IMG/VR virus record: IMGVR_UViG_3300001535_000005
Location: 1 to 55,849 of that record
Strand: one strand, 5' to 3'
DNA length: 55,849 nt
Origin: a virus
Lineage: Duplodnaviria; Caudoviricetes
Shown here: piece after piece, positions 1 through 55,849 of the stretch
Numbering within the stretch: position 1 is the first letter of the stretch
How the letters are laid out: each line of letters opens with the position of its first letter
The notes under the pieces: generated by a model
Seen by the model: the letters and a program-made list of their open reading frames with translations, nothing else
What the model was told of the DNA's origin: nothing
The model's database searches: none
Made by a program: the position numbers and the translations under genes

Positions 1-50
1 TATGTAAACTGTCCGTATAAACGTTGACATGCGCAAGGGTGTGCGTCTAT
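1..50. repeat. Terminal direct repeat / circular assembly overlap (copy 1)
   Basis: 1..50 is identical to 55800..55849. Confidence 0.95.
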
Positions 51-53
51 ATT
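4..53 (+). promoter_or_regulatory. Operator half-site GTAAACTGTCCGTA plus sigma70-like promoter
   Basis: Motif at 4..17; TTGACA 24..29; TATATT 48..53; ATG at 62. Confidence 0.6.
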
Positions 54-61
54 GACCGCCC

Positions 62-256
62 ATGCCCCACATCACCTTCAGCCACACGTCGTTCGCAGGT
101 CTGACCGTCTGGAAAACAGACGATGGCCGCTATCAGGCGAACCTGCAGCGCGAGCGCGGCGGTGCCTGGCACGTCTGCCACGGCGTGACCGCTGATGAAG
201 CTGTGGCTGCCGTGCTGGACCCCGCTCCCGTGGCGCTGCCACCCCCGCCGTATTAG
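62..256 (+). CDS. Hypothetical protein, C-terminus LPPPPY
   Basis: ORF directly after the promoter; shares the PPY tail. Confidence 0.7.
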   Translation: MPHITFSHTSFAGLTVWKTDDGRYQANLQRERGGAWHVCHGVTADEAVAAVLDPAPVALPPPPY

Positions 257-267
257 GACCGCACCAC

Positions 268-450
268 ATGACCGAACGCTGGCACCAGAACGGCTTCAAT
301 ACTTGGGAAGTGATCATAATTCGCAACGGCCCTGACGCGCAGGGGCACAACTACGTCGACGGACGCCACCAAATCCATGTCGCCTACCACGAATCGGCGG
401 AAGCCGCAGCCGCTGCCTGCGCGGAACACAACGCGGAATTGGCTCAATGA
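268..450 (+). CDS. Hypothetical protein
   Basis: AGGA RBS; ATGA overlap with the next gene. Confidence 0.65.
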   Translation: MTERWHQNGFNTWEVIIIRNGPDAQGHNYVDGRHQIHVAYHESAEAAAAACAEHNAELAQ

Positions 451-1643
451 TCCGCCTTTCCAATACGGCCACGCTTCACCATGCAGATTGTCGCGATGCG
501 CTCGCCAAGATGCAGTCTGAGTCGGTCGATAGCATCGTCACCGATCCGCCTTATGAACTGAATTTCATGGGTAAGGGTTGGGACAACACCGGCATTGCGA
601 ACGACCCAGCACTGTGGGCGGAGGTGTTCCGCGTGTTGAAGCCGGGCGGGCATTGCGCCGCGTTCAGCGCCAGCCGGACCTATCACCGCATGGCGTGCGC
701 GATTGAGGACGCGGGGTTTGAGATCCGTGATTCGCTGATGTGGGTGTATGGGACGGGCTTTCCGAAGTCGCTGGACGTGTCCAAATTCATCGACAAAATG
801 GCCGGCGTCGAGCGTGAGGTGATTGGCGCCCCCGCCACGCCCCTCGCCGCCGAATGGGAAGGGTGGGGCACTGCGCTGAAGCCAAGTTTCGAGCCGATCG
901 TGCTGGCGCGTAAGCCGCTGTCGGAAGGCACGGTCGCCGCCAATGTTATCAAATGGCGCACCGGCGCCATCAATGTGGGCGCGTGTCGCATCGGGACGGA
1001 AGGGGGCGGCACCAACTGCAACAACCGCGATGAAAACGGCAAGTGCCTCGGGCACAAAAACGCAGGTCGTAGCACGAGCGGCGAGACCTTCCACGGACCC
1101 GAAAGTGACGGCGCGCAAGGCCGATGGCCCGCCAACGTGGTGCACGACGGCTCGGATGAAGTAGTCGGGACGTTTCCGACAGCCGGCGGGCAGCAAGGGC
1201 GCGCAAAGATCGGTGGACCGAAGGCTGGTAAAATTTACGGCGATTTCGGCGAGAATTTCTCGAGCAACCCCGAGCCGCGTGGCGACTCCGGCTCCGCCGC
1301 CCGATTCTTCTACAGTGCCAAGGCATCCAAAGCCGACCGCAACGGCAGCAAGCACCCGACTGTCAAGCCGATCAGCCTCATGGAGTGGATATGCACGCTG
1401 ATCACGCCGCCCGGCGGGACGATCCTCGACCCGTTCGGCGGCTCGGGCACTACCGGCATCGCCGCCAGCAACAAGGGCTTCAGCGTCATCCTGTGCGAGC
1501 GCGAGGCGGAGTATGTGGCGGATATCAGGGCGCGCTTTAGCGGTTCGGTCCTTACCACCCGGCTGAACCTATCCGCCTTCAGGCGCGAACTGGCCATCGC
1601 CGAGCAGGTTGCCGCCCTTCAGTCCCGATTGGTCCGAGCATGA
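447..1643 (+). CDS. DNA N6-adenine/N4-cytosine methyltransferase (beta class)
   Basis: DPPY catalytic motif near the N-terminus; HPTVKP and LDPFGGSGTT SAM-binding motif near the C-terminus. Confidence 0.92.
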   Translation: MIRLSNTATLHHADCRDALAKMQSESVDSIVTDPPYELNFMGKGWDNTGIANDPALWAEVFRVLKPGGHCAAFSASRTYHRMACAIEDAGFEIRDSLMWVYGTGFPKSLDVSKFIDKMAGVEREVIGAPATPLAAEWEGWGTALKPSFEPIVLARKPLSEGTVAANVIKWRTGAINVGACRIGTEGGGTNCNNRDENGKCLGHKNAGRSTSGETFHGPESDGAQGRWPANVVHDGSDEVVGTFPTAGGQQGRAKIGGPKAGKIYGDFGENFSSNPEPRGDSGSAARFFYSAKASKADRNGSKHPTVKPISLMEWICTLITPPGGTILDPFGGSGTTGIAASNKGFSVILCEREAEYVADIRARFSGSVLTTRLNLSAFRRELAIAEQVAALQSRLVRA

Positions 1644-4291
1644 TGACTGCCACCACGAACGCCCTCACCTACTATTCCCAAATCGGCGCCGCGTTGTTCC
1701 CGATCCCTGCCGACAGCAAAGCACCCACCGGTATTATCGGCTCGTTCAAGCATGACCATTCCAAGGACCCCAAGCAGTGGGCTGCATGGTCCGCCGAGAA
1801 CCCCGGCTGCAACTTCGGTATCGTGGCGTTCGCGTCCGATCTCATCATTGTGGACATTGACACCTCCGGCGGTCCCGCTGGCCGCGCCGAGGCGTGGGCA
1901 CTGTGGTGCGACCTGTGCGCCGAATGGGGCGTCTCAGTCCTTGCACCCCATGTCCAGTCCGCCCGCGGCGGCTGGCACGTTTATATGACGGTGCCCGCCG
2001 GGACCGATGCGTCCGCCCTGCGCCAGCCCGACGCCGTCAAGTCCCGCATCAACATCCGCTGCGTCGGCTATACCGTCGCCGCCGGCAGCACGTTCCAGGG
2101 GCTGCCCTACGCGCTACTATCTGACGCCCCGCCGCACCCCGCCCCCGCGGCGCTGGTCGAGCATTGCACCCGCGCCGCGGCGCCCCGCACCAACGTCCTG
2201 CCCGGCACCCGCGACCGCAACGACGTCGCCGCGCTGCTGACATGGCTGCAGGAGCACGATGCGTTTGAAGCCTATGAGGACTGGGTCGGCATCGGCATGG
2301 CATTGAAGCTGGAATACGGCGACGATGGCTTGGACCTGTGGAGCCTGTGCCACGATGCGACCGTGGACGGCGACACCGAGAACTCCAAATGGCAGTCGTT
2401 CGCCACCGATCCGACCAGCCAGTCCGTGACCCTCTCGACGTTTCTGGACCGCGCCCATAAAATGGGTTGGAAAGGTCAGGTCCGCCGCTCGACCGCATCC
2501 ATGTTCGACGGTGTGGCTGCGATCGCTGCCGCCGCCGGCGCCAGCCTGTCGGGTACCCAGGGCGTCCCTATGATGGCAGGGCAGGAGGAATTGTCCCGCC
2601 TCGCCCTGCCGATTCTTGAGGACTTTTTACAGGCCACCGCCGACAGCCCGACCGCGCCGCTCGCCCGCGACTATCCGGTCCTGCCCACGGTGATGGAAGG
2701 GCACGGCCTGTACCGGACCATGAACGACTGTCTGACCCGCGTCGCCGCCATGTCCGAGCCAGACAACAAGTTCAAGCCCGCGCGCATCATCGACGTCCTG
2801 GTGGTGCTGTCGGTCCTGCACGCCGACGTGTTCGAGGCGGTCTGCCGCCGTTTAAGGACCCTCGGGCACACCCTGCCCGATCGCAAGGTGAAGCTCGGCG
2901 CCGCGAACCTGTCCGAGAAGATCGAACGTATCACCGTCACACAGGACCGCTGGGAATACGACATGAAGGGTGAGCCGCAGAGCGACAACAGCGACAACGT
3001 CGCCGTGCTGCTGGGGATACTTGGGCTGTCCATCCGCTGGAATGCGTGGCTGGAGCGCATGGAAGTCCAAGGCGGCATCGATGCTGACCTGCGCTGGTCC
3101 GCCTGGACCTACGTCGATGACGTCATCGTGGCCAAGCTGCGCACCCGCGCCAACCGCACCAAGACCCGCTTCCGGCCGGGCAAGGACTTCCTGTGGGAGG
3201 CGCTGCTGTCGATCGCACATGCCAGCACGGTCGACCCAGTGCTGGAGGCGCTGTCCGAACTCGAATCAGAATGGGACGGCACCCCGCGCCTGGCCGGCTG
3301 GCTGTCCGAGACCTGCGGCGTGGTAAATGACCCGTACCACCGCGCCGTGGCCCGAAACATCATTGGCGGCATGATCAAGCGCGCCCGCCATCCCGGTCAC
3401 AAGCACGACACCATGGCCGTGTTCTTCGGCTTCCAGGGGTCGGGCAAGTCCACGATGGCGGAGATCCTTGCCCTCAAGAAGGAATGGTTCACCGATACCG
3501 TTCTGCTCGGCGATGCCAGCAAAGAGTTAGTGCTGTCGCTGGCCGGCAAGCTGGTGGTCGAGATCGGCGAAATGGGCATGCGCGGCTCCGCCAACCCGAA
3601 CCACGTCAAGGCCATGATCTCCCGCACGGTCGACGCCGGCCGCACCGCCTACGCCCGCAGCGTCACGGAGCGGCCGCGTCGCAACATCTTCGTCGGCACC
3701 ACCAATGACGACGAGCCGCTGGTGGATCCCACTGGCAACCGCCGCTTCCTGCCCGTGCGCGTCGCCAAGGCGGTCAACCTGGACTGGCTGCGCGAGAACA
3801 TCGGCCAGTTGCTCGGCGAGGCTGCGCATCAAGAGGCACGGGGCGAGTCGTTCGACCTGCCGCGGGACGTTTGGGACGTGGCCGCGCAGCACCAGAACGC
3901 CGCACGCACCGAATCGGACATGGAGATGCTGTTCGGCACATGGTTCACCGCCGAGGGGTTGTCTTATATCACCGCCGAGGATGTGGTCTATCTCTGCAAC
4001 CTGTGCGGTTGGCGTAATGGCGGCGCCAGTGGCGGGCGCTCCGCGGTCCTAAAGCTGCTCGGCTTCCGCAACGAACTGACCACGCTGCACGGTCGCCGCG
4101 CCAAGGTCTGGGTGCGTGGTCCGGTCGAGCGGCCGGCGGACATCCCGCGGCTAGGGGCGCGCTACGTCCCCGAGGAGCAGCATGGGCGCCCCATCGTCCG
4201 CACCCGCGTCGAGGTGGACCTGACAAACCTGGCCAAGACTCCGGGGTTGCCAAGCCCACCAAGTACCGGACTGCCGTTGCCGCCGTATTGA
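1640..4291 (+). CDS. Bifunctional primase-polymerase + PriCT-2 + VirE/VapE-like helicase
   Basis: IVDID and GGWHVY prim-pol motifs; YEDWVGIGMAL (PriCT-2); GFQGSGKST Walker A; GTTN and DPTGNRRF VirE motifs; ends LPLPPY. Confidence 0.9.
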   Translation: MMTATTNALTYYSQIGAALFPIPADSKAPTGIIGSFKHDHSKDPKQWAAWSAENPGCNFGIVAFASDLIIVDIDTSGGPAGRAEAWALWCDLCAEWGVSVLAPHVQSARGGWHVYMTVPAGTDASALRQPDAVKSRINIRCVGYTVAAGSTFQGLPYALLSDAPPHPAPAALVEHCTRAAAPRTNVLPGTRDRNDVAALLTWLQEHDAFEAYEDWVGIGMALKLEYGDDGLDLWSLCHDATVDGDTENSKWQSFATDPTSQSVTLSTFLDRAHKMGWKGQVRRSTASMFDGVAAIAAAAGASLSGTQGVPMMAGQEELSRLALPILEDFLQATADSPTAPLARDYPVLPTVMEGHGLYRTMNDCLTRVAAMSEPDNKFKPARIIDVLVVLSVLHADVFEAVCRRLRTLGHTLPDRKVKLGAANLSEKIERITVTQDRWEYDMKGEPQSDNSDNVAVLLGILGLSIRWNAWLERMEVQGGIDADLRWSAWTYVDDVIVAKLRTRANRTKTRFRPGKDFLWEALLSIAHASTVDPVLEALSELESEWDGTPRLAGWLSETCGVVNDPYHRAVARNIIGGMIKRARHPGHKHDTMAVFFGFQGSGKSTMAEILALKKEWFTDTVLLGDASKELVLSLAGKLVVEIGEMGMRGSANPNHVKAMISRTVDAGRTAYARSVTERPRRNIFVGTTNDDEPLVDPTGNRRFLPVRVAKAVNLDWLRENIGQLLGEAAHQEARGESFDLPRDVWDVAAQHQNAARTESDMEMLFGTWFTAEGLSYITAEDVVYLCNLCGWRNGGASGGRSAVLKLLGFRNELTTLHGRRAKVWVRGPVERPADIPRLGARYVPEEQHGRPIVRTRVEVDLTNLAKTPGLPSPPSTGLPLPPY

Positions 4292-4293
4292 TC

Positions 4294-4322
4294 GTTGACT
4301 CTCCGTATAAACGATGTAGGTT
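4294..4322 (+). promoter_or_regulatory. Repeated operator/promoter (GTTGACTCTCCGTA ... TAGGTT)
   Basis: Copy of the genome-wide motif; ATG lies 7 nt after TAGGTT. Confidence 0.7.
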
Positions 4323-4329
4323 GACGGCC

Positions 4330-5199
4330 ATGGTGGCATTTTACAATGAGATTGATCCATATGCTGCACAGTGGTTGCGCAACCTTATCGCCGCAGGACA
4401 CATTGCGCCGGGCGTTGTCGACACTCGCAGCATCGTCGATCTCACGCCGGCCGACCTTGCAGGATTTACGCAGGTTCACTTCTTTGCTGGAATCGGCGGG
4501 TGGTCGCTTGCTGCGCGTCTCGCTGGATGGCCAGACGATCGACCGCTCTGGACTGGTTCATGCCCCTGCCAGCCATTCAGCGTTGCCGGCAAAGGTGCGG
4601 GGCAAGAGGACGTCCGTCACCTCTGGCCGGAGTTTCACCGCCTCATTGCCGGCTGCCGTCCCCCTGTCGTCATGGGAGAACAGGTTGCGGCAGCGGTTGG
4701 CAAGTCTTGGCTCGACGGAGTGTGTTCTGACCTGGAAGGAATCGGTTACGCCTGCGGGGCGGCCGTTGTCCCGGCTTGTGCCGTCGACGCGCCGCATCGT
4801 CGGGACAGATTGTGGTTTGTGGCCGACTGCGATGGCGCAAAGCAAGAACTCCGGGAGTTGCGATTTCAGCCGACAGATGGAAGTGATTTTCGGACAACGC
4901 GAAACGCCGAACGGCAAAAAATCGACGGCACTATGGTCGACGATCAGGGCGAGCGACGGGGCGAAGGGCGGACCGAATCAGAGTTTCGGAGCGGGCGGGA
5001 CGCCACTGCCGGCGCAGGCTTCTGGAACCCAAGCGAACTCGCTATCGGAGCAGACGGAAAAGCCCGGCGCGTTAAACCCGGAGTTCGTCTCTTGGCTCAT
5101 GGGGTTCCCGCCCGAGTGGGTAAACTGCGCGCCTTTGGCAACGCCATCGTCCCGGCTGTTGCGGCGGAAATCATAGGCGCCTATCTGGACTGCAATTGA
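4330..5199 (+). CDS. C5-cytosine DNA methyltransferase, large (alpha) chain
   Basis: FFAGIGG, GSCPCQPFS, EQV, HRRDR and GNAIVP motifs; motif IX is not in this frame. Confidence 0.9.
   Translation: MVAFYNEIDPYAAQWLRNLIAAGHIAPGVVDTRSIVDLTPADLAGFTQVHFFAGIGGWSLAARLAGWPDDRPLWTGSCPCQPFSVAGKGAGQEDVRHLWPEFHRLIAGCRPPVVMGEQVAAAVGKSWLDGVCSDLEGIGYACGAAVVPACAVDAPHRRDRLWFVADCDGAKQELRELRFQPTDGSDFRTTRNAERQKIDGTMVDDQGERRGEGRTESEFRSGRDATAGAGFWNPSELAIGADGKARRVKPGVRLLAHGVPARVGKLRAFGNAIVPAVAAEIIGAYLDCN
4346..5176 (+). CDS. Nested alternative-frame ORF: probable small (beta) chain of the C5 methyltransferase (true start uncertain)
   Basis: Same-strand +1 frame carries LWPT/LWST segments and LNPEFVSWLMGFPPEW (motif IX-like). 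Confidence 0.7.
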   Translation: MRLIHMLHSGCATLSPQDTLRRALSTLAASSISRRPTLQDLRRFTSLLESAGGRLLRVSLDGQTIDRSGLVHAPASHSALPAKVRGKRTSVTSGRSFTASLPAAVPLSSWENRLRQRLASLGSTECVLTWKESVTPAGRPLSRLVPSTRRIVGTDCGLWPTAMAQSKNSGSCDFSRQMEVIFGQRETPNGKKSTALWSTIRASDGAKGGPNQSFGAGGTPLPAQASGTQANSLSEQTEKPGALNPEFVSWLMGFPPEWVNCAPLATPSSRLLRRKS

Positions 5200-5230
5200 C
5201 CCACCCACCGCCGCGCCTTATTAGGCGACC

Positions 5231-5641
5231 ATGCCCTCCAAACGCCAAGTCCTGCGTCTGCTCGCCAATCCCACACCTGAGACCCTTTGGGAGCACCGGG
5301 ACGTCCTGATCGCCGCGCTGCGAGCCGATGTGCGCCGGGCGGAGCGGACCCAGGCGGACCGACAGTTCACCCGCAGCACGGTCGGCTGGGATCCACGGTT
5401 CGGCCCTGCCCTGATCTTTACCAGACCGTTCCGGCCGGGCTGGCGGGGAATGCCGCCGCGCTCGCTGTTCACGCTGTGCTTGGCGCTGGTCGAGCGTGAC
5501 GGGGTCGACACCTACCAAGGGTTGGCCGATCGACTCAATAGCCATGGCATACTGGTCAATGGTGTTAACCGGTTCACGGTCGCCAACCTGGCCAAATTGC
5601 TGGAACGGACTGAGGTTGCCAAGTTGCTGGCGACTGGCTAG
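5231..5641 (+). CDS. Hypothetical protein, possible recombinase-like HTH at C-terminus
   Basis: LADRLNSHGI...RFT...LAKLL pattern. Confidence 0.55.
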   Translation: MPSKRQVLRLLANPTPETLWEHRDVLIAALRADVRRAERTQADRQFTRSTVGWDPRFGPALIFTRPFRPGWRGMPPRSLFTLCLALVERDGVDTYQGLADRLNSHGILVNGVNRFTVANLAKLLERTEVAKLLATG

Positions 5642-5649
5642 GTTGGGCC

Positions 5650-5898
5650 ATGCGCCGCTTTGTACCTGCCATCCTGATGCTGTCCGGTCTTGCCCTGTTC
5701 CTTTGGCTCATGCCAGCTAACGGGCCGCCGGCTGCTCCAGCCGTGTCCACGGCCGACCGGATCCGTGCCCAGTGCCGGGTCGAGGCTTCCCCATCTAAGC
5801 GAGACCAGCAGGACTGCTACGACCGGCGCATCATGGCGCTGGCCGCAGAGCAGTTTGGGCGTGGGTACGATCAGCGTATGCGTGAGGCAGGTCGGTAG
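5650..5898 (+). CDS. Hypothetical protein with N-terminal TM/signal segment
   Basis: Hydrophobic N-terminus; two Cys residues. Confidence 0.6.
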   Translation: MRRFVPAILMLSGLALFLWLMPANGPPAAPAVSTADRIRAQCRVEASPSKRDQQDCYDRRIMALAAEQFGRGYDQRMREAGR

Positions 5899-5919
5899 CC
5901 AGTCAACAGTTATCCGCAA

Positions 5920-6495
5920 ATGTTGCGATTATCCGGTTAGGTCTACATTTAATCGCAGGTTCCCACTGTTGCTCATCAGCAACTCTGCCCCAACATTGCC
6001 ACATTTCCCCCGCGTGTAGCGCATAGGTCACTTTGCGATTAGGTGGCGGCTTTGGCCCTTTTGCGATTATGTGTTGTTGCGACCTGGCGCGGCTCGGTGC
6101 TTTGCGATTATGTGTTGTTGCGATTAAGTGGCGAATAGTCCCAAAAAGGTATTATAATGGCGAATGCAACCTATGCGGTATGAACCGTTGAACTTCAATT
6201 TTTTAGGCCGGTTCACTCGGTAAGTGATTGAGATCGCACAATAAAAAGGCCGTTTTGAAAAGTGAACCGGTCTGACGCCAAAAACACTTAGGACCGTTAC
6301 TATTATATACAGCTATGCAGTATTGTATACCCTTACTATTATACCACTAGCATTATTATAGTTGGTTATACTCTTACTCCCTATATATAAGTTCAGTGGT
6401 TCAGAACAGATCAAAACAATAGCATTTTCAAACACTTGGCGAATGAACCACGCATGAACTTTCCGCCCTTTCGACCGGTTCATCGGTTCAGCCCC
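5920..6495. other. Putative replication origin (iteron-like repeats plus AT-rich tract)
   Basis: TTGCGATTA x5; 23-mer repeated at 6060..6082 and 6101..6123; TGAACC/GGTTCA x7; AT-rich ~6295-6430; no credible ORF. Confidence 0.55.
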
Positions 6496-6537
6496 AAATG
6501 CACGGTAAAGTAAACAGCCATCCGAGCCAAAATAAAC

Positions 6538-6566
6538 GTTGACTCTCCGCATTGACGCTGTAAGTT
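6538..6566 (+). promoter_or_regulatory. Repeated operator/promoter
   Basis: GTTGACTCTCCGCA...TAAGTT, then ATG 6 nt later. Confidence 0.7.
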
Positions 6567-6572
6567 TGCACC

Positions 6573-6881
6573 ATGGAAAACGAAATAGCCCAGTCCTTCG
6601 TCCGCCAAGGGTTCGTCACACTTGACCCTGATGGGACGATGCGGCTCACACAGAGTTCCTGGCGCATCATGACCGCACAGCCGGTGATCCACTTCGTCGG
6701 GTTCAAGGACGATCGGTGGTGGAACGCCATTGCCGTGTTCGGCCGTCCTGACTTCGTGCACCGCCACTGGGACTACCATGCGGTCTCGGAGGTCTGCCCC
6801 GGCGACGTTGTGGTGTTCGCCTCGGGTGACGAGCATTCAACGCCCACCGTATTTGCCTACGACGACAGCGCCCACTTTTAG
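6573..6881 (+). CDS. Hypothetical protein
   Basis: ORF after the promoter; codon style matches neighbours. Confidence 0.7.
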   Translation: MENEIAQSFVRQGFVTLDPDGTMRLTQSSWRIMTAQPVIHFVGFKDDRWWNAIAVFGRPDFVHRHWDYHAVSEVCPGDVVVFASGDEHSTPTVFAYDDSAHF

Positions 6882-6898
6882 CAGCAGGAGCAGACAAC

Positions 6899-7219
6899 AT
6901 GACCAACGCAGACATGGACAACGTGATCGACCTGTCGCGGATGCGCCGGGCGGTCGAGGCCCGCGTCGCGGCGCGCAACACCGGCTCCGACATCACCAGC
7001 CGCGTCTACCTCGACCACCTCGATGGCCGCCGCTGGGCCAGCACGGGCTTCCTGCGCGGCACCGGCCCGACCGCAGCTTGGGAATGGATCGCCACCACCG
7101 TGGCGGCCGAACTGGACTGCAGCGAGGAAGAGGTGGGCTGCATGGAGTGCACAGAAGGTAACGACCTGGTCACTGTGGACGGCCTGCCCGTCTATCGTTG
7201 CCGCATAGTTTATTGTTGA
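6899..7219 (+). CDS. Hypothetical protein
   Basis: AGGAG RBS. Confidence 0.7.
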   Translation: MTNADMDNVIDLSRMRRAVEARVAARNTGSDITSRVYLDHLDGRRWASTGFLRGTGPTAAWEWIATTVAAELDCSEEEVGCMECTEGNDLVTVDGLPVYRCRIVYC

Positions 7220-7243
7220 CTTTCCGTATTGACGTTGTAGGTT
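7215..7243 (+). promoter_or_regulatory. Repeated operator/promoter
   Basis: GTTGACTTTCCGTA...TAGGTT. Confidence 0.7.
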
Positions 7244-7272
7244 GGCAACTATAGTAACAGGGGAACGACCAG

Positions 7273-7539
7273 ATGCGCGATACCACAAAGCTTTCACCGT
7301 TCGAGTTTCGCAGCTTGTTGCGCGGTGATATGGACCTTTCGAAGCTGCCCGCCGCTCTGGCGTCGCAGATCCGTGCCATCTGGGCGCGCATGGAGCGGCA
7401 GCAGGACCGCACCATGAAGCGCGAGACCAAGCACGCAGCGTTCGCAACCGCCGGCCTGAACGGCACCCGCGCCGTCGCGCGCCGGCTGCGGCAGATTGAG
7501 GCTGGGCAACTCTACCCGATCGCGCCGGTGTCGACATGA
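7273..7539 (+). CDS. Hypothetical protein
   Basis: RBS; ATGA overlap with the next gene. Confidence 0.65.
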   Translation: MRDTTKLSPFEFRSLLRGDMDLSKLPAALASQIRAIWARMERQQDRTMKRETKHAAFATAGLNGTRAVARRLRQIEAGQLYPIAPVST

Positions 7540-7754
7540 CCGCGCCCCAAAGGATCGAATGGCCCGCCGGGACGCGCGTGCGCTGTGTGACGGAGAATGG
7601 TGCGGTGCTGCTGCATCAGGGGTGTGAATATGTGACAGCGACTGGACCGTCCGATTCGAATTCTTTTGTCAGACTCTACGAGGTGGCCGGTACTTATCAC
7701 ATGCTTCGTTTCAAGCCGATCGTGCGTGCGCCCATGGGGCGCAGGCCATGCTGA
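7536..7754 (+). CDS. Hypothetical protein
   Basis: Coupled ORF. Confidence 0.6.
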   Translation: MTAPQRIEWPAGTRVRCVTENGAVLLHQGCEYVTATGPSDSNSFVRLYEVAGTYHMLRFKPIVRAPMGRRPC

Positions 7755-7858
7755 ACGCCCGCGCCATCGTCGTCCTGGTCTGCATCAGCCTGTTCGCGGT
7801 GGCGATGGGTATGTCAGCTAATACAAGTCAACAGATAGTAGCAACGAGGGGAAACTAA
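7748..7858 (+). CDS. Small hydrophobic protein (36 aa)
   Basis: Read by hand: MLNARAIVVLVCISLFAVAMGMS...; fills the gap between genes. Confidence 0.45.
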   Translation: MLNARAIVVLVCISLFAVAMGMSANTSQQIVATRGN

Positions 7859-7860
7859 TC

Positions 7861-8196
7861 GTGGAGACACAGTACGAGGTGGGACAGGCGCTCTATTTTG
7901 TCGGCACGCGTCGCTATAACAAGGAGCCGCGTTTCGTCTATATCCAAAAGGTCGGCCGCAAGTGGCTGCAACTGGATAATGGTAACCGCGTCGACATCGA
8001 GACGCTCACCGCTGATGGTGCGGGGTTCGTTTCGCCCGGTCAGGCATACTTGAACCAGGAAGTGTACAAGGCTCGGGTAAAACTGCAGAATGCGTGGGAT
8101 GCAGTACGAAGGCGAGTCGACGATGCGCGTTATGTCCCGCCCGACATGACCGTCGAGCGTATCAGTGAGGCTCTGACGCTGCTGGGGCTCGCATGA
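7861..8196 (+). CDS. Hypothetical beta-barrel-type phage protein
   Basis: GTG start with GAGGGG RBS; KVGRKW motif. Confidence 0.7.
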   Translation: METQYEVGQALYFVGTRRYNKEPRFVYIQKVGRKWLQLDNGNRVDIETLTADGAGFVSPGQAYLNQEVYKARVKLQNAWDAVRRRVDDARYVPPDMTVERISEALTLLGLA

Positions 8197-8480
8197 CGCT
8201 CCCCCTGATCGACTCACCACCCATCGTCACGTTCCTACCCACACCTGAGCAACTGCGGTTCATGCATTTTCACCAGCGTCAACTCGTCTCGTCATGGCGC
8301 TGGCTGATGAAGGAAACGCAACTGCGCGCCTTCAATGAGCGCGGGCACACCGCAACGTTGTCCAGGTACGAGGTCGCCGAACTGATCGACGCCGGCCTGA
8401 TGTTCAAAGGTGCCGGATGCGCCGATGTACACCTGACCTCATGGGGTCGGGATGCGTGCGCAGCAAAGGAGACCGTGTGA
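8193..8480 (+). CDS. Hypothetical protein (possible winged helix)
   Basis: Coupled ORF; ELIDAGLM...LTSWGR. Confidence 0.6.
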   Translation: MTLPLIDSPPIVTFLPTPEQLRFMHFHQRQLVSSWRWLMKETQLRAFNERGHTATLSRYEVAELIDAGLMFKGAGCADVHLTSWGRDACAAKETV

Positions 8481-8647
8481 TGCAGTGGCTTAGGATGGCG
8501 AGAGACGCGATCCGGACGTACCGGACTAACCCCTTAATCGCACCGTGGGTATTCATGGTGCAGCAGGATCGGATGACGCTGGTCGGGTTCATGCCGACAC
8601 CCAAGGTCTCCGGATCCAACGACAACGCACAGGAGCAGGTGACATGA
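8480..8647 (+). CDS. Hypothetical protein
   Basis: AAGGAG RBS; TGATG coupling. Confidence 0.55.
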   Translation: MQWLRMARDAIRTYRTNPLIAPWVFMVQQDRMTLVGFMPTPKVSGSNDNAQEQVT

Positions 8648-8880
8648 TGGTCCTGACAGCCCGAGGCTACCACGAGATCACCATATCGTCGGTGCCGCCG
8701 ACCGCCCATGCACGGCTCGACATTACGCCCGTTCGTGGTCCGCAGTTCAGCCCGACCGAGTTGGTGGAGTTGCTGCGCACCGCTCCCCTTCCCAACGAAC
8801 CCGCCCTGTGGGCGCGGCTGCAGGGTGTCCCCAACCGACTGTTCGGAACAGTCATCAACAGCGAAGGCGATGCGGTATGA
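8644..8880 (+). CDS. Hypothetical protein
   Basis: AGGAG RBS; ATGA coupling at both ends. Confidence 0.55.
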   Translation: MMVLTARGYHEITISSVPPTAHARLDITPVRGPQFSPTELVELLRTAPLPNEPALWARLQGVPNRLFGTVINSEGDAV

Positions 8881-9467
8881 GCGAGGCAGCAGGCGATGTG
8901 TTCGCCAAGTACATGATTGAACATGGTGTTGTGCAGACACCGGTCCGGCACGGCGACTGGATGCAGACCGCGACCGGGCGGCAGTTCTGGCCGTTGGATC
9001 CGCACCCCGAGGACATCGATATCAGGGACATCGCCGCGGCGTTGTCGAAGCTGTGCCGCTACGGCGGGCACTGCCATACCTTCTACAGCGTGGCGGAGCA
9101 TTGCGTGCTCGCTGCCCGCGCGGCGCCGCATGAACTGAAACTGACCACACTGCTGCACGATGCAAGCGAGGCGTACCTGTCCGACGTCATCCGCCCGATC
9201 AAGTCGCATCTGACCAACTACCACGCGATCGAAGCGACGCTTGAACAGATAATCGCAAAGCGGTTCGGGTTGCGGTGGCCGATGCCGGCGGAGGTGAATC
9301 GCATCGATAATGCTATGCTGGCTGATGAACGTAACCAGGCAATGCGGGCACCACCGGCTGACTGGAATCTGCCCGAGCCACCGCTGGGAGTGGCGCTGCG
9401 CTTCTGGGGACCGGGCACCGCCGAGCGGGAATTCCTGGATGCATTCTACGAGTATGGCGGCAAATAA
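8877..9467 (+). CDS. HD-domain phosphohydrolase (YfbR/YfdR-like 5'-deoxynucleotidase)
   Basis: RYGGH, YSVAEHC and LLHDASEAYLSD motifs. Confidence 0.88.
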   Translation: MSEAAGDVFAKYMIEHGVVQTPVRHGDWMQTATGRQFWPLDPHPEDIDIRDIAAALSKLCRYGGHCHTFYSVAEHCVLAARAAPHELKLTTLLHDASEAYLSDVIRPIKSHLTNYHAIEATLEQIIAKRFGLRWPMPAEVNRIDNAMLADERNQAMRAPPADWNLPEPPLGVALRFWGPGTAEREFLDAFYEYGGK

Positions 9468-9469
9468 CC

Positions 9470-9498
9470 GTTGACACTCCGCATAAACGTTGTAGGTT
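9470..9498 (+). promoter_or_regulatory. Repeated operator/promoter
   Basis: GTTGACACTCCGCA...TAGGTT. Confidence 0.7.
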
Positions 9499-9514
9499 GG
9501 CACAAATAGGAACG

Positions 9515-9697
9515 ATGATTATGACCCAGCCCCATTGTGCCGCCCGCCCCACCAGCACCGGCGAGGTGCGCTGCGCCAAGTGCCGCATCCTGGTCGACAG
9601 TGAGGCGGACCTGGTGTGCCCTTGCGCTCCCGCGCCGCCGCTGGTGCCAGAGCCGGAGCAGTACGTATCCGCGCTTGCTCCAAACTATTTGCGTTGA
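9515..9697 (+). CDS. Small Cys-rich hypothetical protein
   Basis: CAKC ... CPC; AGGA RBS. Confidence 0.55.
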   Translation: MIMTQPHCAARPTSTGEVRCAKCRILVDSEADLVCPCAPAPPLVPEPEQYVSALAPNYLR

Positions 9698-9721
9698 CTT
9701 TCCGTATTTACGTTGTAGGTT
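9693..9721 (+). promoter_or_regulatory. Repeated operator/promoter
   Basis: GTTGACTTTCCGTA...TAGGTT, then ATG 6 nt later. Confidence 0.7.
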
Positions 9722-9727
9722 TACATC

Positions 9728-9829
9728 ATGAACCGCTTTCATAGTTACATCTACCTCCTGAACCTGTTGCTCGGCGCCGGTGTGCCGTGGGGCGAAGCTG
9801 ACACGATCGCGCGGGAGTTAGGGCTGTGA
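9728..9829 (+). CDS. Small hypothetical protein (33 aa), probably leaderless
   Basis: Read by hand: MNRFHSYIYLLNLLLGAGVPWGEADTIARELGL. Confidence 0.5.
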   Translation: MNRFHSYIYLLNLLLGAGVPWGEADTIARELGL

Positions 9830-9984
9830 AACCGCCCCGGAAGAACCTTTGTCGCTGCAGGACCTTTTGCCTTGAAGATACGGCTGCGACTGGTCGGGTC
9901 TGTCGCCTCGAGCATAATGTCACCAAGGTTGTTGTCGTCAAGCGTCGCACCAAACCACTTCCTGCTGTGGAGCCTAAGGTATGA
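9826..9984 (+). CDS. Small hypothetical protein (52 aa)
   Basis: GTGA and ATGA coupling at the two ends. Confidence 0.45.
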   Translation: MKPPRKNLCRCRTFCLEDTAATGRVCRLEHNVTKVVVVKRRTKPLPAVEPKV

Positions 9985-10301
9985 CAACACTTTATCGCAC
10001 CCCGAACATCATCATAGATGCACATGAATGGCATGCAACGGTCCGATACAAGGCCGGTCGGACGCTGCTGCAGTATCGCTGGCGACCGCTGTCGGGCCAG
10101 CAATACCAGTGGCTCCCGATCACGTCCTGGGTCGGTCCGAAGCCGAAGGGGTTGAGCAAGCGGTTCGCCAAGTACCGGCGCCACATTGACCTCGCGATGA
10201 GCAGTGAGTCACGGCGACGGGAAGCTGCTGCGCTGGTGCGGGCTTTGCCGACCGGGACCATGCTGCGCAATGTGGGCAAGCCATTGGAGGTGGCGGCGTG
10301 A
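9981..10301 (+). CDS. Hypothetical protein
   Basis: GGAG RBS; coupled ORF. Confidence 0.65.
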   Translation: MTTLYRTPNIIIDAHEWHATVRYKAGRTLLQYRWRPLSGQQYQWLPITSWVGPKPKGLSKRFAKYRRHIDLAMSSESRRREAAALVRALPTGTMLRNVGKPLEVAA

Positions 10302-10429
10302 CCGTACACCAAGCAGCCCTAGCCGCCGGCGCCACGGTCCTTGGCGACCCTCCGCACTACCTGATGACGGCAGAGCAGTTGGCGCGGCTGGTCGAGTTGC
10401 TGCAGGCGCCACCGCCTCCGCCTTATTGA
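10298..10429 (+). CDS. Small protein (43 aa), C-terminus APPPPPY
   Basis: GGAGG RBS; GTGA coupling; MTVHQAALAAGATVLGDPPHYLMTAEQLARLVELLQAPPPPPY. Confidence 0.65.
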   Translation: MTVHQAALAAGATVLGDPPHYLMTAEQLARLVELLQAPPPPPY

Positions 10430-10456
10430 AAATAAATGGCGACTCTGCGTTTTGGT

Positions 10457-10485
10457 GTTGACTCTCCGTATTGACGTTGTATGTT
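10457..10485 (+). promoter_or_regulatory. Repeated operator/promoter
   Basis: GTTGACTCTCCGTA...TATGTT. Confidence 0.7.
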
Positions 10486-10519
10486 GGGTCCAACGAAACG
10501 CGCAGCACGGAGCAAGCAA

Positions 10520-10816
10520 ATGACTGACCGCAACGAAGTTTACGCAGTCGCCAAGACCCTTAACGCAAAGATCGCAACCCTCAAGTCTGGCGCAATGATC
10601 AATCAGAAATACGGCCACGAGATCGACGGTGGATACGGCAAACTGGAAACCGCCACCGATGCGATCAAGCCCCTCGCCCGCATGGTGCACTTCTTGCGTC
10701 ACGAAGCCCTCACGGTCAGCGTCAACGTGGGATCTTACGATTTCGCCCTCCGCAACCTTGACCGCGCGGACATGCTGGTCGACCAGATCGGTTTAATCGA
10801 AGGAAGGGTCGCATGA
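10520..10816 (+). CDS. Hypothetical protein
   Basis: GGAG RBS before ATG 10520. Confidence 0.7.
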   Translation: MTDRNEVYAVAKTLNAKIATLKSGAMINQKYGHEIDGGYGKLETATDAIKPLARMVHFLRHEALTVSVNVGSYDFALRNLDRADMLVDQIGLIEGRVA

Positions 10817-11022
10817 TGGGGGACTTCCCCCTTCCTTGGTGTGTCGGCCCGTATGGAGATATATGGGTCGCCGCTGACGTCGAGGTTCGCGAGGGCAAGT
10901 GGCATGCAACCTGCGCCGAGCCGCGTATCGTGGTCACCATGGCGGCGAAGAACCGCGACCTCGCCGAGTTCATTGTCCACTCCGCCAACGCGCAGATGTC
11001 CCCACCACCCCCACCGTATTGA
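10813..11022 (+). CDS. Hypothetical protein, C-terminus SPPPPPY
   Basis: LPW...AEFIVHSAN pattern common in small phage proteins; ATGA coupling. Confidence 0.7.
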   Translation: MMGDFPLPWCVGPYGDIWVAADVEVREGKWHATCAEPRIVVTMAAKNRDLAEFIVHSANAQMSPPPPPY

Positions 11023-11026
11023 TCCC

Positions 11027-12652
11027 ATGACCATCACACTCCGACCGAACCAGATAGCCGCAGCCGACGCTGTCGAGGATGGCTGGCGCGCCGGCATCCT
11101 GCGACCATTGGTTGACTCGTGCGTCGGCTCGGGCAAGTCGCTGACCATCGCCGAACTGGCGCTCCGCGCCTTCGCCCGCGCCGAGCGTAGCCTGGTATTG
11201 GCGCACACGCGCGAACTGGTCGAGCAGAACGCCGGTGCCTGTCGCGCCATGGGGCTGCAGACAGGCATCAATGCGGCTGCGCTCAAGGAACGCTGCTGGC
11301 GCGCACCGGTGATCAGCGCGGCGATCCAGTCCATCTATAAGCACGCGCATTCGTTTGGTCCGATCGGCGACATCTTCATCGACGAGTCGCACCTGCTACC
11401 GCACAGTGAAACCGGCATGTATCGGGAGTTGTTGCGTGCATTCCCCAATGCGCGGGTGGCAGGGTTCAGCGGCACCGTGTTCCGACTGCAAGGCGGTTCG
11501 CTGGTCGAGGGCGAAGGCGCGCCGTTCGACAAGGTCGTGTATCGCTACAGCATCATCGACGGGATCCGTGACGGCTACCTGGTGCCCGCGTTCTCGGCGC
11601 CGGCCGACGATAAAATCGACGTCACCAAACTCAAGACCAAGCAGGGCGAATTCACCGGCGAATCACAAGACGCGCAGATGATCGCGCTGATGGATAATCA
11701 CATCGCGCAGATGCTGCACCATGGGCGCGACCGCCGTGCGTGGCTGGTGTTCGAGGCATCCACCAAGGCTGCGAAGGCGATGGTCGCACGTCTCAACGAA
11801 TGGGGCATCCCGACCGGGCTGGTGCTCGGCGAGACCGCGGCGCCGGAGCGGTCGCAGACGATCGCAGCCTATCGCGCGGGGCGCCTGCGTGCCCTAGTGA
11901 ACGTCGCGGCACTGACCACGGGTTTCGACGTCCAGGAAGTCGACATGCTCGTCATGCGGCGCAAGACCAAGTCGCTCGGGCTATACATCCAGATGACCGG
12001 CCGGCTGCTGCGCACGATCGGCGGCAACATCGCGGCATCGATAGGAGCAGGCAAGCCAGACGGCATCGTGCTGGACTTCGCCGGCAATATCGACGAGCAC
12101 GGCCCGCTCGACTTCATCCGTCCGAAGGACACGGTCGCGCGCCTGATCTCGTGCGAGAATTGCAACAAGCGCGTCGCCGCGGCTGCGGTTAAGTGTTGGT
12201 CCTGCGATGAACCGATGACAAAGCTGTGCCCGGCGTGCCTCTGTTCGGTGCAGAAAGGTGTGATGGATTGCCCCGAGTGCAACTACGACATGCGCGTCCA
12301 AGGTGCGGCGGAACCAAGGAAGGCACAGGCGCTGCTGGACACGCCATCGGGAGCGGCGCTGATCAGTTCGTTCAAGCCGCGATCGGCACTGGACGGCGGC
12401 TGGGTGCCGGTGCGGCGCGCGTGGGATACGGGACTGCTCGACGACGTCGAGGGAGTGCGATGGGTGCTACCGGCCGCGCTGCTGGCACATGCAGCGGATG
12501 CGCGGTGGGTGCGCGGTATGGACGGGGCTGTCGAGGCGATCCTGGTGCCGAACGGTTCTGCGCGGGGGAGTGTGCGGCAGTATGCGGCTCGCGATGGGTC
12601 AATGCTGGTGGTGCCGATGCCTTCGCAAATACCTGTTGACTCTCCGCATTGA
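11027..12652 (+). CDS. SF2 DEAD/DEAH-box helicase with C-terminal zinc ribbons (RadD/YejH-like)
   Basis: LRPNQ, GSGKS, DESH, TGFD and QMTGRLLR motifs; four CxxC pairs. Confidence 0.92.
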   Translation: MTITLRPNQIAAADAVEDGWRAGILRPLVDSCVGSGKSLTIAELALRAFARAERSLVLAHTRELVEQNAGACRAMGLQTGINAAALKERCWRAPVISAAIQSIYKHAHSFGPIGDIFIDESHLLPHSETGMYRELLRAFPNARVAGFSGTVFRLQGGSLVEGEGAPFDKVVYRYSIIDGIRDGYLVPAFSAPADDKIDVTKLKTKQGEFTGESQDAQMIALMDNHIAQMLHHGRDRRAWLVFEASTKAAKAMVARLNEWGIPTGLVLGETAAPERSQTIAAYRAGRLRALVNVAALTTGFDVQEVDMLVMRRKTKSLGLYIQMTGRLLRTIGGNIAASIGAGKPDGIVLDFAGNIDEHGPLDFIRPKDTVARLISCENCNKRVAAAAVKCWSCDEPMTKLCPACLCSVQKGVMDCPECNYDMRVQGAAEPRKAQALLDTPSGAALISSFKPRSALDGGWVPVRRAWDTGLLDDVEGVRWVLPAALLAHAADARWVRGMDGAVEAILVPNGSARGSVRQYAARDGSMLVVPMPSQIPVDSPH

Positions 12653-12663
12653 TGTTGTAGGTT
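12635..12663 (+). promoter_or_regulatory. Repeated operator/promoter
   Basis: GTTGACTCTCCGCA...TAGGTT. Confidence 0.7.
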
Positions 12664-12686
12664 TGCGCTATTGGTAGCAACAGGAG

Positions 12687-12887
12687 ATGACAATGGCGGA
12701 TGGATGGAACGAAGCGTTTCCTAGATTGCTCGGTGAACTCTATCGAAAGGGTGCGCGCGATCAAGAGTTTCGTGGAATTGAGCCTTGTCCATATTGCTGC
12801 AATGGCCAGCGAACAGGATTGCCGGGCAACGCTTGTGAAAACTGCATGAACACCGGGCTTGCAGACCCCACTGCAGTCGCACCATGA
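12687..12887 (+). CDS. Small Zn-finger-like hypothetical protein
   Basis: CPYC...CENC-x-x-TG; AGGAG RBS. Confidence 0.6.
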   Translation: MTMADGWNEAFPRLLGELYRKGARDQEFRGIEPCPYCCNGQRTGLPGNACENCMNTGLADPTAVAP

Positions 12888-13180
12888 CCCACTCCCTCAC
12901 CCAGATCCTCCAACTCTCCGACGCCGGCCACACGCCCGCGCAGGTAGCCACCGCCGTTCCCACGAGCCTGTCAACGGTCTATGCAGTGCTGCGCACCCAC
13001 CGCCCCGCCCGGCCCCGCGCGCCGCGCACGCGCACTGGAGAGAAGCGGCGACTCATCGAGGGACTGCTATCGCGCAAGTGGCAGCCGGTGCGGATCGCGA
13101 CGGTTTTGGGGGTGTCCCCGCAATATGTGTATCGTATAGTGGCGGAGCAGCCACCAGCACTACCACCACCGCCGTATTAG
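12884..13180 (+). CDS. Tandem HTH DNA-binding protein, C-terminus LPPPPY
   Basis: Two HTH-like segments (QVATAVPTSLSTVY; IATVLGVSPQYVYRI). Confidence 0.75.
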   Translation: MTHSLTQILQLSDAGHTPAQVATAVPTSLSTVYAVLRTHRPARPRAPRTRTGEKRRLIEGLLSRKWQPVRIATVLGVSPQYVYRIVAEQPPALPPPPY

Positions 13181-13191
13181 GAGCCAGCCAA

Positions 13192-13395
13192 GTGACCGAC
13201 AAGTACAATGATGGTTACACTCATGAGGCTCTGCATACCGTCTATATCATAGGCGATATGTGGGAGCGTCACGTTGTCGATACCCAATGTGTTGAGGAAT
13301 ACCCGGATATTAAAGATGCGGTCGAACGCGCCAACCAGGCGATTCAGTCCGTTTATCAGTTGATCGGCCAAAAGCTCCACTCGGACGAGGGTTAG
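13192..13395 (+). CDS. Hypothetical protein
   Basis: AGGAG RBS, GTG start; lower GC. Confidence 0.65.
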   Translation: MTDKYNDGYTHEALHTVYIIGDMWERHVVDTQCVEEYPDIKDAVERANQAIQSVYQLIGQKLHSDEG

Positions 13396-13430
13396 GGCTT
13401 TACCGCTGCCGCCTTATTGAGGAGCCTGAG

Positions 13431-13724
13431 ATGCTTTGCCATGACCCACGACTTTCAAATGAGCCTGATCACAAAGTAGAAACGGATAACCCCGCACTGA
13501 TTAACGCTGAACTGATGCGCCAGATGTTTCCCGATCGAGTAGTTGAGTGGAGCGAAGTTGCCAAGGGCGCGGACTATTGTGACGAGCCGATTACCTTGGC
13601 GGATGATCTGCGCGCCGAAGGAGAAGAGTTGCGCCGTCGATTTGTCCATGCGACGCGTCCGAAAGGTCCGATGAGCCTGGATGACGCAATAGCATTGCAT
13701 CGGCGGATGGAGGGTGACAGTTAG
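13431..13724 (+). CDS. Hypothetical protein
   Basis: GAGGAG RBS. Confidence 0.55.
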   Translation: MLCHDPRLSNEPDHKVETDNPALINAELMRQMFPDRVVEWSEVAKGADYCDEPITLADDLRAEGEELRRRFVHATRPKGPMSLDDAIALHRRMEGDS

Positions 13725-13740
13725 GCACCTCCACTTTTAT

Positions 13741-13770
13741 GTTGACTTTCCGCATAAACGGCGACATTGT
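13741..13770 (+). promoter_or_regulatory. Repeated operator/promoter
   Basis: GTTGACTTTCCGCATAAACG. Confidence 0.65.
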
Positions 13771-13796
13771 GCATCAACCAACCAGGGAATGCACAA

Positions 13797-14102
13797 ATGA
13801 CAAAGCAGACGGTTACGGTCACTATCTCGGGACCGGCGGGTTCGGGTAAGGCACGGGTCGCGGATTGGTTGCGTAGCGTCGGGTATAACCGCGCAACCGA
13901 ACGCCTATCAATCGGCAATATCGATTTCGTGGTTGTTGAGCAACAGGACGCGCCCACCAAGTCATCCACGATGGTGATCAACGTCGACACCAACCAAGTG
14001 CCCGATGCCCTTGCGGCTATTGATCGTCTCGCCGGTACCGCGCGTGCGGCTTCGAAGGCGATCGAACGCCTCAACGACTTGACCCGCACGGGGGCAGTCT
14101 AA
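13797..14102 (+). CDS. Hypothetical protein with P-loop-like motif
   Basis: ISGPAGSGKA. Confidence 0.6.
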   Translation: MTKQTVTVTISGPAGSGKARVADWLRSVGYNRATERLSIGNIDFVVVEQQDAPTKSSTMVINVDTNQVPDALAAIDRLAGTARAASKAIERLNDLTRTGAV

Positions 14103-14347
14103 TGGCTTCCACCACCGACCTCTCCGACTATTCCAACTTCTTTACGCGCAGCGGCGCCGACGCCATCGTCCGAGTCATCACCGACTACTGGACCTCGCGC
14201 GGCTACCTCGGCATCCGGGTCGAGAAGTACGAACTGCCCGGCATCACGGCAGGGACGTATGGCGTCCGATCGAATATGGTCGGGGGCATTCCGCCGCGCT
14301 CCAAGAGTCGGACCGCGCTGCTCGGTGCCGCCGTGGTGATCGGATGA
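14102..14347 (+). CDS. Hypothetical phage protein
   Basis: TAATG coupling; YW..RG and VRSNMVGGIP pattern. Confidence 0.7.
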   Translation: MASTTDLSDYSNFFTRSGADAIVRVITDYWTSRGYLGIRVEKYELPGITAGTYGVRSNMVGGIPPRSKSRTALLGAAVVIG

Positions 14348-14484
14348 GCAACCTAATTCTCAATTTCCGGTTCTGGTACTGGCACTTGCAGATTGAGCGT
14401 GACACGCATCGGGTGTGGGTCTCCTTCAATCCGTTTCAGTGGGAACGCGGGATCGGGATGCGTTGGTTCGAGGTCTATCGATGA
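14344..14484 (+). CDS. Small Trp-rich protein (46 aa)
   Basis: Read by hand; ATGA coupling at both ends. Confidence 0.55.
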   Translation: MSNLILNFRFWYWHLQIERDTHRVWVSFNPFQWERGIGMRWFEVYR

Positions 14485-15044
14485 CCTACAACGCACGCCT
14501 CGCCGCCCAAAAGACCGCGCAGGAGAAGAAACAACGCCGCGCGCATCAGAAGTACATGGCGGAGGTGCGCCGTAACGGCAAGGCGATCCCGAGCAAGCGG
14601 ATGCCCGAGTCGCCGATCTCACGGCTGAAGCGGCACCTGGACATCTGGACGTTCACCGCAGCGGACGATATCCTGGCGGCGTACCGTGCCAGCGCGGGCA
14701 TCCTCTCGGCGCGCGACCCCGACATGGACGTGCCGCCGCCCCCGCCGCGTCCGGACGCTGCCGACGACTTCGCCGCGCACCAGTCCGACCTGATGCGCTG
14801 CTACCAGCAATGGCGGACCGACCTGGCCGGCACCAAGGGGCTGCTGGTGACGCAGCAAGTGCTGTTCATGGAACGCAGCCTGCGCGCCATCGACACGGCG
14901 CAGCGGACGCGCAAGGGCACCGCCGTCAAGTTCCTGATCGTGACGCTGCGGCACTTCGCGGCGCTGCGCGGAAACGTCCCCCGCGGCGCGGGGAGTTGGC
15001 GCCTCACACTGAAGCAACCTACCACAGCAAAGGAAGCAGCATGA
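14481..15044 (+). CDS. Putative late transcription regulator (DUF6456-like, C-terminal HTH)
   Basis: Position before the late promoter; ERSLRAID...RKGTAVKFLIVTLRHFA. Confidence 0.5.
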   Translation: MTYNARLAAQKTAQEKKQRRAHQKYMAEVRRNGKAIPSKRMPESPISRLKRHLDIWTFTAADDILAAYRASAGILSARDPDMDVPPPPPRPDAADDFAAHQSDLMRCYQQWRTDLAGTKGLLVTQQVLFMERSLRAIDTAQRTRKGTAVKFLIVTLRHFAALRGNVPRGAGSWRLTLKQPTTAKEAA

Positions 15045-15373
15045 CCACCCGAGCCAAGCCCAAAGCGACACCGGACACCGACAAGGTCCACGCAGCCGAT
15101 CCGACCGGTAACGATACCGTTTGGTCAGTCGGACTGGAACACGACAAGGACGGCGAGCCGCTGGTCACTGCTGGCGGCAAACGAATCGGCACACTGAAAG
15201 CCGTCCGAGCGTTCCTTGCGCGCGTGGCCGACGAAATGCCGCGCCCCACCGAGGACGAACTGGTCGGCATCTGGATGACGGACCAGCGTGCTGCTGGCGC
15301 CACGAATGTCGACCTGAAGCAGGTGGACGACATCCGCACCGGTATCCGCTACGCACTTGGAACCGTTGACTAA
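15041..15373 (+). CDS. Hypothetical protein
   Basis: AAGGAAG RBS; ATGA coupling. Confidence 0.65.
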   Translation: MTTRAKPKATPDTDKVHAADPTGNDTVWSVGLEHDKDGEPLVTAGGKRIGTLKAVRAFLARVADEMPRPTEDELVGIWMTDQRAAGATNVDLKQVDDIRTGIRYALGTVD

Positions 15374-15433
15374 CCGCATAATTGCGGAGAGTTGACAACG
15401 GGGGCCGCTTGTGGCATGTTCGGGTTAGGCGTG
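15365..15433 (+). promoter_or_regulatory. Dyad operator plus putative late promoter 1
   Basis: GTTGACTAACCGCA-taat-TGCGGAGAGTTGAC; TTGACA-N17-CATGTT; near-duplicate at 29698..29766. Confidence 0.7.
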
Positions 15434-15448
15434 CAAAAGCGGCCCCAA

Positions 15449-15812
15449 CACTCCCGCCCGACGCTGCGTAGCGCGACAGACCGCCACTATGATTTAGGGT
15501 CTCGCGTCGCAAAGCCGGCCTCGGACGAGAGTGTTTACACTCAAGAGGTAGGCGGAGGTCGCAGGTTCAAGTCCTGCCGGGGTGCAAACATCCCGTAGCT
15601 CAGTCTGGTAAACGAGCGCCGCCGAGTTCAATTAGCAAGGGACACCGAAAGGTGCGGAGGCGTGGCAGCCTGCTGGGGGATCGCCACGAGCGTGCCGGTC
15701 AGTCCTACCCTCACACAGTGAGGCGTCAGGAGGCGCGGAACAACACGTTGGACGGAAGCTCCCTTGCTGATGTTGCCGCTGCCTCTTGGCGGAGGAAGGA
15801 CGGAGCGGGATG
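15449..15812 (+). ncRNA. Large structured leader RNA upstream of terminase
   Basis: Nested long-range helices 15542-50/15780-88, 15631-42/15760-71 and 15449-60/15801-12, plus several hairpins. Confidence 0.6.
15551..15623 (+). ncRNA. Circularly permuted tRNA-like module (YrlA-like)
   Basis: GGCGG-AGGTC-GCAGG TTCAAGT CCTGC-CGGGGTG caaa CATCCCG-TA-GCTC AGTCTGGTAAAC GAGC-G-CCGCC. Confidence 0.85.
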
Positions 15813-15825
15813 CTTCGTATTTTGT

Positions 15826-16305
15826 ATGGCCCCTCCGACCGTCCGTAACAGCCACACCGCCGCGCAGAAGGCTTTCATCGTCCGCAAGCTGGCAGCATTC
15901 GAGGCGCCCCGCGCCATCGCCGCAGCCTTCGCCGCCGTGTTTCCGGACACATCCTGCAACGAAAACGACATTCTGGCGCTGGACCCGGACAACGCCGCGC
16001 AGTCGTTCGAACTGCACACTCTATTCATGGATACCCGCAAGCGCGTGCTGGCGGACCCCGATTCGGCGCCGTTCGCCGCACAGCAGGCTCGCCTGATCGC
16101 ACTGTCCAATCAGGCCAAGTTCTACGCTGGAAATAACCAGTTCGGGGAGCAGCGCGCAGTCCTGCGGCAGATCGCCGAGGAGCAAGGTGCGATCGGCGCA
16201 AGCAGCAAGACCAAGCCGGGCGCTGCACCCGTAGCCGCCGAGCAGATCGAAGAAATCCGGGTCACCTACATCGACCCCAAGCCGCCCGAGCCGGCCACAG
16301 TCTGA
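15826..16305 (+). CDS. Terminase small subunit (DUF2280-like)
   Basis: QKAFIVRKLAAFEAP N-terminus; TGATG coupling to terL. Confidence 0.75.
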   Translation: MAPPTVRNSHTAAQKAFIVRKLAAFEAPRAIAAAFAAVFPDTSCNENDILALDPDNAAQSFELHTLFMDTRKRVLADPDSAPFAAQQARLIALSNQAKFYAGNNQFGEQRAVLRQIAEEQGAIGASSKTKPGAAPVAAEQIEEIRVTYIDPKPPEPATV

Positions 16306-17600
16306 TGGGACGGATTATCGACACAGGCATGGCGCGGGTGTTCGCGCCGCTCGACCGGCCCGGTCGCTACGTTGGCGCGTTCGGTGGTCGTGGTTCGGCC
16401 AAGTCGCACTATTTCGCTGAGAAGCTGGTTCGCAAGTGTGTCCAGAAGCCCGGCACCCACGCAGTCTGCATCCGCGAGGTGCAGAAGTCGCTAGCGCAGT
16501 CCGCCAAGCGAACCATCGAAGGTAAAATCCAGGCGCTTGGTGTCGGCCACTTGTTCGACGTCCAGAAGGCAGAGATCAAGACGCCCGGCGGCGGCCTGAT
16601 CATTTTCCAAGGCATGCAGAACCACACGGCCGACTCCATCAAGTCACTGGAAGGTTACGACGTCGCGTGGACAGAGGAAGCGCAGACGCTTTCGCAGATA
16701 TCGTTGCGGCTGCTGCGCCCTACCCTGCGCAAACCCGGCTCCGAACTATGGTTCTCGTGGAACCCCAAGAAGGCGGATGACCCGGTCGACAACTTCCTGC
16801 GCGGCAACTCGAAAGCCTCGCTGGAACTGAAGGCAAAAGGCGAGTGGACACCGCCGCCGCGGATGCACCTGGTCCGCGCCAACTGGCAAGATAACCCGTG
16901 GTTCTACGACACGGAACTCCCCGAAGAAAAGGACTACGACTTCCGTCGCGACCGCGACATGTACGCCCATGTCTGGCTTGGCGAATACGAGAAGAATTCG
17001 CAGTCTCGGGTGTTCAAGAACTGGAAGGTCGAGCATTTCGAACCGCCGCCGATGGGCACCGTCTTGTATGGCGGCGCGGACTGGGGTTTCTCGCAGGATC
17101 CGACTGTCGGAATTATCTGTTTCATCATCGGTCGCACGCTGTATTTCTGGCGCGAGGTTTGGGCGATTGGTTGCGAGATCGACCGCACGCCGGCGCTGTT
17201 CGACCGGCTCGACCCAACACACACGCCAACCCGGCGGCAGCGCGACCCGAACTGGCAATCGCTCGGACAGCGCGTTCCGTTCATTTCGGATAGCGCCCGA
17301 CCCGAGACCATCAGCTATATGCAGCGGCATGGCTACAGTAAAGTGCAAGCCGCGCTCAAGGGCGCCGGCAGCATCGAGGAAGGCATTGAGTTTCTGAAGT
17401 CCTACGACATCGTGATCCACCCGGATTGCATCCACGTCGCACAGGAATTCGAGAATTATTCGTTCAAGATCGATCCGCATACGGACGAGATCACGAACAT
17501 CCTCGACGACAAGAAGAACCACACGATCGACTCGGCGCGCTACGCCGTCGAGAACGTGCGGCGCGCGACCACGACCACAAGCGGAGCACTTGGCATATGA
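16305..17600 (+). CDS. terL: Terminase large subunit (PBSX family)
   Basis: GGRGSAKSH, IKSLEG, WTEEA, DWGF and NHTIDSARY motifs. Confidence 0.95.
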   Translation: MGRIIDTGMARVFAPLDRPGRYVGAFGGRGSAKSHYFAEKLVRKCVQKPGTHAVCIREVQKSLAQSAKRTIEGKIQALGVGHLFDVQKAEIKTPGGGLIIFQGMQNHTADSIKSLEGYDVAWTEEAQTLSQISLRLLRPTLRKPGSELWFSWNPKKADDPVDNFLRGNSKASLELKAKGEWTPPPRMHLVRANWQDNPWFYDTELPEEKDYDFRRDRDMYAHVWLGEYEKNSQSRVFKNWKVEHFEPPPMGTVLYGGADWGFSQDPTVGIICFIIGRTLYFWREVWAIGCEIDRTPALFDRLDPTHTPTRRQRDPNWQSLGQRVPFISDSARPETISYMQRHGYSKVQAALKGAGSIEEGIEFLKSYDIVIHPDCIHVAQEFENYSFKIDPHTDEITNILDDKKNHTIDSARYAVENVRRATTTTSGALGI

Positions 17601-19189
17601 CCGACTACGCAAAGACGGTCGCTGCCACCAAGGCCGCGGGCGGTCCCGCCGCTGCCGCACCTTCCGCTTCTGCCTCGAACAAGACTGTCGCGACGCCGAG
17701 CGACGACCATATCCGCTTGATGAAGTTGTGGAAGCTGCCGCGTGCTCTGATGCAGGGCACGCGCGGTATGCGCGCCGCCGGCGCCCGCGCCGTGGGCAAC
17801 GCACAGTTTACTGAATGGCTGCCGAAGGAACCTGCCGAGACGCCGGCCGCCTACACCGCGCGCCTGTTCCGCTCGACCCTGTTCAACGGTTTCCGCAAGA
17901 CCGTCAAGGACATGACTGGCAAGGTATTTCAGCGCGAAATCACCATCGAAGAGGATGTTCCGGACGAATTGAAGATGCTCGCCGAGAACATCGACCTCGC
18001 CGGCAGGCACCTGAACGTGTTCGGCCGCGACGTGTTCTTCGACGGCATGCAGACCGGCATCAACTATATCCTGGTCGAGATGCCACCGGCGCTCACGAAG
18101 CCGGACGGCAGCGTCGTCACCGTGGCCGACGAACAGGCCGCGGCGATCCGCCCCTACCTTGTCCACATCAAGGCGGAGGACTTGATCGGGTTCAAGTCGA
18201 CCCTGGTCAACGGCGTCGTGACGTTGACGCAAGTGCGTATCCGCGAGGACGCGACCATCCCGGACGGCGACTTCTGCGAGACCACGGTCGAGCAAATCCG
18301 TATGCTCGAACCCGGCACTTGGGCGATATGGCGCAAGGCGGAAGTCTCCAATGGGCGTAAGGAGTGGCAGCTTTTCGAGGAAGGCACCACCAGTCTCACC
18401 TATATCCCGCTCGTTCCGGTCTATATCAACCGCACGGGGTTCATGCTCGGCGAGCCGCCGCTTGAAGATCTGGCGGACCTGAACGTCGCGCATTGGCAGT
18501 CGTCCAGCGACCAGCGCAACATCCTGCACGTCGCGCGCGTGCCGATCCTGTTCGGCGCCGGTTTCAGTTCAGACGACACCATCGCCATCGGCGCCAACAC
18601 CATGGTGCGGTCGAGCGACGTCAACGCCAAGCTGGCATGGGTCGAGCACACCGGTGCGGCGATTGCGTCCGGCCGCGACGACCTGAAGGATCTTGAATTT
18701 CAGATGCAGGTGCAGGGTCTGCAACTGATCATGCCGCAGCCGGGCGGCAAGACCGCCACCGGTGAAGTGCGCGACGAAGCCAAGGAGAACTCGCCGCTGG
18801 CTATGATGGCCATGGCGCTCGGTGACGCGCTCGAATGCGCATTCGGTATGATGGCCGATTACCTGCAGTTGCCAAAGCCCGCGCCGAAAGCCGGCGAGGA
18901 CGGTGACGACCGCGGCGGATCGATCGACGTCAATACGGACTTCGGCGTCGGCACCGGTTCGGGCATCGACCTCACCTTGCTGCTGCAGGCAGCCGTCGCC
19001 GGCAAGATCAGCAAGGAAACATTCTGGGCTGAAATGAAGCGGCGCGACATCCTCGCCGACAACTTCGACGCAGATGTCGAGAAGGACCGCCTCGCCTCTG
19101 AGGCGCCGGAACTTAACAGCACCGCAATGGATCTAGGAGCGAACAGTGGCAAACCCGCTCCTGCCGACACTACCAACGCTGCCGACTGA
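17597..19189 (+). CDS. Portal protein (DUF4055 type)
   Basis: Follows terL; PPLEDLADLNVAHWQSSSDQRNILH motif. Confidence 0.9.
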   Translation: MTDYAKTVAATKAAGGPAAAAPSASASNKTVATPSDDHIRLMKLWKLPRALMQGTRGMRAAGARAVGNAQFTEWLPKEPAETPAAYTARLFRSTLFNGFRKTVKDMTGKVFQREITIEEDVPDELKMLAENIDLAGRHLNVFGRDVFFDGMQTGINYILVEMPPALTKPDGSVVTVADEQAAAIRPYLVHIKAEDLIGFKSTLVNGVVTLTQVRIREDATIPDGDFCETTVEQIRMLEPGTWAIWRKAEVSNGRKEWQLFEEGTTSLTYIPLVPVYINRTGFMLGEPPLEDLADLNVAHWQSSSDQRNILHVARVPILFGAGFSSDDTIAIGANTMVRSSDVNAKLAWVEHTGAAIASGRDDLKDLEFQMQVQGLQLIMPQPGGKTATGEVRDEAKENSPLAMMAMALGDALECAFGMMADYLQLPKPAPKAGEDGDDRGGSIDVNTDFGVGTGSGIDLTLLLQAAVAGKISKETFWAEMKRRDILADNFDADVEKDRLASEAPELNSTAMDLGANSGKPAPADTTNAAD

Positions 19190-20252
19190 TCTCTCGACCA
19201 ACGAACGGCTGATCGACCTTTATATGGAGCGGGCACTTGACCTGATCCGCTTGGAGGCCGGTACCCGCGACAAGGTACTGGTTTTCATCGACCAGCTTGA
19301 ACGCGACATCGTCGCGGCACTGGCCAAGGTTGACCCGACCGGAACGCCGGATGGGGCAAAGCAGCGCAAGCGCCTGACCGAACTGCTCGGTATCATCCGC
19401 GGTACGATCAAAGCGTCATACCGCGACGTGGCCACGCTGATGGCCAGTGAGATCCGCGAAGTTGCCGACCACGAGGCGACCTGGACTGGTCAGGCACTCA
19501 ACACATCGATGCGGGTATCGTTCGCCGACGCCGGTGTCACCCGCGAATTCCTAAGCACACTGGTCTCGGACGTTCTCATTCAAGGCGCCCCAACCAAGGA
19601 CTGGTGGGCGCGGCAAGCCGGTGGCCTGGCCGAACGCTTCACCGACCAGATGCGAACCGGCATCGGTATTGGCGAAGCGAATTCAAAATTGATCGAACGC
19701 GCCCGCGCGACAATGGACGTCAGCCGGGCCAGTGCGGAACGCCTGGTACGCTCTTCGGTACAGACGGCAGCGAACACCGCACGCGAGGCGATGTACGCGA
19801 AGAACACAGACCTGATCGCAGCGCTGAAGTGGTCTGCGACGTTAGACACCCGAACGACTATCATGTGCCTCGCACGCGACGGCCACACTTACTCCTGCGA
19901 TGACGGACACGCCGCCAAAGACGGCGGCCCACCATGGCTGCAGGGACCGGGCAAGCTGCATTGGGGCTGTCGCTCCACCAGCGTGCCAGTCCTCAAAAGC
20001 TGGCGCGATCTCGGTATCGACATGGACGAGGTGCCGCACACGACGCGCGCATCCATGGACGGCCAAGTGCCGGCCGAACAGACATTCGCGCAGTGGCTGA
20101 AGAAACAATCACCCGAGCGTCAGGACACGCTGCTGGGCAAGGGCAAGGCCGAACTCTACCGCGCCGGCAAGATTTCAGTGCGCGACCTGCTCGACCAGAA
20201 CGGGCGCCCCCTCACCACCGAACAACTGCGCGCCAAGGCTGCGCAGAAGTAA
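19146..20252 (+). CDS. Minor head protein (MuF/SPP1 gp7-like)
   Basis: WSATLDTRTT..C and HWGCRS motifs. Confidence 0.9.
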   Translation: MANPLLPTLPTLPTDLSTNERLIDLYMERALDLIRLEAGTRDKVLVFIDQLERDIVAALAKVDPTGTPDGAKQRKRLTELLGIIRGTIKASYRDVATLMASEIREVADHEATWTGQALNTSMRVSFADAGVTREFLSTLVSDVLIQGAPTKDWWARQAGGLAERFTDQMRTGIGIGEANSKLIERARATMDVSRASAERLVRSSVQTAANTAREAMYAKNTDLIAALKWSATLDTRTTIMCLARDGHTYSCDDGHAAKDGGPPWLQGPGKLHWGCRSTSVPVLKSWRDLGIDMDEVPHTTRASMDGQVPAEQTFAQWLKKQSPERQDTLLGKGKAELYRAGKISVRDLLDQNGRPLTTEQLRAKAAQK

Positions 20253-20294
20253 CCCTGCCGGCGGGACGCCGGTTCTAACAGCGAGATGCTGCAA

Positions 20295-21056
20295 ATGGCT
20301 TTGGCCCTGACTGTTGACTCACTCGAATCCGTTCCCGAGACGCTCCGCACCGAATACACGGAGAAGGACGGCAAGTTTCACCTGAACGTCGAAGGGCTGG
20401 AAGATACCGGCGGCCTCAAGAACGCCCTGAAGTCCGAGCGCGAAGCCCGCGCACTGCTGGAGAAGCAGACCAAAGCCTGGAAGTCGCTGGGCAAGTCACC
20501 GGATGAAATCTCCACACTAATCGCCGCGCAGGCGACCGCCGAGGAGGAAGCCGCGCGCAAGGCCGGTAACTTCGACGCCATCCTCGGTCAGCACAAGACC
20601 AAGTGGGAAGGCGAGAAGTCTGCCCTGGAAACCGAACTGCAGGCCGCCCGCGCGTCCGAGCGCGCTGCGATTATCGAGACCAGCGTCATGGGCGCACTGA
20701 CCAAGGAGAAGGCGACCGCGGAAGGTGTCGACCTCCTGACCGAACGCCTCGGCAAGCGCATCCATTTCGAAACCGTGGATGGCAAACGCAAGATTCAGAT
20801 CACGCAGGCAGACGGCAAGACGCCGATGGCCGGCAATGGCGCCGATGGCGCGGCGACCTTCGACGATCTCGTGAAAGAGACCAAGAAGAATTACCCGTCC
20901 CTGTTCGAAGGAACGGGCGCGGGCGGCGGCGGGAAGCAGCCGAACGGAAAGGATGCCGGGGGATCCGGTGAAAAGATCATCACGCGGGCCGAACTGGCTG
21001 CGCTGCCTGTTCAGGAACACGCAGCCAAGCTCAAGACCCACAAACTCGTCGACTAA
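20295..21056 (+). CDS. Capsid scaffolding protein
   Basis: YTEKDGKFHL N-terminus, coiled coil, Gly-rich C-terminus; precedes the capsid gene. Confidence 0.85.
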   Translation: MALALTVDSLESVPETLRTEYTEKDGKFHLNVEGLEDTGGLKNALKSEREARALLEKQTKAWKSLGKSPDEISTLIAAQATAEEEAARKAGNFDAILGQHKTKWEGEKSALETELQAARASERAAIIETSVMGALTKEKATAEGVDLLTERLGKRIHFETVDGKRKIQITQADGKTPMAGNGADGAATFDDLVKETKKNYPSLFEGTGAGGGGKQPNGKDAGGSGEKIITRAELAALPVQEHAAKLKTHKLVD

Positions 21057-21125
21057 ATCGACCCCGCCATTCCGGCGGCGTCCTGTTTCATCCGCGGCGC
21101 CGCCGCATTTTGAGGAGACCACTCA

Positions 21126-22283
21126 GTGGCCAATACCCTTACCAACCTGATCCCCGACGTCTATTCCGCTCTCGACGTCGTTTCGCGCGAAGCTGTCGGC
21201 TTTCTGCCGGCCGTCATGCGCGACGCCACGACCGAACGCGCTGCTGTCGGTCAGGTCGTTCGCTCGTTCGTCGCGCCTGCGGCGACCGCGACCGACATCA
21301 CCCCCGGCGTGACCCCGCCCGATGACGGCGACCAGACCATCGGCAACGTCAGTCTGACCATCACCAAGGCGCGGCGCGTGCCGTTCCGCTGGAACGGTGA
21401 ACAGACCCGCGGCCTTAACAACGGCGGTCCCGGTTCCCTGACTATCCAGCAGCAGCAGATCGCGCAGGCGCTCCGCACGCTGGCCAACGAGATGGAATCC
21501 GACCTCGCCGACCTGCATCTCACGACCTCGCGCGCCTACGGCACCGCGACCACCGACCCGTTCGCCTCGGACTTCTCAGACCTGGCGCAGTCGAACAAGA
21601 TCCTGACCGACAACGGCGCCCCGCTGTTCGATCGGCACATGATCCTGAACACCTCCGCCGGCGCCAAGATGCGCACCCTGCCGACGCTCAACCGCGTCAA
21701 TGAAGCCGGCACTGACGTCATGCTGCGGCAGGGCATCATCCAGCAGCTTCAGGGCTTCGATATCCGCGAGTCGGCGCAGATCAAGCGTCCGGCGATCGGC
21801 ACCGCGGCCAGCGCAACCACGGACGCCACTGGCTACGTTGTCGGCACAACCGTCCTCACGCTCGCCTCGGCCGGTACCGGTACGTTCGTTGCTGGCGACA
21901 TCGTGACCTTCGCGGGTGACACCAACAAATACTTGGTGGTCTCCGGCGACACCGACGTCTCCAACGGCGGCACCCTGACCATCGCAGCGCCGGGCCTCCA
22001 GGTTGCCATGTCGGCCGCCACCAAGGCGATCACCGTGGTCGCGATCAGTTCGCGCAACGTGTTCTTCAGCCGGAACGCGATCGTGCTCGCTGCCCGCATG
22101 CCGGCCCTGCCGGACGGCGGCGATCTGGCCATCGATCGCCAGACTGTGGTCGATCCTGTCACTGGCTTCGCGTTCGAAATCGCGATGTACGCGCAGTATC
22201 GCCAGATGCAGTACGAGATTTCGGCGGCATGGGGTGTGAAGAACATCAAGCCGGAACACTCGGGCATCCTTCTCGGCGCGTAA
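21126..22283 (+). CDS. Major capsid protein (P22 coat-like)
   Basis: MANTLTNLIP...VVSRE N-terminus; 385 aa; GAGGAG RBS; synteny. Confidence 0.9.
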   Translation: MANTLTNLIPDVYSALDVVSREAVGFLPAVMRDATTERAAVGQVVRSFVAPAATATDITPGVTPPDDGDQTIGNVSLTITKARRVPFRWNGEQTRGLNNGGPGSLTIQQQQIAQALRTLANEMESDLADLHLTTSRAYGTATTDPFASDFSDLAQSNKILTDNGAPLFDRHMILNTSAGAKMRTLPTLNRVNEAGTDVMLRQGIIQQLQGFDIRESAQIKRPAIGTAASATTDATGYVVGTTVLTLASAGTGTFVAGDIVTFAGDTNKYLVVSGDTDVSNGGTLTIAAPGLQVAMSAATKAITVVAISSRNVFFSRNAIVLAARMPALPDGGDLAIDRQTVVDPVTGFAFEIAMYAQYRQMQYEISAAWGVKNIKPEHSGILLGA

Positions 22284-22311
22284 ACTGTCCGTATTTATAC
22301 GGATTGTCAGT
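22280..22311. promoter_or_regulatory. Dyad operator
   Basis: GTAAACTGTCCGTA-ttta-TACGGATTGTCAGT. Confidence 0.65.
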
Positions 22312-22338
22312 GGGCATCGGGTTTGCGCCCGGTGCCCA
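22311..22338 (+). terminator. Strong hairpin after the capsid gene (no U-tract)
   Basis: TGGGCATCGGG...CCCGGTGCCCA. Confidence 0.45.
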
Positions 22339-22371
22339 TCAGAGAGTCCATATTTCCAACCGGAGACTGAA

Positions 22372-22683
22372 ATGATTTGCGCGACCATCAAGATCAAACC
22401 CTCGCACTCGTCGCAGGGTGATTTCGTCGAGATCAATGCCGAGGACTTCGACGAAGCCAAGGGTCACGAACGCTACGACGCCCCGCCGCCGCCCCCGCCC
22501 GGACCGGCCCTTCCTCCGCCGCCCCCGCTGCCGCCCGCCGGCCCTCTCGACAACCTGCCGGCCAATTGGCGCGACAAGTCGCCGAAGGAACTGCGCGACA
22601 TCGCCTTCGCTGTTTCCGGCCGCGCGGTCGAGAATAAGGTGCAGGCCCTGGAAGTGATCGAAGCGGCGATCGCCGCCAAGTAA
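22372..22683 (+). CDS. Head-associated protein with polyproline linker and small C-terminal helical domain
   Basis: INAEDFD motif; PPPPPPGPALPPPPPLPP; position after the capsid gene. Confidence 0.7.
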   Translation: MICATIKIKPSHSSQGDFVEINAEDFDEAKGHERYDAPPPPPPGPALPPPPPLPPAGPLDNLPANWRDKSPKELRDIAFAVSGRAVENKVQALEVIEAAIAAK

Positions 22684-22695
22684 GGAAATGATCCG

Positions 22696-23052
22696 ATGGG
22701 GTATCTCGTATTCACGCGAGATACCCTTCGCGCTGCATATGCGTTCCTGAACGAGACGCCGCCGTTCAGTCGCTGGAACTTGCCAGACGCCGACGACGTC
22801 GATTTCAAGGTTGCGCGAACCGCCACGCACTTCGGTTGGTACACGGTCAACGGGAACAACCACCTGATTGCAGTTTCCTGCGCGCCGGTCCGCGACACCC
22901 AGACGCTGCTCGCCACCATGGCACACGAGATGATTCACGTTCACGAGCGACAGGCCGGAGCGTGCCGGTCGGGTGTGCAGCATGGCGCAGCCTTCCGCCG
23001 ATGGGCCGCGCAGGTCTGTCGCATTCACGGCTTTGATCCGAAGGATTTCTGA
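22696..23052 (+). CDS. SprT-like zinc metalloprotease
   Basis: TMAHEMIH ... HGAAF motif. Confidence 0.75.
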   Translation: MGYLVFTRDTLRAAYAFLNETPPFSRWNLPDADDVDFKVARTATHFGWYTVNGNNHLIAVSCAPVRDTQTLLATMAHEMIHVHERQAGACRSGVQHGAAFRRWAAQVCRIHGFDPKDF

Positions 23053-23618
23053 TGACCCTTGTCACCACGCCGGGCGATCCGAACGCAGACAGCTATGTTA
23101 GCCTCGTTGAAGCCGCTGCCTATTTCACCAAGCGTGGGGAGACCACCTTCGCGGCGCTCGCTGACGATGCTGCGCGCGAGGTGGCATTGCGCCGCTCGAC
23201 CGCCTACCTCGATAACCAGTACCGCGCTCGGTGGATGGGCATCAACTCTTTCCAGGTACAGTCGCTAGCATGGCCGCGTGTCGACGGTCTGCGCGGCTAT
23301 TATCGCGGCTACACCCAGCAGCTTCTTGACCTGAATGGCTGGCCGATTCCGATCGCGACAGTGCCGCAGCAGGTCAAGGACGCGGTCTGCGAAGTGGCGT
23401 TGCTCTACGTCGCCGGCGTGACGCTGGAGCCGCGCCTGGTCCGCGGCGGCCTGATCAAAAGCCAGCGCGACAAGGTCGATGTGCTCGAAACCGAGACCGT
23501 CTACATGGACGGCGCCTCGGTGGTCGACCGCTTCCTGGTAGTCGAGGGTCTGCTTCGCGGCCTCGTCATATCGTTCCCCGGACAGGGTACCGGAGCCGTG
23601 CCGCTGGTGCGGTCTTGA
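23052..23618 (+). CDS. Head-tail adaptor (DnaT-like family)
   Basis: ADSYVS, QSLAWPR and VP..VKDA.CE motifs. Confidence 0.85.
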   Translation: MTLVTTPGDPNADSYVSLVEAAAYFTKRGETTFAALADDAAREVALRRSTAYLDNQYRARWMGINSFQVQSLAWPRVDGLRGYYRGYTQQLLDLNGWPIPIATVPQQVKDAVCEVALLYVAGVTLEPRLVRGGLIKSQRDKVDVLETETVYMDGASVVDRFLVVEGLLRGLVISFPGQGTGAVPLVRS

Positions 23619-23908
23619 GCACGGTCAGCGCAGTGCTGCGACGCGGTCAGACGCAGTTCTTTCATTGGTGCCCTTCTTGCGAAGAGATGCACCCGCTGCC
23701 AGACAGTTGGACATTTAATGGAAACACGGAAAAGCCGACGTTTTCACCCAGCTTTAGACAAACGTTCTATCAGGACGGTAAGGGTGAGCGCGTTTGTCAC
23801 TATGTCATAACCGAAGGTCGCATTCATTTCTGCTCGGATAGTTGGCATGGTCGAACCGATGTTGTCGACATGTCCGAAATACCGCAACATATTTCGGACG
23901 GTTTTTGA
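23615..23908 (+). CDS. DUF6527-like small Cys/His protein
   Basis: CPSC..H, WTFNG..KPTFSPS, CHY..GRI.FC.DS.H. Confidence 0.75.
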   Translation: MSTVSAVLRRGQTQFFHWCPSCEEMHPLPDSWTFNGNTEKPTFSPSFRQTFYQDGKGERVCHYVITEGRIHFCSDSWHGRTDVVDMSEIPQHISDGF

Positions 23909-24288
23909 TGAGCGACATATTCGACTACGCAGCCATTCGTGCCACCGCGGACAGGCTGATCACCAAGTTCGGACAGACGGTGCAGCTTCGGCGCGCGGTC
24001 GACTCGGGTAGCGCGTCCGAGCCGACGCAGACCGTCACCGACTACCCGACCAAATGCGCAATCGTGAATATCACGCGCTGGTACGCGGCGTTCGCCGAGA
24101 ATTCCGACATTCTGCGCACCGACCGCCTCGGGTATCTGGCGATGGGTCCGCTGCTGGCGGCTGCCATTGAGCCGACGCCGTTTGACCAGGTGGTCGACAC
24201 GGCCGGCAAGGTCTATCGCATCATCGACAGTAAACCGGTATATCCGGCCGGCACGTCAGTCGTCTACATCCTCCAGCTTCGGACCTGA
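23908..24288 (+). CDS. Head closure / head-tail joining protein
   Basis: TADRLITKFG N-terminus; ends YILQLR; synteny. Confidence 0.8.
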   Translation: MSDIFDYAAIRATADRLITKFGQTVQLRRAVDSGSASEPTQTVTDYPTKCAIVNITRWYAAFAENSDILRTDRLGYLAMGPLLAAAIEPTPFDQVVDTAGKVYRIIDSKPVYPAGTSVVYILQLRT

Positions 24289-24292
24289 TGCG

Positions 24293-24700
24293 GTGGCGCT
24301 GGGCAGCTTCGATCTCGACATCGCCAAGTGGGTCGCAAAGGCGAATGGCAACGTCGATCTGGTCATCCGCAAGATTTCTTTGGACCTGTTCCACCGCATC
24401 ATTTTGAAAAGCCCAGTCGACACCGGAAGATTCCGCGGCAACTGGCAGGTCGCGATCGGGTCGATCCCCGCAGGCACACTGACCATTGACGACAAGGCCG
24501 GGTCAGCAACGATCGCCAAGGCAACCGCCGCAACACTCGGGCTGCGCGCGGGGCAAATCATCTACCTGGTCAACAATCTGGAATACGCCCGCGCACTCGA
24601 ATACGGCCATTCCAAGCAGGCGCCGGCCGGCATGGTGCGGTTGACCGTGCAGGAATATGGCGCGGTCGTCACCAAAGCCGTCAACGAGGTACCCAAGTGA
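24293..24700 (+). CDS. Neck/tail completion protein (HK97 gp10-like)
   Basis: SPVDTGRFRGNW and LEYGHSKQAPAGMVR motifs. Confidence 0.85.
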   Translation: MALGSFDLDIAKWVAKANGNVDLVIRKISLDLFHRIILKSPVDTGRFRGNWQVAIGSIPAGTLTIDDKAGSATIAKATAATLGLRAGQIIYLVNNLEYARALEYGHSKQAPAGMVRLTVQEYGAVVTKAVNEVPK

Positions 24701-25131
24701 CAGAGCCGGTCGATATCCTGATTCAGAACGCGATGTTCGCAAAACTTGCATCGCCGAATATCACTACGCCACCCACCGCTATTGCGTATCCGTTCGTCAC
24801 GTTCGTGCCTGTGGTCGGCACCAACTACATCGATGCCCGGCCGATGCTGCGCGCCGCGCCGGACAACCCGTCCCTGGCAAATACCGGCTCGAACATCTAT
24901 CGCGGCGTGTTCCAGGTGGATGCAGTGACCCCCGACGCTAAGGGCGAAGCGCCCGGCATCCGGCTCGCCTCGTTGATCTCCGCCCGCTTCCCGGTCGGCA
25001 TCAAGATCCCAGTCGTTGGGGGACGGTTCTGGGTGAAGTGCAACGACATTCCCACCATTGCCGCCGCGGTCAAGGATGCACCGTGGGTTCGGTTTCCCGT
25101 GAGCATCCCATACATCGTCATCACCAACTGA
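24697..25131 (+). CDS. Tail terminator-like protein (DUF4128-like)
   Basis: YRGVFQV and PVSIPY; synteny. Confidence 0.75.
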   Translation: MTEPVDILIQNAMFAKLASPNITTPPTAIAYPFVTFVPVVGTNYIDARPMLRAAPDNPSLANTGSNIYRGVFQVDAVTPDAKGEAPGIRLASLISARFPVGIKIPVVGGRFWVKCNDIPTIAAAVKDAPWVRFPVSIPYIVITN

Positions 25132-25144
25132 GGAGCTATCAAAT

Positions 25145-25876
25145 ATGACCGCGACTGGCGTTTCCACCGCAGCAGGTGCCCTGCTCTATATCGGCACCAC
25201 CGCCTCGAACTCGGCGACCGATACCTACACCGCAGTGGGCGAAGTCACCTCGATTCCGGAATTCGGCCGCGTCTATGCGACGGTCAAATACAACCCGTTG
25301 TCCTCGCGTGGCACCCAGAAATTCAAGGGTTCCTATGACGACGGCGCCGTCACCATCCCGATGGGCAAGGATCTGTCCGACGAGGGTCAGGCTGCCCTGC
25401 TGCTGGCCCGCGACACCGACTTCGACTACAACTTCAAGGTCGTGGACAACGACGACGTGGCCCCGGCCACCTCGACAGTCGGCATCTCGGTCGCCACGCC
25501 CGGCCTAGTGTCGCTGACCGCCCACGGCCTCGCCGCCGGTACCGCTGTTCAGTTCGCCAATGGCGCCGGCACGCTGCCCACCGGCCTCACTGCCGCAACG
25601 ACCTACTATGTCTGTTCGGGTGCCACACTGCTGGCCAATACCTTCAGCATCGCCACGTCGCTGGTGAATGCGACCGCCGGCACCGGTGTCGCAACCACGG
25701 GCAGCGCTGGTGTCGGCAACACCATGACCACGATCCCAGTCGGTTCGAGCATCACGTTCAAGGCCAAGGTCATGTCTTATACCACCGAGCGCGGCGGTCC
25801 GGACAACGTGATCATGGCCAAGGCGTCGCTGGAGATCAAGTCCGGCTCCATCGCCGAGACGGCCCATTTGCCATAG
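25145..25876 (+). CDS. Major tail tube protein with inserted beta domain
   Basis: GEV..IPEFG, KFKGSYDDG and D.GQ motifs; insertion TAHGL...TTYYV. Confidence 0.85.
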   Translation: MTATGVSTAAGALLYIGTTASNSATDTYTAVGEVTSIPEFGRVYATVKYNPLSSRGTQKFKGSYDDGAVTIPMGKDLSDEGQAALLLARDTDFDYNFKVVDNDDVAPATSTVGISVATPGLVSLTAHGLAAGTAVQFANGAGTLPTGLTAATTYYVCSGATLLANTFSIATSLVNATAGTGVATTGSAGVGNTMTTIPVGSSITFKAKVMSYTTERGGPDNVIMAKASLEIKSGSIAETAHLP

Positions 25877-25882
25877 TGCTGG

Positions 25883-25914
25883 GTTGACTTTCCGCAATTA
25901 AACGGATAGTTTGC
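25883..25914 (+). promoter_or_regulatory. Dyad operator/promoter
   Basis: GTTGACTTTCCGCA-atta-AACGGATAGTTTGC. Confidence 0.65.
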
Positions 25915-26002
25915 AATCTGCCGCTGGGGATGCAAGTCGCCCCTAGTACCCACGGTGTCGGAGTCCGGCGCGCGGTGGGGTTTCTTCTAGGGGAACCGCA
26001 GC

Positions 26003-26335
26003 ATGCCAGCCAGCACTGAAGGCGTCACGATCACCCTGAACGGTTCGCCCCAGACGCTGCGGTTCGCCCTTGGCGCCGCCAAGAAGATCAACGGCTATTT
26101 CGGCGGCTATGTCGAAGCGATTCAGCGGATCAAGAAGTTCGATTTCGACGCCATCACCGCGGTTATCGCTGCCGGCCTCGGCAAGGAGATCAAGGACGTC
26201 GAGGACGCCGTGTTCAGCACCGGTATGGACTCACTATTCGAGGACGCGATTACATATCTGATATGGATGTCGGCTGGCGGCCGTGAGCCGAAGCCATGGA
26301 CGCCGGACACCAAGGCCGACTCGGGAAACGCTTAA
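26003..26335 (+). CDS. Tail assembly chaperone (G-like)
   Basis: Between tail tube and tape measure genes; ends at slippery GGGAAAC. Confidence 0.85.
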   Translation: MPASTEGVTITLNGSPQTLRFALGAAKKINGYFGGYVEAIQRIKKFDFDAITAVIAAGLGKEIKDVEDAVFSTGMDSLFEDAITYLIWMSAGGREPKPWTPDTKADSGNA

Positions 26336-26586
26336 GCCTGTCGGCTTACCTCGACAGGCTGCTCCAGATCGGAACTGGTATCATGAAGTGGACCGAGCGC
26401 GAGACGCTCGACACCACCATTTCCACGATCGAACTAGCGTATATTGGTCACATGGAAGAACTGCGCTGGATCCACGGGATCGCGCTGCTGCCAAGCCCCG
26501 AGCCAGAACCCACCAAGTCCCCGTCAGGTCAATCGATCTTTGCAGTAATTCGTGCTGCAGCGACGCCGCCGCCTGGTATGCGATAA
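26323..26586 (+). CDS. Tail assembly chaperone, -1 frameshift extension (GT-like)
   Basis: G GGA AAC at 26323..26329; -1 frame open to 26586. Confidence 0.75.
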   Translation, partial: GKRLSLSAYLDRLLQIGTGIMKWTERETLDTTISTIELAYIGHMEELRWIHGIALLPSPEPEPTKSPSGQSIFAVIRAAATPPPGMR

Positions 26587-26598
26587 GGAACCACCTGA

Positions 26599-29058
26599 AT
26601 GGCCGACATCGCAACGCTTGGTCTTGCCGTTGACAGTTCACAGGTCACCAAAGCAAAGGTTGCACTTGACGGCCTGACTGCTGCTGCCAAGCCGGCGGTT
26701 GTCGCGGTCGAGAACGTCGTCGACGCAGCCAAGGATGCCGGTAGCGCACTTGTTACGGTGTCCAAGGGTGGTAAGGACGCTGCGGTCGCAGTCGACGGGT
26801 TCGTCAAAGCCGTCAAGCCGGCATCAGTCGAAACCTCTGCACTCGACGCCGCCGCCCGCAAGGTCGTTACCACGATGCCCGCGGTGGCGAAGTCTATCAC
26901 TGACACGTCTGTTGCTGCTACCAAAGTCACCGCCACCGGGAAAACTGCGACTGAATCGGTCGTCGAGATGTCCGATGCGGTTGATGGCTTGGCAGTTGCC
27001 GCTCCGACTGCCGCAAAACATACCGACGATCTCGGGCATGCGCATGTCGGTTTGTCGTCGCAAGCCATGGCCGCACAGCATTCTATGCGTTCACTCGTGG
27101 AGGCAATGGCCAGTGGTCAGCCAATTAGTCAGGCGCTTGCGCAGCAGTTAAATCACCTGTCCTACGCGGCTACGGGTAGCGGCGGTCTGTCCGGTGCATT
27201 CAAATCCGCCGCCGGTTCGCTGCTTGGACTACTCAGTCCAACCGCACTGGTAATCACAGGACTCGCTGCGGTCGGCGCCGCCGGCTACCTGGCAATCTCG
27301 TCCGTCGCCAACATGGCAAAGCAGTTCGACGACACCAGTCGCGCCATCGGTATCACTTCGGACAAGCTGCATGGGTTGGAGCAGGCTGCCGCATTCAAGG
27401 GGATCGACACCGCCGATTTCCTGAAGGCCATGGAAAAACTTGGTGCGTCCGTCTACGACGCGCAGCACGGCATGGGGGAATTGGCGACCACGTTCCGAGC
27501 CAACAATGTCCATGCCAAGGACTTCAACGACTACTTGGGCAAGGCTGCGGATCTGATCAAGAACGCCAGCAGTGACCAGCAGCGGCTGCAGATCCTGCAA
27601 TCGATGGGTCTACCTGCGACGATGCAGTGGGTCCGCTACCTCTCGCAAGGCAGCGAGGGGATCAAGAAGGCAACCGAGGAAGCTATCAAGTTTGGCAACT
27701 CCGCTGAAGGTCAAATGGTCGCCAAGGCGCGCGCGTTCGATGAAGCGTGGGATACCGGCTGGAAGAAATTCAAGTCTGGCGCGCAGAGCGCCATCGTGGA
27801 CATCGCGGGTTGGCTCGACGGGTTGAGCAGCAAGGGCACCTCGCTGCTCATGATGCTCCCCGGCATCGGCAAGAATGTGCCAACGAACATCCTGCGTAAT
27901 GCGATCGCCGATGGCAACGGCAGTAAACTCACCGCCAGTTCCAACATTGACGACTTCTATAAGGGGACCGGGGCGGGTCAGGAATCCGCCGGCAAAAAGA
28001 CCATCGACCCCGCCGTTCTGCAGCATCAGATCAGTCTCGAACAGCAGCATCTGGGGCTGCTCGGACAGACCGCGACCGCGCAGGACGCAGTGCGCGCCGT
28101 CGAGTTGCAGGTGCAGGCTGCCCGCCTCAGCGGGGTCAGCATCACCAATGCGCAGGTTGCCGCGCTGAAGCGGCTGGCATCTGAGAACGCGCTGGGTATT
28201 ACCCAGATCAAAGCCAGCACCGACGCTATGCGAGTTGAAGCCGATACAATTGGCATGTCGGTCGGTCAGGCCGCGTCCTACGCCGCCGCGCAGAACGCCA
28301 TCAACGACGCTCGGCGCAACGGTCGCACCCTAACGCCTGAGAATGTCGCGCAGATCAAGGCCGAAGCGTCTGCGCTCGGTCAGGCCGCGCAAAATGCCGA
28401 CACCATGAAATTTGCGTTTGAGGGGCTGGTCCGCGGCCCGATGCAGACGTTCCAGCAGCAGATCGCCAACGGCGCGACGTTCTTTGACGCGCTCAAGGCG
28501 TCCGGGGTGTCCGCCCTCAATGCACTGTCATCCAAACTGATGGACATGGCCGCGCAGAACCTGTGGAAGAACGCGCTTGGTGGGTCAAGTGGTGGCGGGC
28601 TGCTCTCATTACTGGGACTCGGTGGCGACACCAGCGGCGCGCTGAATGCCAACGGATCAATATCCGGTGCTGTAGGCGGCACATCAGTCGGCGGCGCTCC
28701 GCTGATCGGCGCCAACGCGGCCGGTACGGACAACTGGCAAGGTGGTCTGACCCGTGTCAACGAGCAGGGCGGCGAGATCATGAATCTGCCAGGCGGGACG
28801 CAGATCATCCCGCATGACGTTTCGATGGCCATGGCCAACCGCGTCGCGGCGCCGGCCGGCGGCTCGGGCGGTGGCGGCACCACGGCGGTCAAGGTCGACG
28901 TTGGTGTGTCGATCGATCAGGACGGCAACCTGCAAGCCTACGTCAAGAATATGTCGCAGAAGGCGGCAAGCGACACGCTGACCGGGTTCGTCAAGTCCCC
29001 GGCGTTCGTGGATAATGTCGGCGCGGCGAGCCGCAAAGCATCAGGGCAACGCAAATGA
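26599..29058 (+). CDS. Tape measure protein
   Basis: MADIATLGLAVDS start; Ala-rich 819 aa; C-terminal AAGT..W.GG...VNE.G.E motif. Confidence 0.92.
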   Translation: MADIATLGLAVDSSQVTKAKVALDGLTAAAKPAVVAVENVVDAAKDAGSALVTVSKGGKDAAVAVDGFVKAVKPASVETSALDAAARKVVTTMPAVAKSITDTSVAATKVTATGKTATESVVEMSDAVDGLAVAAPTAAKHTDDLGHAHVGLSSQAMAAQHSMRSLVEAMASGQPISQALAQQLNHLSYAATGSGGLSGAFKSAAGSLLGLLSPTALVITGLAAVGAAGYLAISSVANMAKQFDDTSRAIGITSDKLHGLEQAAAFKGIDTADFLKAMEKLGASVYDAQHGMGELATTFRANNVHAKDFNDYLGKAADLIKNASSDQQRLQILQSMGLPATMQWVRYLSQGSEGIKKATEEAIKFGNSAEGQMVAKARAFDEAWDTGWKKFKSGAQSAIVDIAGWLDGLSSKGTSLLMMLPGIGKNVPTNILRNAIADGNGSKLTASSNIDDFYKGTGAGQESAGKKTIDPAVLQHQISLEQQHLGLLGQTATAQDAVRAVELQVQAARLSGVSITNAQVAALKRLASENALGITQIKASTDAMRVEADTIGMSVGQAASYAAAQNAINDARRNGRTLTPENVAQIKAEASALGQAAQNADTMKFAFEGLVRGPMQTFQQQIANGATFFDALKASGVSALNALSSKLMDMAAQNLWKNALGGSSGGGLLSLLGLGGDTSGALNANGSISGAVGGTSVGGAPLIGANAAGTDNWQGGLTRVNEQGGEIMNLPGGTQIIPHDVSMAMANRVAAPAGGSGGGGTTAVKVDVGVSIDQDGNLQAYVKNMSQKAASDTLTGFVKSPAFVDNVGAASRKASGQRK

Positions 29059-29696
29059 CCATCACCTATCCCCGCACCGACATCATGACAGCGGTCGACT
29101 TCTCCGCCGACACTGCGCCGTTGCAGATGCTGCAGCGGCAGGAGTTGAGCCGTACCGCCTACGGGCGGTCGATCGGCAAGTCGCTGGGGTCACAAATCTG
29201 GACTGGCGACTTCACCACGGTCCCGTTGCCAAATGCCGATGCGTTGGTGTTTGAAGCCATGATGAATAGCCTCGACGGCGTCACCAACCTGTTCGAGGCT
29301 GGCGACATGCGCGCAGCGGCGCAGTACCCCCGTGCCTACCCGACCGGCGCGTTTGGCGACACCGGTGTGATCGCGTCAGTCAACGCCAACAACAAGGCGC
29401 TGGCGCTGTCGGGGCTGGACGCCGGGATGCAGCTTTCAGTCGGCTGCTATCTATCATTCGACTACACCGGCGGCCGGGCGCTGCACCAGGTCATGGAAGC
29501 AGTCACCGCCAACGGCTCGGGAACGACCGCGCAGTTCGAGGTGCGTCCGTTCATCCGGCCGGGCTGGACCGCAGGCGCCGCAGTGCGCCTGAAGCAACCG
29601 CGCGGGTTGTTCTGCCTACAGCCGGGATCGCTGGTGTCCAAGATGAACGACAACACGTCCTCGATTGTGACGTTCAAGGTCGTGCAGGCGGTGTGA
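29055..29696 (+). CDS. Distal tail protein
   Basis: Follows the tape measure gene; FEVRPFIRPG. Confidence 0.75.
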   Translation: MTITYPRTDIMTAVDFSADTAPLQMLQRQELSRTAYGRSIGKSLGSQIWTGDFTTVPLPNADALVFEAMMNSLDGVTNLFEAGDMRAAAQYPRAYPTGAFGDTGVIASVNANNKALALSGLDAGMQLSVGCYLSFDYTGGRALHQVMEAVTANGSGTTAQFEVRPFIRPGWTAGAAVRLKQPRGLFCLQPGSLVSKMNDNTSSIVTFKVVQAV

Positions 29697-29697
29697 C

Positions 29698-29766
29698 GCC
29701 AATTGCAAGCATAATTGCGGCAAGTTGACATTCGGGGTCACCTGTGGCATGTTCGGTCTAGGCGTG
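29698..29766 (+). promoter_or_regulatory. Degenerate dyad operator plus putative late promoter 2
   Basis: GCATAATTGCGG..GTTGACA-N17-CATGTT..TAGGCGTG, as at 15365..15433. Confidence 0.65.
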
Positions 29767-29808
29767 AATTAGCCCCTACATTGTTCGGACGCGCGAGGTC
29801 ATATTAGC

Positions 29809-30486
29809 ATGACCCGCACAGTTTCGTCCGAAGTCTACACCGCTCTGCAGGCTCGCAGTCTCGAACTGCGCGATTTCTTGTGGTTGCAGGTCAAGGACCG
29901 CACCACGGGAGCCGCCGTGACGGACGGCTACTGGTCAGACGTCGGGCAAACGACCGTCGACGTGATCGACCCCGAGACCGGCGGCTCCACCAGCCGCACG
30001 TTCTTCGGCGCCGGGTCGCTGATTCAGATTTCCGACATTCCACTGGTCTCGAACCTGACCGTCCAGAACGTCACGATCACACTGGCGCAGTGCGCCGACC
30101 GGGTCAACGATCTGGTCCGCACCTATGAGTGCAAGCAGGGTAAGGTCCAGATTTTCCGCGGTATTTATGACTCCGCGACGCAGACCCTGGTCGCGCCCGC
30201 GCCGCCGCGCTTCGTCGGGTTCATCGATGACATCGATATCCTGACGCCGAAAGAAGATGAGGACGGCTCGGTCACGCTGACCTGCATTTCCCATACGCAG
30301 GAAATGACCCGCGCTAACTCGGACACTCGGTCGGACGCCAGCCAGAAGGTCCGCGCGGCTGGCGATGACTTCTACGCCGACACCACGGTGGTCGGCGGGT
30401 GGCAGTTCTTTTGGGGTAAGGCATCGGGCACGGCGACAGGTGACAAGGCGACCCTCGCAGACGGCCGAGCGGCAGCATTCGGATGA
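29809..30486 (+). CDS. Tail tip/hub protein
   Basis: RFVGFID and RSDASQ..R..GD.F motifs; synteny. Confidence 0.75.
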   Translation: MTRTVSSEVYTALQARSLELRDFLWLQVKDRTTGAAVTDGYWSDVGQTTVDVIDPETGGSTSRTFFGAGSLIQISDIPLVSNLTVQNVTITLAQCADRVNDLVRTYECKQGKVQIFRGIYDSATQTLVAPAPPRFVGFIDDIDILTPKEDEDGSVTLTCISHTQEMTRANSDTRSDASQKVRAAGDDFYADTTVVGGWQFFWGKASGTATGDKATLADGRAAAFG

Positions 30487-30941
30487 TCCGCCCCGCCATG
30501 CGCGCAGATCGTGGACACGTTATCCGGCTGCTGAAGGATTCGCGGGCTGGTGCTGGCTTCGACAGCCCAGATGGTCCGACCGGATTCGTTTTTCCATTTG
30601 ACCCTGTATATGCCGAACGCCTGTTCCTTTCCCATTTCTCGCCGCGGCGCCTGTGCCTGGTCAACGACATTGACGGTACGCCGCAAGGCATCCTGATGGC
30701 GGCGGCATTCGAACACCCATTCGGCCCTGTGTGGCTGGCCAATGAGACGGTATGGTGGATTGACCCGGCGCACCGTGGCAGCGCTGCCGTCCGGATGCTG
30801 GACGCCTATGAGACGTGGGCCGGCGCAGAGGGATGCGCGTTCGCTGGGATGGCAGGTATGGGCGCAGATCCCATCGTCGCCAAGCTCTATGAGCGCCGGG
30901 GTTACCGGGTCGCTGAAACGCATTTTCTGAAGGCGCTTTAG
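30483..30941 (+). CDS. GNAT-family acetyltransferase
   Basis: MIRPA, WWIDPAHRG and LYERRGY motifs. Confidence 0.85.
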   Translation: MIRPAMRADRGHVIRLLKDSRAGAGFDSPDGPTGFVFPFDPVYAERLFLSHFSPRRLCLVNDIDGTPQGILMAAAFEHPFGPVWLANETVWWIDPAHRGSAAVRMLDAYETWAGAEGCAFAGMAGMGADPIVAKLYERRGYRVAETHFLKAL

Positions 30942-30944
30942 CAC

Positions 30945-33893
30945 ATGGCAATTTTTACGGCCATCGCCGCAGCCATTGGGCTGACCGGCTTCTTTGCCAG
31001 TGCATTTGTCACCGTCGCCAGTATCGCCACGTCGATCGGCCTGTCCTACGCCGCCAAGGCGCTGTCTGGCAATCAGACCCAATCCGACGCCGCCACGGCC
31101 GACCACTTCTCGCTACAAGGCACGCTACAGGCTGGCGGCGACGTCGCGCGCTCGTTCAACCTCGGCTACAGCGCCACGGCGGGGTCGCTGGTCTATGCCA
31201 ACACATGGGGCAATAACGGCGAGACGCCGAACGCGTATTTCACGCAGGTCATTGCGCTGGCGGATATGCCCGGCGGCACTCTGCTGGAAGTCTGGGTCAA
31301 CGGCGAACTGTGTACGCTCGGTCCGACTCCCGACGCGGACCTTGGCTATCCCGTCACCCAATATGCCAAGGATGGCAAAGACCATCTTTGGGTCACATTC
31401 TACGACGGCAGCCAGACCGCCGCCGATGCGTTCCTGATCGCCAAGGTAGCCAGCGCAGAACGCCCCTGGGGCAGCACCCGCATCGGTACCGGTATCACCT
31501 ACGCGATCTGCACGGCACTGGTCGAGGACACGCTGTTCACCGGCTTTCCGACCTACAAGTTCGCGCTGTCCGGCCTGCCGCTCTACGACATTTCCAAGGA
31601 TTCGACCGCTGGCGGCTCGGGATCTCATCGCTGGTCAGACCCGACGACATGGGGCGGTGACGGCGATAACCTGCCAGTTGTGCAGATTTACAACTTGCTG
31701 CGCGGTGTCAGCTACAACGGACAGTGGCTTTATGGCCTGCAAAGCATGTCGGCCTCGCGGCTGCCGTCGACGAACTGGATTGCCCAGATCGCGAAGTGCC
31801 GCGCTACGATCACTGGCGAGTCCGGTCTTGAGCCGACATATCGCTCCGGCGGCCAGATCAACGTCAATGCACAGACCGCGAACGCCATCGAGGCGTTGCT
31901 GACCGCCTGCCAAGGGCGCCTGTCGGAAATCGGCGGCTTCTACAAGATCCATGTCGGCGCTCCGGATAGCCCGACGTTCTCGTGGACCGATGCCGATCTG
32001 CTGTCGACAGAGCAGCAGACCTACAAGCCATTCTTCGCGCTGGCTGACAGTATCAATGGCATCACCGCGACATATCCCTACCCGGCAGAGGGCTGGAATT
32101 CCAAGGTCGCGCCACCATATAAGCGCGACGACCTGGTTGCACGGGATGGTGGACGAGTCCTGCTGGCCAACCCGTCCTTCGACATGGTGCCGTATAGCGC
32201 GCAAGTCCAGCGTCTGATGCGCTCGGCGCTTGATGAGGCACAGCGCGCCCGCACGCATATTCTACCGTTCCCGCCGGAATTCTGGATTGCCGAGCCTGGC
32301 GATATCGGTTCGTGGACATCGGTCCGCAATGGCTACGTGGACAAGTCGTTCCGCGTCGATGCGATCACGGACAAATACAACCTCGACGTCATCATGCACG
32401 TCACTGAGGTCGATCCAGCCGACTACGACTGGAACCATACTACTGACTTCCAAGGGTTCCCGACCGGGCCGACCGTGTTTCCGCGCCCATCGCCGCAGGG
32501 TATCGTCGATTGGTTTGCCGAGCCATATACGATCAAGGATGCAGACGGCGGAAACCGTAGGCCAGCTATCCGGCTGTCGTGGGATGGCACAATGCCCGGC
32601 GTGTCCGGCGTTGCATTTGCCGTGCGCAACAAGTCTGACCAGGTGGTGGTTCACCGCGGGCGGACTGACTACCTTTCGGCCGGTGCAATCATCATTTCGC
32701 AGAACCTGCTGCCAGGGTTCCAATACCAGGCACAGGGTCAGTACATCCCCTCATGGCCGCGCGACGTGCTGCCGTCTGACTGGCTGGACGTCACCACGCC
32801 AGACGTGCGGCTCTCCTATGAGGATTTCGACTCTGCCGTCAAAAAGCAGGTTACGGAGATCACGGATTACCTGAACGACAAGATCGACGCGGGTCTCGAA
32901 CAGATGTCCGCGCTTGTCTCACAGGTCACCGCACGAACTGACATCAATAAGAAGGAAGTCCGGACCCAGCTTTACGCAACTGCCGGTACGGCGCGGGCTG
33001 ATATCGAGGAAGTCCGAACCGTTGCGGTCAGCACGCAGGATGCACTTGCTGCGTACGAAATCACAGTCTCCGCGTCGTTCGGAACGGTAAACTCCAGCAT
33101 CACCGCCAACTCGAACGCAATCGCCACGCTCGATGGCTACGCCGCTGCGGCCTATGGCGTAACACTCGATGTCAATGGCTACGCGACCGGATTCCAGCTT
33201 TTCAACGGTGGGTCTAGCGTTTCAAGCTTTACTGTCACCGTAGATAAATTTCAGGTCTCGGCGCCTGGGGTTGCCGGAGGCGCCGCAGTGCCGATCTTCA
33301 CTGTGGCGAATGTCAACGGTGTGGCGAAGGTTGCCCTTCGTGGTGATATGTATGTGGATGGCTCAATCACTACACAGACGATCGCTGCCGGCGCCATCAC
33401 GACTATCAAACTGGACGCGCAGGCCGTCACTGCTGCCAAAATTCAAGCAGGATCAATCACGTCCGATAGCGGTGTGATCGGTGCGCTCAGCGTCAAGTCG
33501 CTGAGTATCGGGGATAATGCCGTCACTGTTACGCGAGTCCAAACGACGTCTACTGAATTATCAGGAGATGTCAGCACCATAAACGTCAGCGTAGATACAA
33601 CGGGGCTGGCCGGTAAGACAGTTACCGTGCTCGCTACCTTGTGCGCGAGCATCATTGAAAGAGCAGATGGTGGCGGGTTCTATGCTGATACTGGCACTCT
33701 GAAAATAAATGGCGGTACCGTTATGTCCTTAGCCAGTGTTGTTCCTACAGCAGGGATGAACCTATCTGGTGCTTACGATTATGTCGCATCGGGTGGCATC
33801 GACACAATAACGGTCGTGTTCAATTTTAACGGAGGATCCGGAAACAGTACGATCAGCAAGAGTGTGCTTGCCGTGAATGTTGTGAAGCGATGA
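30945..33893 (+). CDS. Central tail fibre / host-specificity protein (J-like, DUF1983-like C-terminal part)
   Basis: 982 aa; YRSGG, EPGD, coiled coil, VTLDVNGY and DGSIT repeats. Confidence 0.88.
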   Translation: MAIFTAIAAAIGLTGFFASAFVTVASIATSIGLSYAAKALSGNQTQSDAATADHFSLQGTLQAGGDVARSFNLGYSATAGSLVYANTWGNNGETPNAYFTQVIALADMPGGTLLEVWVNGELCTLGPTPDADLGYPVTQYAKDGKDHLWVTFYDGSQTAADAFLIAKVASAERPWGSTRIGTGITYAICTALVEDTLFTGFPTYKFALSGLPLYDISKDSTAGGSGSHRWSDPTTWGGDGDNLPVVQIYNLLRGVSYNGQWLYGLQSMSASRLPSTNWIAQIAKCRATITGESGLEPTYRSGGQINVNAQTANAIEALLTACQGRLSEIGGFYKIHVGAPDSPTFSWTDADLLSTEQQTYKPFFALADSINGITATYPYPAEGWNSKVAPPYKRDDLVARDGGRVLLANPSFDMVPYSAQVQRLMRSALDEAQRARTHILPFPPEFWIAEPGDIGSWTSVRNGYVDKSFRVDAITDKYNLDVIMHVTEVDPADYDWNHTTDFQGFPTGPTVFPRPSPQGIVDWFAEPYTIKDADGGNRRPAIRLSWDGTMPGVSGVAFAVRNKSDQVVVHRGRTDYLSAGAIIISQNLLPGFQYQAQGQYIPSWPRDVLPSDWLDVTTPDVRLSYEDFDSAVKKQVTEITDYLNDKIDAGLEQMSALVSQVTARTDINKKEVRTQLYATAGTARADIEEVRTVAVSTQDALAAYEITVSASFGTVNSSITANSNAIATLDGYAAAAYGVTLDVNGYATGFQLFNGGSSVSSFTVTVDKFQVSAPGVAGGAAVPIFTVANVNGVAKVALRGDMYVDGSITTQTIAAGAITTIKLDAQAVTAAKIQAGSITSDSGVIGALSVKSLSIGDNAVTVTRVQTTSTELSGDVSTINVSVDTTGLAGKTVTVLATLCASIIERADGGGFYADTGTLKINGGTVMSLASVVPTAGMNLSGAYDYVASGGIDTITVVFNFNGGSGNSTISKSVLAVNVVKR

Positions 33894-34333
33894 TATACCA
33901 CATTCAATATTCAGCAGATACTGGATACATCGGAGTTAGCGACAACGGTGATTTTCCGGTGGTCATTCCAGGTTTATTGCTGATCAGCCGCGAGATGGAC
34001 GCTCCTCCGGATCATGAAACCGACAAGGTTGATCTGACTACTCTTGAGATTGTCAGGAAATCTCCGGATGAAGTGCGCCATGCGCGTATCCCTTCCGATG
34101 GAGAAGTGCAGTCCGTCATTGGAATAGAACTTTGGAATACGGACGGGATTATTTCCGCTGGGGATAGGCCGCCTCCAAAAGGTACCACGCGCGAAGCGTG
34201 GATCACCTACCGCCAGGTGCTGCGCGATCTCTCCAAGCAGGGACTGACACCCGCTGAAATGGTCGCCGCGTGGCCGTTTCGCCCGAACGGCGCCGACGCA
34301 ATCCCGCACCTTCGCTCCAGACTGCAGGACTAA
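33890..34333 (+). CDS. Tail fibre assembly chaperone-like protein
   Basis: AWITYRQVLRDL...WP.RP motif. Confidence 0.7.
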   Translation: MIYHIQYSADTGYIGVSDNGDFPVVIPGLLLISREMDAPPDHETDKVDLTTLEIVRKSPDEVRHARIPSDGEVQSVIGIELWNTDGIISAGDRPPPKGTTREAWITYRQVLRDLSKQGLTPAEMVAAWPFRPNGADAIPHLRSRLQD

Positions 34334-34336
34334 TTC

Positions 34337-35287
34337 ATGGCTCTTCCGACATACTCAACCGGCACAGTCTCTGTGTCGGACGGCGACACCGTGATTGTCG
34401 GTATTGGCACGATCTGGTCAGGCACTAACGCTAAAGCAGGCGATACGATCTACGTCAACGATGTGTACCCCGGCATTGAGATCACGGACGTAACGGACGT
34501 CACGCATCTCTCCATACCAGAGCCGTGGAGCGGCGGCGCGAAGGTATCCGTACCCTACAAGATCGTGCAGAACTTTCCGGCGCGCGTTCTTGGCGTGGAG
34601 GCGGCCAAGGATGTCTCAACGCTCGTGGCCGCGCTGAACAAAGAAGGTTTCTTCTGGTTCGTCGGCCCCGATGAACTGGTCCCGGACCCGTCGCGCGGCG
34701 ATGAGGGCCAGTATGCGCGACAGCCGTCGACCGGCAAGCAGTGGTACAAGTCGGGCGGCCTGTGGGTCTATGAGGGCATCAGCGGTGCTGTCACGTTCGA
34801 TGCCACGCCTTATAGCGCTGCAACGACCTACGGCGCCCAGACGCTCGTGTCATTCGGCGGGAAACTCTATCTGTCGCTTCAAGCTGGGAATCTCAATCAC
34901 CTGCCGTCGACTAGTCCGACATGGTGGTCGCAGATTATCGCGGGCGGTGACACGGTCTATCTGGCGATGGACGACAGCGACCGCCCCGATACCGGGGAGA
35001 CGGTCCTCAAGTGGATCTGTCCGGAGACGACAACCTTTTATGCGGGGCTCGCCGCTAGCTATGCGCATGCGACCGTCGCATCGACCGCCAGTGCCGTCTA
35101 TTCGGTCAAGAAGAACGGCACCCAGTTCGCGACCATCACATTCGCTATTGGTGTGAATTCCGCGACGCTCGCCTGCGCATCTGATACGACGCTGTCGCCG
35201 CCGAGCGACATCCTCACAATCATTGCGCCTAATCCGCGCGACGCAACGCTGTCCGGTATCGCTATCACGCTGACCGGCTACCGCTAA
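34337..35287 (+). CDS. Tail fibre/adaptor protein with carbohydrate-binding-like module
   Basis: YSTGTVSV N-terminus; YSAATTY...VSFGGKLY...P...WW. Confidence 0.7.
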   Translation: MALPTYSTGTVSVSDGDTVIVGIGTIWSGTNAKAGDTIYVNDVYPGIEITDVTDVTHLSIPEPWSGGAKVSVPYKIVQNFPARVLGVEAAKDVSTLVAALNKEGFFWFVGPDELVPDPSRGDEGQYARQPSTGKQWYKSGGLWVYEGISGAVTFDATPYSAATTYGAQTLVSFGGKLYLSLQAGNLNHLPSTSPTWWSQIIAGGDTVYLAMDDSDRPDTGETVLKWICPETTTFYAGLAASYAHATVASTASAVYSVKKNGTQFATITFAIGVNSATLACASDTTLSPPSDILTIIAPNPRDATLSGIAITLTGYR

Positions 35288-35346
35288 GTCTCCATCGAAC
35301 GCCAATCCCCTGAACTGACACCGCTCTTGCACGGAAGGACTCCCCT

Positions 35347-35778
35347 ATGGCCGTCACCATGACGCTCTACGACCACACAGTCAAACTTGCTGCAAACCTG
35401 GAAATTACCTTCGCCACGCTCAAGGTGAAACTGCTGGATGCAACTGCGACCTTCACCGCATCGCAGACGACCGTCGCAGCAGTTGATAGCTCCGGCGCCA
35501 AGGAAGTCTCTGGCAACGGCTGGATTTTAGGAGGCATTCTGCTCACCAGCGTCGCGGTGACGCAGGTCACGACGAACGACGCTATGCTCGATGCTGCCGA
35601 TGTTTCGGTCACGGCATCCGGCGGATCGATCGGCCCGGCCTATGCGGCACTGGTCTACGACAGCACTAGCAATAAGCCGCTGATCTACATCGACTTCGGC
35701 CAGGCGCAGTCGGCCGGTGCTACCACGGACTTCAAGATCGTATGGGACGCGACCGGCCTCATCAAGTGGTCCTACTAA
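35347..35778 (+). CDS. Minor tail/fibre protein
   Basis: KVKLL, EVSGNG and LIYIDFG motifs. Confidence 0.7.
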   Translation: MAVTMTLYDHTVKLAANLEITFATLKVKLLDATATFTASQTTVAAVDSSGAKEVSGNGWILGGILLTSVAVTQVTTNDAMLDAADVSVTASGGSIGPAYAALVYDSTSNKPLIYIDFGQAQSAGATTDFKIVWDATGLIKWSY

Positions 35779-35795
35779 TCGCGAGGTAGGGCGTC

Positions 35796-36599
35796 ATGAT
35801 CGGCTTTGACTCCATCGGTCAGGCCGCCATTGGCGAACTGACTGGCGAAAACGATACCATCATCTTCGTTCCGGCGGCTGCGGCGGTCACTGTCACGACT
35901 GCGGCTCCGCTGGTCAGCGGCGGCGGGTCAGTTCTGCCGGCTGCTGCTGCGGTCACCGTTACGACTGCGTCGCCTGCGATCCGAAGCGGCGTTCTGGTCA
36001 CGGCTCCGGCGGCGCCGGTTGTAGCCGTCACCGCTCCAGCAGCCAGCGTCCAGATCAGCGCCACGGTCACCGCACCGGCTGCACCGGTGGTCACCGCGAC
36101 CGCCACGGCGCCGCTAATCGGTGCGGGTGCCTATATTGCGGCTCCGGTAGCAAGGGCAGTCACCGTTACGGTATCTGCTCCTGTCGTCACTGCAGGCAAG
36201 TCGGTCTTTCCGCCTGCGGCGGTGGTGTCAGTCACAGCGCCCATTGCTGGGGTATCGATCAGCGCTACGATCAGCCCCGCCACTTGTCAGGTTGTTGCTA
36301 CTTCGACGCCCGCTGAAATCCTCGGTGGCAACTACATCGAAGCGTCGAACACCATCACGATGTCCACGCCTTACGGCGAAATTGGATCGTCGTCGATCGG
36401 TGAGTTTTCTATCGGTGAAGGTGAGCCGTCGTCCCGCATCGTCAGGCGCGGCCCACTGGTCATCATCAGTTGTACGCCGCCATTCGTCACCACCGGAAAG
36501 GCGATCTTCCCGTCCGCAGCCGTGGTGTCGGTGACCGCGCCGCGCCCTGAGATCGACGGCCGCACCCGCAAACTTCGCATCCTTGCCATCGCCTCTTAG
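35796..36599 (+). CDS. Ala/Val/Thr-rich repetitive fibre protein
   Basis: Repeated PAAAVTVT units. Confidence 0.7.
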   Translation: MIGFDSIGQAAIGELTGENDTIIFVPAAAAVTVTTAAPLVSGGGSVLPAAAAVTVTTASPAIRSGVLVTAPAAPVVAVTAPAASVQISATVTAPAAPVVTATATAPLIGAGAYIAAPVARAVTVTVSAPVVTAGKSVFPPAAVVSVTAPIAGVSISATISPATCQVVATSTPAEILGGNYIEASNTITMSTPYGEIGSSSIGEFSIGEGEPSSRIVRRGPLVIISCTPPFVTTGKAIFPSAAVVSVTAPRPEIDGRTRKLRILAIAS

Positions 36600-36606
36600 G
36601 AGTTAA

Positions 36607-36798
36607 AATGTCCCATAAAGTCAATCTCGCCCTCCAATCAAAGAAAACACCATGACCGACCACCAGAACGAAGCACCGTGGCCCGTGCCGACCGAACAAC
36701 CCCAGCAACCGCCTGCGCCGCCGCACGAGGATGATCAGTCCTGGGCCTGCCAAGGCCTTTCGATCGGAGAATGCTAATGTCCCATAAAGTCAATCTCG
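36607..36798 (+). repeat. 23-bp direct repeat of the fibre-gene start flanking a 146-bp insert
   Basis: AATGTCCCATAAAGTCAATCTCG at 36607..36629 and 36776..36798. Confidence 0.9.
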
Positions 36799-38222
36799 TT
36801 CGCGTTCTCACGGCGGCGACCGGTAACTCGACTCCGATCACGCTCGGTGCGGCATATTCTCAGTTGTTCATGCTGCCGTCCGAAGCCGGCGCGATGGACG
36901 GACGGACCTATTCGTATCTGATCGTGGACGGCAACAACTGGGAAATGGGGCGCGGCGTTTACACTGCGTCCGGAACGACGCTGGCGCGCACGACGATCAT
37001 TGCGTCGCGCATCGCTGGAACGCTCGGAACGTCGCGCATCAGCTTGAGCGGAACGGCACAGGTTCGCTTTGTCGATGCTGCCGACGACATGGATGGCATG
37101 CGCGGTACGCGCGCGGTCACCGGCACGACGGACACGCTGAACAATTCCGATCTGGGCTTTGTCGTCACCTATAGCAATGCTGCTGCGGTCGCGGTCTCGC
37201 TGGCGCAGGCGTCGGTGTCGAACCTGTTCCTCGATGGATGGGCTTGCTACGTCAAGAACAAGGGCGCAGGCGCTGTTACCATCACGCCGGCCACCAGCAC
37301 GATCGACGGCGCCGCGACACTGGTGCTAGCGCAGAATCAAGGTGCGCTGATCTGGTCGGATGGGACGAACTATCAGTCGTTTGCGCTCCGCAACGATATC
37401 GGTATCCCTGTTCGGGCGGACGCATCGCAATCATTGACGGCGGCACAGCAGAACCAGGCCCAAAGGAATGCAGGTCTCGCATCTATCATGCGCGGATATC
37501 TTGCGGGCCTAGTGCTATCGACGGCAGGAAGCAGTGCGACGTTCGGTATTACAGCGGGAGTCGCTGCTAATTCGACAAGCGCAGATATGCTACTACTTAC
37601 TTCTACCTATACAAAAACGACATCAGCATGGGCAGTTGGTACCGGAAATGGTGCGCTAGATACCGGAACCGTAGCGAACAATCAATGGTATCATGTTTAC
37701 TTGATCAAACGGACCGATACAGGCGTTGTAGATTTGATCTGCTCGCTCAGCGCGGCGTCGCCGACTCTACCAACGAATTATACGTTATACCGATACATAG
37801 GGTCCATGCTGACAGACGGGTCGGCGCAGTGGACGGCGTTTTCTCAAATCGAGGATATGGTTTATTGGGGAGCGGTCCGGCTTGATCTTAACTCAACGAC
37901 GGTAGGAACGACGTCGCAGCTTGTGACATTGAGCGTCCCGCCTGGGTTCAATGTTCGCCCACTATTCCGGGCTATCGTTCCTGCGTCCCAGAGCCAAGGG
38001 ATCCTAATCAGCGGCCCTATTGAGACTGATGTTGCAGCGGGTTCCGCGTACAATAGTAGTCCAGGTTTCGATAGCGTTGGCGCTACCGGACAGGTAGCTA
38101 GCGCGCAAGGCGCGATATATACAAATACGTCCGGGCAGATCAGAGTCATTGCAGCCGCGACAAGTCAGAGCTTAGCCATCCATACTCGGGGGTATATCAA
38201 CTCTCGCGGCAGGTTTGGCTAG
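36777..38222 (+). CDS. Tail fibre / receptor-binding protein
   Basis: WE.G.G.Y..GTTLARTT N-terminal module; QSLTAAQQNQAQRN linker; WYHVY..R.IGS C-terminal domain. Confidence 0.8.
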   Translation: MSHKVNLVRVLTAATGNSTPITLGAAYSQLFMLPSEAGAMDGRTYSYLIVDGNNWEMGRGVYTASGTTLARTTIIASRIAGTLGTSRISLSGTAQVRFVDAADDMDGMRGTRAVTGTTDTLNNSDLGFVVTYSNAAAVAVSLAQASVSNLFLDGWACYVKNKGAGAVTITPATSTIDGAATLVLAQNQGALIWSDGTNYQSFALRNDIGIPVRADASQSLTAAQQNQAQRNAGLASIMRGYLAGLVLSTAGSSATFGITAGVAANSTSADMLLLTSTYTKTTSAWAVGTGNGALDTGTVANNQWYHVYLIKRTDTGVVDLICSLSAASPTLPTNYTLYRYIGSMLTDGSAQWTAFSQIEDMVYWGAVRLDLNSTTVGTTSQLVTLSVPPGFNVRPLFRAIVPASQSQGILISGPIETDVAAGSAYNSSPGFDSVGATGQVASAQGAIYTNTSGQIRVIAAATSQSLAIHTRGYINSRGRFG

Positions 38223-38265
38223 TCATCATAATCACTGAATATCTGAACTTCTGATCGGAGCTTAA

Positions 38266-39105
38266 ATGACCGCTACATGGACTCCCGACGGCGGCAATGG
38301 CTATGGCTCTGTCGGCATGACGGCTCAAAACGATCCGTCCTATCCGGCGACAGCAATAAGGATCGGCGCGCAACAGATATGGATGCGCAATCCCAATGGC
38401 GGTCCGTCGTTGACGTTCACCAACAGCCCGGATTGCCCGCTATCGAATATGTTTTGCGGGATCGGTGGTCCGCAGATCGACTTCCGCGACGAGGGTCCTG
38501 CCTTTCCGTCCGGCTCGACCATATGGCTCTATCTGACCTATGGACCGACCATCGGCATGCATACGCGCAGCAGCTTGCGCAAGCCCGCCGTTGGTCCCGC
38601 ACTAAGCGCAGGAGAAACGCATTACTGCCCAGTTATGTCGCTGGTGCTCAATGACACAAGCCAGATCAGTTTACTGCTATCGCTGGTCGGAGACGAAGTG
38701 GAATTCAAGAATTTTGCCTACATGCCAATTTGCGGGCCGGACTATCCCGCATACGATGAGCCGGCGCCACCGTCGCCGGGAAACCCACAGTCCATCGATC
38801 TCAGCAAATTCCTACCTGACGACGTGATCGACATTGATATTTCCTATGATCCGGAAATCTGCGCAGCCGGCGCAGGACAGGCGCAGGTCGGCATCGCCTT
38901 TATCGGCGACATGATCTGGATGGTTTATGCGTCTGATGGCCATTTGGGCGACGCTCAGTTGACCGCTCGACATCGTCTGAACGGTCTACGCATCTATCAG
39001 TATACATGGGTCGATCCGGTCAATATCAAGACCGCACCCCATCCATATATCTATCTGTACTTCGGTCTCCAGTTGAATTTCTATACTGTAGCGAACGGTG
39101 GTTAG
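38266..39105 (+). CDS. Hypothetical protein, probably fibre-associated
   Basis: GGAG RBS; lower GC. Confidence 0.65.
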   Translation: MTATWTPDGGNGYGSVGMTAQNDPSYPATAIRIGAQQIWMRNPNGGPSLTFTNSPDCPLSNMFCGIGGPQIDFRDEGPAFPSGSTIWLYLTYGPTIGMHTRSSLRKPAVGPALSAGETHYCPVMSLVLNDTSQISLLLSLVGDEVEFKNFAYMPICGPDYPAYDEPAPPSPGNPQSIDLSKFLPDDVIDIDISYDPEICAAGAGQAQVGIAFIGDMIWMVYASDGHLGDAQLTARHRLNGLRIYQYTWVDPVNIKTAPHPYIYLYFGLQLNFYTVANGG

Positions 39106-39426
39106 CACACTTGTCATGACGCCGGGCCACTTGTCGGGCGGAGGGACGGCGCCGGACCACACGGCCGACCATAGGATCATGATCAAGATGCCACCCTGTA
39201 TCAGTGTGCGCCTGCCGTAGTGAAAGATCGTCGCGAGAAGAACGATTGCGGCAATGACGACACCCTTCCAGGTGGCCACTCCGGCATACAGCGCTCCAGC
39301 GGAATATATAAACGCAGTCACGCAGGCGCGAACGTCGATCAAAGTCATATCTAGATCATCTAGTAGCGATCTTTCCATAGGCGTGTGCGGCTCCATGCGC
39401 GGAGTCGGGATGTGCGGATGGGTCAT
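38986..39426 (-). CDS. Antisense-oriented membrane protein (moron-like)
   Basis: About three TM segments; GGGAG RBS; overlaps the 3' end of the convergent gene. Confidence 0.55.
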   Translation of the reverse strand: MTHPHIPTPRMEPHTPMERSLLDDLDMTLIDVRACVTAFIYSAGALYAGVATWKGVVIAAIVLLATIFHYGRRTLIQGGILIMILWSAVWSGAVPPPDKWPGVMTSVLTTVRYSIEIQLETEVQIDIWMGCGLDIDRIDPCILIDA

Positions 39427-39490
39427 TCGTAATTCTCCCTGTCGCCCGGAACCATAGTCCCGCAACCCAAAGCCGTAAAGCCCGGTTTAT

Positions 39491-39520
39491 GTTGACTTTC
39501 CGCATAAACGCTGCTAATTT
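39491..39520 (+). promoter_or_regulatory. Repeated operator/promoter before the lysis cassette
   Basis: GTTGACTTTCCGCA; TAATTT 5 nt before ATG. Confidence 0.65.
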
Positions 39521-39525
39521 GCATT

Positions 39526-39774
39526 ATGCGCCTAATTGACGACTTTCGCTGGGTTTTGGCAAATGCATGGTCGGTGCGTTTCAACATAATTGCGGCTATT
39601 TTCGCGGCAGTTACGGCCGGAATTGGCGTTATTACGGCCTATCAGGTAGTCCTGCCGATCGGTCCGATCACTCTCGCCGCCACCTGCGGCGTCGCCACGC
39701 TCGGAGCCAGCCTGGCCGCCCTCGCCGCCCGCTTCGTCAAGCAGAGTCGGCCCGACGCGGACGGCAGCGAATGA
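39526..39774 (+). CDS. Holin
   Basis: MRLIDD...AWSVR, two TM segments, AR..KQ; precedes the lysozyme. Confidence 0.8.
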   Translation: MRLIDDFRWVLANAWSVRFNIIAAIFAAVTAGIGVITAYQVVLPIGPITLAATCGVATLGASLAALAARFVKQSRPDADGSE

Positions 39775-40361
39775 CCGTCACCACCAAGCAAAAAGCCCTC
39801 GGGGCTGGCTCCGCCGCGGTGATCGCCGCGACCGTTGCGTTCCTACCCAATTGGGAGGGAATGGACAAGGTCGCCAAGAAGGACATGATCGGCACCGGCC
39901 ACCCCATCACCTACTGCTACGGCCAGACCTCGGAATTTGGCGACGTCAAGGTCGGCACCCACTTCACCAAGCGCGAGTGCGACGAGAAGCTGGCGGAAAG
40001 CCTGCCCTTCTACCTGGTCAAGATCCAGACCTGCATCAAGGTCGCCCTGCCCGCCAAGACCATGGTATCGCTGCTCGACGCCTCCTACAACGCCGGCTCG
40101 GCCGCCGTCTGCCGATCCCCCATGGTGGCCAAAATGAACGCTGGCGACCTGCGCGGCGGCTGCAACGCGTTCGCCGGCTGGTACGTGCGCAGCGACGGCA
40201 TGGTCCGCAAAGGCCTTGTCGCGCGCCGTTCGGGCATTGGTGATGGTCGCAAGTCCGAGCGCGACCTGTGCCTTGAAGGTCTGCACGAGGGGCTGCCCCC
40301 GGCGCAGAAGCCAACCGATCCCGCACCCGTCGCGATCAAGAAGGCATGGTGGCAGAAATGA
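39771..40361 (+). CDS. Endolysin, GH24 lysozyme with SAR-like N-terminus
   Basis: WEG..D..TYCYGQT, YNAG and GLVARR motifs. Confidence 0.92.
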   Translation: MTVTTKQKALGAGSAAVIAATVAFLPNWEGMDKVAKKDMIGTGHPITYCYGQTSEFGDVKVGTHFTKRECDEKLAESLPFYLVKIQTCIKVALPAKTMVSLLDASYNAGSAAVCRSPMVAKMNAGDLRGGCNAFAGWYVRSDGMVRKGLVARRSGIGDGRKSERDLCLEGLHEGLPPAQKPTDPAPVAIKKAWWQK

Positions 40362-40450
40362 CCCCCTATGATCCCACCGGCCTCTACATCTTCCTGCTGG
40401 TAATGACCGGACTGGCGCTGGTCTGCCTCCTGATGAAGGACGAAATCTGA
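40358..40450 (+). CDS. Small membrane peptide (30 aa)
   Basis: Read by hand; coupled at both ends. Confidence 0.5.
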   Translation: MTPYDPTGLYIFLLVMTGLALVCLLMKDEI

Positions 40451-40827
40451 TGTTCGGCGCCTGGTCAATCATCAGCGCGTGGCACCTGTTCTGGAGCACC
40501 GCGACGCTTGCCACGCTGATCGGCTGCGGCGCCGCCGCGGTCGCCATCCTACTGCCCCCCGCTCTGTCTGCAATCACCGATCTCCGCAAATGGGCCATCG
40601 TCGTCGTAGTCTGCGCGTTCGGCTACGGCTTCACCTACAGCAAGGGTTACTCCGATGGTCTCGCCGTCAAGCAAGCCGAGTGGGACTCGGGACTGGTCAA
40701 GGAAGCGGCCCTCGCCGATCAGGACCGCACTGACGCTGTGCGCATTGTTGGTCCTGTGCCTGCCGACCGCCGCGTGTTTCGAAGCGACCCGTTCAACCGT
40801 GACCGGGACGGGGCTGTTGTCAAGTAA
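40450..40827 (+). CDS. Inner-membrane spanin (Rz-like)
   Basis: TM segments plus periplasmic tail ending DPFNRD. Confidence 0.65.
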   Translation: MFGAWSIISAWHLFWSTATLATLIGCGAAAVAILLPPALSAITDLRKWAIVVVVCAFGYGFTYSKGYSDGLAVKQAEWDSGLVKEAALADQDRTDAVRIVGPVPADRRVFRSDPFNRDRDGAVVK

Positions 40828-40977
40828 CCAGCAGCGCGTCGAGACCAAGCGAGCGCGATGCGGCAGGTGGCGGTCAATCCGCTACCACGCAAATACCGAC
40901 GCGCTCGATACGATTCAGCAGATCAGGCAGCACAACCAGACTGGCGTCAACGCCGGATGCTGGCGAAAGGACGGACG

Positions 40978-40981
<4 letters not shown>
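40655..40981 (+). CDS. Outer-membrane spanin (Rz1-like lipoprotein), overlapping
   Basis: LLVLCLPTAAC lipobox-like; QIRQHN...CW; +1 frame overlap with the Rz-like gene. Confidence 0.65.
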
Positions 40982-41072
<91 letters not shown>

Positions 41073-41073
<1 letters not shown>

Positions 41074-41456
41074 TGAACGATACATGGACAATCGCCACGG
41101 TCATTGCGGCGATCATGCTTGCCCTCAACCTTGGCCAGCGCGTGTTCGGCGGCGGCTGGAATCTGTCCAAAAACCTCCAGGGCGTCGAACAACGACTACA
41201 GGCGGCGATCACGGCTTCGAAGAAAGAGGTCGAGGATAAGCAGGACCAGCATTCACGGGAGACCGGAGAGACCATCGCCGCGCTCAAAGAGCACGTCCGG
41301 CAAATCGAGTTTCACTTACGGGACTATTACATCCGCAAAGACGATTTCGGCGTCCATATGAAATCGCACGATGACCTGCTCCGTACCAATTTCGAGAACA
41401 TCAGCCTGCGTCTGACCCGTATCGAAAAGACGCTCGACGAGAAACCGAAACCATAA
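41073..41456 (+). CDS. Membrane-anchored coiled-coil protein
   Basis: N-terminal TM; YIRKDDF; RLTRIEKTLD. Confidence 0.7.
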
Positions 41457-42706
41457 TGGCCGCCGTCCCACTTTCCCACGATCTCGCCGAACAGGCTGCT
41501 GCAGCGTACCGCGCCGCCGGCAACATGGTGACCGCCGAGGCGGCACGGGCGCTGGGTATCCCCTATGACACGCTCAAGAGCCGTGTCAAGGTAGCATCCA
41601 CGCGCGGGCTTCTACTGGACACGCCGGCGGCGATGCCGGGGTTTCGCATCAGTCAGGTGTCGGATGGTCCGGCTGGTCAGTCCGTCCAGCAGAAGCCCGA
41701 GCATGGTGGCGCGTTCGAGTTGCCAACTGGGCACCGCGTCAAGGGCGTCTCAACGCTGCTCGACGCCGATGGCAACAAGATCGTCGAGTGGGTCAAGACC
41801 GGCGAGGATCTGACCAAGACCGCCGACCTTGTCGCGTCCATCCACCACGAGTTTGACCAGTATAAAGGTTTCGCCAAGCTGGTCCCACCGCCGCGGGAGA
41901 CCCATTCGAACCTCTGCAACTATTATCCGATCGTCGATCCGCATCTCGGCATGCTGGCCTATGGTAAGGAAACCGGTGAATCGAACGACCTGAAGATCGG
42001 CGTCGAGCGCGTCGGCAGCACGTTGCAGCGCCTGATCGGTCTGGCGCCGCCAGCGGAGACCGGCGTGATCCTGAACACTGGCGACTTCTTTCACGCCGAC
42101 AACCAGCGCAACGTCACCGAGGCGTCCGGCCACCAGCTTGACGTCGATGGGCGTAACCAGAAATCGAAGTGGGCCGGCGTCAATATGCTGCGCACCGCGA
42201 TCGATCTGGCGCTACAGCGGCACAAGCGCGTCATCGTCAAGAACCTGAAGGGCAACCACGACGGCGACAGCGCCATGTGGCTGAACATCACTCTCGGACT
42301 GTTCTATTCCAACGAACCACGGGTGCAGATCGATCCCGAGGACGCCAACAACGACCACTACTTCCATCTGTTCGGGGTCAACTACATCGGCGCCACGCAC
42401 GGCCACACGATGAAGCCGGACCGCATGTACATCATGATGGCCGAGGACAACCCGGAATACTGGAACGCCTCGCTCTATCGCTGGTGCATCTTCGGTCACA
42501 TCCACCACGAGACCAAGAAGATGGTTGGGTCGCTGCGGTGCGAGTCGTTCAGCCAGCCGGTCCCGCGCGACGCCTACGCGCACGCCCATGGCTATCGCTC
42601 CGCCAGCGCGATGCAGGCGATTACACTGCACAAGCAGGACGGCGAGATCGGCCGCAACGTCCAGAACTTCCCGCCGACGCGCGGGCGCCAGGTGGAGGCA
42701 GCCTAA
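41456..42706 (+). CDS. HTH plus calcineurin-like metallophosphoesterase
   Basis: DPHLG, GDFFH, GNHD, HGH and GHIHH motifs; N-terminal AARALGIP HTH. Confidence 0.85.
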   Translation: MAAVPLSHDLAEQAAAAYRAAGNMVTAEAARALGIPYDTLKSRVKVASTRGLLLDTPAAMPGFRISQVSDGPAGQSVQQKPEHGGAFELPTGHRVKGVSTLLDADGNKIVEWVKTGEDLTKTADLVASIHHEFDQYKGFAKLVPPPRETHSNLCNYYPIVDPHLGMLAYGKETGESNDLKIGVERVGSTLQRLIGLAPPAETGVILNTGDFFHADNQRNVTEASGHQLDVDGRNQKSKWAGVNMLRTAIDLALQRHKRVIVKNLKGNHDGDSAMWLNITLGLFYSNEPRVQIDPEDANNDHYFHLFGVNYIGATHGHTMKPDRMYIMMAEDNPEYWNASLYRWCIFGHIHHETKKMVGSLRCESFSQPVPRDAYAHAHGYRSASAMQAITLHKQDGEIGRNVQNFPPTRGRQVEAA

Positions 42707-42793
42707 ATGCCCCCGCGCGTCCTGCTGTTCATTGGGTTGGTCCTTGCACTGATCACCCTCACCGTCGAAGCCCTCCGGAGCAAGAAGAAATGA
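42707..42793 (+). CDS. Small hydrophobic peptide (28 aa)
   Basis: Read by hand; GGAGG RBS. Confidence 0.4.
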   Translation: MPPRVLLFIGLVLALITLTVEALRSKKK

Positions 42794-43014
42794 CATCAAA
42801 TATCCAGATCAACGTGGACATGGGCGGCAGAGGTACGGTCCTTTTGAATGGGGTCGATATCAGCAACTCGATTTCCGGGGTGAACGTCCGCATTCGCGCC
42901 GGCGAAATCACTAAGGTTTTCGTGTGCATGTCGGCCGATACCGAGATCACGACTGACGGCATTGTCCGGTCCACCGACATGACTGGCAAGATCACCAAGC
43001 GGAGCGCCCGCTGA
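42790..43014 (+). CDS. Hypothetical protein
   Basis: GGAG RBS; LNGVDIS motif. Confidence 0.6.
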   Translation: MTSNIQINVDMGGRGTVLLNGVDISNSISGVNVRIRAGEITKVFVCMSADTEITTDGIVRSTDMTGKITKRSAR

Positions 43015-43208
43015 TGCAAATCGATCTCGACTTCCGCGACGGTAATATGCGCTGTGACCCGGCACGCTGCACCAATGGCAAATGCTATGCGACGAATGAG
43101 TGTCAGGATACGGCACAGGCCAAAACCGTCTACTGCACGCCGTGGCCGCACCTCGCCTGCGCGCACGATGTCCAGTGCGACAACTGCGTGGAGAAGCGAG
43201 TCAAATGA
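43014..43208 (+). CDS. Small Cys-rich protein
   Basis: Eight Cys in 64 aa; coupled. Confidence 0.55.
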   Translation: MQIDLDFRDGNMRCDPARCTNGKCYATNECQDTAQAKTVYCTPWPHLACAHDVQCDNCVEKRVK

Positions 43209-43546
43209 CCAACCGTAAACGTCTAATCGACGCCGACAGCGCCACCCGCAAAACCTACCCGATGGCAATCGGACTACTCGACTATTTCCCCGATGCACTG
43301 GCAGCAGTCGCGCAGGTGTCATTCCAGGGCAACGAAAAGCATAACCCCGGCGAGCCGATGCACCACGCACGCGGCAAGTCGATGGATCACGCGGACTGCA
43401 TCATCCGCCACCTGGTCGAGCGTGGCGGGTTCGATGGCGACCTTCGCCATAGCGCGTCGTTGGCATGGCGGGCGCTCGCGTTACTGCAGGAAGAACTGGA
43501 GCGAGAGATGGGGCTACCGCTACCACGGGGCGCCCGCGCCGTCTGA
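43205..43546 (+). CDS. dATP/dGTP diphosphohydrolase-like domain protein (DUF5664-like)
   Basis: FPDALAAVAQVS..GNEKH, RHL and H...AWRALA motifs. Confidence 0.75.
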   Translation: MTNRKRLIDADSATRKTYPMAIGLLDYFPDALAAVAQVSFQGNEKHNPGEPMHHARGKSMDHADCIIRHLVERGGFDGDLRHSASLAWRALALLQEELEREMGLPLPRGARAV

Positions 43547-43579
43547 CCCTTCCTCCGCCTGTACGCCGACAGTAAATAG

Positions 43580-43610
43580 AAAAATGGGCGCCCCGCCCCC
43601 GCGGCGCCCA
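43580..43610 (-). terminator. Rho-independent terminator (minus strand, possibly bidirectional)
   Basis: TGGGCGCC/GGCGCCCA stem preceded by an A-run; lies at a convergent junction. Confidence 0.55.
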
Positions 43611-43616
43611 CTCCCG

Positions 43617-43814
43617 TTATACCTCAGTCTTAATGCCGCGTTCCCTTGCCAGCGCGAATACCTGCACCTTCACACGTTCAACCGACTCGTGAAGGATGCT
43701 GATGTCGACCACCAGGGAAAGCAGAACACGCTCCGTAAACCCCGCATCAGTGTCATTTGCGTCTCCGGTCGAGACTACTGCACTTTTTTTTTCATTGCCG
43801 TTTCTCGTAGCCAT
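43617..43814 (-). CDS. Hypothetical protein
   Basis: ORF ending just before the terminator; start uncertain. Confidence 0.45.
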   Translation of the reverse strand: MATRNGNEKKSAVVSTGDANDTDAGFTERVLLSLVVDISILHESVERVKVQVFALARERGIKTEV

Positions 43815-44098
43815 CAGTGATGCCCTTTGCACGGGTTGACCCCTCTTTGTATCCGCCCGTATTGAACTAAGGCCATTTGGTGACGAATAAACAGCAGGAT
43901 GTGACGTGGCAATGACCAATCCTGCTCACTGCGTCAAATGGGATACGGTTCCCGACAATTGTTCTTAATTCGGAACAAGAATACGTGATCTGAGGTGGAA
44001 CGGCCAGTTTGCAATGAGACGAAAAACCAAACGAAATCAATTGCCCAAATCCAGATGGTTTGCGGCTAAGTCATTGATTTATCTAAATACCTATCAAA

Positions 44099-44143
44099 TT
44101 TCGATTCCGAGGGCCGGGAGTTCGAATCTCTCCGAGTGCACCA
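44099..44143 (+). mobile_element. attP core: 3' half of a tRNA gene (apparent Arg, TCG)
   Basis: TT-TCG-AT TCCGA GGGCC GGGAG TTCGAAT CTCTC CGAGTGC A CCA next to the integrase 3' end; 5' half absent. Confidence 0.88.
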
Positions 44144-44211
44144 TTGATATCAGTGGGTTGGCTATGGACAAACTCAGAACGGTTTAGCCGGTTTGTAATG
44201 CGGTTTGCGAC

Positions 44212-45279
44212 TTATGTTCCGTTTCCGTACCGGAGATTCAGTTTAGCCATCGCCTGTTCCGCCAACTCAAACCGTCCACCGCGGTAGACTCGAATGATCC
44301 GCGCGACGTCTGCCTCGTTGTGCCCAGTAATGGCGGCGATCTCCTGGTCAGTGCACCCTGCGAGCGACAGCCGTGTGACTGCGGTACCGCGTAGGTCGTG
44401 GAAGCGAAGATCCGCGTCATCAAGGTCTGCCTTGGTAGTTGCCATGCCCCAGGACGAACGCAGCCCATCACTCGTCCACGGTTTGCCGTAGCTGTTGCGG
44501 AGGATCGTTCCATCTGCCTTCTCGGGACGTCGGGCGTCGAGGGCTTCCTTCAGCACTGACCCGACAGGGATGATGACCCGCGCCTTGGTCTTGCCCTGCT
44601 GGAACCGAATGTGAGTGCCGTCATATTGTGACCATGTAAGTTTGATCAGATCACCCTGACGTTGGGCAGTCCACAGCGCCAACAACATGGCGAAGCAAAG
44701 ATGCTCGCTGGCTACTTCGCCGAATGCCTTTATATGTTCCGGTTGCCAGATGATCTCGGCACGATCGACGTGGTAGAGTCGACCACCACGTTCACAGACG
44801 TTTGCGGTAATTGACCCGCGATCCTTAGCTACCGATAGCACACGGGCTAACATCCCCCATGCGTAGTCAGCCTGCCTGTCGCCCCCGTTTGCTGCTATAT
44901 CATCCCGCCATTTTTTGAACATGCCGCGGGTCTCAGGTTTGACTACCAGGTGCAGCGGTAGCGTTCCAAATTTGTTCTCAATCATCTTTAGGTACCGCAT
45001 GTAGTCAATTTTTGTGCGGTCCGCCTTCTTGGTGAATTCACCGGATACTTTATAGGCGGCGATCAGCGAGAACAATGTTCCGGTTACCGGTTTTTTACGC
45101 TCGGCATGGGCCGCGGCATACGCCATGACCAATTCCGGGTCGCCGATTTTCAAAGGGGTGCCATCCGTCGCCTTCAGCATCGGGCCGCCGCGCCACGCAT
45201 ACAGGTATTTGCGCGTAGAGCCGTCCGCCAGAGTCTTACTGGCTGATGCGAGACCTGGGAGGATTTTAGCGCGACGCAT
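44212..45279 (-). CDS. int: Tyrosine integrase
   Basis: TAQRQGD, QGKT, FHDLRGT, ITGH and catalytic Tyr (RVY). Confidence 0.95.
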   Translation of the reverse strand: MRRAKILPGLASASKTLADGSTRKYLYAWRGGPMLKATDGTPLKIGDPELVMAYAAAHAERKKPVTGTLFSLIAAYKVSGEFTKKADRTKIDYMRYLKMIENKFGTLPLHLVVKPETRGMFKKWRDDIAANGGDRQADYAWGMLARVLSVAKDRGSITANVCERGGRLYHVDRAEIIWQPEHIKAFGEVASEHLCFAMLLALWTAQRQGDLIKLTWSQYDGTHIRFQQGKTKARVIIPVGSVLKEALDARRPEKADGTILRNSYGKPWTSDGLRSSWGMATTKADLDDADLRFHDLRGTAVTRLSLAGCTDQEIAAITGHNEADVARIIRVYRGGRFELAEQAMAKLNLRYGNGT

Positions 45280-45511
45280 TTTGTGCCTGCCACTCCGCGA
45301 GGGTCATTTCCTCGTCCGCGGGCGCAATAGATGGCGCAATTCCGCTTAACTTGTCCAGCGCCAGATCCAGCGCCTTGCGGTCCCACCGGCGGGTGCCGGG
45401 TAGTGGCGCGGGCGCGCGGCCGGTGGCCACCCACTGCGCGAACGTGCCCGGCTTCAGCCCAAGATAGGCAGCCGCCTCGGCGCCGGGCATGAGGCGGGGT
45501 TGGGTCAACAC
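45266..45511 (-). CDS. Excisionase-like HTH protein
   Basis: AAAYLGL...F...GRAP.P...WDRKALD; directly upstream of int. Confidence 0.8.
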   Translation of the reverse strand: MLTQPRLMPGAEAAAYLGLKPGTFAQWVATGRAPAPLPGTRRWDRKALDLALDKLSGIAPSIAPADEEMTLAEWQAQNASR

Positions 45512-46140
45512 CGAACCTCGATATAGTCGATAGCGGCGCCTGGGACTTCATCATCAAACACAGCGATAACCAGTCGGCTGGTGCGCCACGCTAACGTGTC
45601 TAGATTGGTCCTGCTGCCATACAGTTCCGGACCTTTCGGGTTCGGCGTGTGACCGTGGACGACGTGGCGGTCACCGTGGCCTACGTCTGCCTCTGGCGGG
45701 TATCGGAACCACATCTTGTATTCGTCCGTCTGCTCATCAAGCGGTGCACCGGGGTTCACCCCTGCGTGAACGAACACACGATGCTTGTCGACATGAATGG
45801 TCGGCAGATTCTTTGCCCACTCGACATGCTTCGGAGGTATAACCCCGCCATACGAAACGAGCGTTTGCGCACCGCCGTTACCAACCCACCAGCCGGGGTC
45901 TAGCGGTGCAGTGATTGTCTCAACCATCATGTCCTCGTGGTTGCCTTTGAGACAGACCACATTAGGGTTGCAGCGCATGAGATATTCGACGACCTGACGG
46001 GACTCGGGGCCTCGGTCAATGTAGTCACCAAGCAGCACGATTTTGTGCGGCTTAGGGTTATAGACTTCGATCTCGGCGAAGGCCCGCGTCAACAGGTCGA
46101 AGCGACCGTGCAGATCTGCGATTGCGAAGGTTTTGGACAT
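45505..46140 (-). CDS. Ser/Thr protein phosphatase-type metallophosphoesterase (NinI-like)
   Basis: DLHG, GDYIDRG, GNHE, HAG and HGHT motifs. Confidence 0.92.
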   Translation of the reverse strand: MSKTFAIADLHGRFDLLTRAFAEIEVYNPKPHKIVLLGDYIDRGPESRQVVEYLMRCNPNVVCLKGNHEDMMVETITAPLDPGWWVGNGGAQTLVSYGGVIPPKHVEWAKNLPTIHVDKHRVFVHAGVNPGAPLDEQTDEYKMWFRYPPEADVGHGDRHVVHGHTPNPKGPELYGSRTNLDTLAWRTSRLVIAVFDDEVPGAAIDYIEVRC

Positions 46141-46466
46141 TACAACCGCTCCACTTCCACGCGCCCGACCCCACGCGCCGTCAGTCCGATCGCACGCGCC
46201 GCGCCCGACGACAGGTCCAGCGACCGTCCCCGGATGAAAGGTCCGCGGTCATTCACCACGACCACCACGCAACCCGACAGACACACCCGCAGCCGGGTGC
46301 CGAACGGCAGCGTGCGATGCGCCGCGGTCAGACCGCTCGGCACGAACCGGGCGCCGCTGGCGGTGCGGCTGCCGGACTCGGAGCCGTAGAAGGACGCGAC
46401 CATGGGTTCGGCAAAGGCCGGGGTGGCGACGAGCAGCAGCAGGATGGCGAGGGTAAGACGGTTCAA
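46140..46466 (-). CDS. RlpA-like double-psi beta-barrel lytic transglycosylase
   Basis: Signal peptide; ASFYG, TASG, TAAHRTLPFGT, VNDRGPF and LDLS motifs. Confidence 0.92.
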   Translation of the reverse strand: MNRLTLAILLLLVATPAFAEPMVASFYGSESGSRTASGARFVPSGLTAAHRTLPFGTRLRVCLSGCVVVVVNDRGPFIRGRSLDLSSGAARAIGLTARGVGRVEVERL

Positions 46467-46813
46467 ACAGCACCGCCAAGACGCGCCAGACGCTGTTCTT
46501 CGCGGGCAAGTCGCTCCTTGGCCAATGCGATATCGCGCTCCGTGCGTTTGCGATACTCAGCATGACGGGCTGCGACCTCATCATCAGTCGGCGGACGTTG
46601 ATACGCAAGCGTCAGTGCAACCGGACCGCAGTCACTATCGCTTTCCATTTCGATGGTGACAGACCCCTTGAACTCGTCTGGCACACTGTCCAGTTTGGAC
46701 TGCAGCCACCCAATAGCTTGAATTAGGTTGTCGGGCAGGAAATCCTCGTCGTAGGATCGTCCCTCGAACAATTTTACCGTTTGCGAATATTCGAACTTTA
46801 CGAAGTCAGTCAT
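46463..46813 (-). CDS. Hypothetical protein
   Basis: AAGGA RBS; coupled. Confidence 0.7.
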   Translation of the reverse strand: MTDFVKFEYSQTVKLFEGRSYDEDFLPDNLIQAIGWLQSKLDSVPDEFKGSVTIEMESDSDCGPVALTLAYQRPPTDDEVAARHAEYRKRTERDIALAKERLAREEQRLARLGGAV

Positions 46814-47025
46814 ACCGTTTCCTTCTCAACTACAGTCACACGAGTAGGCCCCTTCGCCCCTCGCTCGATCATTACCGCACCCGCCGCAGCCAGAGCATTC
46901 CACGTCGAGCGCATCACCGGCGCCAACTCGCCCGCCGCCAGCAGCACACCGTTCTTGTCGAAGCAGCTGGTGTCGTTGTGTTCGCGTAACCACTTCAGCG
47001 CGGCAAGTTGGGCCTTGGTGCGCAT
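46810..47025 (-). CDS. Hypothetical protein
   Basis: MRTKAQLAALKWL...; coupled. Confidence 0.6.
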   Translation of the reverse strand: MRTKAQLAALKWLREHNDTSCFDKNGVLLAAGELAPVMRSTWNALAAAGAVMIERGAKGPTRVTVVEKETV

Positions 47026-47642
47026 CACGCTACCATCTCCGCATGTGTCGGCACCAAAGCGGGCGCATCGATCCAGCCGTGCGCAGCGTGATCCGCCGCA
47101 GCCAATGCCCGTAGCTTGTCCGCGCCGGCTCGCGGCATGCTGTAGCCGATACCCCACAGGGTCTCGATGGTCACGTCGAGCGACTTCAGCTTCGCCCGCA
47201 CCTTGCAGACAAACACATCAACGATCTTCGGTTCAGGATGCTCGCCGTCGCCGTACATCGAGAACAGCAGCGACGACTTGGTGCACATTGGGTGATGAAC
47301 GAGCGCGCTGACGACCATGGCTTCGCTGCGCGTCAGGCCGCCGACACCATAGAACATCTCGAACTGGTCGCTGTGGTCGTCGCGCAGGTCACGCTCCCGT
47401 GCCAGCGCGTCATCGAGTTGCATTCGCAGATTAGTGACTTCGGCAAGCAGCGCGCCCTTGCGATCCTCGGGTGTCGCCGGCGGGAGCATCTGCAGTTCAT
47501 CCCGCGCTTTGGCGCGCTCGCACATTCCCTTGACCCGGCTCGGCGGCAGCGCCAATGCCCGCGCGATCGTGGAAATGGCAATCCCCTGCCGCGCAAAAAC
47601 GGTCACGACGTCTGAGGTGCTGTGTGATGCGTCTCGGGTCAT
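47025..47642 (-). CDS. CtrA-like OmpR/PhoB winged-helix protein without receiver domain
   Basis: PEPKIVDVFVCKVRAKL...IETLWGIGY; additional N-terminal HTH. Confidence 0.85.
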   Translation of the reverse strand: MTRDASHSTSDVVTVFARQGIAISTIARALALPPSRVKGMCERAKARDELQMLPPATPEDRKGALLAEVTNLRMQLDDALARERDLRDDHSDQFEMFYGVGGLTRSEAMVVSALVHHPMCTKSSLLFSMYGDGEHPEPKIVDVFVCKVRAKLKSLDVTIETLWGIGYSMPRAGADKLRALAAADHAAHGWIDAPALVPTHAEMVA

Positions 47643-47679
47643 GGTAGGTGTTCCCTGTCCTTAGCTGTCCTGTGATTGC

Positions 47680-47709
47680 ATACTGTCGCCGTTTATACGG
47701 AAAGTCAAC
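47680..47709 (-). promoter_or_regulatory. Repeated operator/promoter
   Basis: Reverse complement GTTGACTTTCCGTATAAACG; core at 47696..47709. Confidence 0.7.
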
Positions 47710-48076
47710 AGTTAGGTCGAACAATTCCACAGCGACGCGCGAACGCCTTTGCATCTTCCAGGCTGTCGACCACCTCAATCGTCGCGCCGGCCGCACGAAG
47801 CATGGGAATCAGCGCCTTCTGCGCAGCGGACAGCACGCCGCCGGGCTTCTTGAACTCGGTGCAAATTAAAGCGCCCCAGAGATGGTGCACGTCGGGGATT
47901 CCCGCCAGCACGCCCTCCTGCTTCAGCCGCTTCGCCTCGAACCCATCGCGGTGCCCGCCGTTCGGCACCGACCAGCACAGCACACCGGGCAGCAGTGCCG
48001 GCTCTAGCTTGCCCGGCTCGCCCCGCGCCCAAAGTATGTAGGCTCGCTGGATATCATGCTCGCTGGGGATGGGCAT
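47705..48076 (-). CDS. VRR-NUC domain nuclease
   Basis: SEHDIQ, VPNGG, GVLAGIPD, EFK and SAAQK motifs. Confidence 0.88.
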   Translation of the reverse strand: MPIPSEHDIQRAYILWARGEPGKLEPALLPGVLCWSVPNGGHRDGFEAKRLKQEGVLAGIPDVHHLWGALICTEFKKPGGVLSAAQKALIPMLRAAGATIEVVDSLEDAKAFARRCGIVRPNC

Positions 48077-48084
48077 GCGCGCAG

Positions 48085-48369
48085 CTATTCCGAGACTTCT
48101 GTGGTGGGTGCGGCGGTCTCCAGTGGCGGCACTTGCGCTCGGAACCTCAATGGCTCGGCGCGCAGGTTGGCGCGGTACATCTCAAGCCGCTCGGGCAGAT
48201 CGTTACCACGGTCTCCGTTGCACTCCTCATCTTCCTCATCGAAACACGCTTCGCATAGCGTGAAGGCGCGTCCCGTGGGCGAATAGATGCCGCTTTCGCC
48301 GAGGCAGTCCCTGTCCTGATCGACCTTGATGCGGCACCGAGCGCACATACTTCCCATCGCATAATCCAT
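48085..48369 (-). CDS. Hypothetical Zn-binding protein
   Basis: CARC...CEAC; GAGGAAGGA RBS. Confidence 0.6.
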   Translation of the reverse strand: MDYAMGSMCARCRIKVDQDRDCLGESGIYSPTGRAFTLCEACFDEEDEECNGDRGNDLPERLEMYRANLRAEPLRFRAQVPPLETAAPTTEVSE

Positions 48370-48386
48370 AGATTATCCTTCCTCGA

Positions 48387-48578
48387 TCAAAGCTCGTATT
48401 GCTTGTAGGTCTCGTGGCGCACATCCTCGAACGCTGCGACGATTGCGGCAACGGTGTCCTCGCAGACACCAAAGCAACCGCTGCGAGTCGGTGGCGTCGT
48501 GTTGCAGGCGCATTTCACGACCTCGTCTAGCGGGACGCCACGACGTATCGCTTTGATGGCCCGCTCTCTGTCAGTCAT
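48387..48578 (-). CDS. Hypothetical protein
   Basis: AAAGGA RBS. Confidence 0.6.
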   Translation of the reverse strand: MTDRERAIKAIRRGVPLDEVVKCACNTTPPTRSGCFGVCEDTVAAIVAAFEDVRHETYKQYEL

Positions 48579-48618
48579 GTCACATCCTTTCGTTCGTTTG
48601 AAGTGACCGCTGGACTGG

Positions 48619-50607
48619 TCATATCACCAGCTTCCGTGCGCGTTCGATGTAGTAATCATAATTAATTCGCGAAAAATCGAAGTCCGAAGCCCGGTTGCAC
48701 TCCGCCACCAAGAACCCCGACTCGATTGACGTCTCGCGGATCTCATACCGCGACTTATTTTTGGTGTGATACCGTGTATCCCATTCGGTGCCAGCCTGCA
48801 CCCACTCACTGTCGCTAAGCCCCGATCGGCGCTTGAAGTCCCCCACCCGCGCGCCCTTAGCCGGTGGCGAAATCTTACGCATCGGCTCACCGTTGGTGGC
48901 GATATAGTAGCGGGTGATGCGCTGCACCTCACGGCTACCGATCATCAGATTGTCGGAGCGGTTGACCTTGGCGCGACACATGAAGTCGAACTTATCGCCG
49001 TGGCCGTAGATGAACCGTTCGATGTCGGTGCCGTGAACCATGTGCGCGACGGCGGCCTTGTTGATCACGAGCGCTGACAAATCCTTGTGCCATGCCGGGG
49101 CGCCGGTGTTCATATCTTCCGGGAATTTCTCGGGGTACCAGTATGCGTCGCCCTTCAGCTTCAGCTTTCCCGTGGTGGTTTCGCTGACGTAATTGTTGAC
49201 GTTAGCGATCCACATGCGGGAATACTCAACCTCCTCCAGCTTCAGCAGCGTGGCCGCTTCCCACATCGCCTGCAGTGCCCGCGCCTGCTCGACCATCGAT
49301 CGGTGCACGCGATACGTGATCCCATCTGTATTTGCTTGTATGATCTGCAGCGATGGCACGGTGAACAGCAATTCCGCCAACATGCACAGCATCAACTGAC
49401 CATTGATGGTGATAGCCATGGTGAAACGCGGGTCGTAGAACACGCTATATTTGTTGTTCGAGTTGCCATAGGTGCCGTTGCTGGCCAGCTTGAACAGTGC
49501 GTTCTCGACGGTCCCCTTCTTGTGCAGGGCGCGCTCCTCGGGCAGCTTGGAATATTCCCGCACGAACGCCTCACCAAGATGTTCCGGATACAGCCGGTTC
49601 ACGATGGCGATTCGTGGATACAGACCGATCACGTCGATGTCGCGAACCACGAAGTTGTCGTCCGACGCGAACTTCTGCCTGGTCACCGATGCGTGGATAC
49701 CACCAGTACCGAAGATAAAATCAACGCCGCCGACGTTCGCCGACACACCGGTGAACACGCCCTTCGTCTGGATCGTCTCAGTCAGGTCGTTGGCGGTCAG
49801 CGTCTGCGTGCGCATCCATACCAGCACCCGGTTGAACTCGGGGTGATTGAATCGGATGTAGGGGAAGATGATGTCGTTCAGGGCGATGCGGTCGCGCGGC
49901 GTCTGTCGCGGCTGACGACTACCGTACTCGCGGGTATAGCAGACCTCATCGCCGAGCCGCTGCTCCAGGATCTTTGACCCGATCTTGGTGTCCGCGAAGT
50001 TCAGTACGTCGCCCTTGATCGTGGCGGACAGGCCGATTCGGAAATTAATGGCGTCCATGCTGATATGCGCGAACTTGCGAGTCTCGCGGACGTCATGGCG
50101 GTTGTACGGGATGATGTGATGGTCGATCTGCTCCCGCGTCACGATCGTACCGAACGGGACCGGCGATTCCAACACGGTCTCGCTGCGCATGTTGACCTCT
50201 AGCGCCTTGAGGCTGGTGCGCTTCGCGGGGTTGTCAAAATGGTGTAGTTTTAAAAGATCGACTTGAATGCAGACACGATCGTCCTGCCAGATTTGGTTAC
50301 CCCAGCGATTCGTATGGTCGTTGATGATCTCCATGGCGAAGTCGTAAATCTCGCCGACCGTGACGTACTGGTTATTGTAGATGAAGTGAAGCACCGGATA
50401 ATCGAAGGAAAGTGAATTAAAACCCACCATCGGCGTCTCGGTCATCTGCCAGTACGCGATCCACTGAAACAGCGCGGCGCGATCATCCCTGAACTCGCTG
50501 ATCTCGAACGTCATGTCCAGTTCGGAGTGCAGCCCGATCACGTTCATGGTGAATGCGTTGGGGAACGTCTCCAGATCGTAGACGATTGCGTGTTCGAGGC
50601 TGATCAC
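48619..50607 (-). CDS. DNA polymerase, family-B-like, with 3'-5' exonuclease
   Basis: YDLET, GFNS..FD and YN..DV exonuclease motifs; DIDV.GLYP, KL.SN.TYG and NTDG polymerase motifs. Confidence 0.92.
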   Translation of the reverse strand: MISLEHAIVYDLETFPNAFTMNVIGLHSELDMTFEISEFRDDRAALFQWIAYWQMTETPMVGFNSLSFDYPVLHFIYNNQYVTVGEIYDFAMEIINDHTNRWGNQIWQDDRVCIQVDLLKLHHFDNPAKRTSLKALEVNMRSETVLESPVPFGTIVTREQIDHHIIPYNRHDVRETRKFAHISMDAINFRIGLSATIKGDVLNFADTKIGSKILEQRLGDEVCYTREYGSRQPRQTPRDRIALNDIIFPYIRFNHPEFNRVLVWMRTQTLTANDLTETIQTKGVFTGVSANVGGVDFIFGTGGIHASVTRQKFASDDNFVVRDIDVIGLYPRIAIVNRLYPEHLGEAFVREYSKLPEERALHKKGTVENALFKLASNGTYGNSNNKYSVFYDPRFTMAITINGQLMLCMLAELLFTVPSLQIIQANTDGITYRVHRSMVEQARALQAMWEAATLLKLEEVEYSRMWIANVNNYVSETTTGKLKLKGDAYWYPEKFPEDMNTGAPAWHKDLSALVINKAAVAHMVHGTDIERFIYGHGDKFDFMCRAKVNRSDNLMIGSREVQRITRYYIATNGEPMRKISPPAKGARVGDFKRRSGLSDSEWVQAGTEWDTRYHTKNKSRYEIRETSIESGFLVAECNRASDFDFSRINYDYYIERARKLVI

Positions 50608-51005
50608 AGCAACCGCCCGTCCGGCAAAATGACATGTACCGGTTTACCCGTGCGCCGAGCAAAACGGATCGTCGACCAGGTGCCGCTGCGCAACTGCTCC
50701 TCGAACTCGCCGGGCGTGGCGATCATCTCTTCCGATTCGTTGACGATGTGTTTATTACGGGTCAGGTAGTCGTACCCTGGGCGGGTTTCATCAGCCGGAA
50801 AGAACGCGCGCTTGAAGCCGATGCGAGGCGGATGACCAATGATGCAGAAGCCCGCCAGCCGCGCAGCGTGGGATGCTTGCTCGTCGGCGCCGATGCAGTC
50901 GCCCTCGTGGAAACCACCTGGGGCGCGGGGAACAAGTAGTGACCACAAGGTCCGCCACTGTGCCTCGTTCATCCCACGCTGTGTTCCTGTGAAGCCGACC
51001 TGCAT
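50604..51005 (-). CDS. SLOG/DprA-like Rossmannoid protein
   Basis: VGFTGT, GDCIGAD, RNK.IV and SGTWST motifs. Confidence 0.7.
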   Translation of the reverse strand: MQVGFTGTQRGMNEAQWRTLWSLLVPRAPGGFHEGDCIGADEQASHAARLAGFCIIGHPPRIGFKRAFFPADETRPGYDYLTRNKHIVNESEEMIATPGEFEEQLRSGTWSTIRFARRTGKPVHVILPDGRLL

Positions 51006-51158
51006 CTGCTGCCCTTAAATTAACGCACCGGATTTGGCCCACGGCTCCGGTGCTGGCCGTTTTGCGGCAGATGCAATTTGGCACGTTGATTGCTGTCTGC
51101 TGGGCAGGTAGTCAGCGGCGGGGATACGCTGAACCAAGTCCCCGCCGCTATTCTTGAA

Positions 51159-51971
51159 TTAGTGCGCCGGTGCCGGGAAGGACGGCAGGCCGGGAGGGAG
51201 CGGAGGCGCCGGCGGTGCGGGCGGAGCCATGGTGGGCGCGGCGGGCGGCATGGGCGCAGCCGGAGCCATCGGCGGGATGGGCATCGTGGGAGCCGCACCC
51301 GGCGCCGCAGGTGCTGCAGGAGCCGCCGTCCCGGCGACACTTGCGAACATCTGCGATGCCGAGCGGGGACCAGACGAACCGATCGGGTCGCCGGGTCGGG
51401 TATACAGCACGCCTTCGTAACCGTAGTTGCATCCAAAAGTTTGATTTTGGAAGCTGTAAGCATTCAACGAGACATAACCGTAGTCGCCGGACTTGTAGAG
51501 TTGCTGGCCATTGACAACCTTCGCCGGAATCTCCTGCGCCACACCATTCTGCATCACACACACACGCGGGCCGGGATCAAGGTTCGTCGAAACCTCGATG
51601 ACCCACGACCCCTTACGCCACGCATTCGACGCTGCGATCTGCTCGGGGGTTTTCGGAGCGACGCCGGGCTTGGGCTTCGCGACATGCGGCTGGTCGCCAT
51701 CCTGGATCGGCCATTTGCCGCCGGCCGGGAACGATCCCCATGCCTTGGTTGCGGCTTCCATAGCGAGACCGGCGAGGATTGCGTAGTTCGGGCACTGCGC
51801 CGGGTCCGCATGCAGCTTCGGCAGCAGCACGACAGCATCGTGTCGCGGCTTTTCGAGCGGTGCACCGCCGGCAGACTTGGTCCGCTTTTCATGATGGAAT
51901 GGGAATGCGATGCGCGCTTCGCCGATCAGTTTGGTTTCGCTGCGCTGGGATTTGTGCTTGACGTCAGTCAT
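51159..51971 (-). CDS. ssDNA-binding protein (DUF2815-like) with Pro-rich tail
   Basis: RIAFP, P..DGD and SGDYG motifs; lies between the nuclease and the polymerase. Confidence 0.75.
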   Translation of the reverse strand: MTDVKHKSQRSETKLIGEARIAFPFHHEKRTKSAGGAPLEKPRHDAVVLLPKLHADPAQCPNYAILAGLAMEAATKAWGSFPAGGKWPIQDGDQPHVAKPKPGVAPKTPEQIAASNAWRKGSWVIEVSTNLDPGPRVCVMQNGVAQEIPAKVVNGQQLYKSGDYGYVSLNAYSFQNQTFGCNYGYEGVLYTRPGDPIGSSGPRSASQMFASVAGTAAPAAPAAPGAAPTMPIPPMAPAAPMPPAAPTMAPPAPPAPPLPPGLPSFPAPAH

Positions 51972-52009
51972 GGTATCCTCTCTGGATGTTGAAAGTCTGC
52001 AACAATACG

Positions 52010-52039
52010 GACAATAGATAGTTTATACGGAAAGTCAAC
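52010..52039 (-). promoter_or_regulatory. Repeated operator/promoter
   Basis: Reverse complement GTTGACTTTCCGTATAAAC; core at 52026..52039. Confidence 0.7.
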
Positions 52040-52047
52040 GCCCAACT

Positions 52048-52209
52048 TTAAGGTATGTTGCGCCCTTCCCGCTCAATCGCACATTCTGCAACATCGCGCG
52101 CCGTGATCTGGCTATGGGCCAGACAGCCCCGCATGTCCTCGCGAGTCGGTCCCTGCGGACCGCATGCGGACAAGAGCAGGATTAGTGCGAGGGCAACGGT
52201 GCGGGTCAT
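52048..52209 (-). CDS. Small lipoprotein (53 aa)
   Basis: Read by hand: MTRTVALALILLLSACGPQGP... (LSAC lipobox). Confidence 0.65.
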   Translation of the reverse strand: MTRTVALALILLLSACGPQGPTREDMRGCLAHSQITARDVAECAIEREGRNIP

Positions 52210-52856
52210 TGATCAGTACCCTTGCGTTCATGGCGCGTGACGGATGATGCGGCAATCTCGGCAGCAAGGTCTTGCGCAATTTCGTGCAACTCATGATCCG
52301 CTAAGCCCATCGCTCCGCCGCTTGCCGCTTGCTTTAAGGCGGGTATAATCAGCACTAGCAACCGCTCCCGCATCCAGGCATCTGCGGTGGAGGCGTAGAT
52401 TGGCTCGACTTTGACCCACTCATACAGAATGCCCTTCGTATTGCCGTAGTGCTCGTCCGCCTCTGCCTTATCGAAGAAAACCCTACCGGCGACCTTCTTT
52501 TCAACACTGCCAATGATCCAGCCGAATGGCTCCGCCACAGCCCCCGCGTCGGCCGCCTCTGGCGCACGGAGACCCAAGATCGCGTCAGCTTTCTCGAACG
52601 CCCGTTCTACTGCTGAAGTCGTAAGGTTTGTGGCGCAGTGCTCGTGCATCTCGAACGCCCGAGGATCAACTACTCGCGCAATGGACTCACGGTCGCACAA
52701 TCCTTGGACAGGAGCGCGCAACCGCTCGATCTCGGCGGCAACCTGGGACAGATCGTCGATAGTCGCTTCCTTGTCGAGTTGTACTGGCCCTGTTATGCCA
52801 TGCGACCACAAGGGATTCCGCAGGCGCCACAGCAAGTCGTCTTCATGATCACCCAT
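52206..52856 (-). CDS. Hypothetical protein
   Basis: AAGGA RBS; AAEIERLR motif. Confidence 0.65.
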   Translation of the reverse strand: MGDHEDDLLWRLRNPLWSHGITGPVQLDKEATIDDLSQVAAEIERLRAPVQGLCDRESIARVVDPRAFEMHEHCATNLTTSAVERAFEKADAILGLRAPEAADAGAVAEPFGWIIGSVEKKVAGRVFFDKAEADEHYGNTKGILYEWVKVEPIYASTADAWMRERLLVLIIPALKQAASGGAMGLADHELHEIAQDLAAEIAASSVTRHERKGTDQ

Positions 52857-52971
52857 TGGTACGGTCCTTCTGTTCGCGAATTGCGGTTGCGATATATTTG
52901 CCAGTGTTCTCAACCGCGAGGGCGAGAATCCATAATGCTATCGTCACTGTGATCAGGGCAGCGGATGTCAC
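52849..52971 (-). CDS. Small membrane protein
   Basis: GTGA coupling; one TM segment. Confidence 0.5.
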   Translation of the reverse strand: MTSAALITVTIALWILALAVENTGKYIATAIREQKDRTNG

Positions 52972-54122
52972 TTCTCGCCTCCCACAGTTGCACGCTCCGC
53001 TGACGTGAGCGCGAGTGCCCCGAACATCTCCGCCGCCGATTTTTGCGCCCACGGCTTCCGCTTGTCCGATTCGAACGCCAGCGCGGGACCGCCGGGCGGT
53101 GCTTCAGCGAGCAGGTCCACGCCTGTCACACCCATCTCTTCCGCCTGCGCGGGCGTTGGCGGCTTCAGCGCTTCGACGCCCTTCTGCTCCAGCACCGCGG
53201 CGCGCGCGGCTGCCTCGTTCTTCCAGGTACGGAACTTGGTGGCGGTGACCAGCTTCATGCCTGTGGGCACATTGCCTGCCAGTGCGACCTTGGTGGCGGC
53301 CTTGTCCAATCCCTTAAACCAGTCCGCGATCGGCTTCTCGCACGCCTTGAACATCGCAACCTGCCCCGGTGGTACGGCGTCCGGCGGGTTGGCCATCAGC
53401 ACGTTCAGCTTCATCAGCACGTCTTGCGACGTCGGGCAGCGACCAAACAATGGGCAGTATTTGCACTGCTCGCCGGCGATGAACGTCAACGGCCCATCGG
53501 GGATCGCCGCGACTTGACTTGCCCATGCGTGCAGATCCGCCGCCGGTTCGATCCACTGCTTCACCCGCGGCACCGGCATAAACGAATTGGGCTGCACCAC
53601 GACGTAGCGGATCCATCGGGCCGGCAGATTGAAGTTCAGAATCAGCGATGCAGCATAGACGCGCATCTGCTCGTTCTCGACCGCGTCCACGTCGACAAAG
53701 CCGTTCTTCATGTCCACGATGGTCACGACACCACCTGCTTCATACCAATGCCCGCAGTCCAATCGACCCCAAATCTGGTCGGTGAGTCGCACGCGCTGCT
53801 CAATCCACATCTTGCCGGGCGTCGCGGTCAATAACTGCCGGACATAGTCGACGAATAGCGCCAGACCGTAGGCCGCCGGATGGTCACCGTCCACATCGTC
53901 GCATAGGGCCAGCATGTCGCCGGCCGCCACGCTGCGGCTGTCCTGCTCGCTGCAGCCAAGCGGTCCCAGGATGCGCTCCAGTTCTTCATGCGCAGCAGTC
54001 CCTTCCGCCGCGGCGTCGCTCTCCTCCTGCTGTGGCAGCTTGGCGATCGCCGATGCGCTGGCGGTGCAGATGGTCCAGCGGTGTGCGCTGCTGGGGGCAT
54101 AGGTTGCGTGCTGGTCGGTCAT
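52968..54122 (-). CDS. DUF2800 / Cas4-like PD-(D/E)xK nuclease
   Basis: PSSAHRW..C, EGTAAH, GRLD, DMKNG, QMRVYA and C.YC motifs. Confidence 0.88.
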   Translation of the reverse strand: MTDQHATYAPSSAHRWTICTASASAIAKLPQQEESDAAAEGTAAHEELERILGPLGCSEQDSRSVAAGDMLALCDDVDGDHPAAYGLALFVDYVRQLLTATPGKMWIEQRVRLTDQIWGRLDCGHWYEAGGVVTIVDMKNGFVDVDAVENEQMRVYAASLILNFNLPARWIRYVVVQPNSFMPVPRVKQWIEPAADLHAWASQVAAIPDGPLTFIAGEQCKYCPLFGRCPTSQDVLMKLNVLMANPPDAVPPGQVAMFKACEKPIADWFKGLDKAATKVALAGNVPTGMKLVTATKFRTWKNEAAARAAVLEQKGVEALKPPTPAQAEEMGVTGVDLLAEAPPGGPALAFESDKRKPWAQKSAAEMFGALALTSAERATVGGEK

Positions 54123-54413
54123 GGCAAGTACTCCTCGTTGATGTCGATCCACATGAACCCGGCCCACTTGACTGCCCGGCGCTGCCCGCCAAGCGGCAAG
54201 AGCACCAGGTATTTTTCACTCTGATCGATATCCTCGACCAACACTTTCCAGTGGTTCTGCACGGCATCCTGCGGGGTCACACCATTTCCGTAGCTACCCG
54301 CGAGACAACCGCCTTCCTTGACGGAAACACCTGGCTGCGAGACGAACCAATCGCCCGGCTTCCGCATCTTCACCGAGTACATTCAACGCTGCGAACTTCT
54401 GCTGCCAGTCCAT
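54119..54413 (-). CDS. Hypothetical protein, possibly frameshifted near the 5' end
   Basis: RBS and ATG at 54413 (MDWQQKFAALNVLGE) are out of frame with the body 54119..54382. Confidence 0.45.
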
Positions 54414-54477
54414 CGTTCCCGTCCTTTAGTCCTTGGGCGGCGCCCTATTGCACCGCCCGTTCCATTCACCCGGCGCG

Positions 54478-55125
54478 CTACAGACCCAGTTGACCGGCGA
54501 CCAGTGTCAGTTTCTCGTCCGGCGTCAGACGCAGCACATCGATCGCCTCAGCGTAGGTCACGCCCTTCTGCACCAGACCGAACGCCGGATGTGCGAGCCA
54601 TTCCGCCAGACCGCGGCCGGCGTCCGCGCTGCACTTCTGCTTTTCGTCCAGCACCGCGATGATCTTCCCGGCGAGGACACCGGTGGGTGGCGCAGGCACG
54701 ATCGGCGGGGCGGATGGCATCAGCGGCGGGGGCGGCGGGGCAGCGGCAGCCGCAGGCGCAGTGCGCTGCAGAGACGCCGGGATATCCAGCGGGTCGACAA
54801 TCTCGCCGTGGAGCACTGTGGTCGGCGCAGCACCCGGTACTGGCAGCGGCGGCGGGGCGCTGGCTTCGGCGGCCTTCTTGTTCGGGCCGCGTGGCTTGCG
54901 GGTGGAGGTGGTGGTGGAGGCTTCCTCGGTAGCGATGCGTTCTTCCACCGCACCCGGTTCGATGATGGTGCCGGCGGTCTGCTCGGGCTGGGTACCGAGC
55001 GGCAGGCCGAACAGCTGCGCCAGTTCCGATTCTTCGTTCTGCATCACGCCGAGCGCTTCCGCGAAGGATCCGACTTCGAACTCCGCCTCGACTGGGTGCC
55101 GCACAAATTTGATCTTGATGGTCAT
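54478..55125 (-). CDS. Hypothetical Pro/Ala-rich protein
   Basis: GAGGA RBS; LDIPASLQR motif; first gene of the leftward operon. Confidence 0.75.
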   Translation of the reverse strand: MTIKIKFVRHPVEAEFEVGSFAEALGVMQNEESELAQLFGLPLGTQPEQTAGTIIEPGAVEERIATEEASTTTSTRKPRGPNKKAAEASAPPPLPVPGAAPTTVLHGEIVDPLDIPASLQRTAPAAAAAPPPPPLMPSAPPIVPAPPTGVLAGKIIAVLDEKQKCSADAGRGLAEWLAHPAFGLVQKGVTYAEAIDVLRLTPDEKLTLVAGQLGL

Positions 55126-55156
55126 AATGCATCCTCGTTTGGTTGTTGCAACAATC

Positions 55157-55188
55157 GCCAACTTACCGCACCGATACGGATAGTCAAC
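55157..55188 (-). promoter_or_regulatory. Dyad operator/leftward promoter
   Basis: GCCAACTTACCGCA-ccga-TACGGATAGTCAAC. Confidence 0.7.
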
Positions 55189-55263
55189 GATTATTTGAAC
55201 TTTTAACAATGTGCAGAGTTAACCATTGCGCATTTTACCGTTTTGATTCTGTCAAGCCGGAAT

Positions 55264-55277
55264 GTCAACTCTCCGCA
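55264..55277 (+). promoter_or_regulatory. Operator half-site before a rightward TTGACA
   Basis: GTCAACTCTCCGCA; TTGACA at 55287..55292. Confidence 0.6.
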
Positions 55278-55342
55278 ATATACTTATTGACAACACCACG
55301 CACCCGCGCCAAAAGTCTGACACCGAACAATAGGAGGCGATC

Positions 55343-55750
55343 GTGCGACGAAAGAAATTGCTACCCACTGAACCGTCAAAGTTCACGGAGGAAGCATTGA
55401 ACAAGCTGCAGAAGGATCTGCAGAGTGGTCGCCTTCCCATGAACCGTATTCAGGTATCTGATGACATGGTCACCGGGCTCCGCGCGATGGTGACCAAGGA
55501 CGGCGACATCTCGTATCACTGCGCCTACAACCTCGGGGACAGCCGACCGTTCATTAAGATCGGTACAGCACACAAGGGACACCCCGAGCACATCACGATT
55601 GAGACCGCTCGCTACCGTGCCCGGACGATCAAGGCGCTGGGCAACCGAGGTATCGATGTGCAGGACGGACTCTACCGACGGCTGTTCCAGGAACTGGACC
55701 GCGACGGCGAAGCATGGAAGCCCGCGCTGGCGCCTCCGGCTAAGAAGTAG
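55343..55750 (+). CDS. Stand-alone integrase arm-type DNA-binding domain protein (DUF4102-like)
   Basis: SD..VTGLRAMVTKDG..SY...Y......IKIG......ITIETAR.RAR; no catalytic domain; AGGAGG RBS. Confidence 0.7.
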   Translation: MRRKKLLPTEPSKFTEEALNKLQKDLQSGRLPMNRIQVSDDMVTGLRAMVTKDGDISYHCAYNLGDSRPFIKIGTAHKGHPEHITIETARYRARTIKALGNRGIDVQDGLYRRLFQELDRDGEAWKPALAPPAKK

Positions 55751-55753
55751 ACA

Positions 55754-55794
55754 CTAGGAGTGGAGGCGCACTTGGGGATGCGCACCACCTCTAG
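55754..55794 (+). terminator. Long imperfect hairpin after the arm-domain gene
   Basis: CTAG/CTAG, GTGG/CCAC and GCGCA/TGCGC pairings; no U-tract. Confidence 0.35.
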
Positions 55795-55799
55795 GGATA

Positions 55800-55849
55800 T
55801 ATGTAAACTGTCCGTATAAACGTTGACATGCGCAAGGGTGTGCGTCTAT
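55800..55849. repeat. Terminal direct repeat / circular assembly overlap (copy 2)
   Basis: Identical to 1..50. Confidence 0.95.

Follow-up and report, generated by a model that had tools for sequence, protein, structure and literature searches.

Phage proteins that differ in function may share a short terminal docking motif, and in this way replication, transcription and host takeover are wired to a few hubs such as the sliding clamp and the single-stranded DNA-binding protein (SSB). The late-transcription proteins and the DNA polymerase of phage T4 bind the gp45 clamp through terminal motifs, and the acidic tails of the T7 type carry a terminal phenylalanine. One report (PMC12867686) gives QL[SD]LF as the clamp-binding consensus, with a minimal DLF core in Mu Mor and MuC, describes the C-terminal QPDLF of MuC and the clamp-binding motifs shared by the Mor/MuC family, and states that T4 uses the same strategy. 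Two further sources (PMC5686142, PMC8472574) describe acidic C-terminal tails as a hallmark of SSBs from prokaryotes and phages; in T7 such tails bind partners, the tip of a disordered C-terminal tail, common to the SSB gp2.5 and the helicase-primase gp4, making replisome contacts.

The phage described here, a temperate soil phage with a complete genome of 55.8 kb, carries a terminal motif of another composition. Throughout, the window denotes the whole stretch of DNA that was analysed (55,849 nucleotides). Five called early proteins, mutually unrelated, have a PPY C-terminus (Table 1); a check of the coordinates bore out the preliminary description on all five open reading frames (ORFs) and their ends, and also on their confinement to the early region, since all lie on the plus strand within positions 62-13180 and none is a structural gene. 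The largest, the primase-helicase, combines Prim-Pol, PriCT_2 and VapE-like helicase domains (Pfam PF09250, E = 2e-21; PF05272, E = 5e-58), and the helix-turn-helix (HTH) protein matches Pfam HTH_23 (E = 4e-10). Genes were called with a simple in-house ORF scorer and no standard gene caller. Four of the five tailed ORFs have homologues elsewhere; the fifth, of 69 aa, has none among the fetched relatives and rests solely on the crude coding score, and its stop lies 4 nt upstream of the SF2 helicase gene 11027-12652. Titles and abstracts in the literature yielded no report of C-terminal PPY or polyproline tails on phage proteins.

Table 1. Tail-bearing ORFs of the window and other features discussed in the text.
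Feature	Coordinates	Strand	Remarks
64-aa early protein	62..256	+	ends ..VALPPPPY; LPPPPY codons 236-253, stop 254-256
Primase-helicase, 883 aa	1640..4291	+	ends ..GLPLPPY; tail 4271-4288
43-aa protein	10298..10429	+	ends ..QAPPPPPY; tail 10409-10426
69-aa ORF	10813..11022	+	ends ..MSPPPPPY; tail 11002-11019
Helix-turn-helix protein, 98 aa	12884..13180	+	ends ..ALPPPPY; tail 13160-13177
67-aa ORF	13192..13395	+	TAG stop 13393-13395, upstream of the out-of-frame tail copy
Out-of-frame tail copy, ALPLPPY + TGA	13397..13420	+	+1 frame; own start codon absent
SprT-like zinc protease, small	22696-23052		late module
gp2.5-like ssDNA-binding protein	51159..51971	-	Pfam PF10991, E = 4e-9; PHROG 'Gp2.5-like'

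The motif is real and non-random, and it is conserved as a peptide. PPY precedes 6 of the 1167 stops in the three plus frames of the window and none of the 1499 in the three minus frames; when the window was shuffled 300 times with its dinucleotide counts preserved, PPY-stop words averaged 0.21 per shuffle and reached 2 at most, against the 6 observed, and when the last three residues of the 89 called proteins were drawn randomly, a mean of 0.0099 PPY-ending proteins was expected against the 5 observed. A wider set of 18 tails was compiled from the window and four related phage records (G001, G002, G007 and G008). Tyrosine is the final residue in 18 of 18, and the exceptions, with three or four residues beyond the tyrosine, are the G001 end ..PPPLPYSLP, P0156 and P0214. 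Proline codons vary in the window, as had been described, and all four are used across the set (CCG 43, CCT 14, CCA 12, CCC 8); the stops are TGA in 9 tails, TAG in 6 and TAA in 3, and three tailed HTH orthologues show only synonymous differences in every tail codon column. The preliminary description had kept a nucleic-acid role in play on the ground that the tyrosine is always TAT. This is so for all 6 copies in the window but not for the wider set, where TAT and TAC each close 9 tails, and that reason for retaining such a role falls away.

If the C-rich word with its TAY and stop were itself a DNA or RNA signal, whether as an RNA structure or as a linker for gene junctions or recombination, the peptide would be incidental, an explanation to which we attach almost no credence. 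The uniform TAT of the window would suit it, as would a repeat (family D15) in which the 43 nt at 233-275 match those at 13157-13199 with 79% identity, the likeness extending beyond the stop into the start of the next gene. Across the 18 tails, however, the amino acids stay constant while third positions, tyrosine codon and stop vary freely; the non-coding strand of the window holds no copy, and all copies except one close a real ORF. The tails also run with gene orientation, the single G008 tail on the opposite strand closing an ORF of its own. Two further observations could be claimed for a DNA-level element. The C5-methyltransferase gene of G008 has two overlapping long frames, each with a PPPY end, so that two copies stand 17 nt apart in different frames; both are, however, long and conserved coding frames, and two in-frame tails at this site therefore argue for the peptide. 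The other is the one copy out of frame, a sixth intact tail of the window, which reads ..RALPLPPY with its stop at 13418-13420 inside an 18-codon stop-to-stop frame that has no start, in the +1 frame relative to the 67-aa ORF upstream. Contigs of two soil runs match this stretch with 0 differences and 0 gaps, and the copy is most simply read as a tail recently lost from that ORF by a one-base frame change. A programmed frameshift into the tail was rejected in favour of such a recent change, as no slippery site was seen and the required frame is +1; no RNA record covering the stretch is listed. On the pattern of codon change, selection is on the peptide rather than on the DNA.

A peptide could still act during its own synthesis. 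Runs of four or five prolines are strong ribosome stallers, and 4 of the 5 window tails contain 4-5 consecutive prolines, so that a stall just before the stop, dependent on EF-P, might tune the yield of the tailed protein or initiation at the next gene; by-eye reading of the flanks places the next start 4-12 nt past the stop in about 7 of the 18 tails. That EF-P relieves polyproline stalling is established (PMC11611912, PMC13602936). We nonetheless regard a translational device as very improbable. What is invariant is the terminal tyrosine (or cysteine) and the PxP pattern rather than the proline run, the primase-helicase having PP only (LPLPPY) and its G001 counterpart ending in PPLPY; within the window the next start lies anywhere between 4 and 91 nt from the stop, with no fixed geometry; by the same reading of the flanks, what follows five of the tails is a promoter-like repeat and not a coupled gene, and several tails end transcription units; and homologues carry non-proline tails at the same place.

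The distribution of the tail among related phages is patchy. PPY-type tails number one in G001, four in G002, two in G007 and six in G008, partly on orthologues, and ends of the form P.?PY are found on 15 of 426 called proteins in the five tail-bearing records versus 0 of 470 in ten tail-less relatives. The orthologue of the 43-aa protein in G002 is 77% identical and ends in EVPPPPY, that of G001 has the extended end mentioned above, and that of G004 is without a tail. Some close relatives sharing the replication genes have no tail at all, from which it follows that the tail is dispensable or replaceable. The preliminary description had named tail-less homologues as an observation that would count against it; many homologues do lack the tail, but the pattern fits a labile, exchangeable motif and not noise. 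Further tail-bearing relatives were found neither among five metagenome loci retrieved by helicase alignment, nor in IMG/VR searched with the primase alignments A1 and A6 and with P0112, nor among the host-family prophages G146, G050 and G045. A DNA-level scan of IMG/VR for PPPPY-TAT-TGA returned at least 119 stretches; the 80 loci fetched had one match per contig, 18 of them with an upstream open frame of at least 60 aa within the 400-nt flank, and included no relative of this phage, making the scan uninformative on distribution.

Three protein families illustrate how the tail is attached and exchanged. The HTH gene is the last regulator-like gene upstream of the structural module, and 3 of the 13 members of its family are tailed; the tail is placed after a conserved last helix (ending ..YVYR[IV]L), at which the other members stop. 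P0002 and P0004 are two additional homologues with the tail. To judge from these alignments, the domains are complete without the tail, which is appended to them and can be removed. Among 120 homologues of the primase-helicase, P.?PY ends occur in 22 and other proline-rich ends in 44, many of the latter resembling GLPPLPxR, and many homologues end in PPLPY or ALPY. On a tree from which the last 40 residues were excluded, the tyrosine state requires at least 10 changes, of which well-supported branches force 8, and tails of the Y and R types appear as sisters; as reconstructed there, the tail is shown to have been gained and lost often. The proposal of a peptide-level tag on unrelated early proteins has thus held up: four related phages also bear the tail, on orthologues as well as on other proteins and with codons that differ synonymously, and it is added onto complete domains.

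The third family is that of the small 62-256 protein, which has no Pfam or PHROG family. AlphaFold2, given 111 sequences, predicts three strands (13-18, 24-29 and 36-41) and a helix (44-52) at a mean pLDDT of 84, and the predicted fold has no PDB match at E <= 0.001, its Atlas neighbours being unnamed or under that search's bar. The 113 homologues, counted after removal of 2 false matches, share a conserved core and differ chiefly in the C-terminal tail: 26 have P.?PY, 5 have PPPPC, 15 have other proline-rich ends, 36 have x-[VILA]-F-[DGEAQ] (GVFD, DIFG, SVFD), 13 have other acidic-hydrophobic ends and 18 fall outside these classes. The PPPPC variant indicates that the final residue need not be aromatic, and the hydrophobic-phenylalanine tails of 36 homologues (x-[GSD]-[VIL]-F-[DG]) partly conform to the clamp motif. 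Comparison within the family shows the PPY tail to be interchangeable with other C-terminal tails on one core, and the natural swaps PPPPY, PPPPC and GVFD provide a ready-made experiment.

A proline-rich terminus is also found where a docking tail is usually located. The gp2.5-like SSB of the phage has a C-terminal tail of about 60 residues, rich in proline and with no Asp or Glu, that ends in ..PPGLPSFPAPAH. Like it, every one of the 120 listed homologues has a tail that is rich in proline and not acidic; across the set, the medians for the final 40 residues are 0 Asp/Glu and 16 Pro, and the conserved tips of the homologues read LPP[FLI]PxR in 71 and ..FPxx in 35. At the level of sequence, acidic tails have here given way to proline-rich C-termini, and this phage group accordingly already has such termini at the usual docking-tail site. 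A clade of gp2.5-like SSBs with non-acidic, proline-rich tails contradicts the textbook SSB tail and deserves study by itself.

Because the tail swaps with a hydrophobic-phenylalanine tail and the SSB tail is proline-rich, docking to a common hub is, by comparison, the best supported of the three mechanisms offered in the preliminary description. We infer by analogy that the tail binds a partner. The PPY-COOH tail would then be a protein-level short linear motif, a common docking label by which functionally different phage proteins reach one partner, a reading of which we are about half persuaded. A flexible proline-rich stretch, ending in a tyrosine with a free carboxylate and appended to complete domains, would bring the primase-helicase, the HTH regulator beside the late genes, small accessory proteins and, in a relative, a DNA methyltransferase to that partner. 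By analogy the putative partner would be a replication-fork hub, for example the host sliding clamp or an SSB-associated factor, and the label would not be a mark for destruction.

Destruction nevertheless deserves consideration, and we hold it to be unlikely without dismissing it. The degrons of ssrA, MuA and lambda CII lie at the exact C-terminus, C5 methyltransferases form covalent DNA intermediates, and the SprT-like protein of this phage has invariant H77, E78, H81 and H83. A host AAA+ protease or this zinc protease might recognize the tail for timed proteolysis of early proteins, the latter perhaps removing those bound to DNA ahead of packaging. The tail stands exactly at the C-terminus, as such marks typically do, its carriers are early or regulatory proteins that for the most part bind DNA, and one tail sits on the G008 C5 methyltransferase. 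All 4 assessable tail-bearing records (G000, G002, G008 and G001) have a SprT-like gene, whereas of the 4 tail-less records that are complete or nearly so only G009 has one and G004, G005 and G006 do not, but this co-occurrence is weak and, the genomes being related, confounded by ancestry, and G009 has the protease yet no tails. Moreover, PPY shows no likeness to the degrons just named and, to our knowledge, resembles no known degron; the alternative tails of the 62-256 family look like docking motifs; and one would hardly expect a replicative primase-helicase to be destroyed rapidly. Complex prediction for the SprT-like protease with the 43-aa tailed protein, which scored 0.00 against a mark of 0.32 in a run without controls, weighs on neither side.

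For the docking label, candidate hubs were sought in the phage itself. Among 50 window proteins of the early and leftward regions, Pfam revealed no clamp gene, and an Atlas structure search found no clamp-like fold for ORF 52209-52856. In phyletic profiling, just two families were exclusive to tail-bearing records, a peptide of 33 aa and an RlpA-like exported protein, and both were rejected as implausible hubs. The phage DNA polymerase was likewise rejected: at one and the same position, relatives have two unlike genes of polymerase size, the presence of neither of which follows that of the tails. One of the two genes is unannotated here. On the host side, a primase relative 59-63% identical is present in a metagenome-assembled genome (MAG) titled Afipia sp., less similar ones occur in 15 of the 201 genomes examined from that family, and a tail protein has matches at <=50% identity in 20 of 401 genomes; the MAG has no PPPY-stop word, its 2 pattern matches both ending in TGG. 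A new motif class of polyproline with terminal tyrosine would point to an unrecognised peptide-reading surface in host or phage. For annotation, the tail could be used to sort many small orphan early proteins into groups, and it would serve as a direct bait for their target.

Set against the systems with which we began, the PPY tail resembles the clamp motifs of Mu MuC/Mor on the host beta clamp and of T4 on gp45 in placing a short end motif on functionally different phage proteins, in those cases for replication and late-gene activation and here on a primase-helicase and an HTH gene adjoining the late module; the x-[GSD]-[VIL]-F-[DG] ends of 62-256 homologues further resemble the DLF core. 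PPY itself, however, is without Q, L and F, and QL[SD]LF is found in none of the 18 tails. The likeness to the acidic tails of SSBs and T7 lies in an extension after the folded core with an aromatic last residue and a free carboxylate, and in conserved C-terminal tips, present on the helicase-primase and, as a distinct variant, on the gp2.5-like SSB. It is offset by the absence of any acidic residue from the last 8 positions of all 18 tails, by a proline-rich body with Tyr or Arg last, and by the presence of the tail also on regulators and small accessory proteins. Degrons such as ssrA, MuA and lambda CII share the extreme C-terminal position, and EF-P-dependent stalling sequences share runs of three or more prolines, whereas the conserved features here exceed the proline run.

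A last comparison is with eukaryotic signalling, in which PPxY (or L-P-x-Y) is the core of WW-domain ligands and PxxPxR is an SH3 ligand, both of the polyproline-II type. The WW analogy of the preliminary description stands as far as the core sequence goes, with PPPY in 4 of the 5 window tails and LPPY in the primase-helicase, but among the same 50 window proteins of the early and leftward regions Pfam gave no WW or SH3 domain at E <= 0.01 that could serve as a reader. The PLPY or ALPY ends of some relatives do not fit PPxY, and the tyrosine is here the very last residue in nearly all cases, a position that PPxY ligands do not need; the tips of the SSB and of R-type primases (LPPFPGR, GLPPLPPR), in turn, fit PxxPxR. 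It is tempting, if speculative, to suppose that these soil phages possess a proline-based C-terminal address code. In it, the SSB and many helicase-primases would be marked by an R-type tip (LPPFPxR), and a protein of any kind, be it a regulator, a methyltransferase or a small host-takeover protein, could be given a Y-type tip (PPPY-COOH), both tips recruiting their carriers to a single polyproline-reading hub at the replication fork. Such a code, if true, would be the bacterial-virus counterpart of PPxY/WW or PxxP/SH3 signalling, in place of the acidic-tail and clamp-motif systems that operate elsewhere.

The 55,849-bp window, an entire IMG/VR virus record, has a 50-nt terminal repeat, is rated 100% complete and represents a temperate phage, for which no close cultured relative was found; gene calls were made with a simple ORF scorer built for this analysis. 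The early operon combines two DNA methyltransferases, a Prim-Pol/VapE primase-helicase, an SF2 helicase and an HTH protein; downstream of it lie the structural genes, the coat being of the P22 type. Five early proteins had been described as ending in PPY directly before the stop codon, and all five ORFs match as written. Across the window, PPY precedes 6 of 1167 stops on the + strand versus 0 of 1499 on the - strand; 300 dinucleotide shuffles averaged 0.21 PPY-stop words and never exceeded 2, and random C-termini would yield 0.0099 tailed proteins per 89 against the 5 observed. We regard the tail as real, clean and open to experiment, its partner and function being putative.

Features of the window phage with their positions
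Feature	Position	Strand	Detail
PPY-tailed 64-aa early protein	62-256		
PPY-tailed primase-helicase	1640-4291		
PPY-tailed small protein	10298-10429		
PPY-tailed small protein	10813-11022		
PPY-tailed HTH protein	12884-13180		
Sixth tail copy (stop)	13418-13420		+1 frame
SF2 helicase	11027-12652		
Early operon, rightward	55343 through 62 to ~13.7 kb	+	
C5 DNA methyltransferase, frame 0	4330-5199		phrog_363, E 4e-82
Second ORF, +1 frame	4346-5176		phrog_1008, another 'DNA methyltransferase' PHROG, E 2.5e-24
45-nt repeat, copies 1-5	4286-4330, 6530-6574, 7207-7251, 9462-9506, 9685-9729	+	
45-nt repeat, copies 6-10	10449-10493, 12627-12671, 13733-13777, 25875-25919, 39483-39527	+	
Similar tail-to-next-gene junctions	233-275, 13157-13199		
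65-nt element	15376-15440, 29709-29773		
SprT-like zinc-protease gene	22696-23052	+	118 aa; inside head-gene block
Integrase and excisionase-like gene	44212-45511	-	
Exported RlpA-like (DPBB_1) protein	46140-46466	-	near integrase
DNA polymerase	48619-50607	-	
gp2.5-like SSB	51159-51971	-	
DUF2800 exonuclease		-	

The preliminary description had argued from varied proline codons that selection acts on the peptide, and a wider sample bears this out. Across 18 tails from the window and four relatives, proline is encoded by CCG (43), CCT (14), CCA (12) and CCC (8), tyrosine equally by TAT and TAC (9 each) and the stop by TGA (9), TAG (6) or TAA (3); the tails of HTH orthologues differ only synonymously, and every tail runs in the direction of its own gene. 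Taken together, these patterns bear the signature of selection on the tail as a peptide. The caveat that tyrosine was always TAT, which had left room for a nucleic-acid role, falls with the nine TAC codons, and a nucleic-acid signal in place of a peptide is scarcely credible.

A 45-nt promoter-like repeat recurs in ten copies, mostly in the early region, with a TTGAC.. box, a conserved spacer and a TAGGTT-like box; several copies lie directly 3' of a PPY-tailed gene, and a similar TTGACTCTC.. element lies downstream of tailed genes in relatives. Two junctions between a tail and the next gene are 79% identical over 43 nt, a match that runs past the stop into the beginning of that gene. A 65-nt element occurs twice, once upstream of the terminase block and once upstream of a tail-gene block; its copies are 80% identical and may serve as late-promoter or regulator sites.

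With the primase-helicase and the SF2 helicase as queries, ~20 related viral or metagenomic contigs came up, together with one from a MAG titled Afipia sp.; nine relatives were retrieved whole, four of them with PPY tails. G002 has four, on a 55-aa protein upstream of a methylase, the primase-helicase and the orthologues of the 10298-10429 and HTH proteins; G008 has them on four called and two uncalled ORFs, G007 on one of each, and G001 on its primase, its 43-aa orthologue of the 10298-10429 protein ending ..PPPLPYSLP. The five tail-bearing records have tails on 15 of 426 called proteins and ten tail-less records on 0 of 470; further relatives had none, nor did three prophages from the same bacterial family. 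In tail-less G005 and G003 and in the Afipia contig, the 62-256 orthologue ends PPPPC. Other endings recur as well: the SF2 helicases have a ..VPMP.. end in common, and ..SPPLAP(V) is found on unrelated proteins at 6397-7212 (-) in G002 and at 9779-10831 and 18994-20508 (+) in G007 (reversed contig coordinates). At the polymerase position, relatives hold one of two polymerase-sized proteins, mutually unmatched by BLAST: a phrog_1252 type (the window record G000, G005, G006, G009) or another protein of ~680-690 aa (G002, G004, G007, G008).

The comparison of homologues with and without the tail, put forward in the preliminary description, had a divided outcome, the tail being present in some and absent in many others. 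Of 13 HTH-family members, 3 carry it after the helix with the conserved ending ..YVYR[IV]L, the rest having a stop or a few residues there; two of three database HTH homologues carry it. The primase-helicase search found 184 homologues, counting the query; of the 120 listed, 22 end in P.?PY (Y-type) and two more in ALPY, 44 have other proline-rich ends, many GLPPLPxR-like (R-type), and 54 have none. A FastTree built from 115 of them, without rows below 600 aa and without the last 40 residues, requires at least 10 changes of the Y state, 8 of which are forced by well-supported branches, and places Y-type and R-type tails as sisters. A profile of the 62-256 family retrieved 115 proteins among 1.84 billion representatives, and the 113 left after removal of two obvious false hits have the core ..LTLW.T..GWQA.L....GGW.V...TP.EA.. 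in common, predicted as three strands and a helix (mean pLDDT 84); the modelled protein had no significant PDB match. Their ends are P.?PY (26), PPPPC (5), otherwise proline-rich such as PPCPVGLP (15), x-[VILA]-F-[DGEAQ] such as GVFD, DIFG and SVFD (36), or otherwise acidic-hydrophobic, for example EDLIG (13); the remaining 18 fit none of these classes. One domain with such varied tails at one place looks like a bearer of exchangeable docking motifs.

The sixth copy in the window, ..RALPLPPY, lacks a start codon and comes just after the TAG that closes gene 13192-13395; deleting one T of GGTTAG (13390-13395) would bring it into frame with that gene. Contigs from two soil-metagenome runs, both of one study, either possibly the source sample, and masking rare variants, match this stretch with zero differences; the copy is therefore no assembly slip, and it is read as a tail lost very recently. 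The C5-methyltransferase gene has two long overlapping frames in all five genomes examined, the +1 frame being open for 272-341 codons versus 60-124 for the third frame. We take the +1 frame to carry a motif-IX-like LNPxF..WLMGxP and frame 0 methyltransferase motifs I-VIII and X; the arrangement reflects either true dual coding or an enzyme needing frame changes. In G008 both frames end PPPY, 17 nt apart, as would suit a peptide tag serving the two proteins alike; the obvious origin is a 17-nt duplication.

The strongest indirect argument that proline-rich C-termini serve in docking here comes from the SSB. According to the Enc34 SSB paper, an acidic tail characterises every prokaryotic and phage SSB and, in T7, contacts polymerase and primase-helicase (PMC5686142; T7 helicase tails in PMC8472574). 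Contrary to this usual form, the last ~60 residues of the gp2.5-like SSB are proline-rich and devoid of Asp and Glu. In the 120 homologues listed of 167 found, the last 40 residues have medians of 0 for Asp plus Glu and 16 for proline, with LPP[FLI]PxR (71) or ..FPxx (35) at the tip. All those listed are non-acidic and proline-rich; the clade has therefore swapped the acidic docking tail for a proline-rich one, whose tip the R-type primase tails resemble.

The reading that we favour, at about even confidence, is that the PPY tail is a docking label by which varied carriers, namely an enzyme of replication, a regulator encoded next to the late genes, a methyltransferase and small accessory proteins, would be brought onto a common putative hub. 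The phage polymerase was rejected as that hub, and no WW or SH3 family was detected at E 0.01 among 50 window proteins scanned. Only a 33-aa peptide and the RlpA-like protein co-occur exclusively with tails; the full-length RlpA-like gene, found only in tail-bearing G000, G002, G007 and G008 (with a partial match within a 421-aa G004 protein), may mark a shared host clade. That the tail is instead a destruction mark was suggested by the loose co-occurrence of the SprT-like protease (4/4 tail-bearing versus 1/4 tail-less; gene in G000, G001, G002, G008 and G009; H77, E78, H81, H83 and H96 invariant), and such a degron is unlikely. A translational pause at the tail is very improbable.

Judged on titles and abstracts, neither the PPY motif and its spread over unrelated early proteins nor the Y/C/Phe tail swaps and the proline-tailed SSB clade were found in the literature; the shared terminal docking motif is, as a principle, already known. 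The mix of carriers of the putative docking label resembles the client lists of sliding clamps. In phage Mu, the late activator MuC is reported to bind the host clamp via terminal QxDLF-type motifs, a strategy that the authors of that study also ascribe to T4 (PMC12867686). The Phe-type, GVFD-like tails in the 62-256 family are similar to the DLF core of this motif, and PPPPY may thus take over their role where the host or the hub is a different one.
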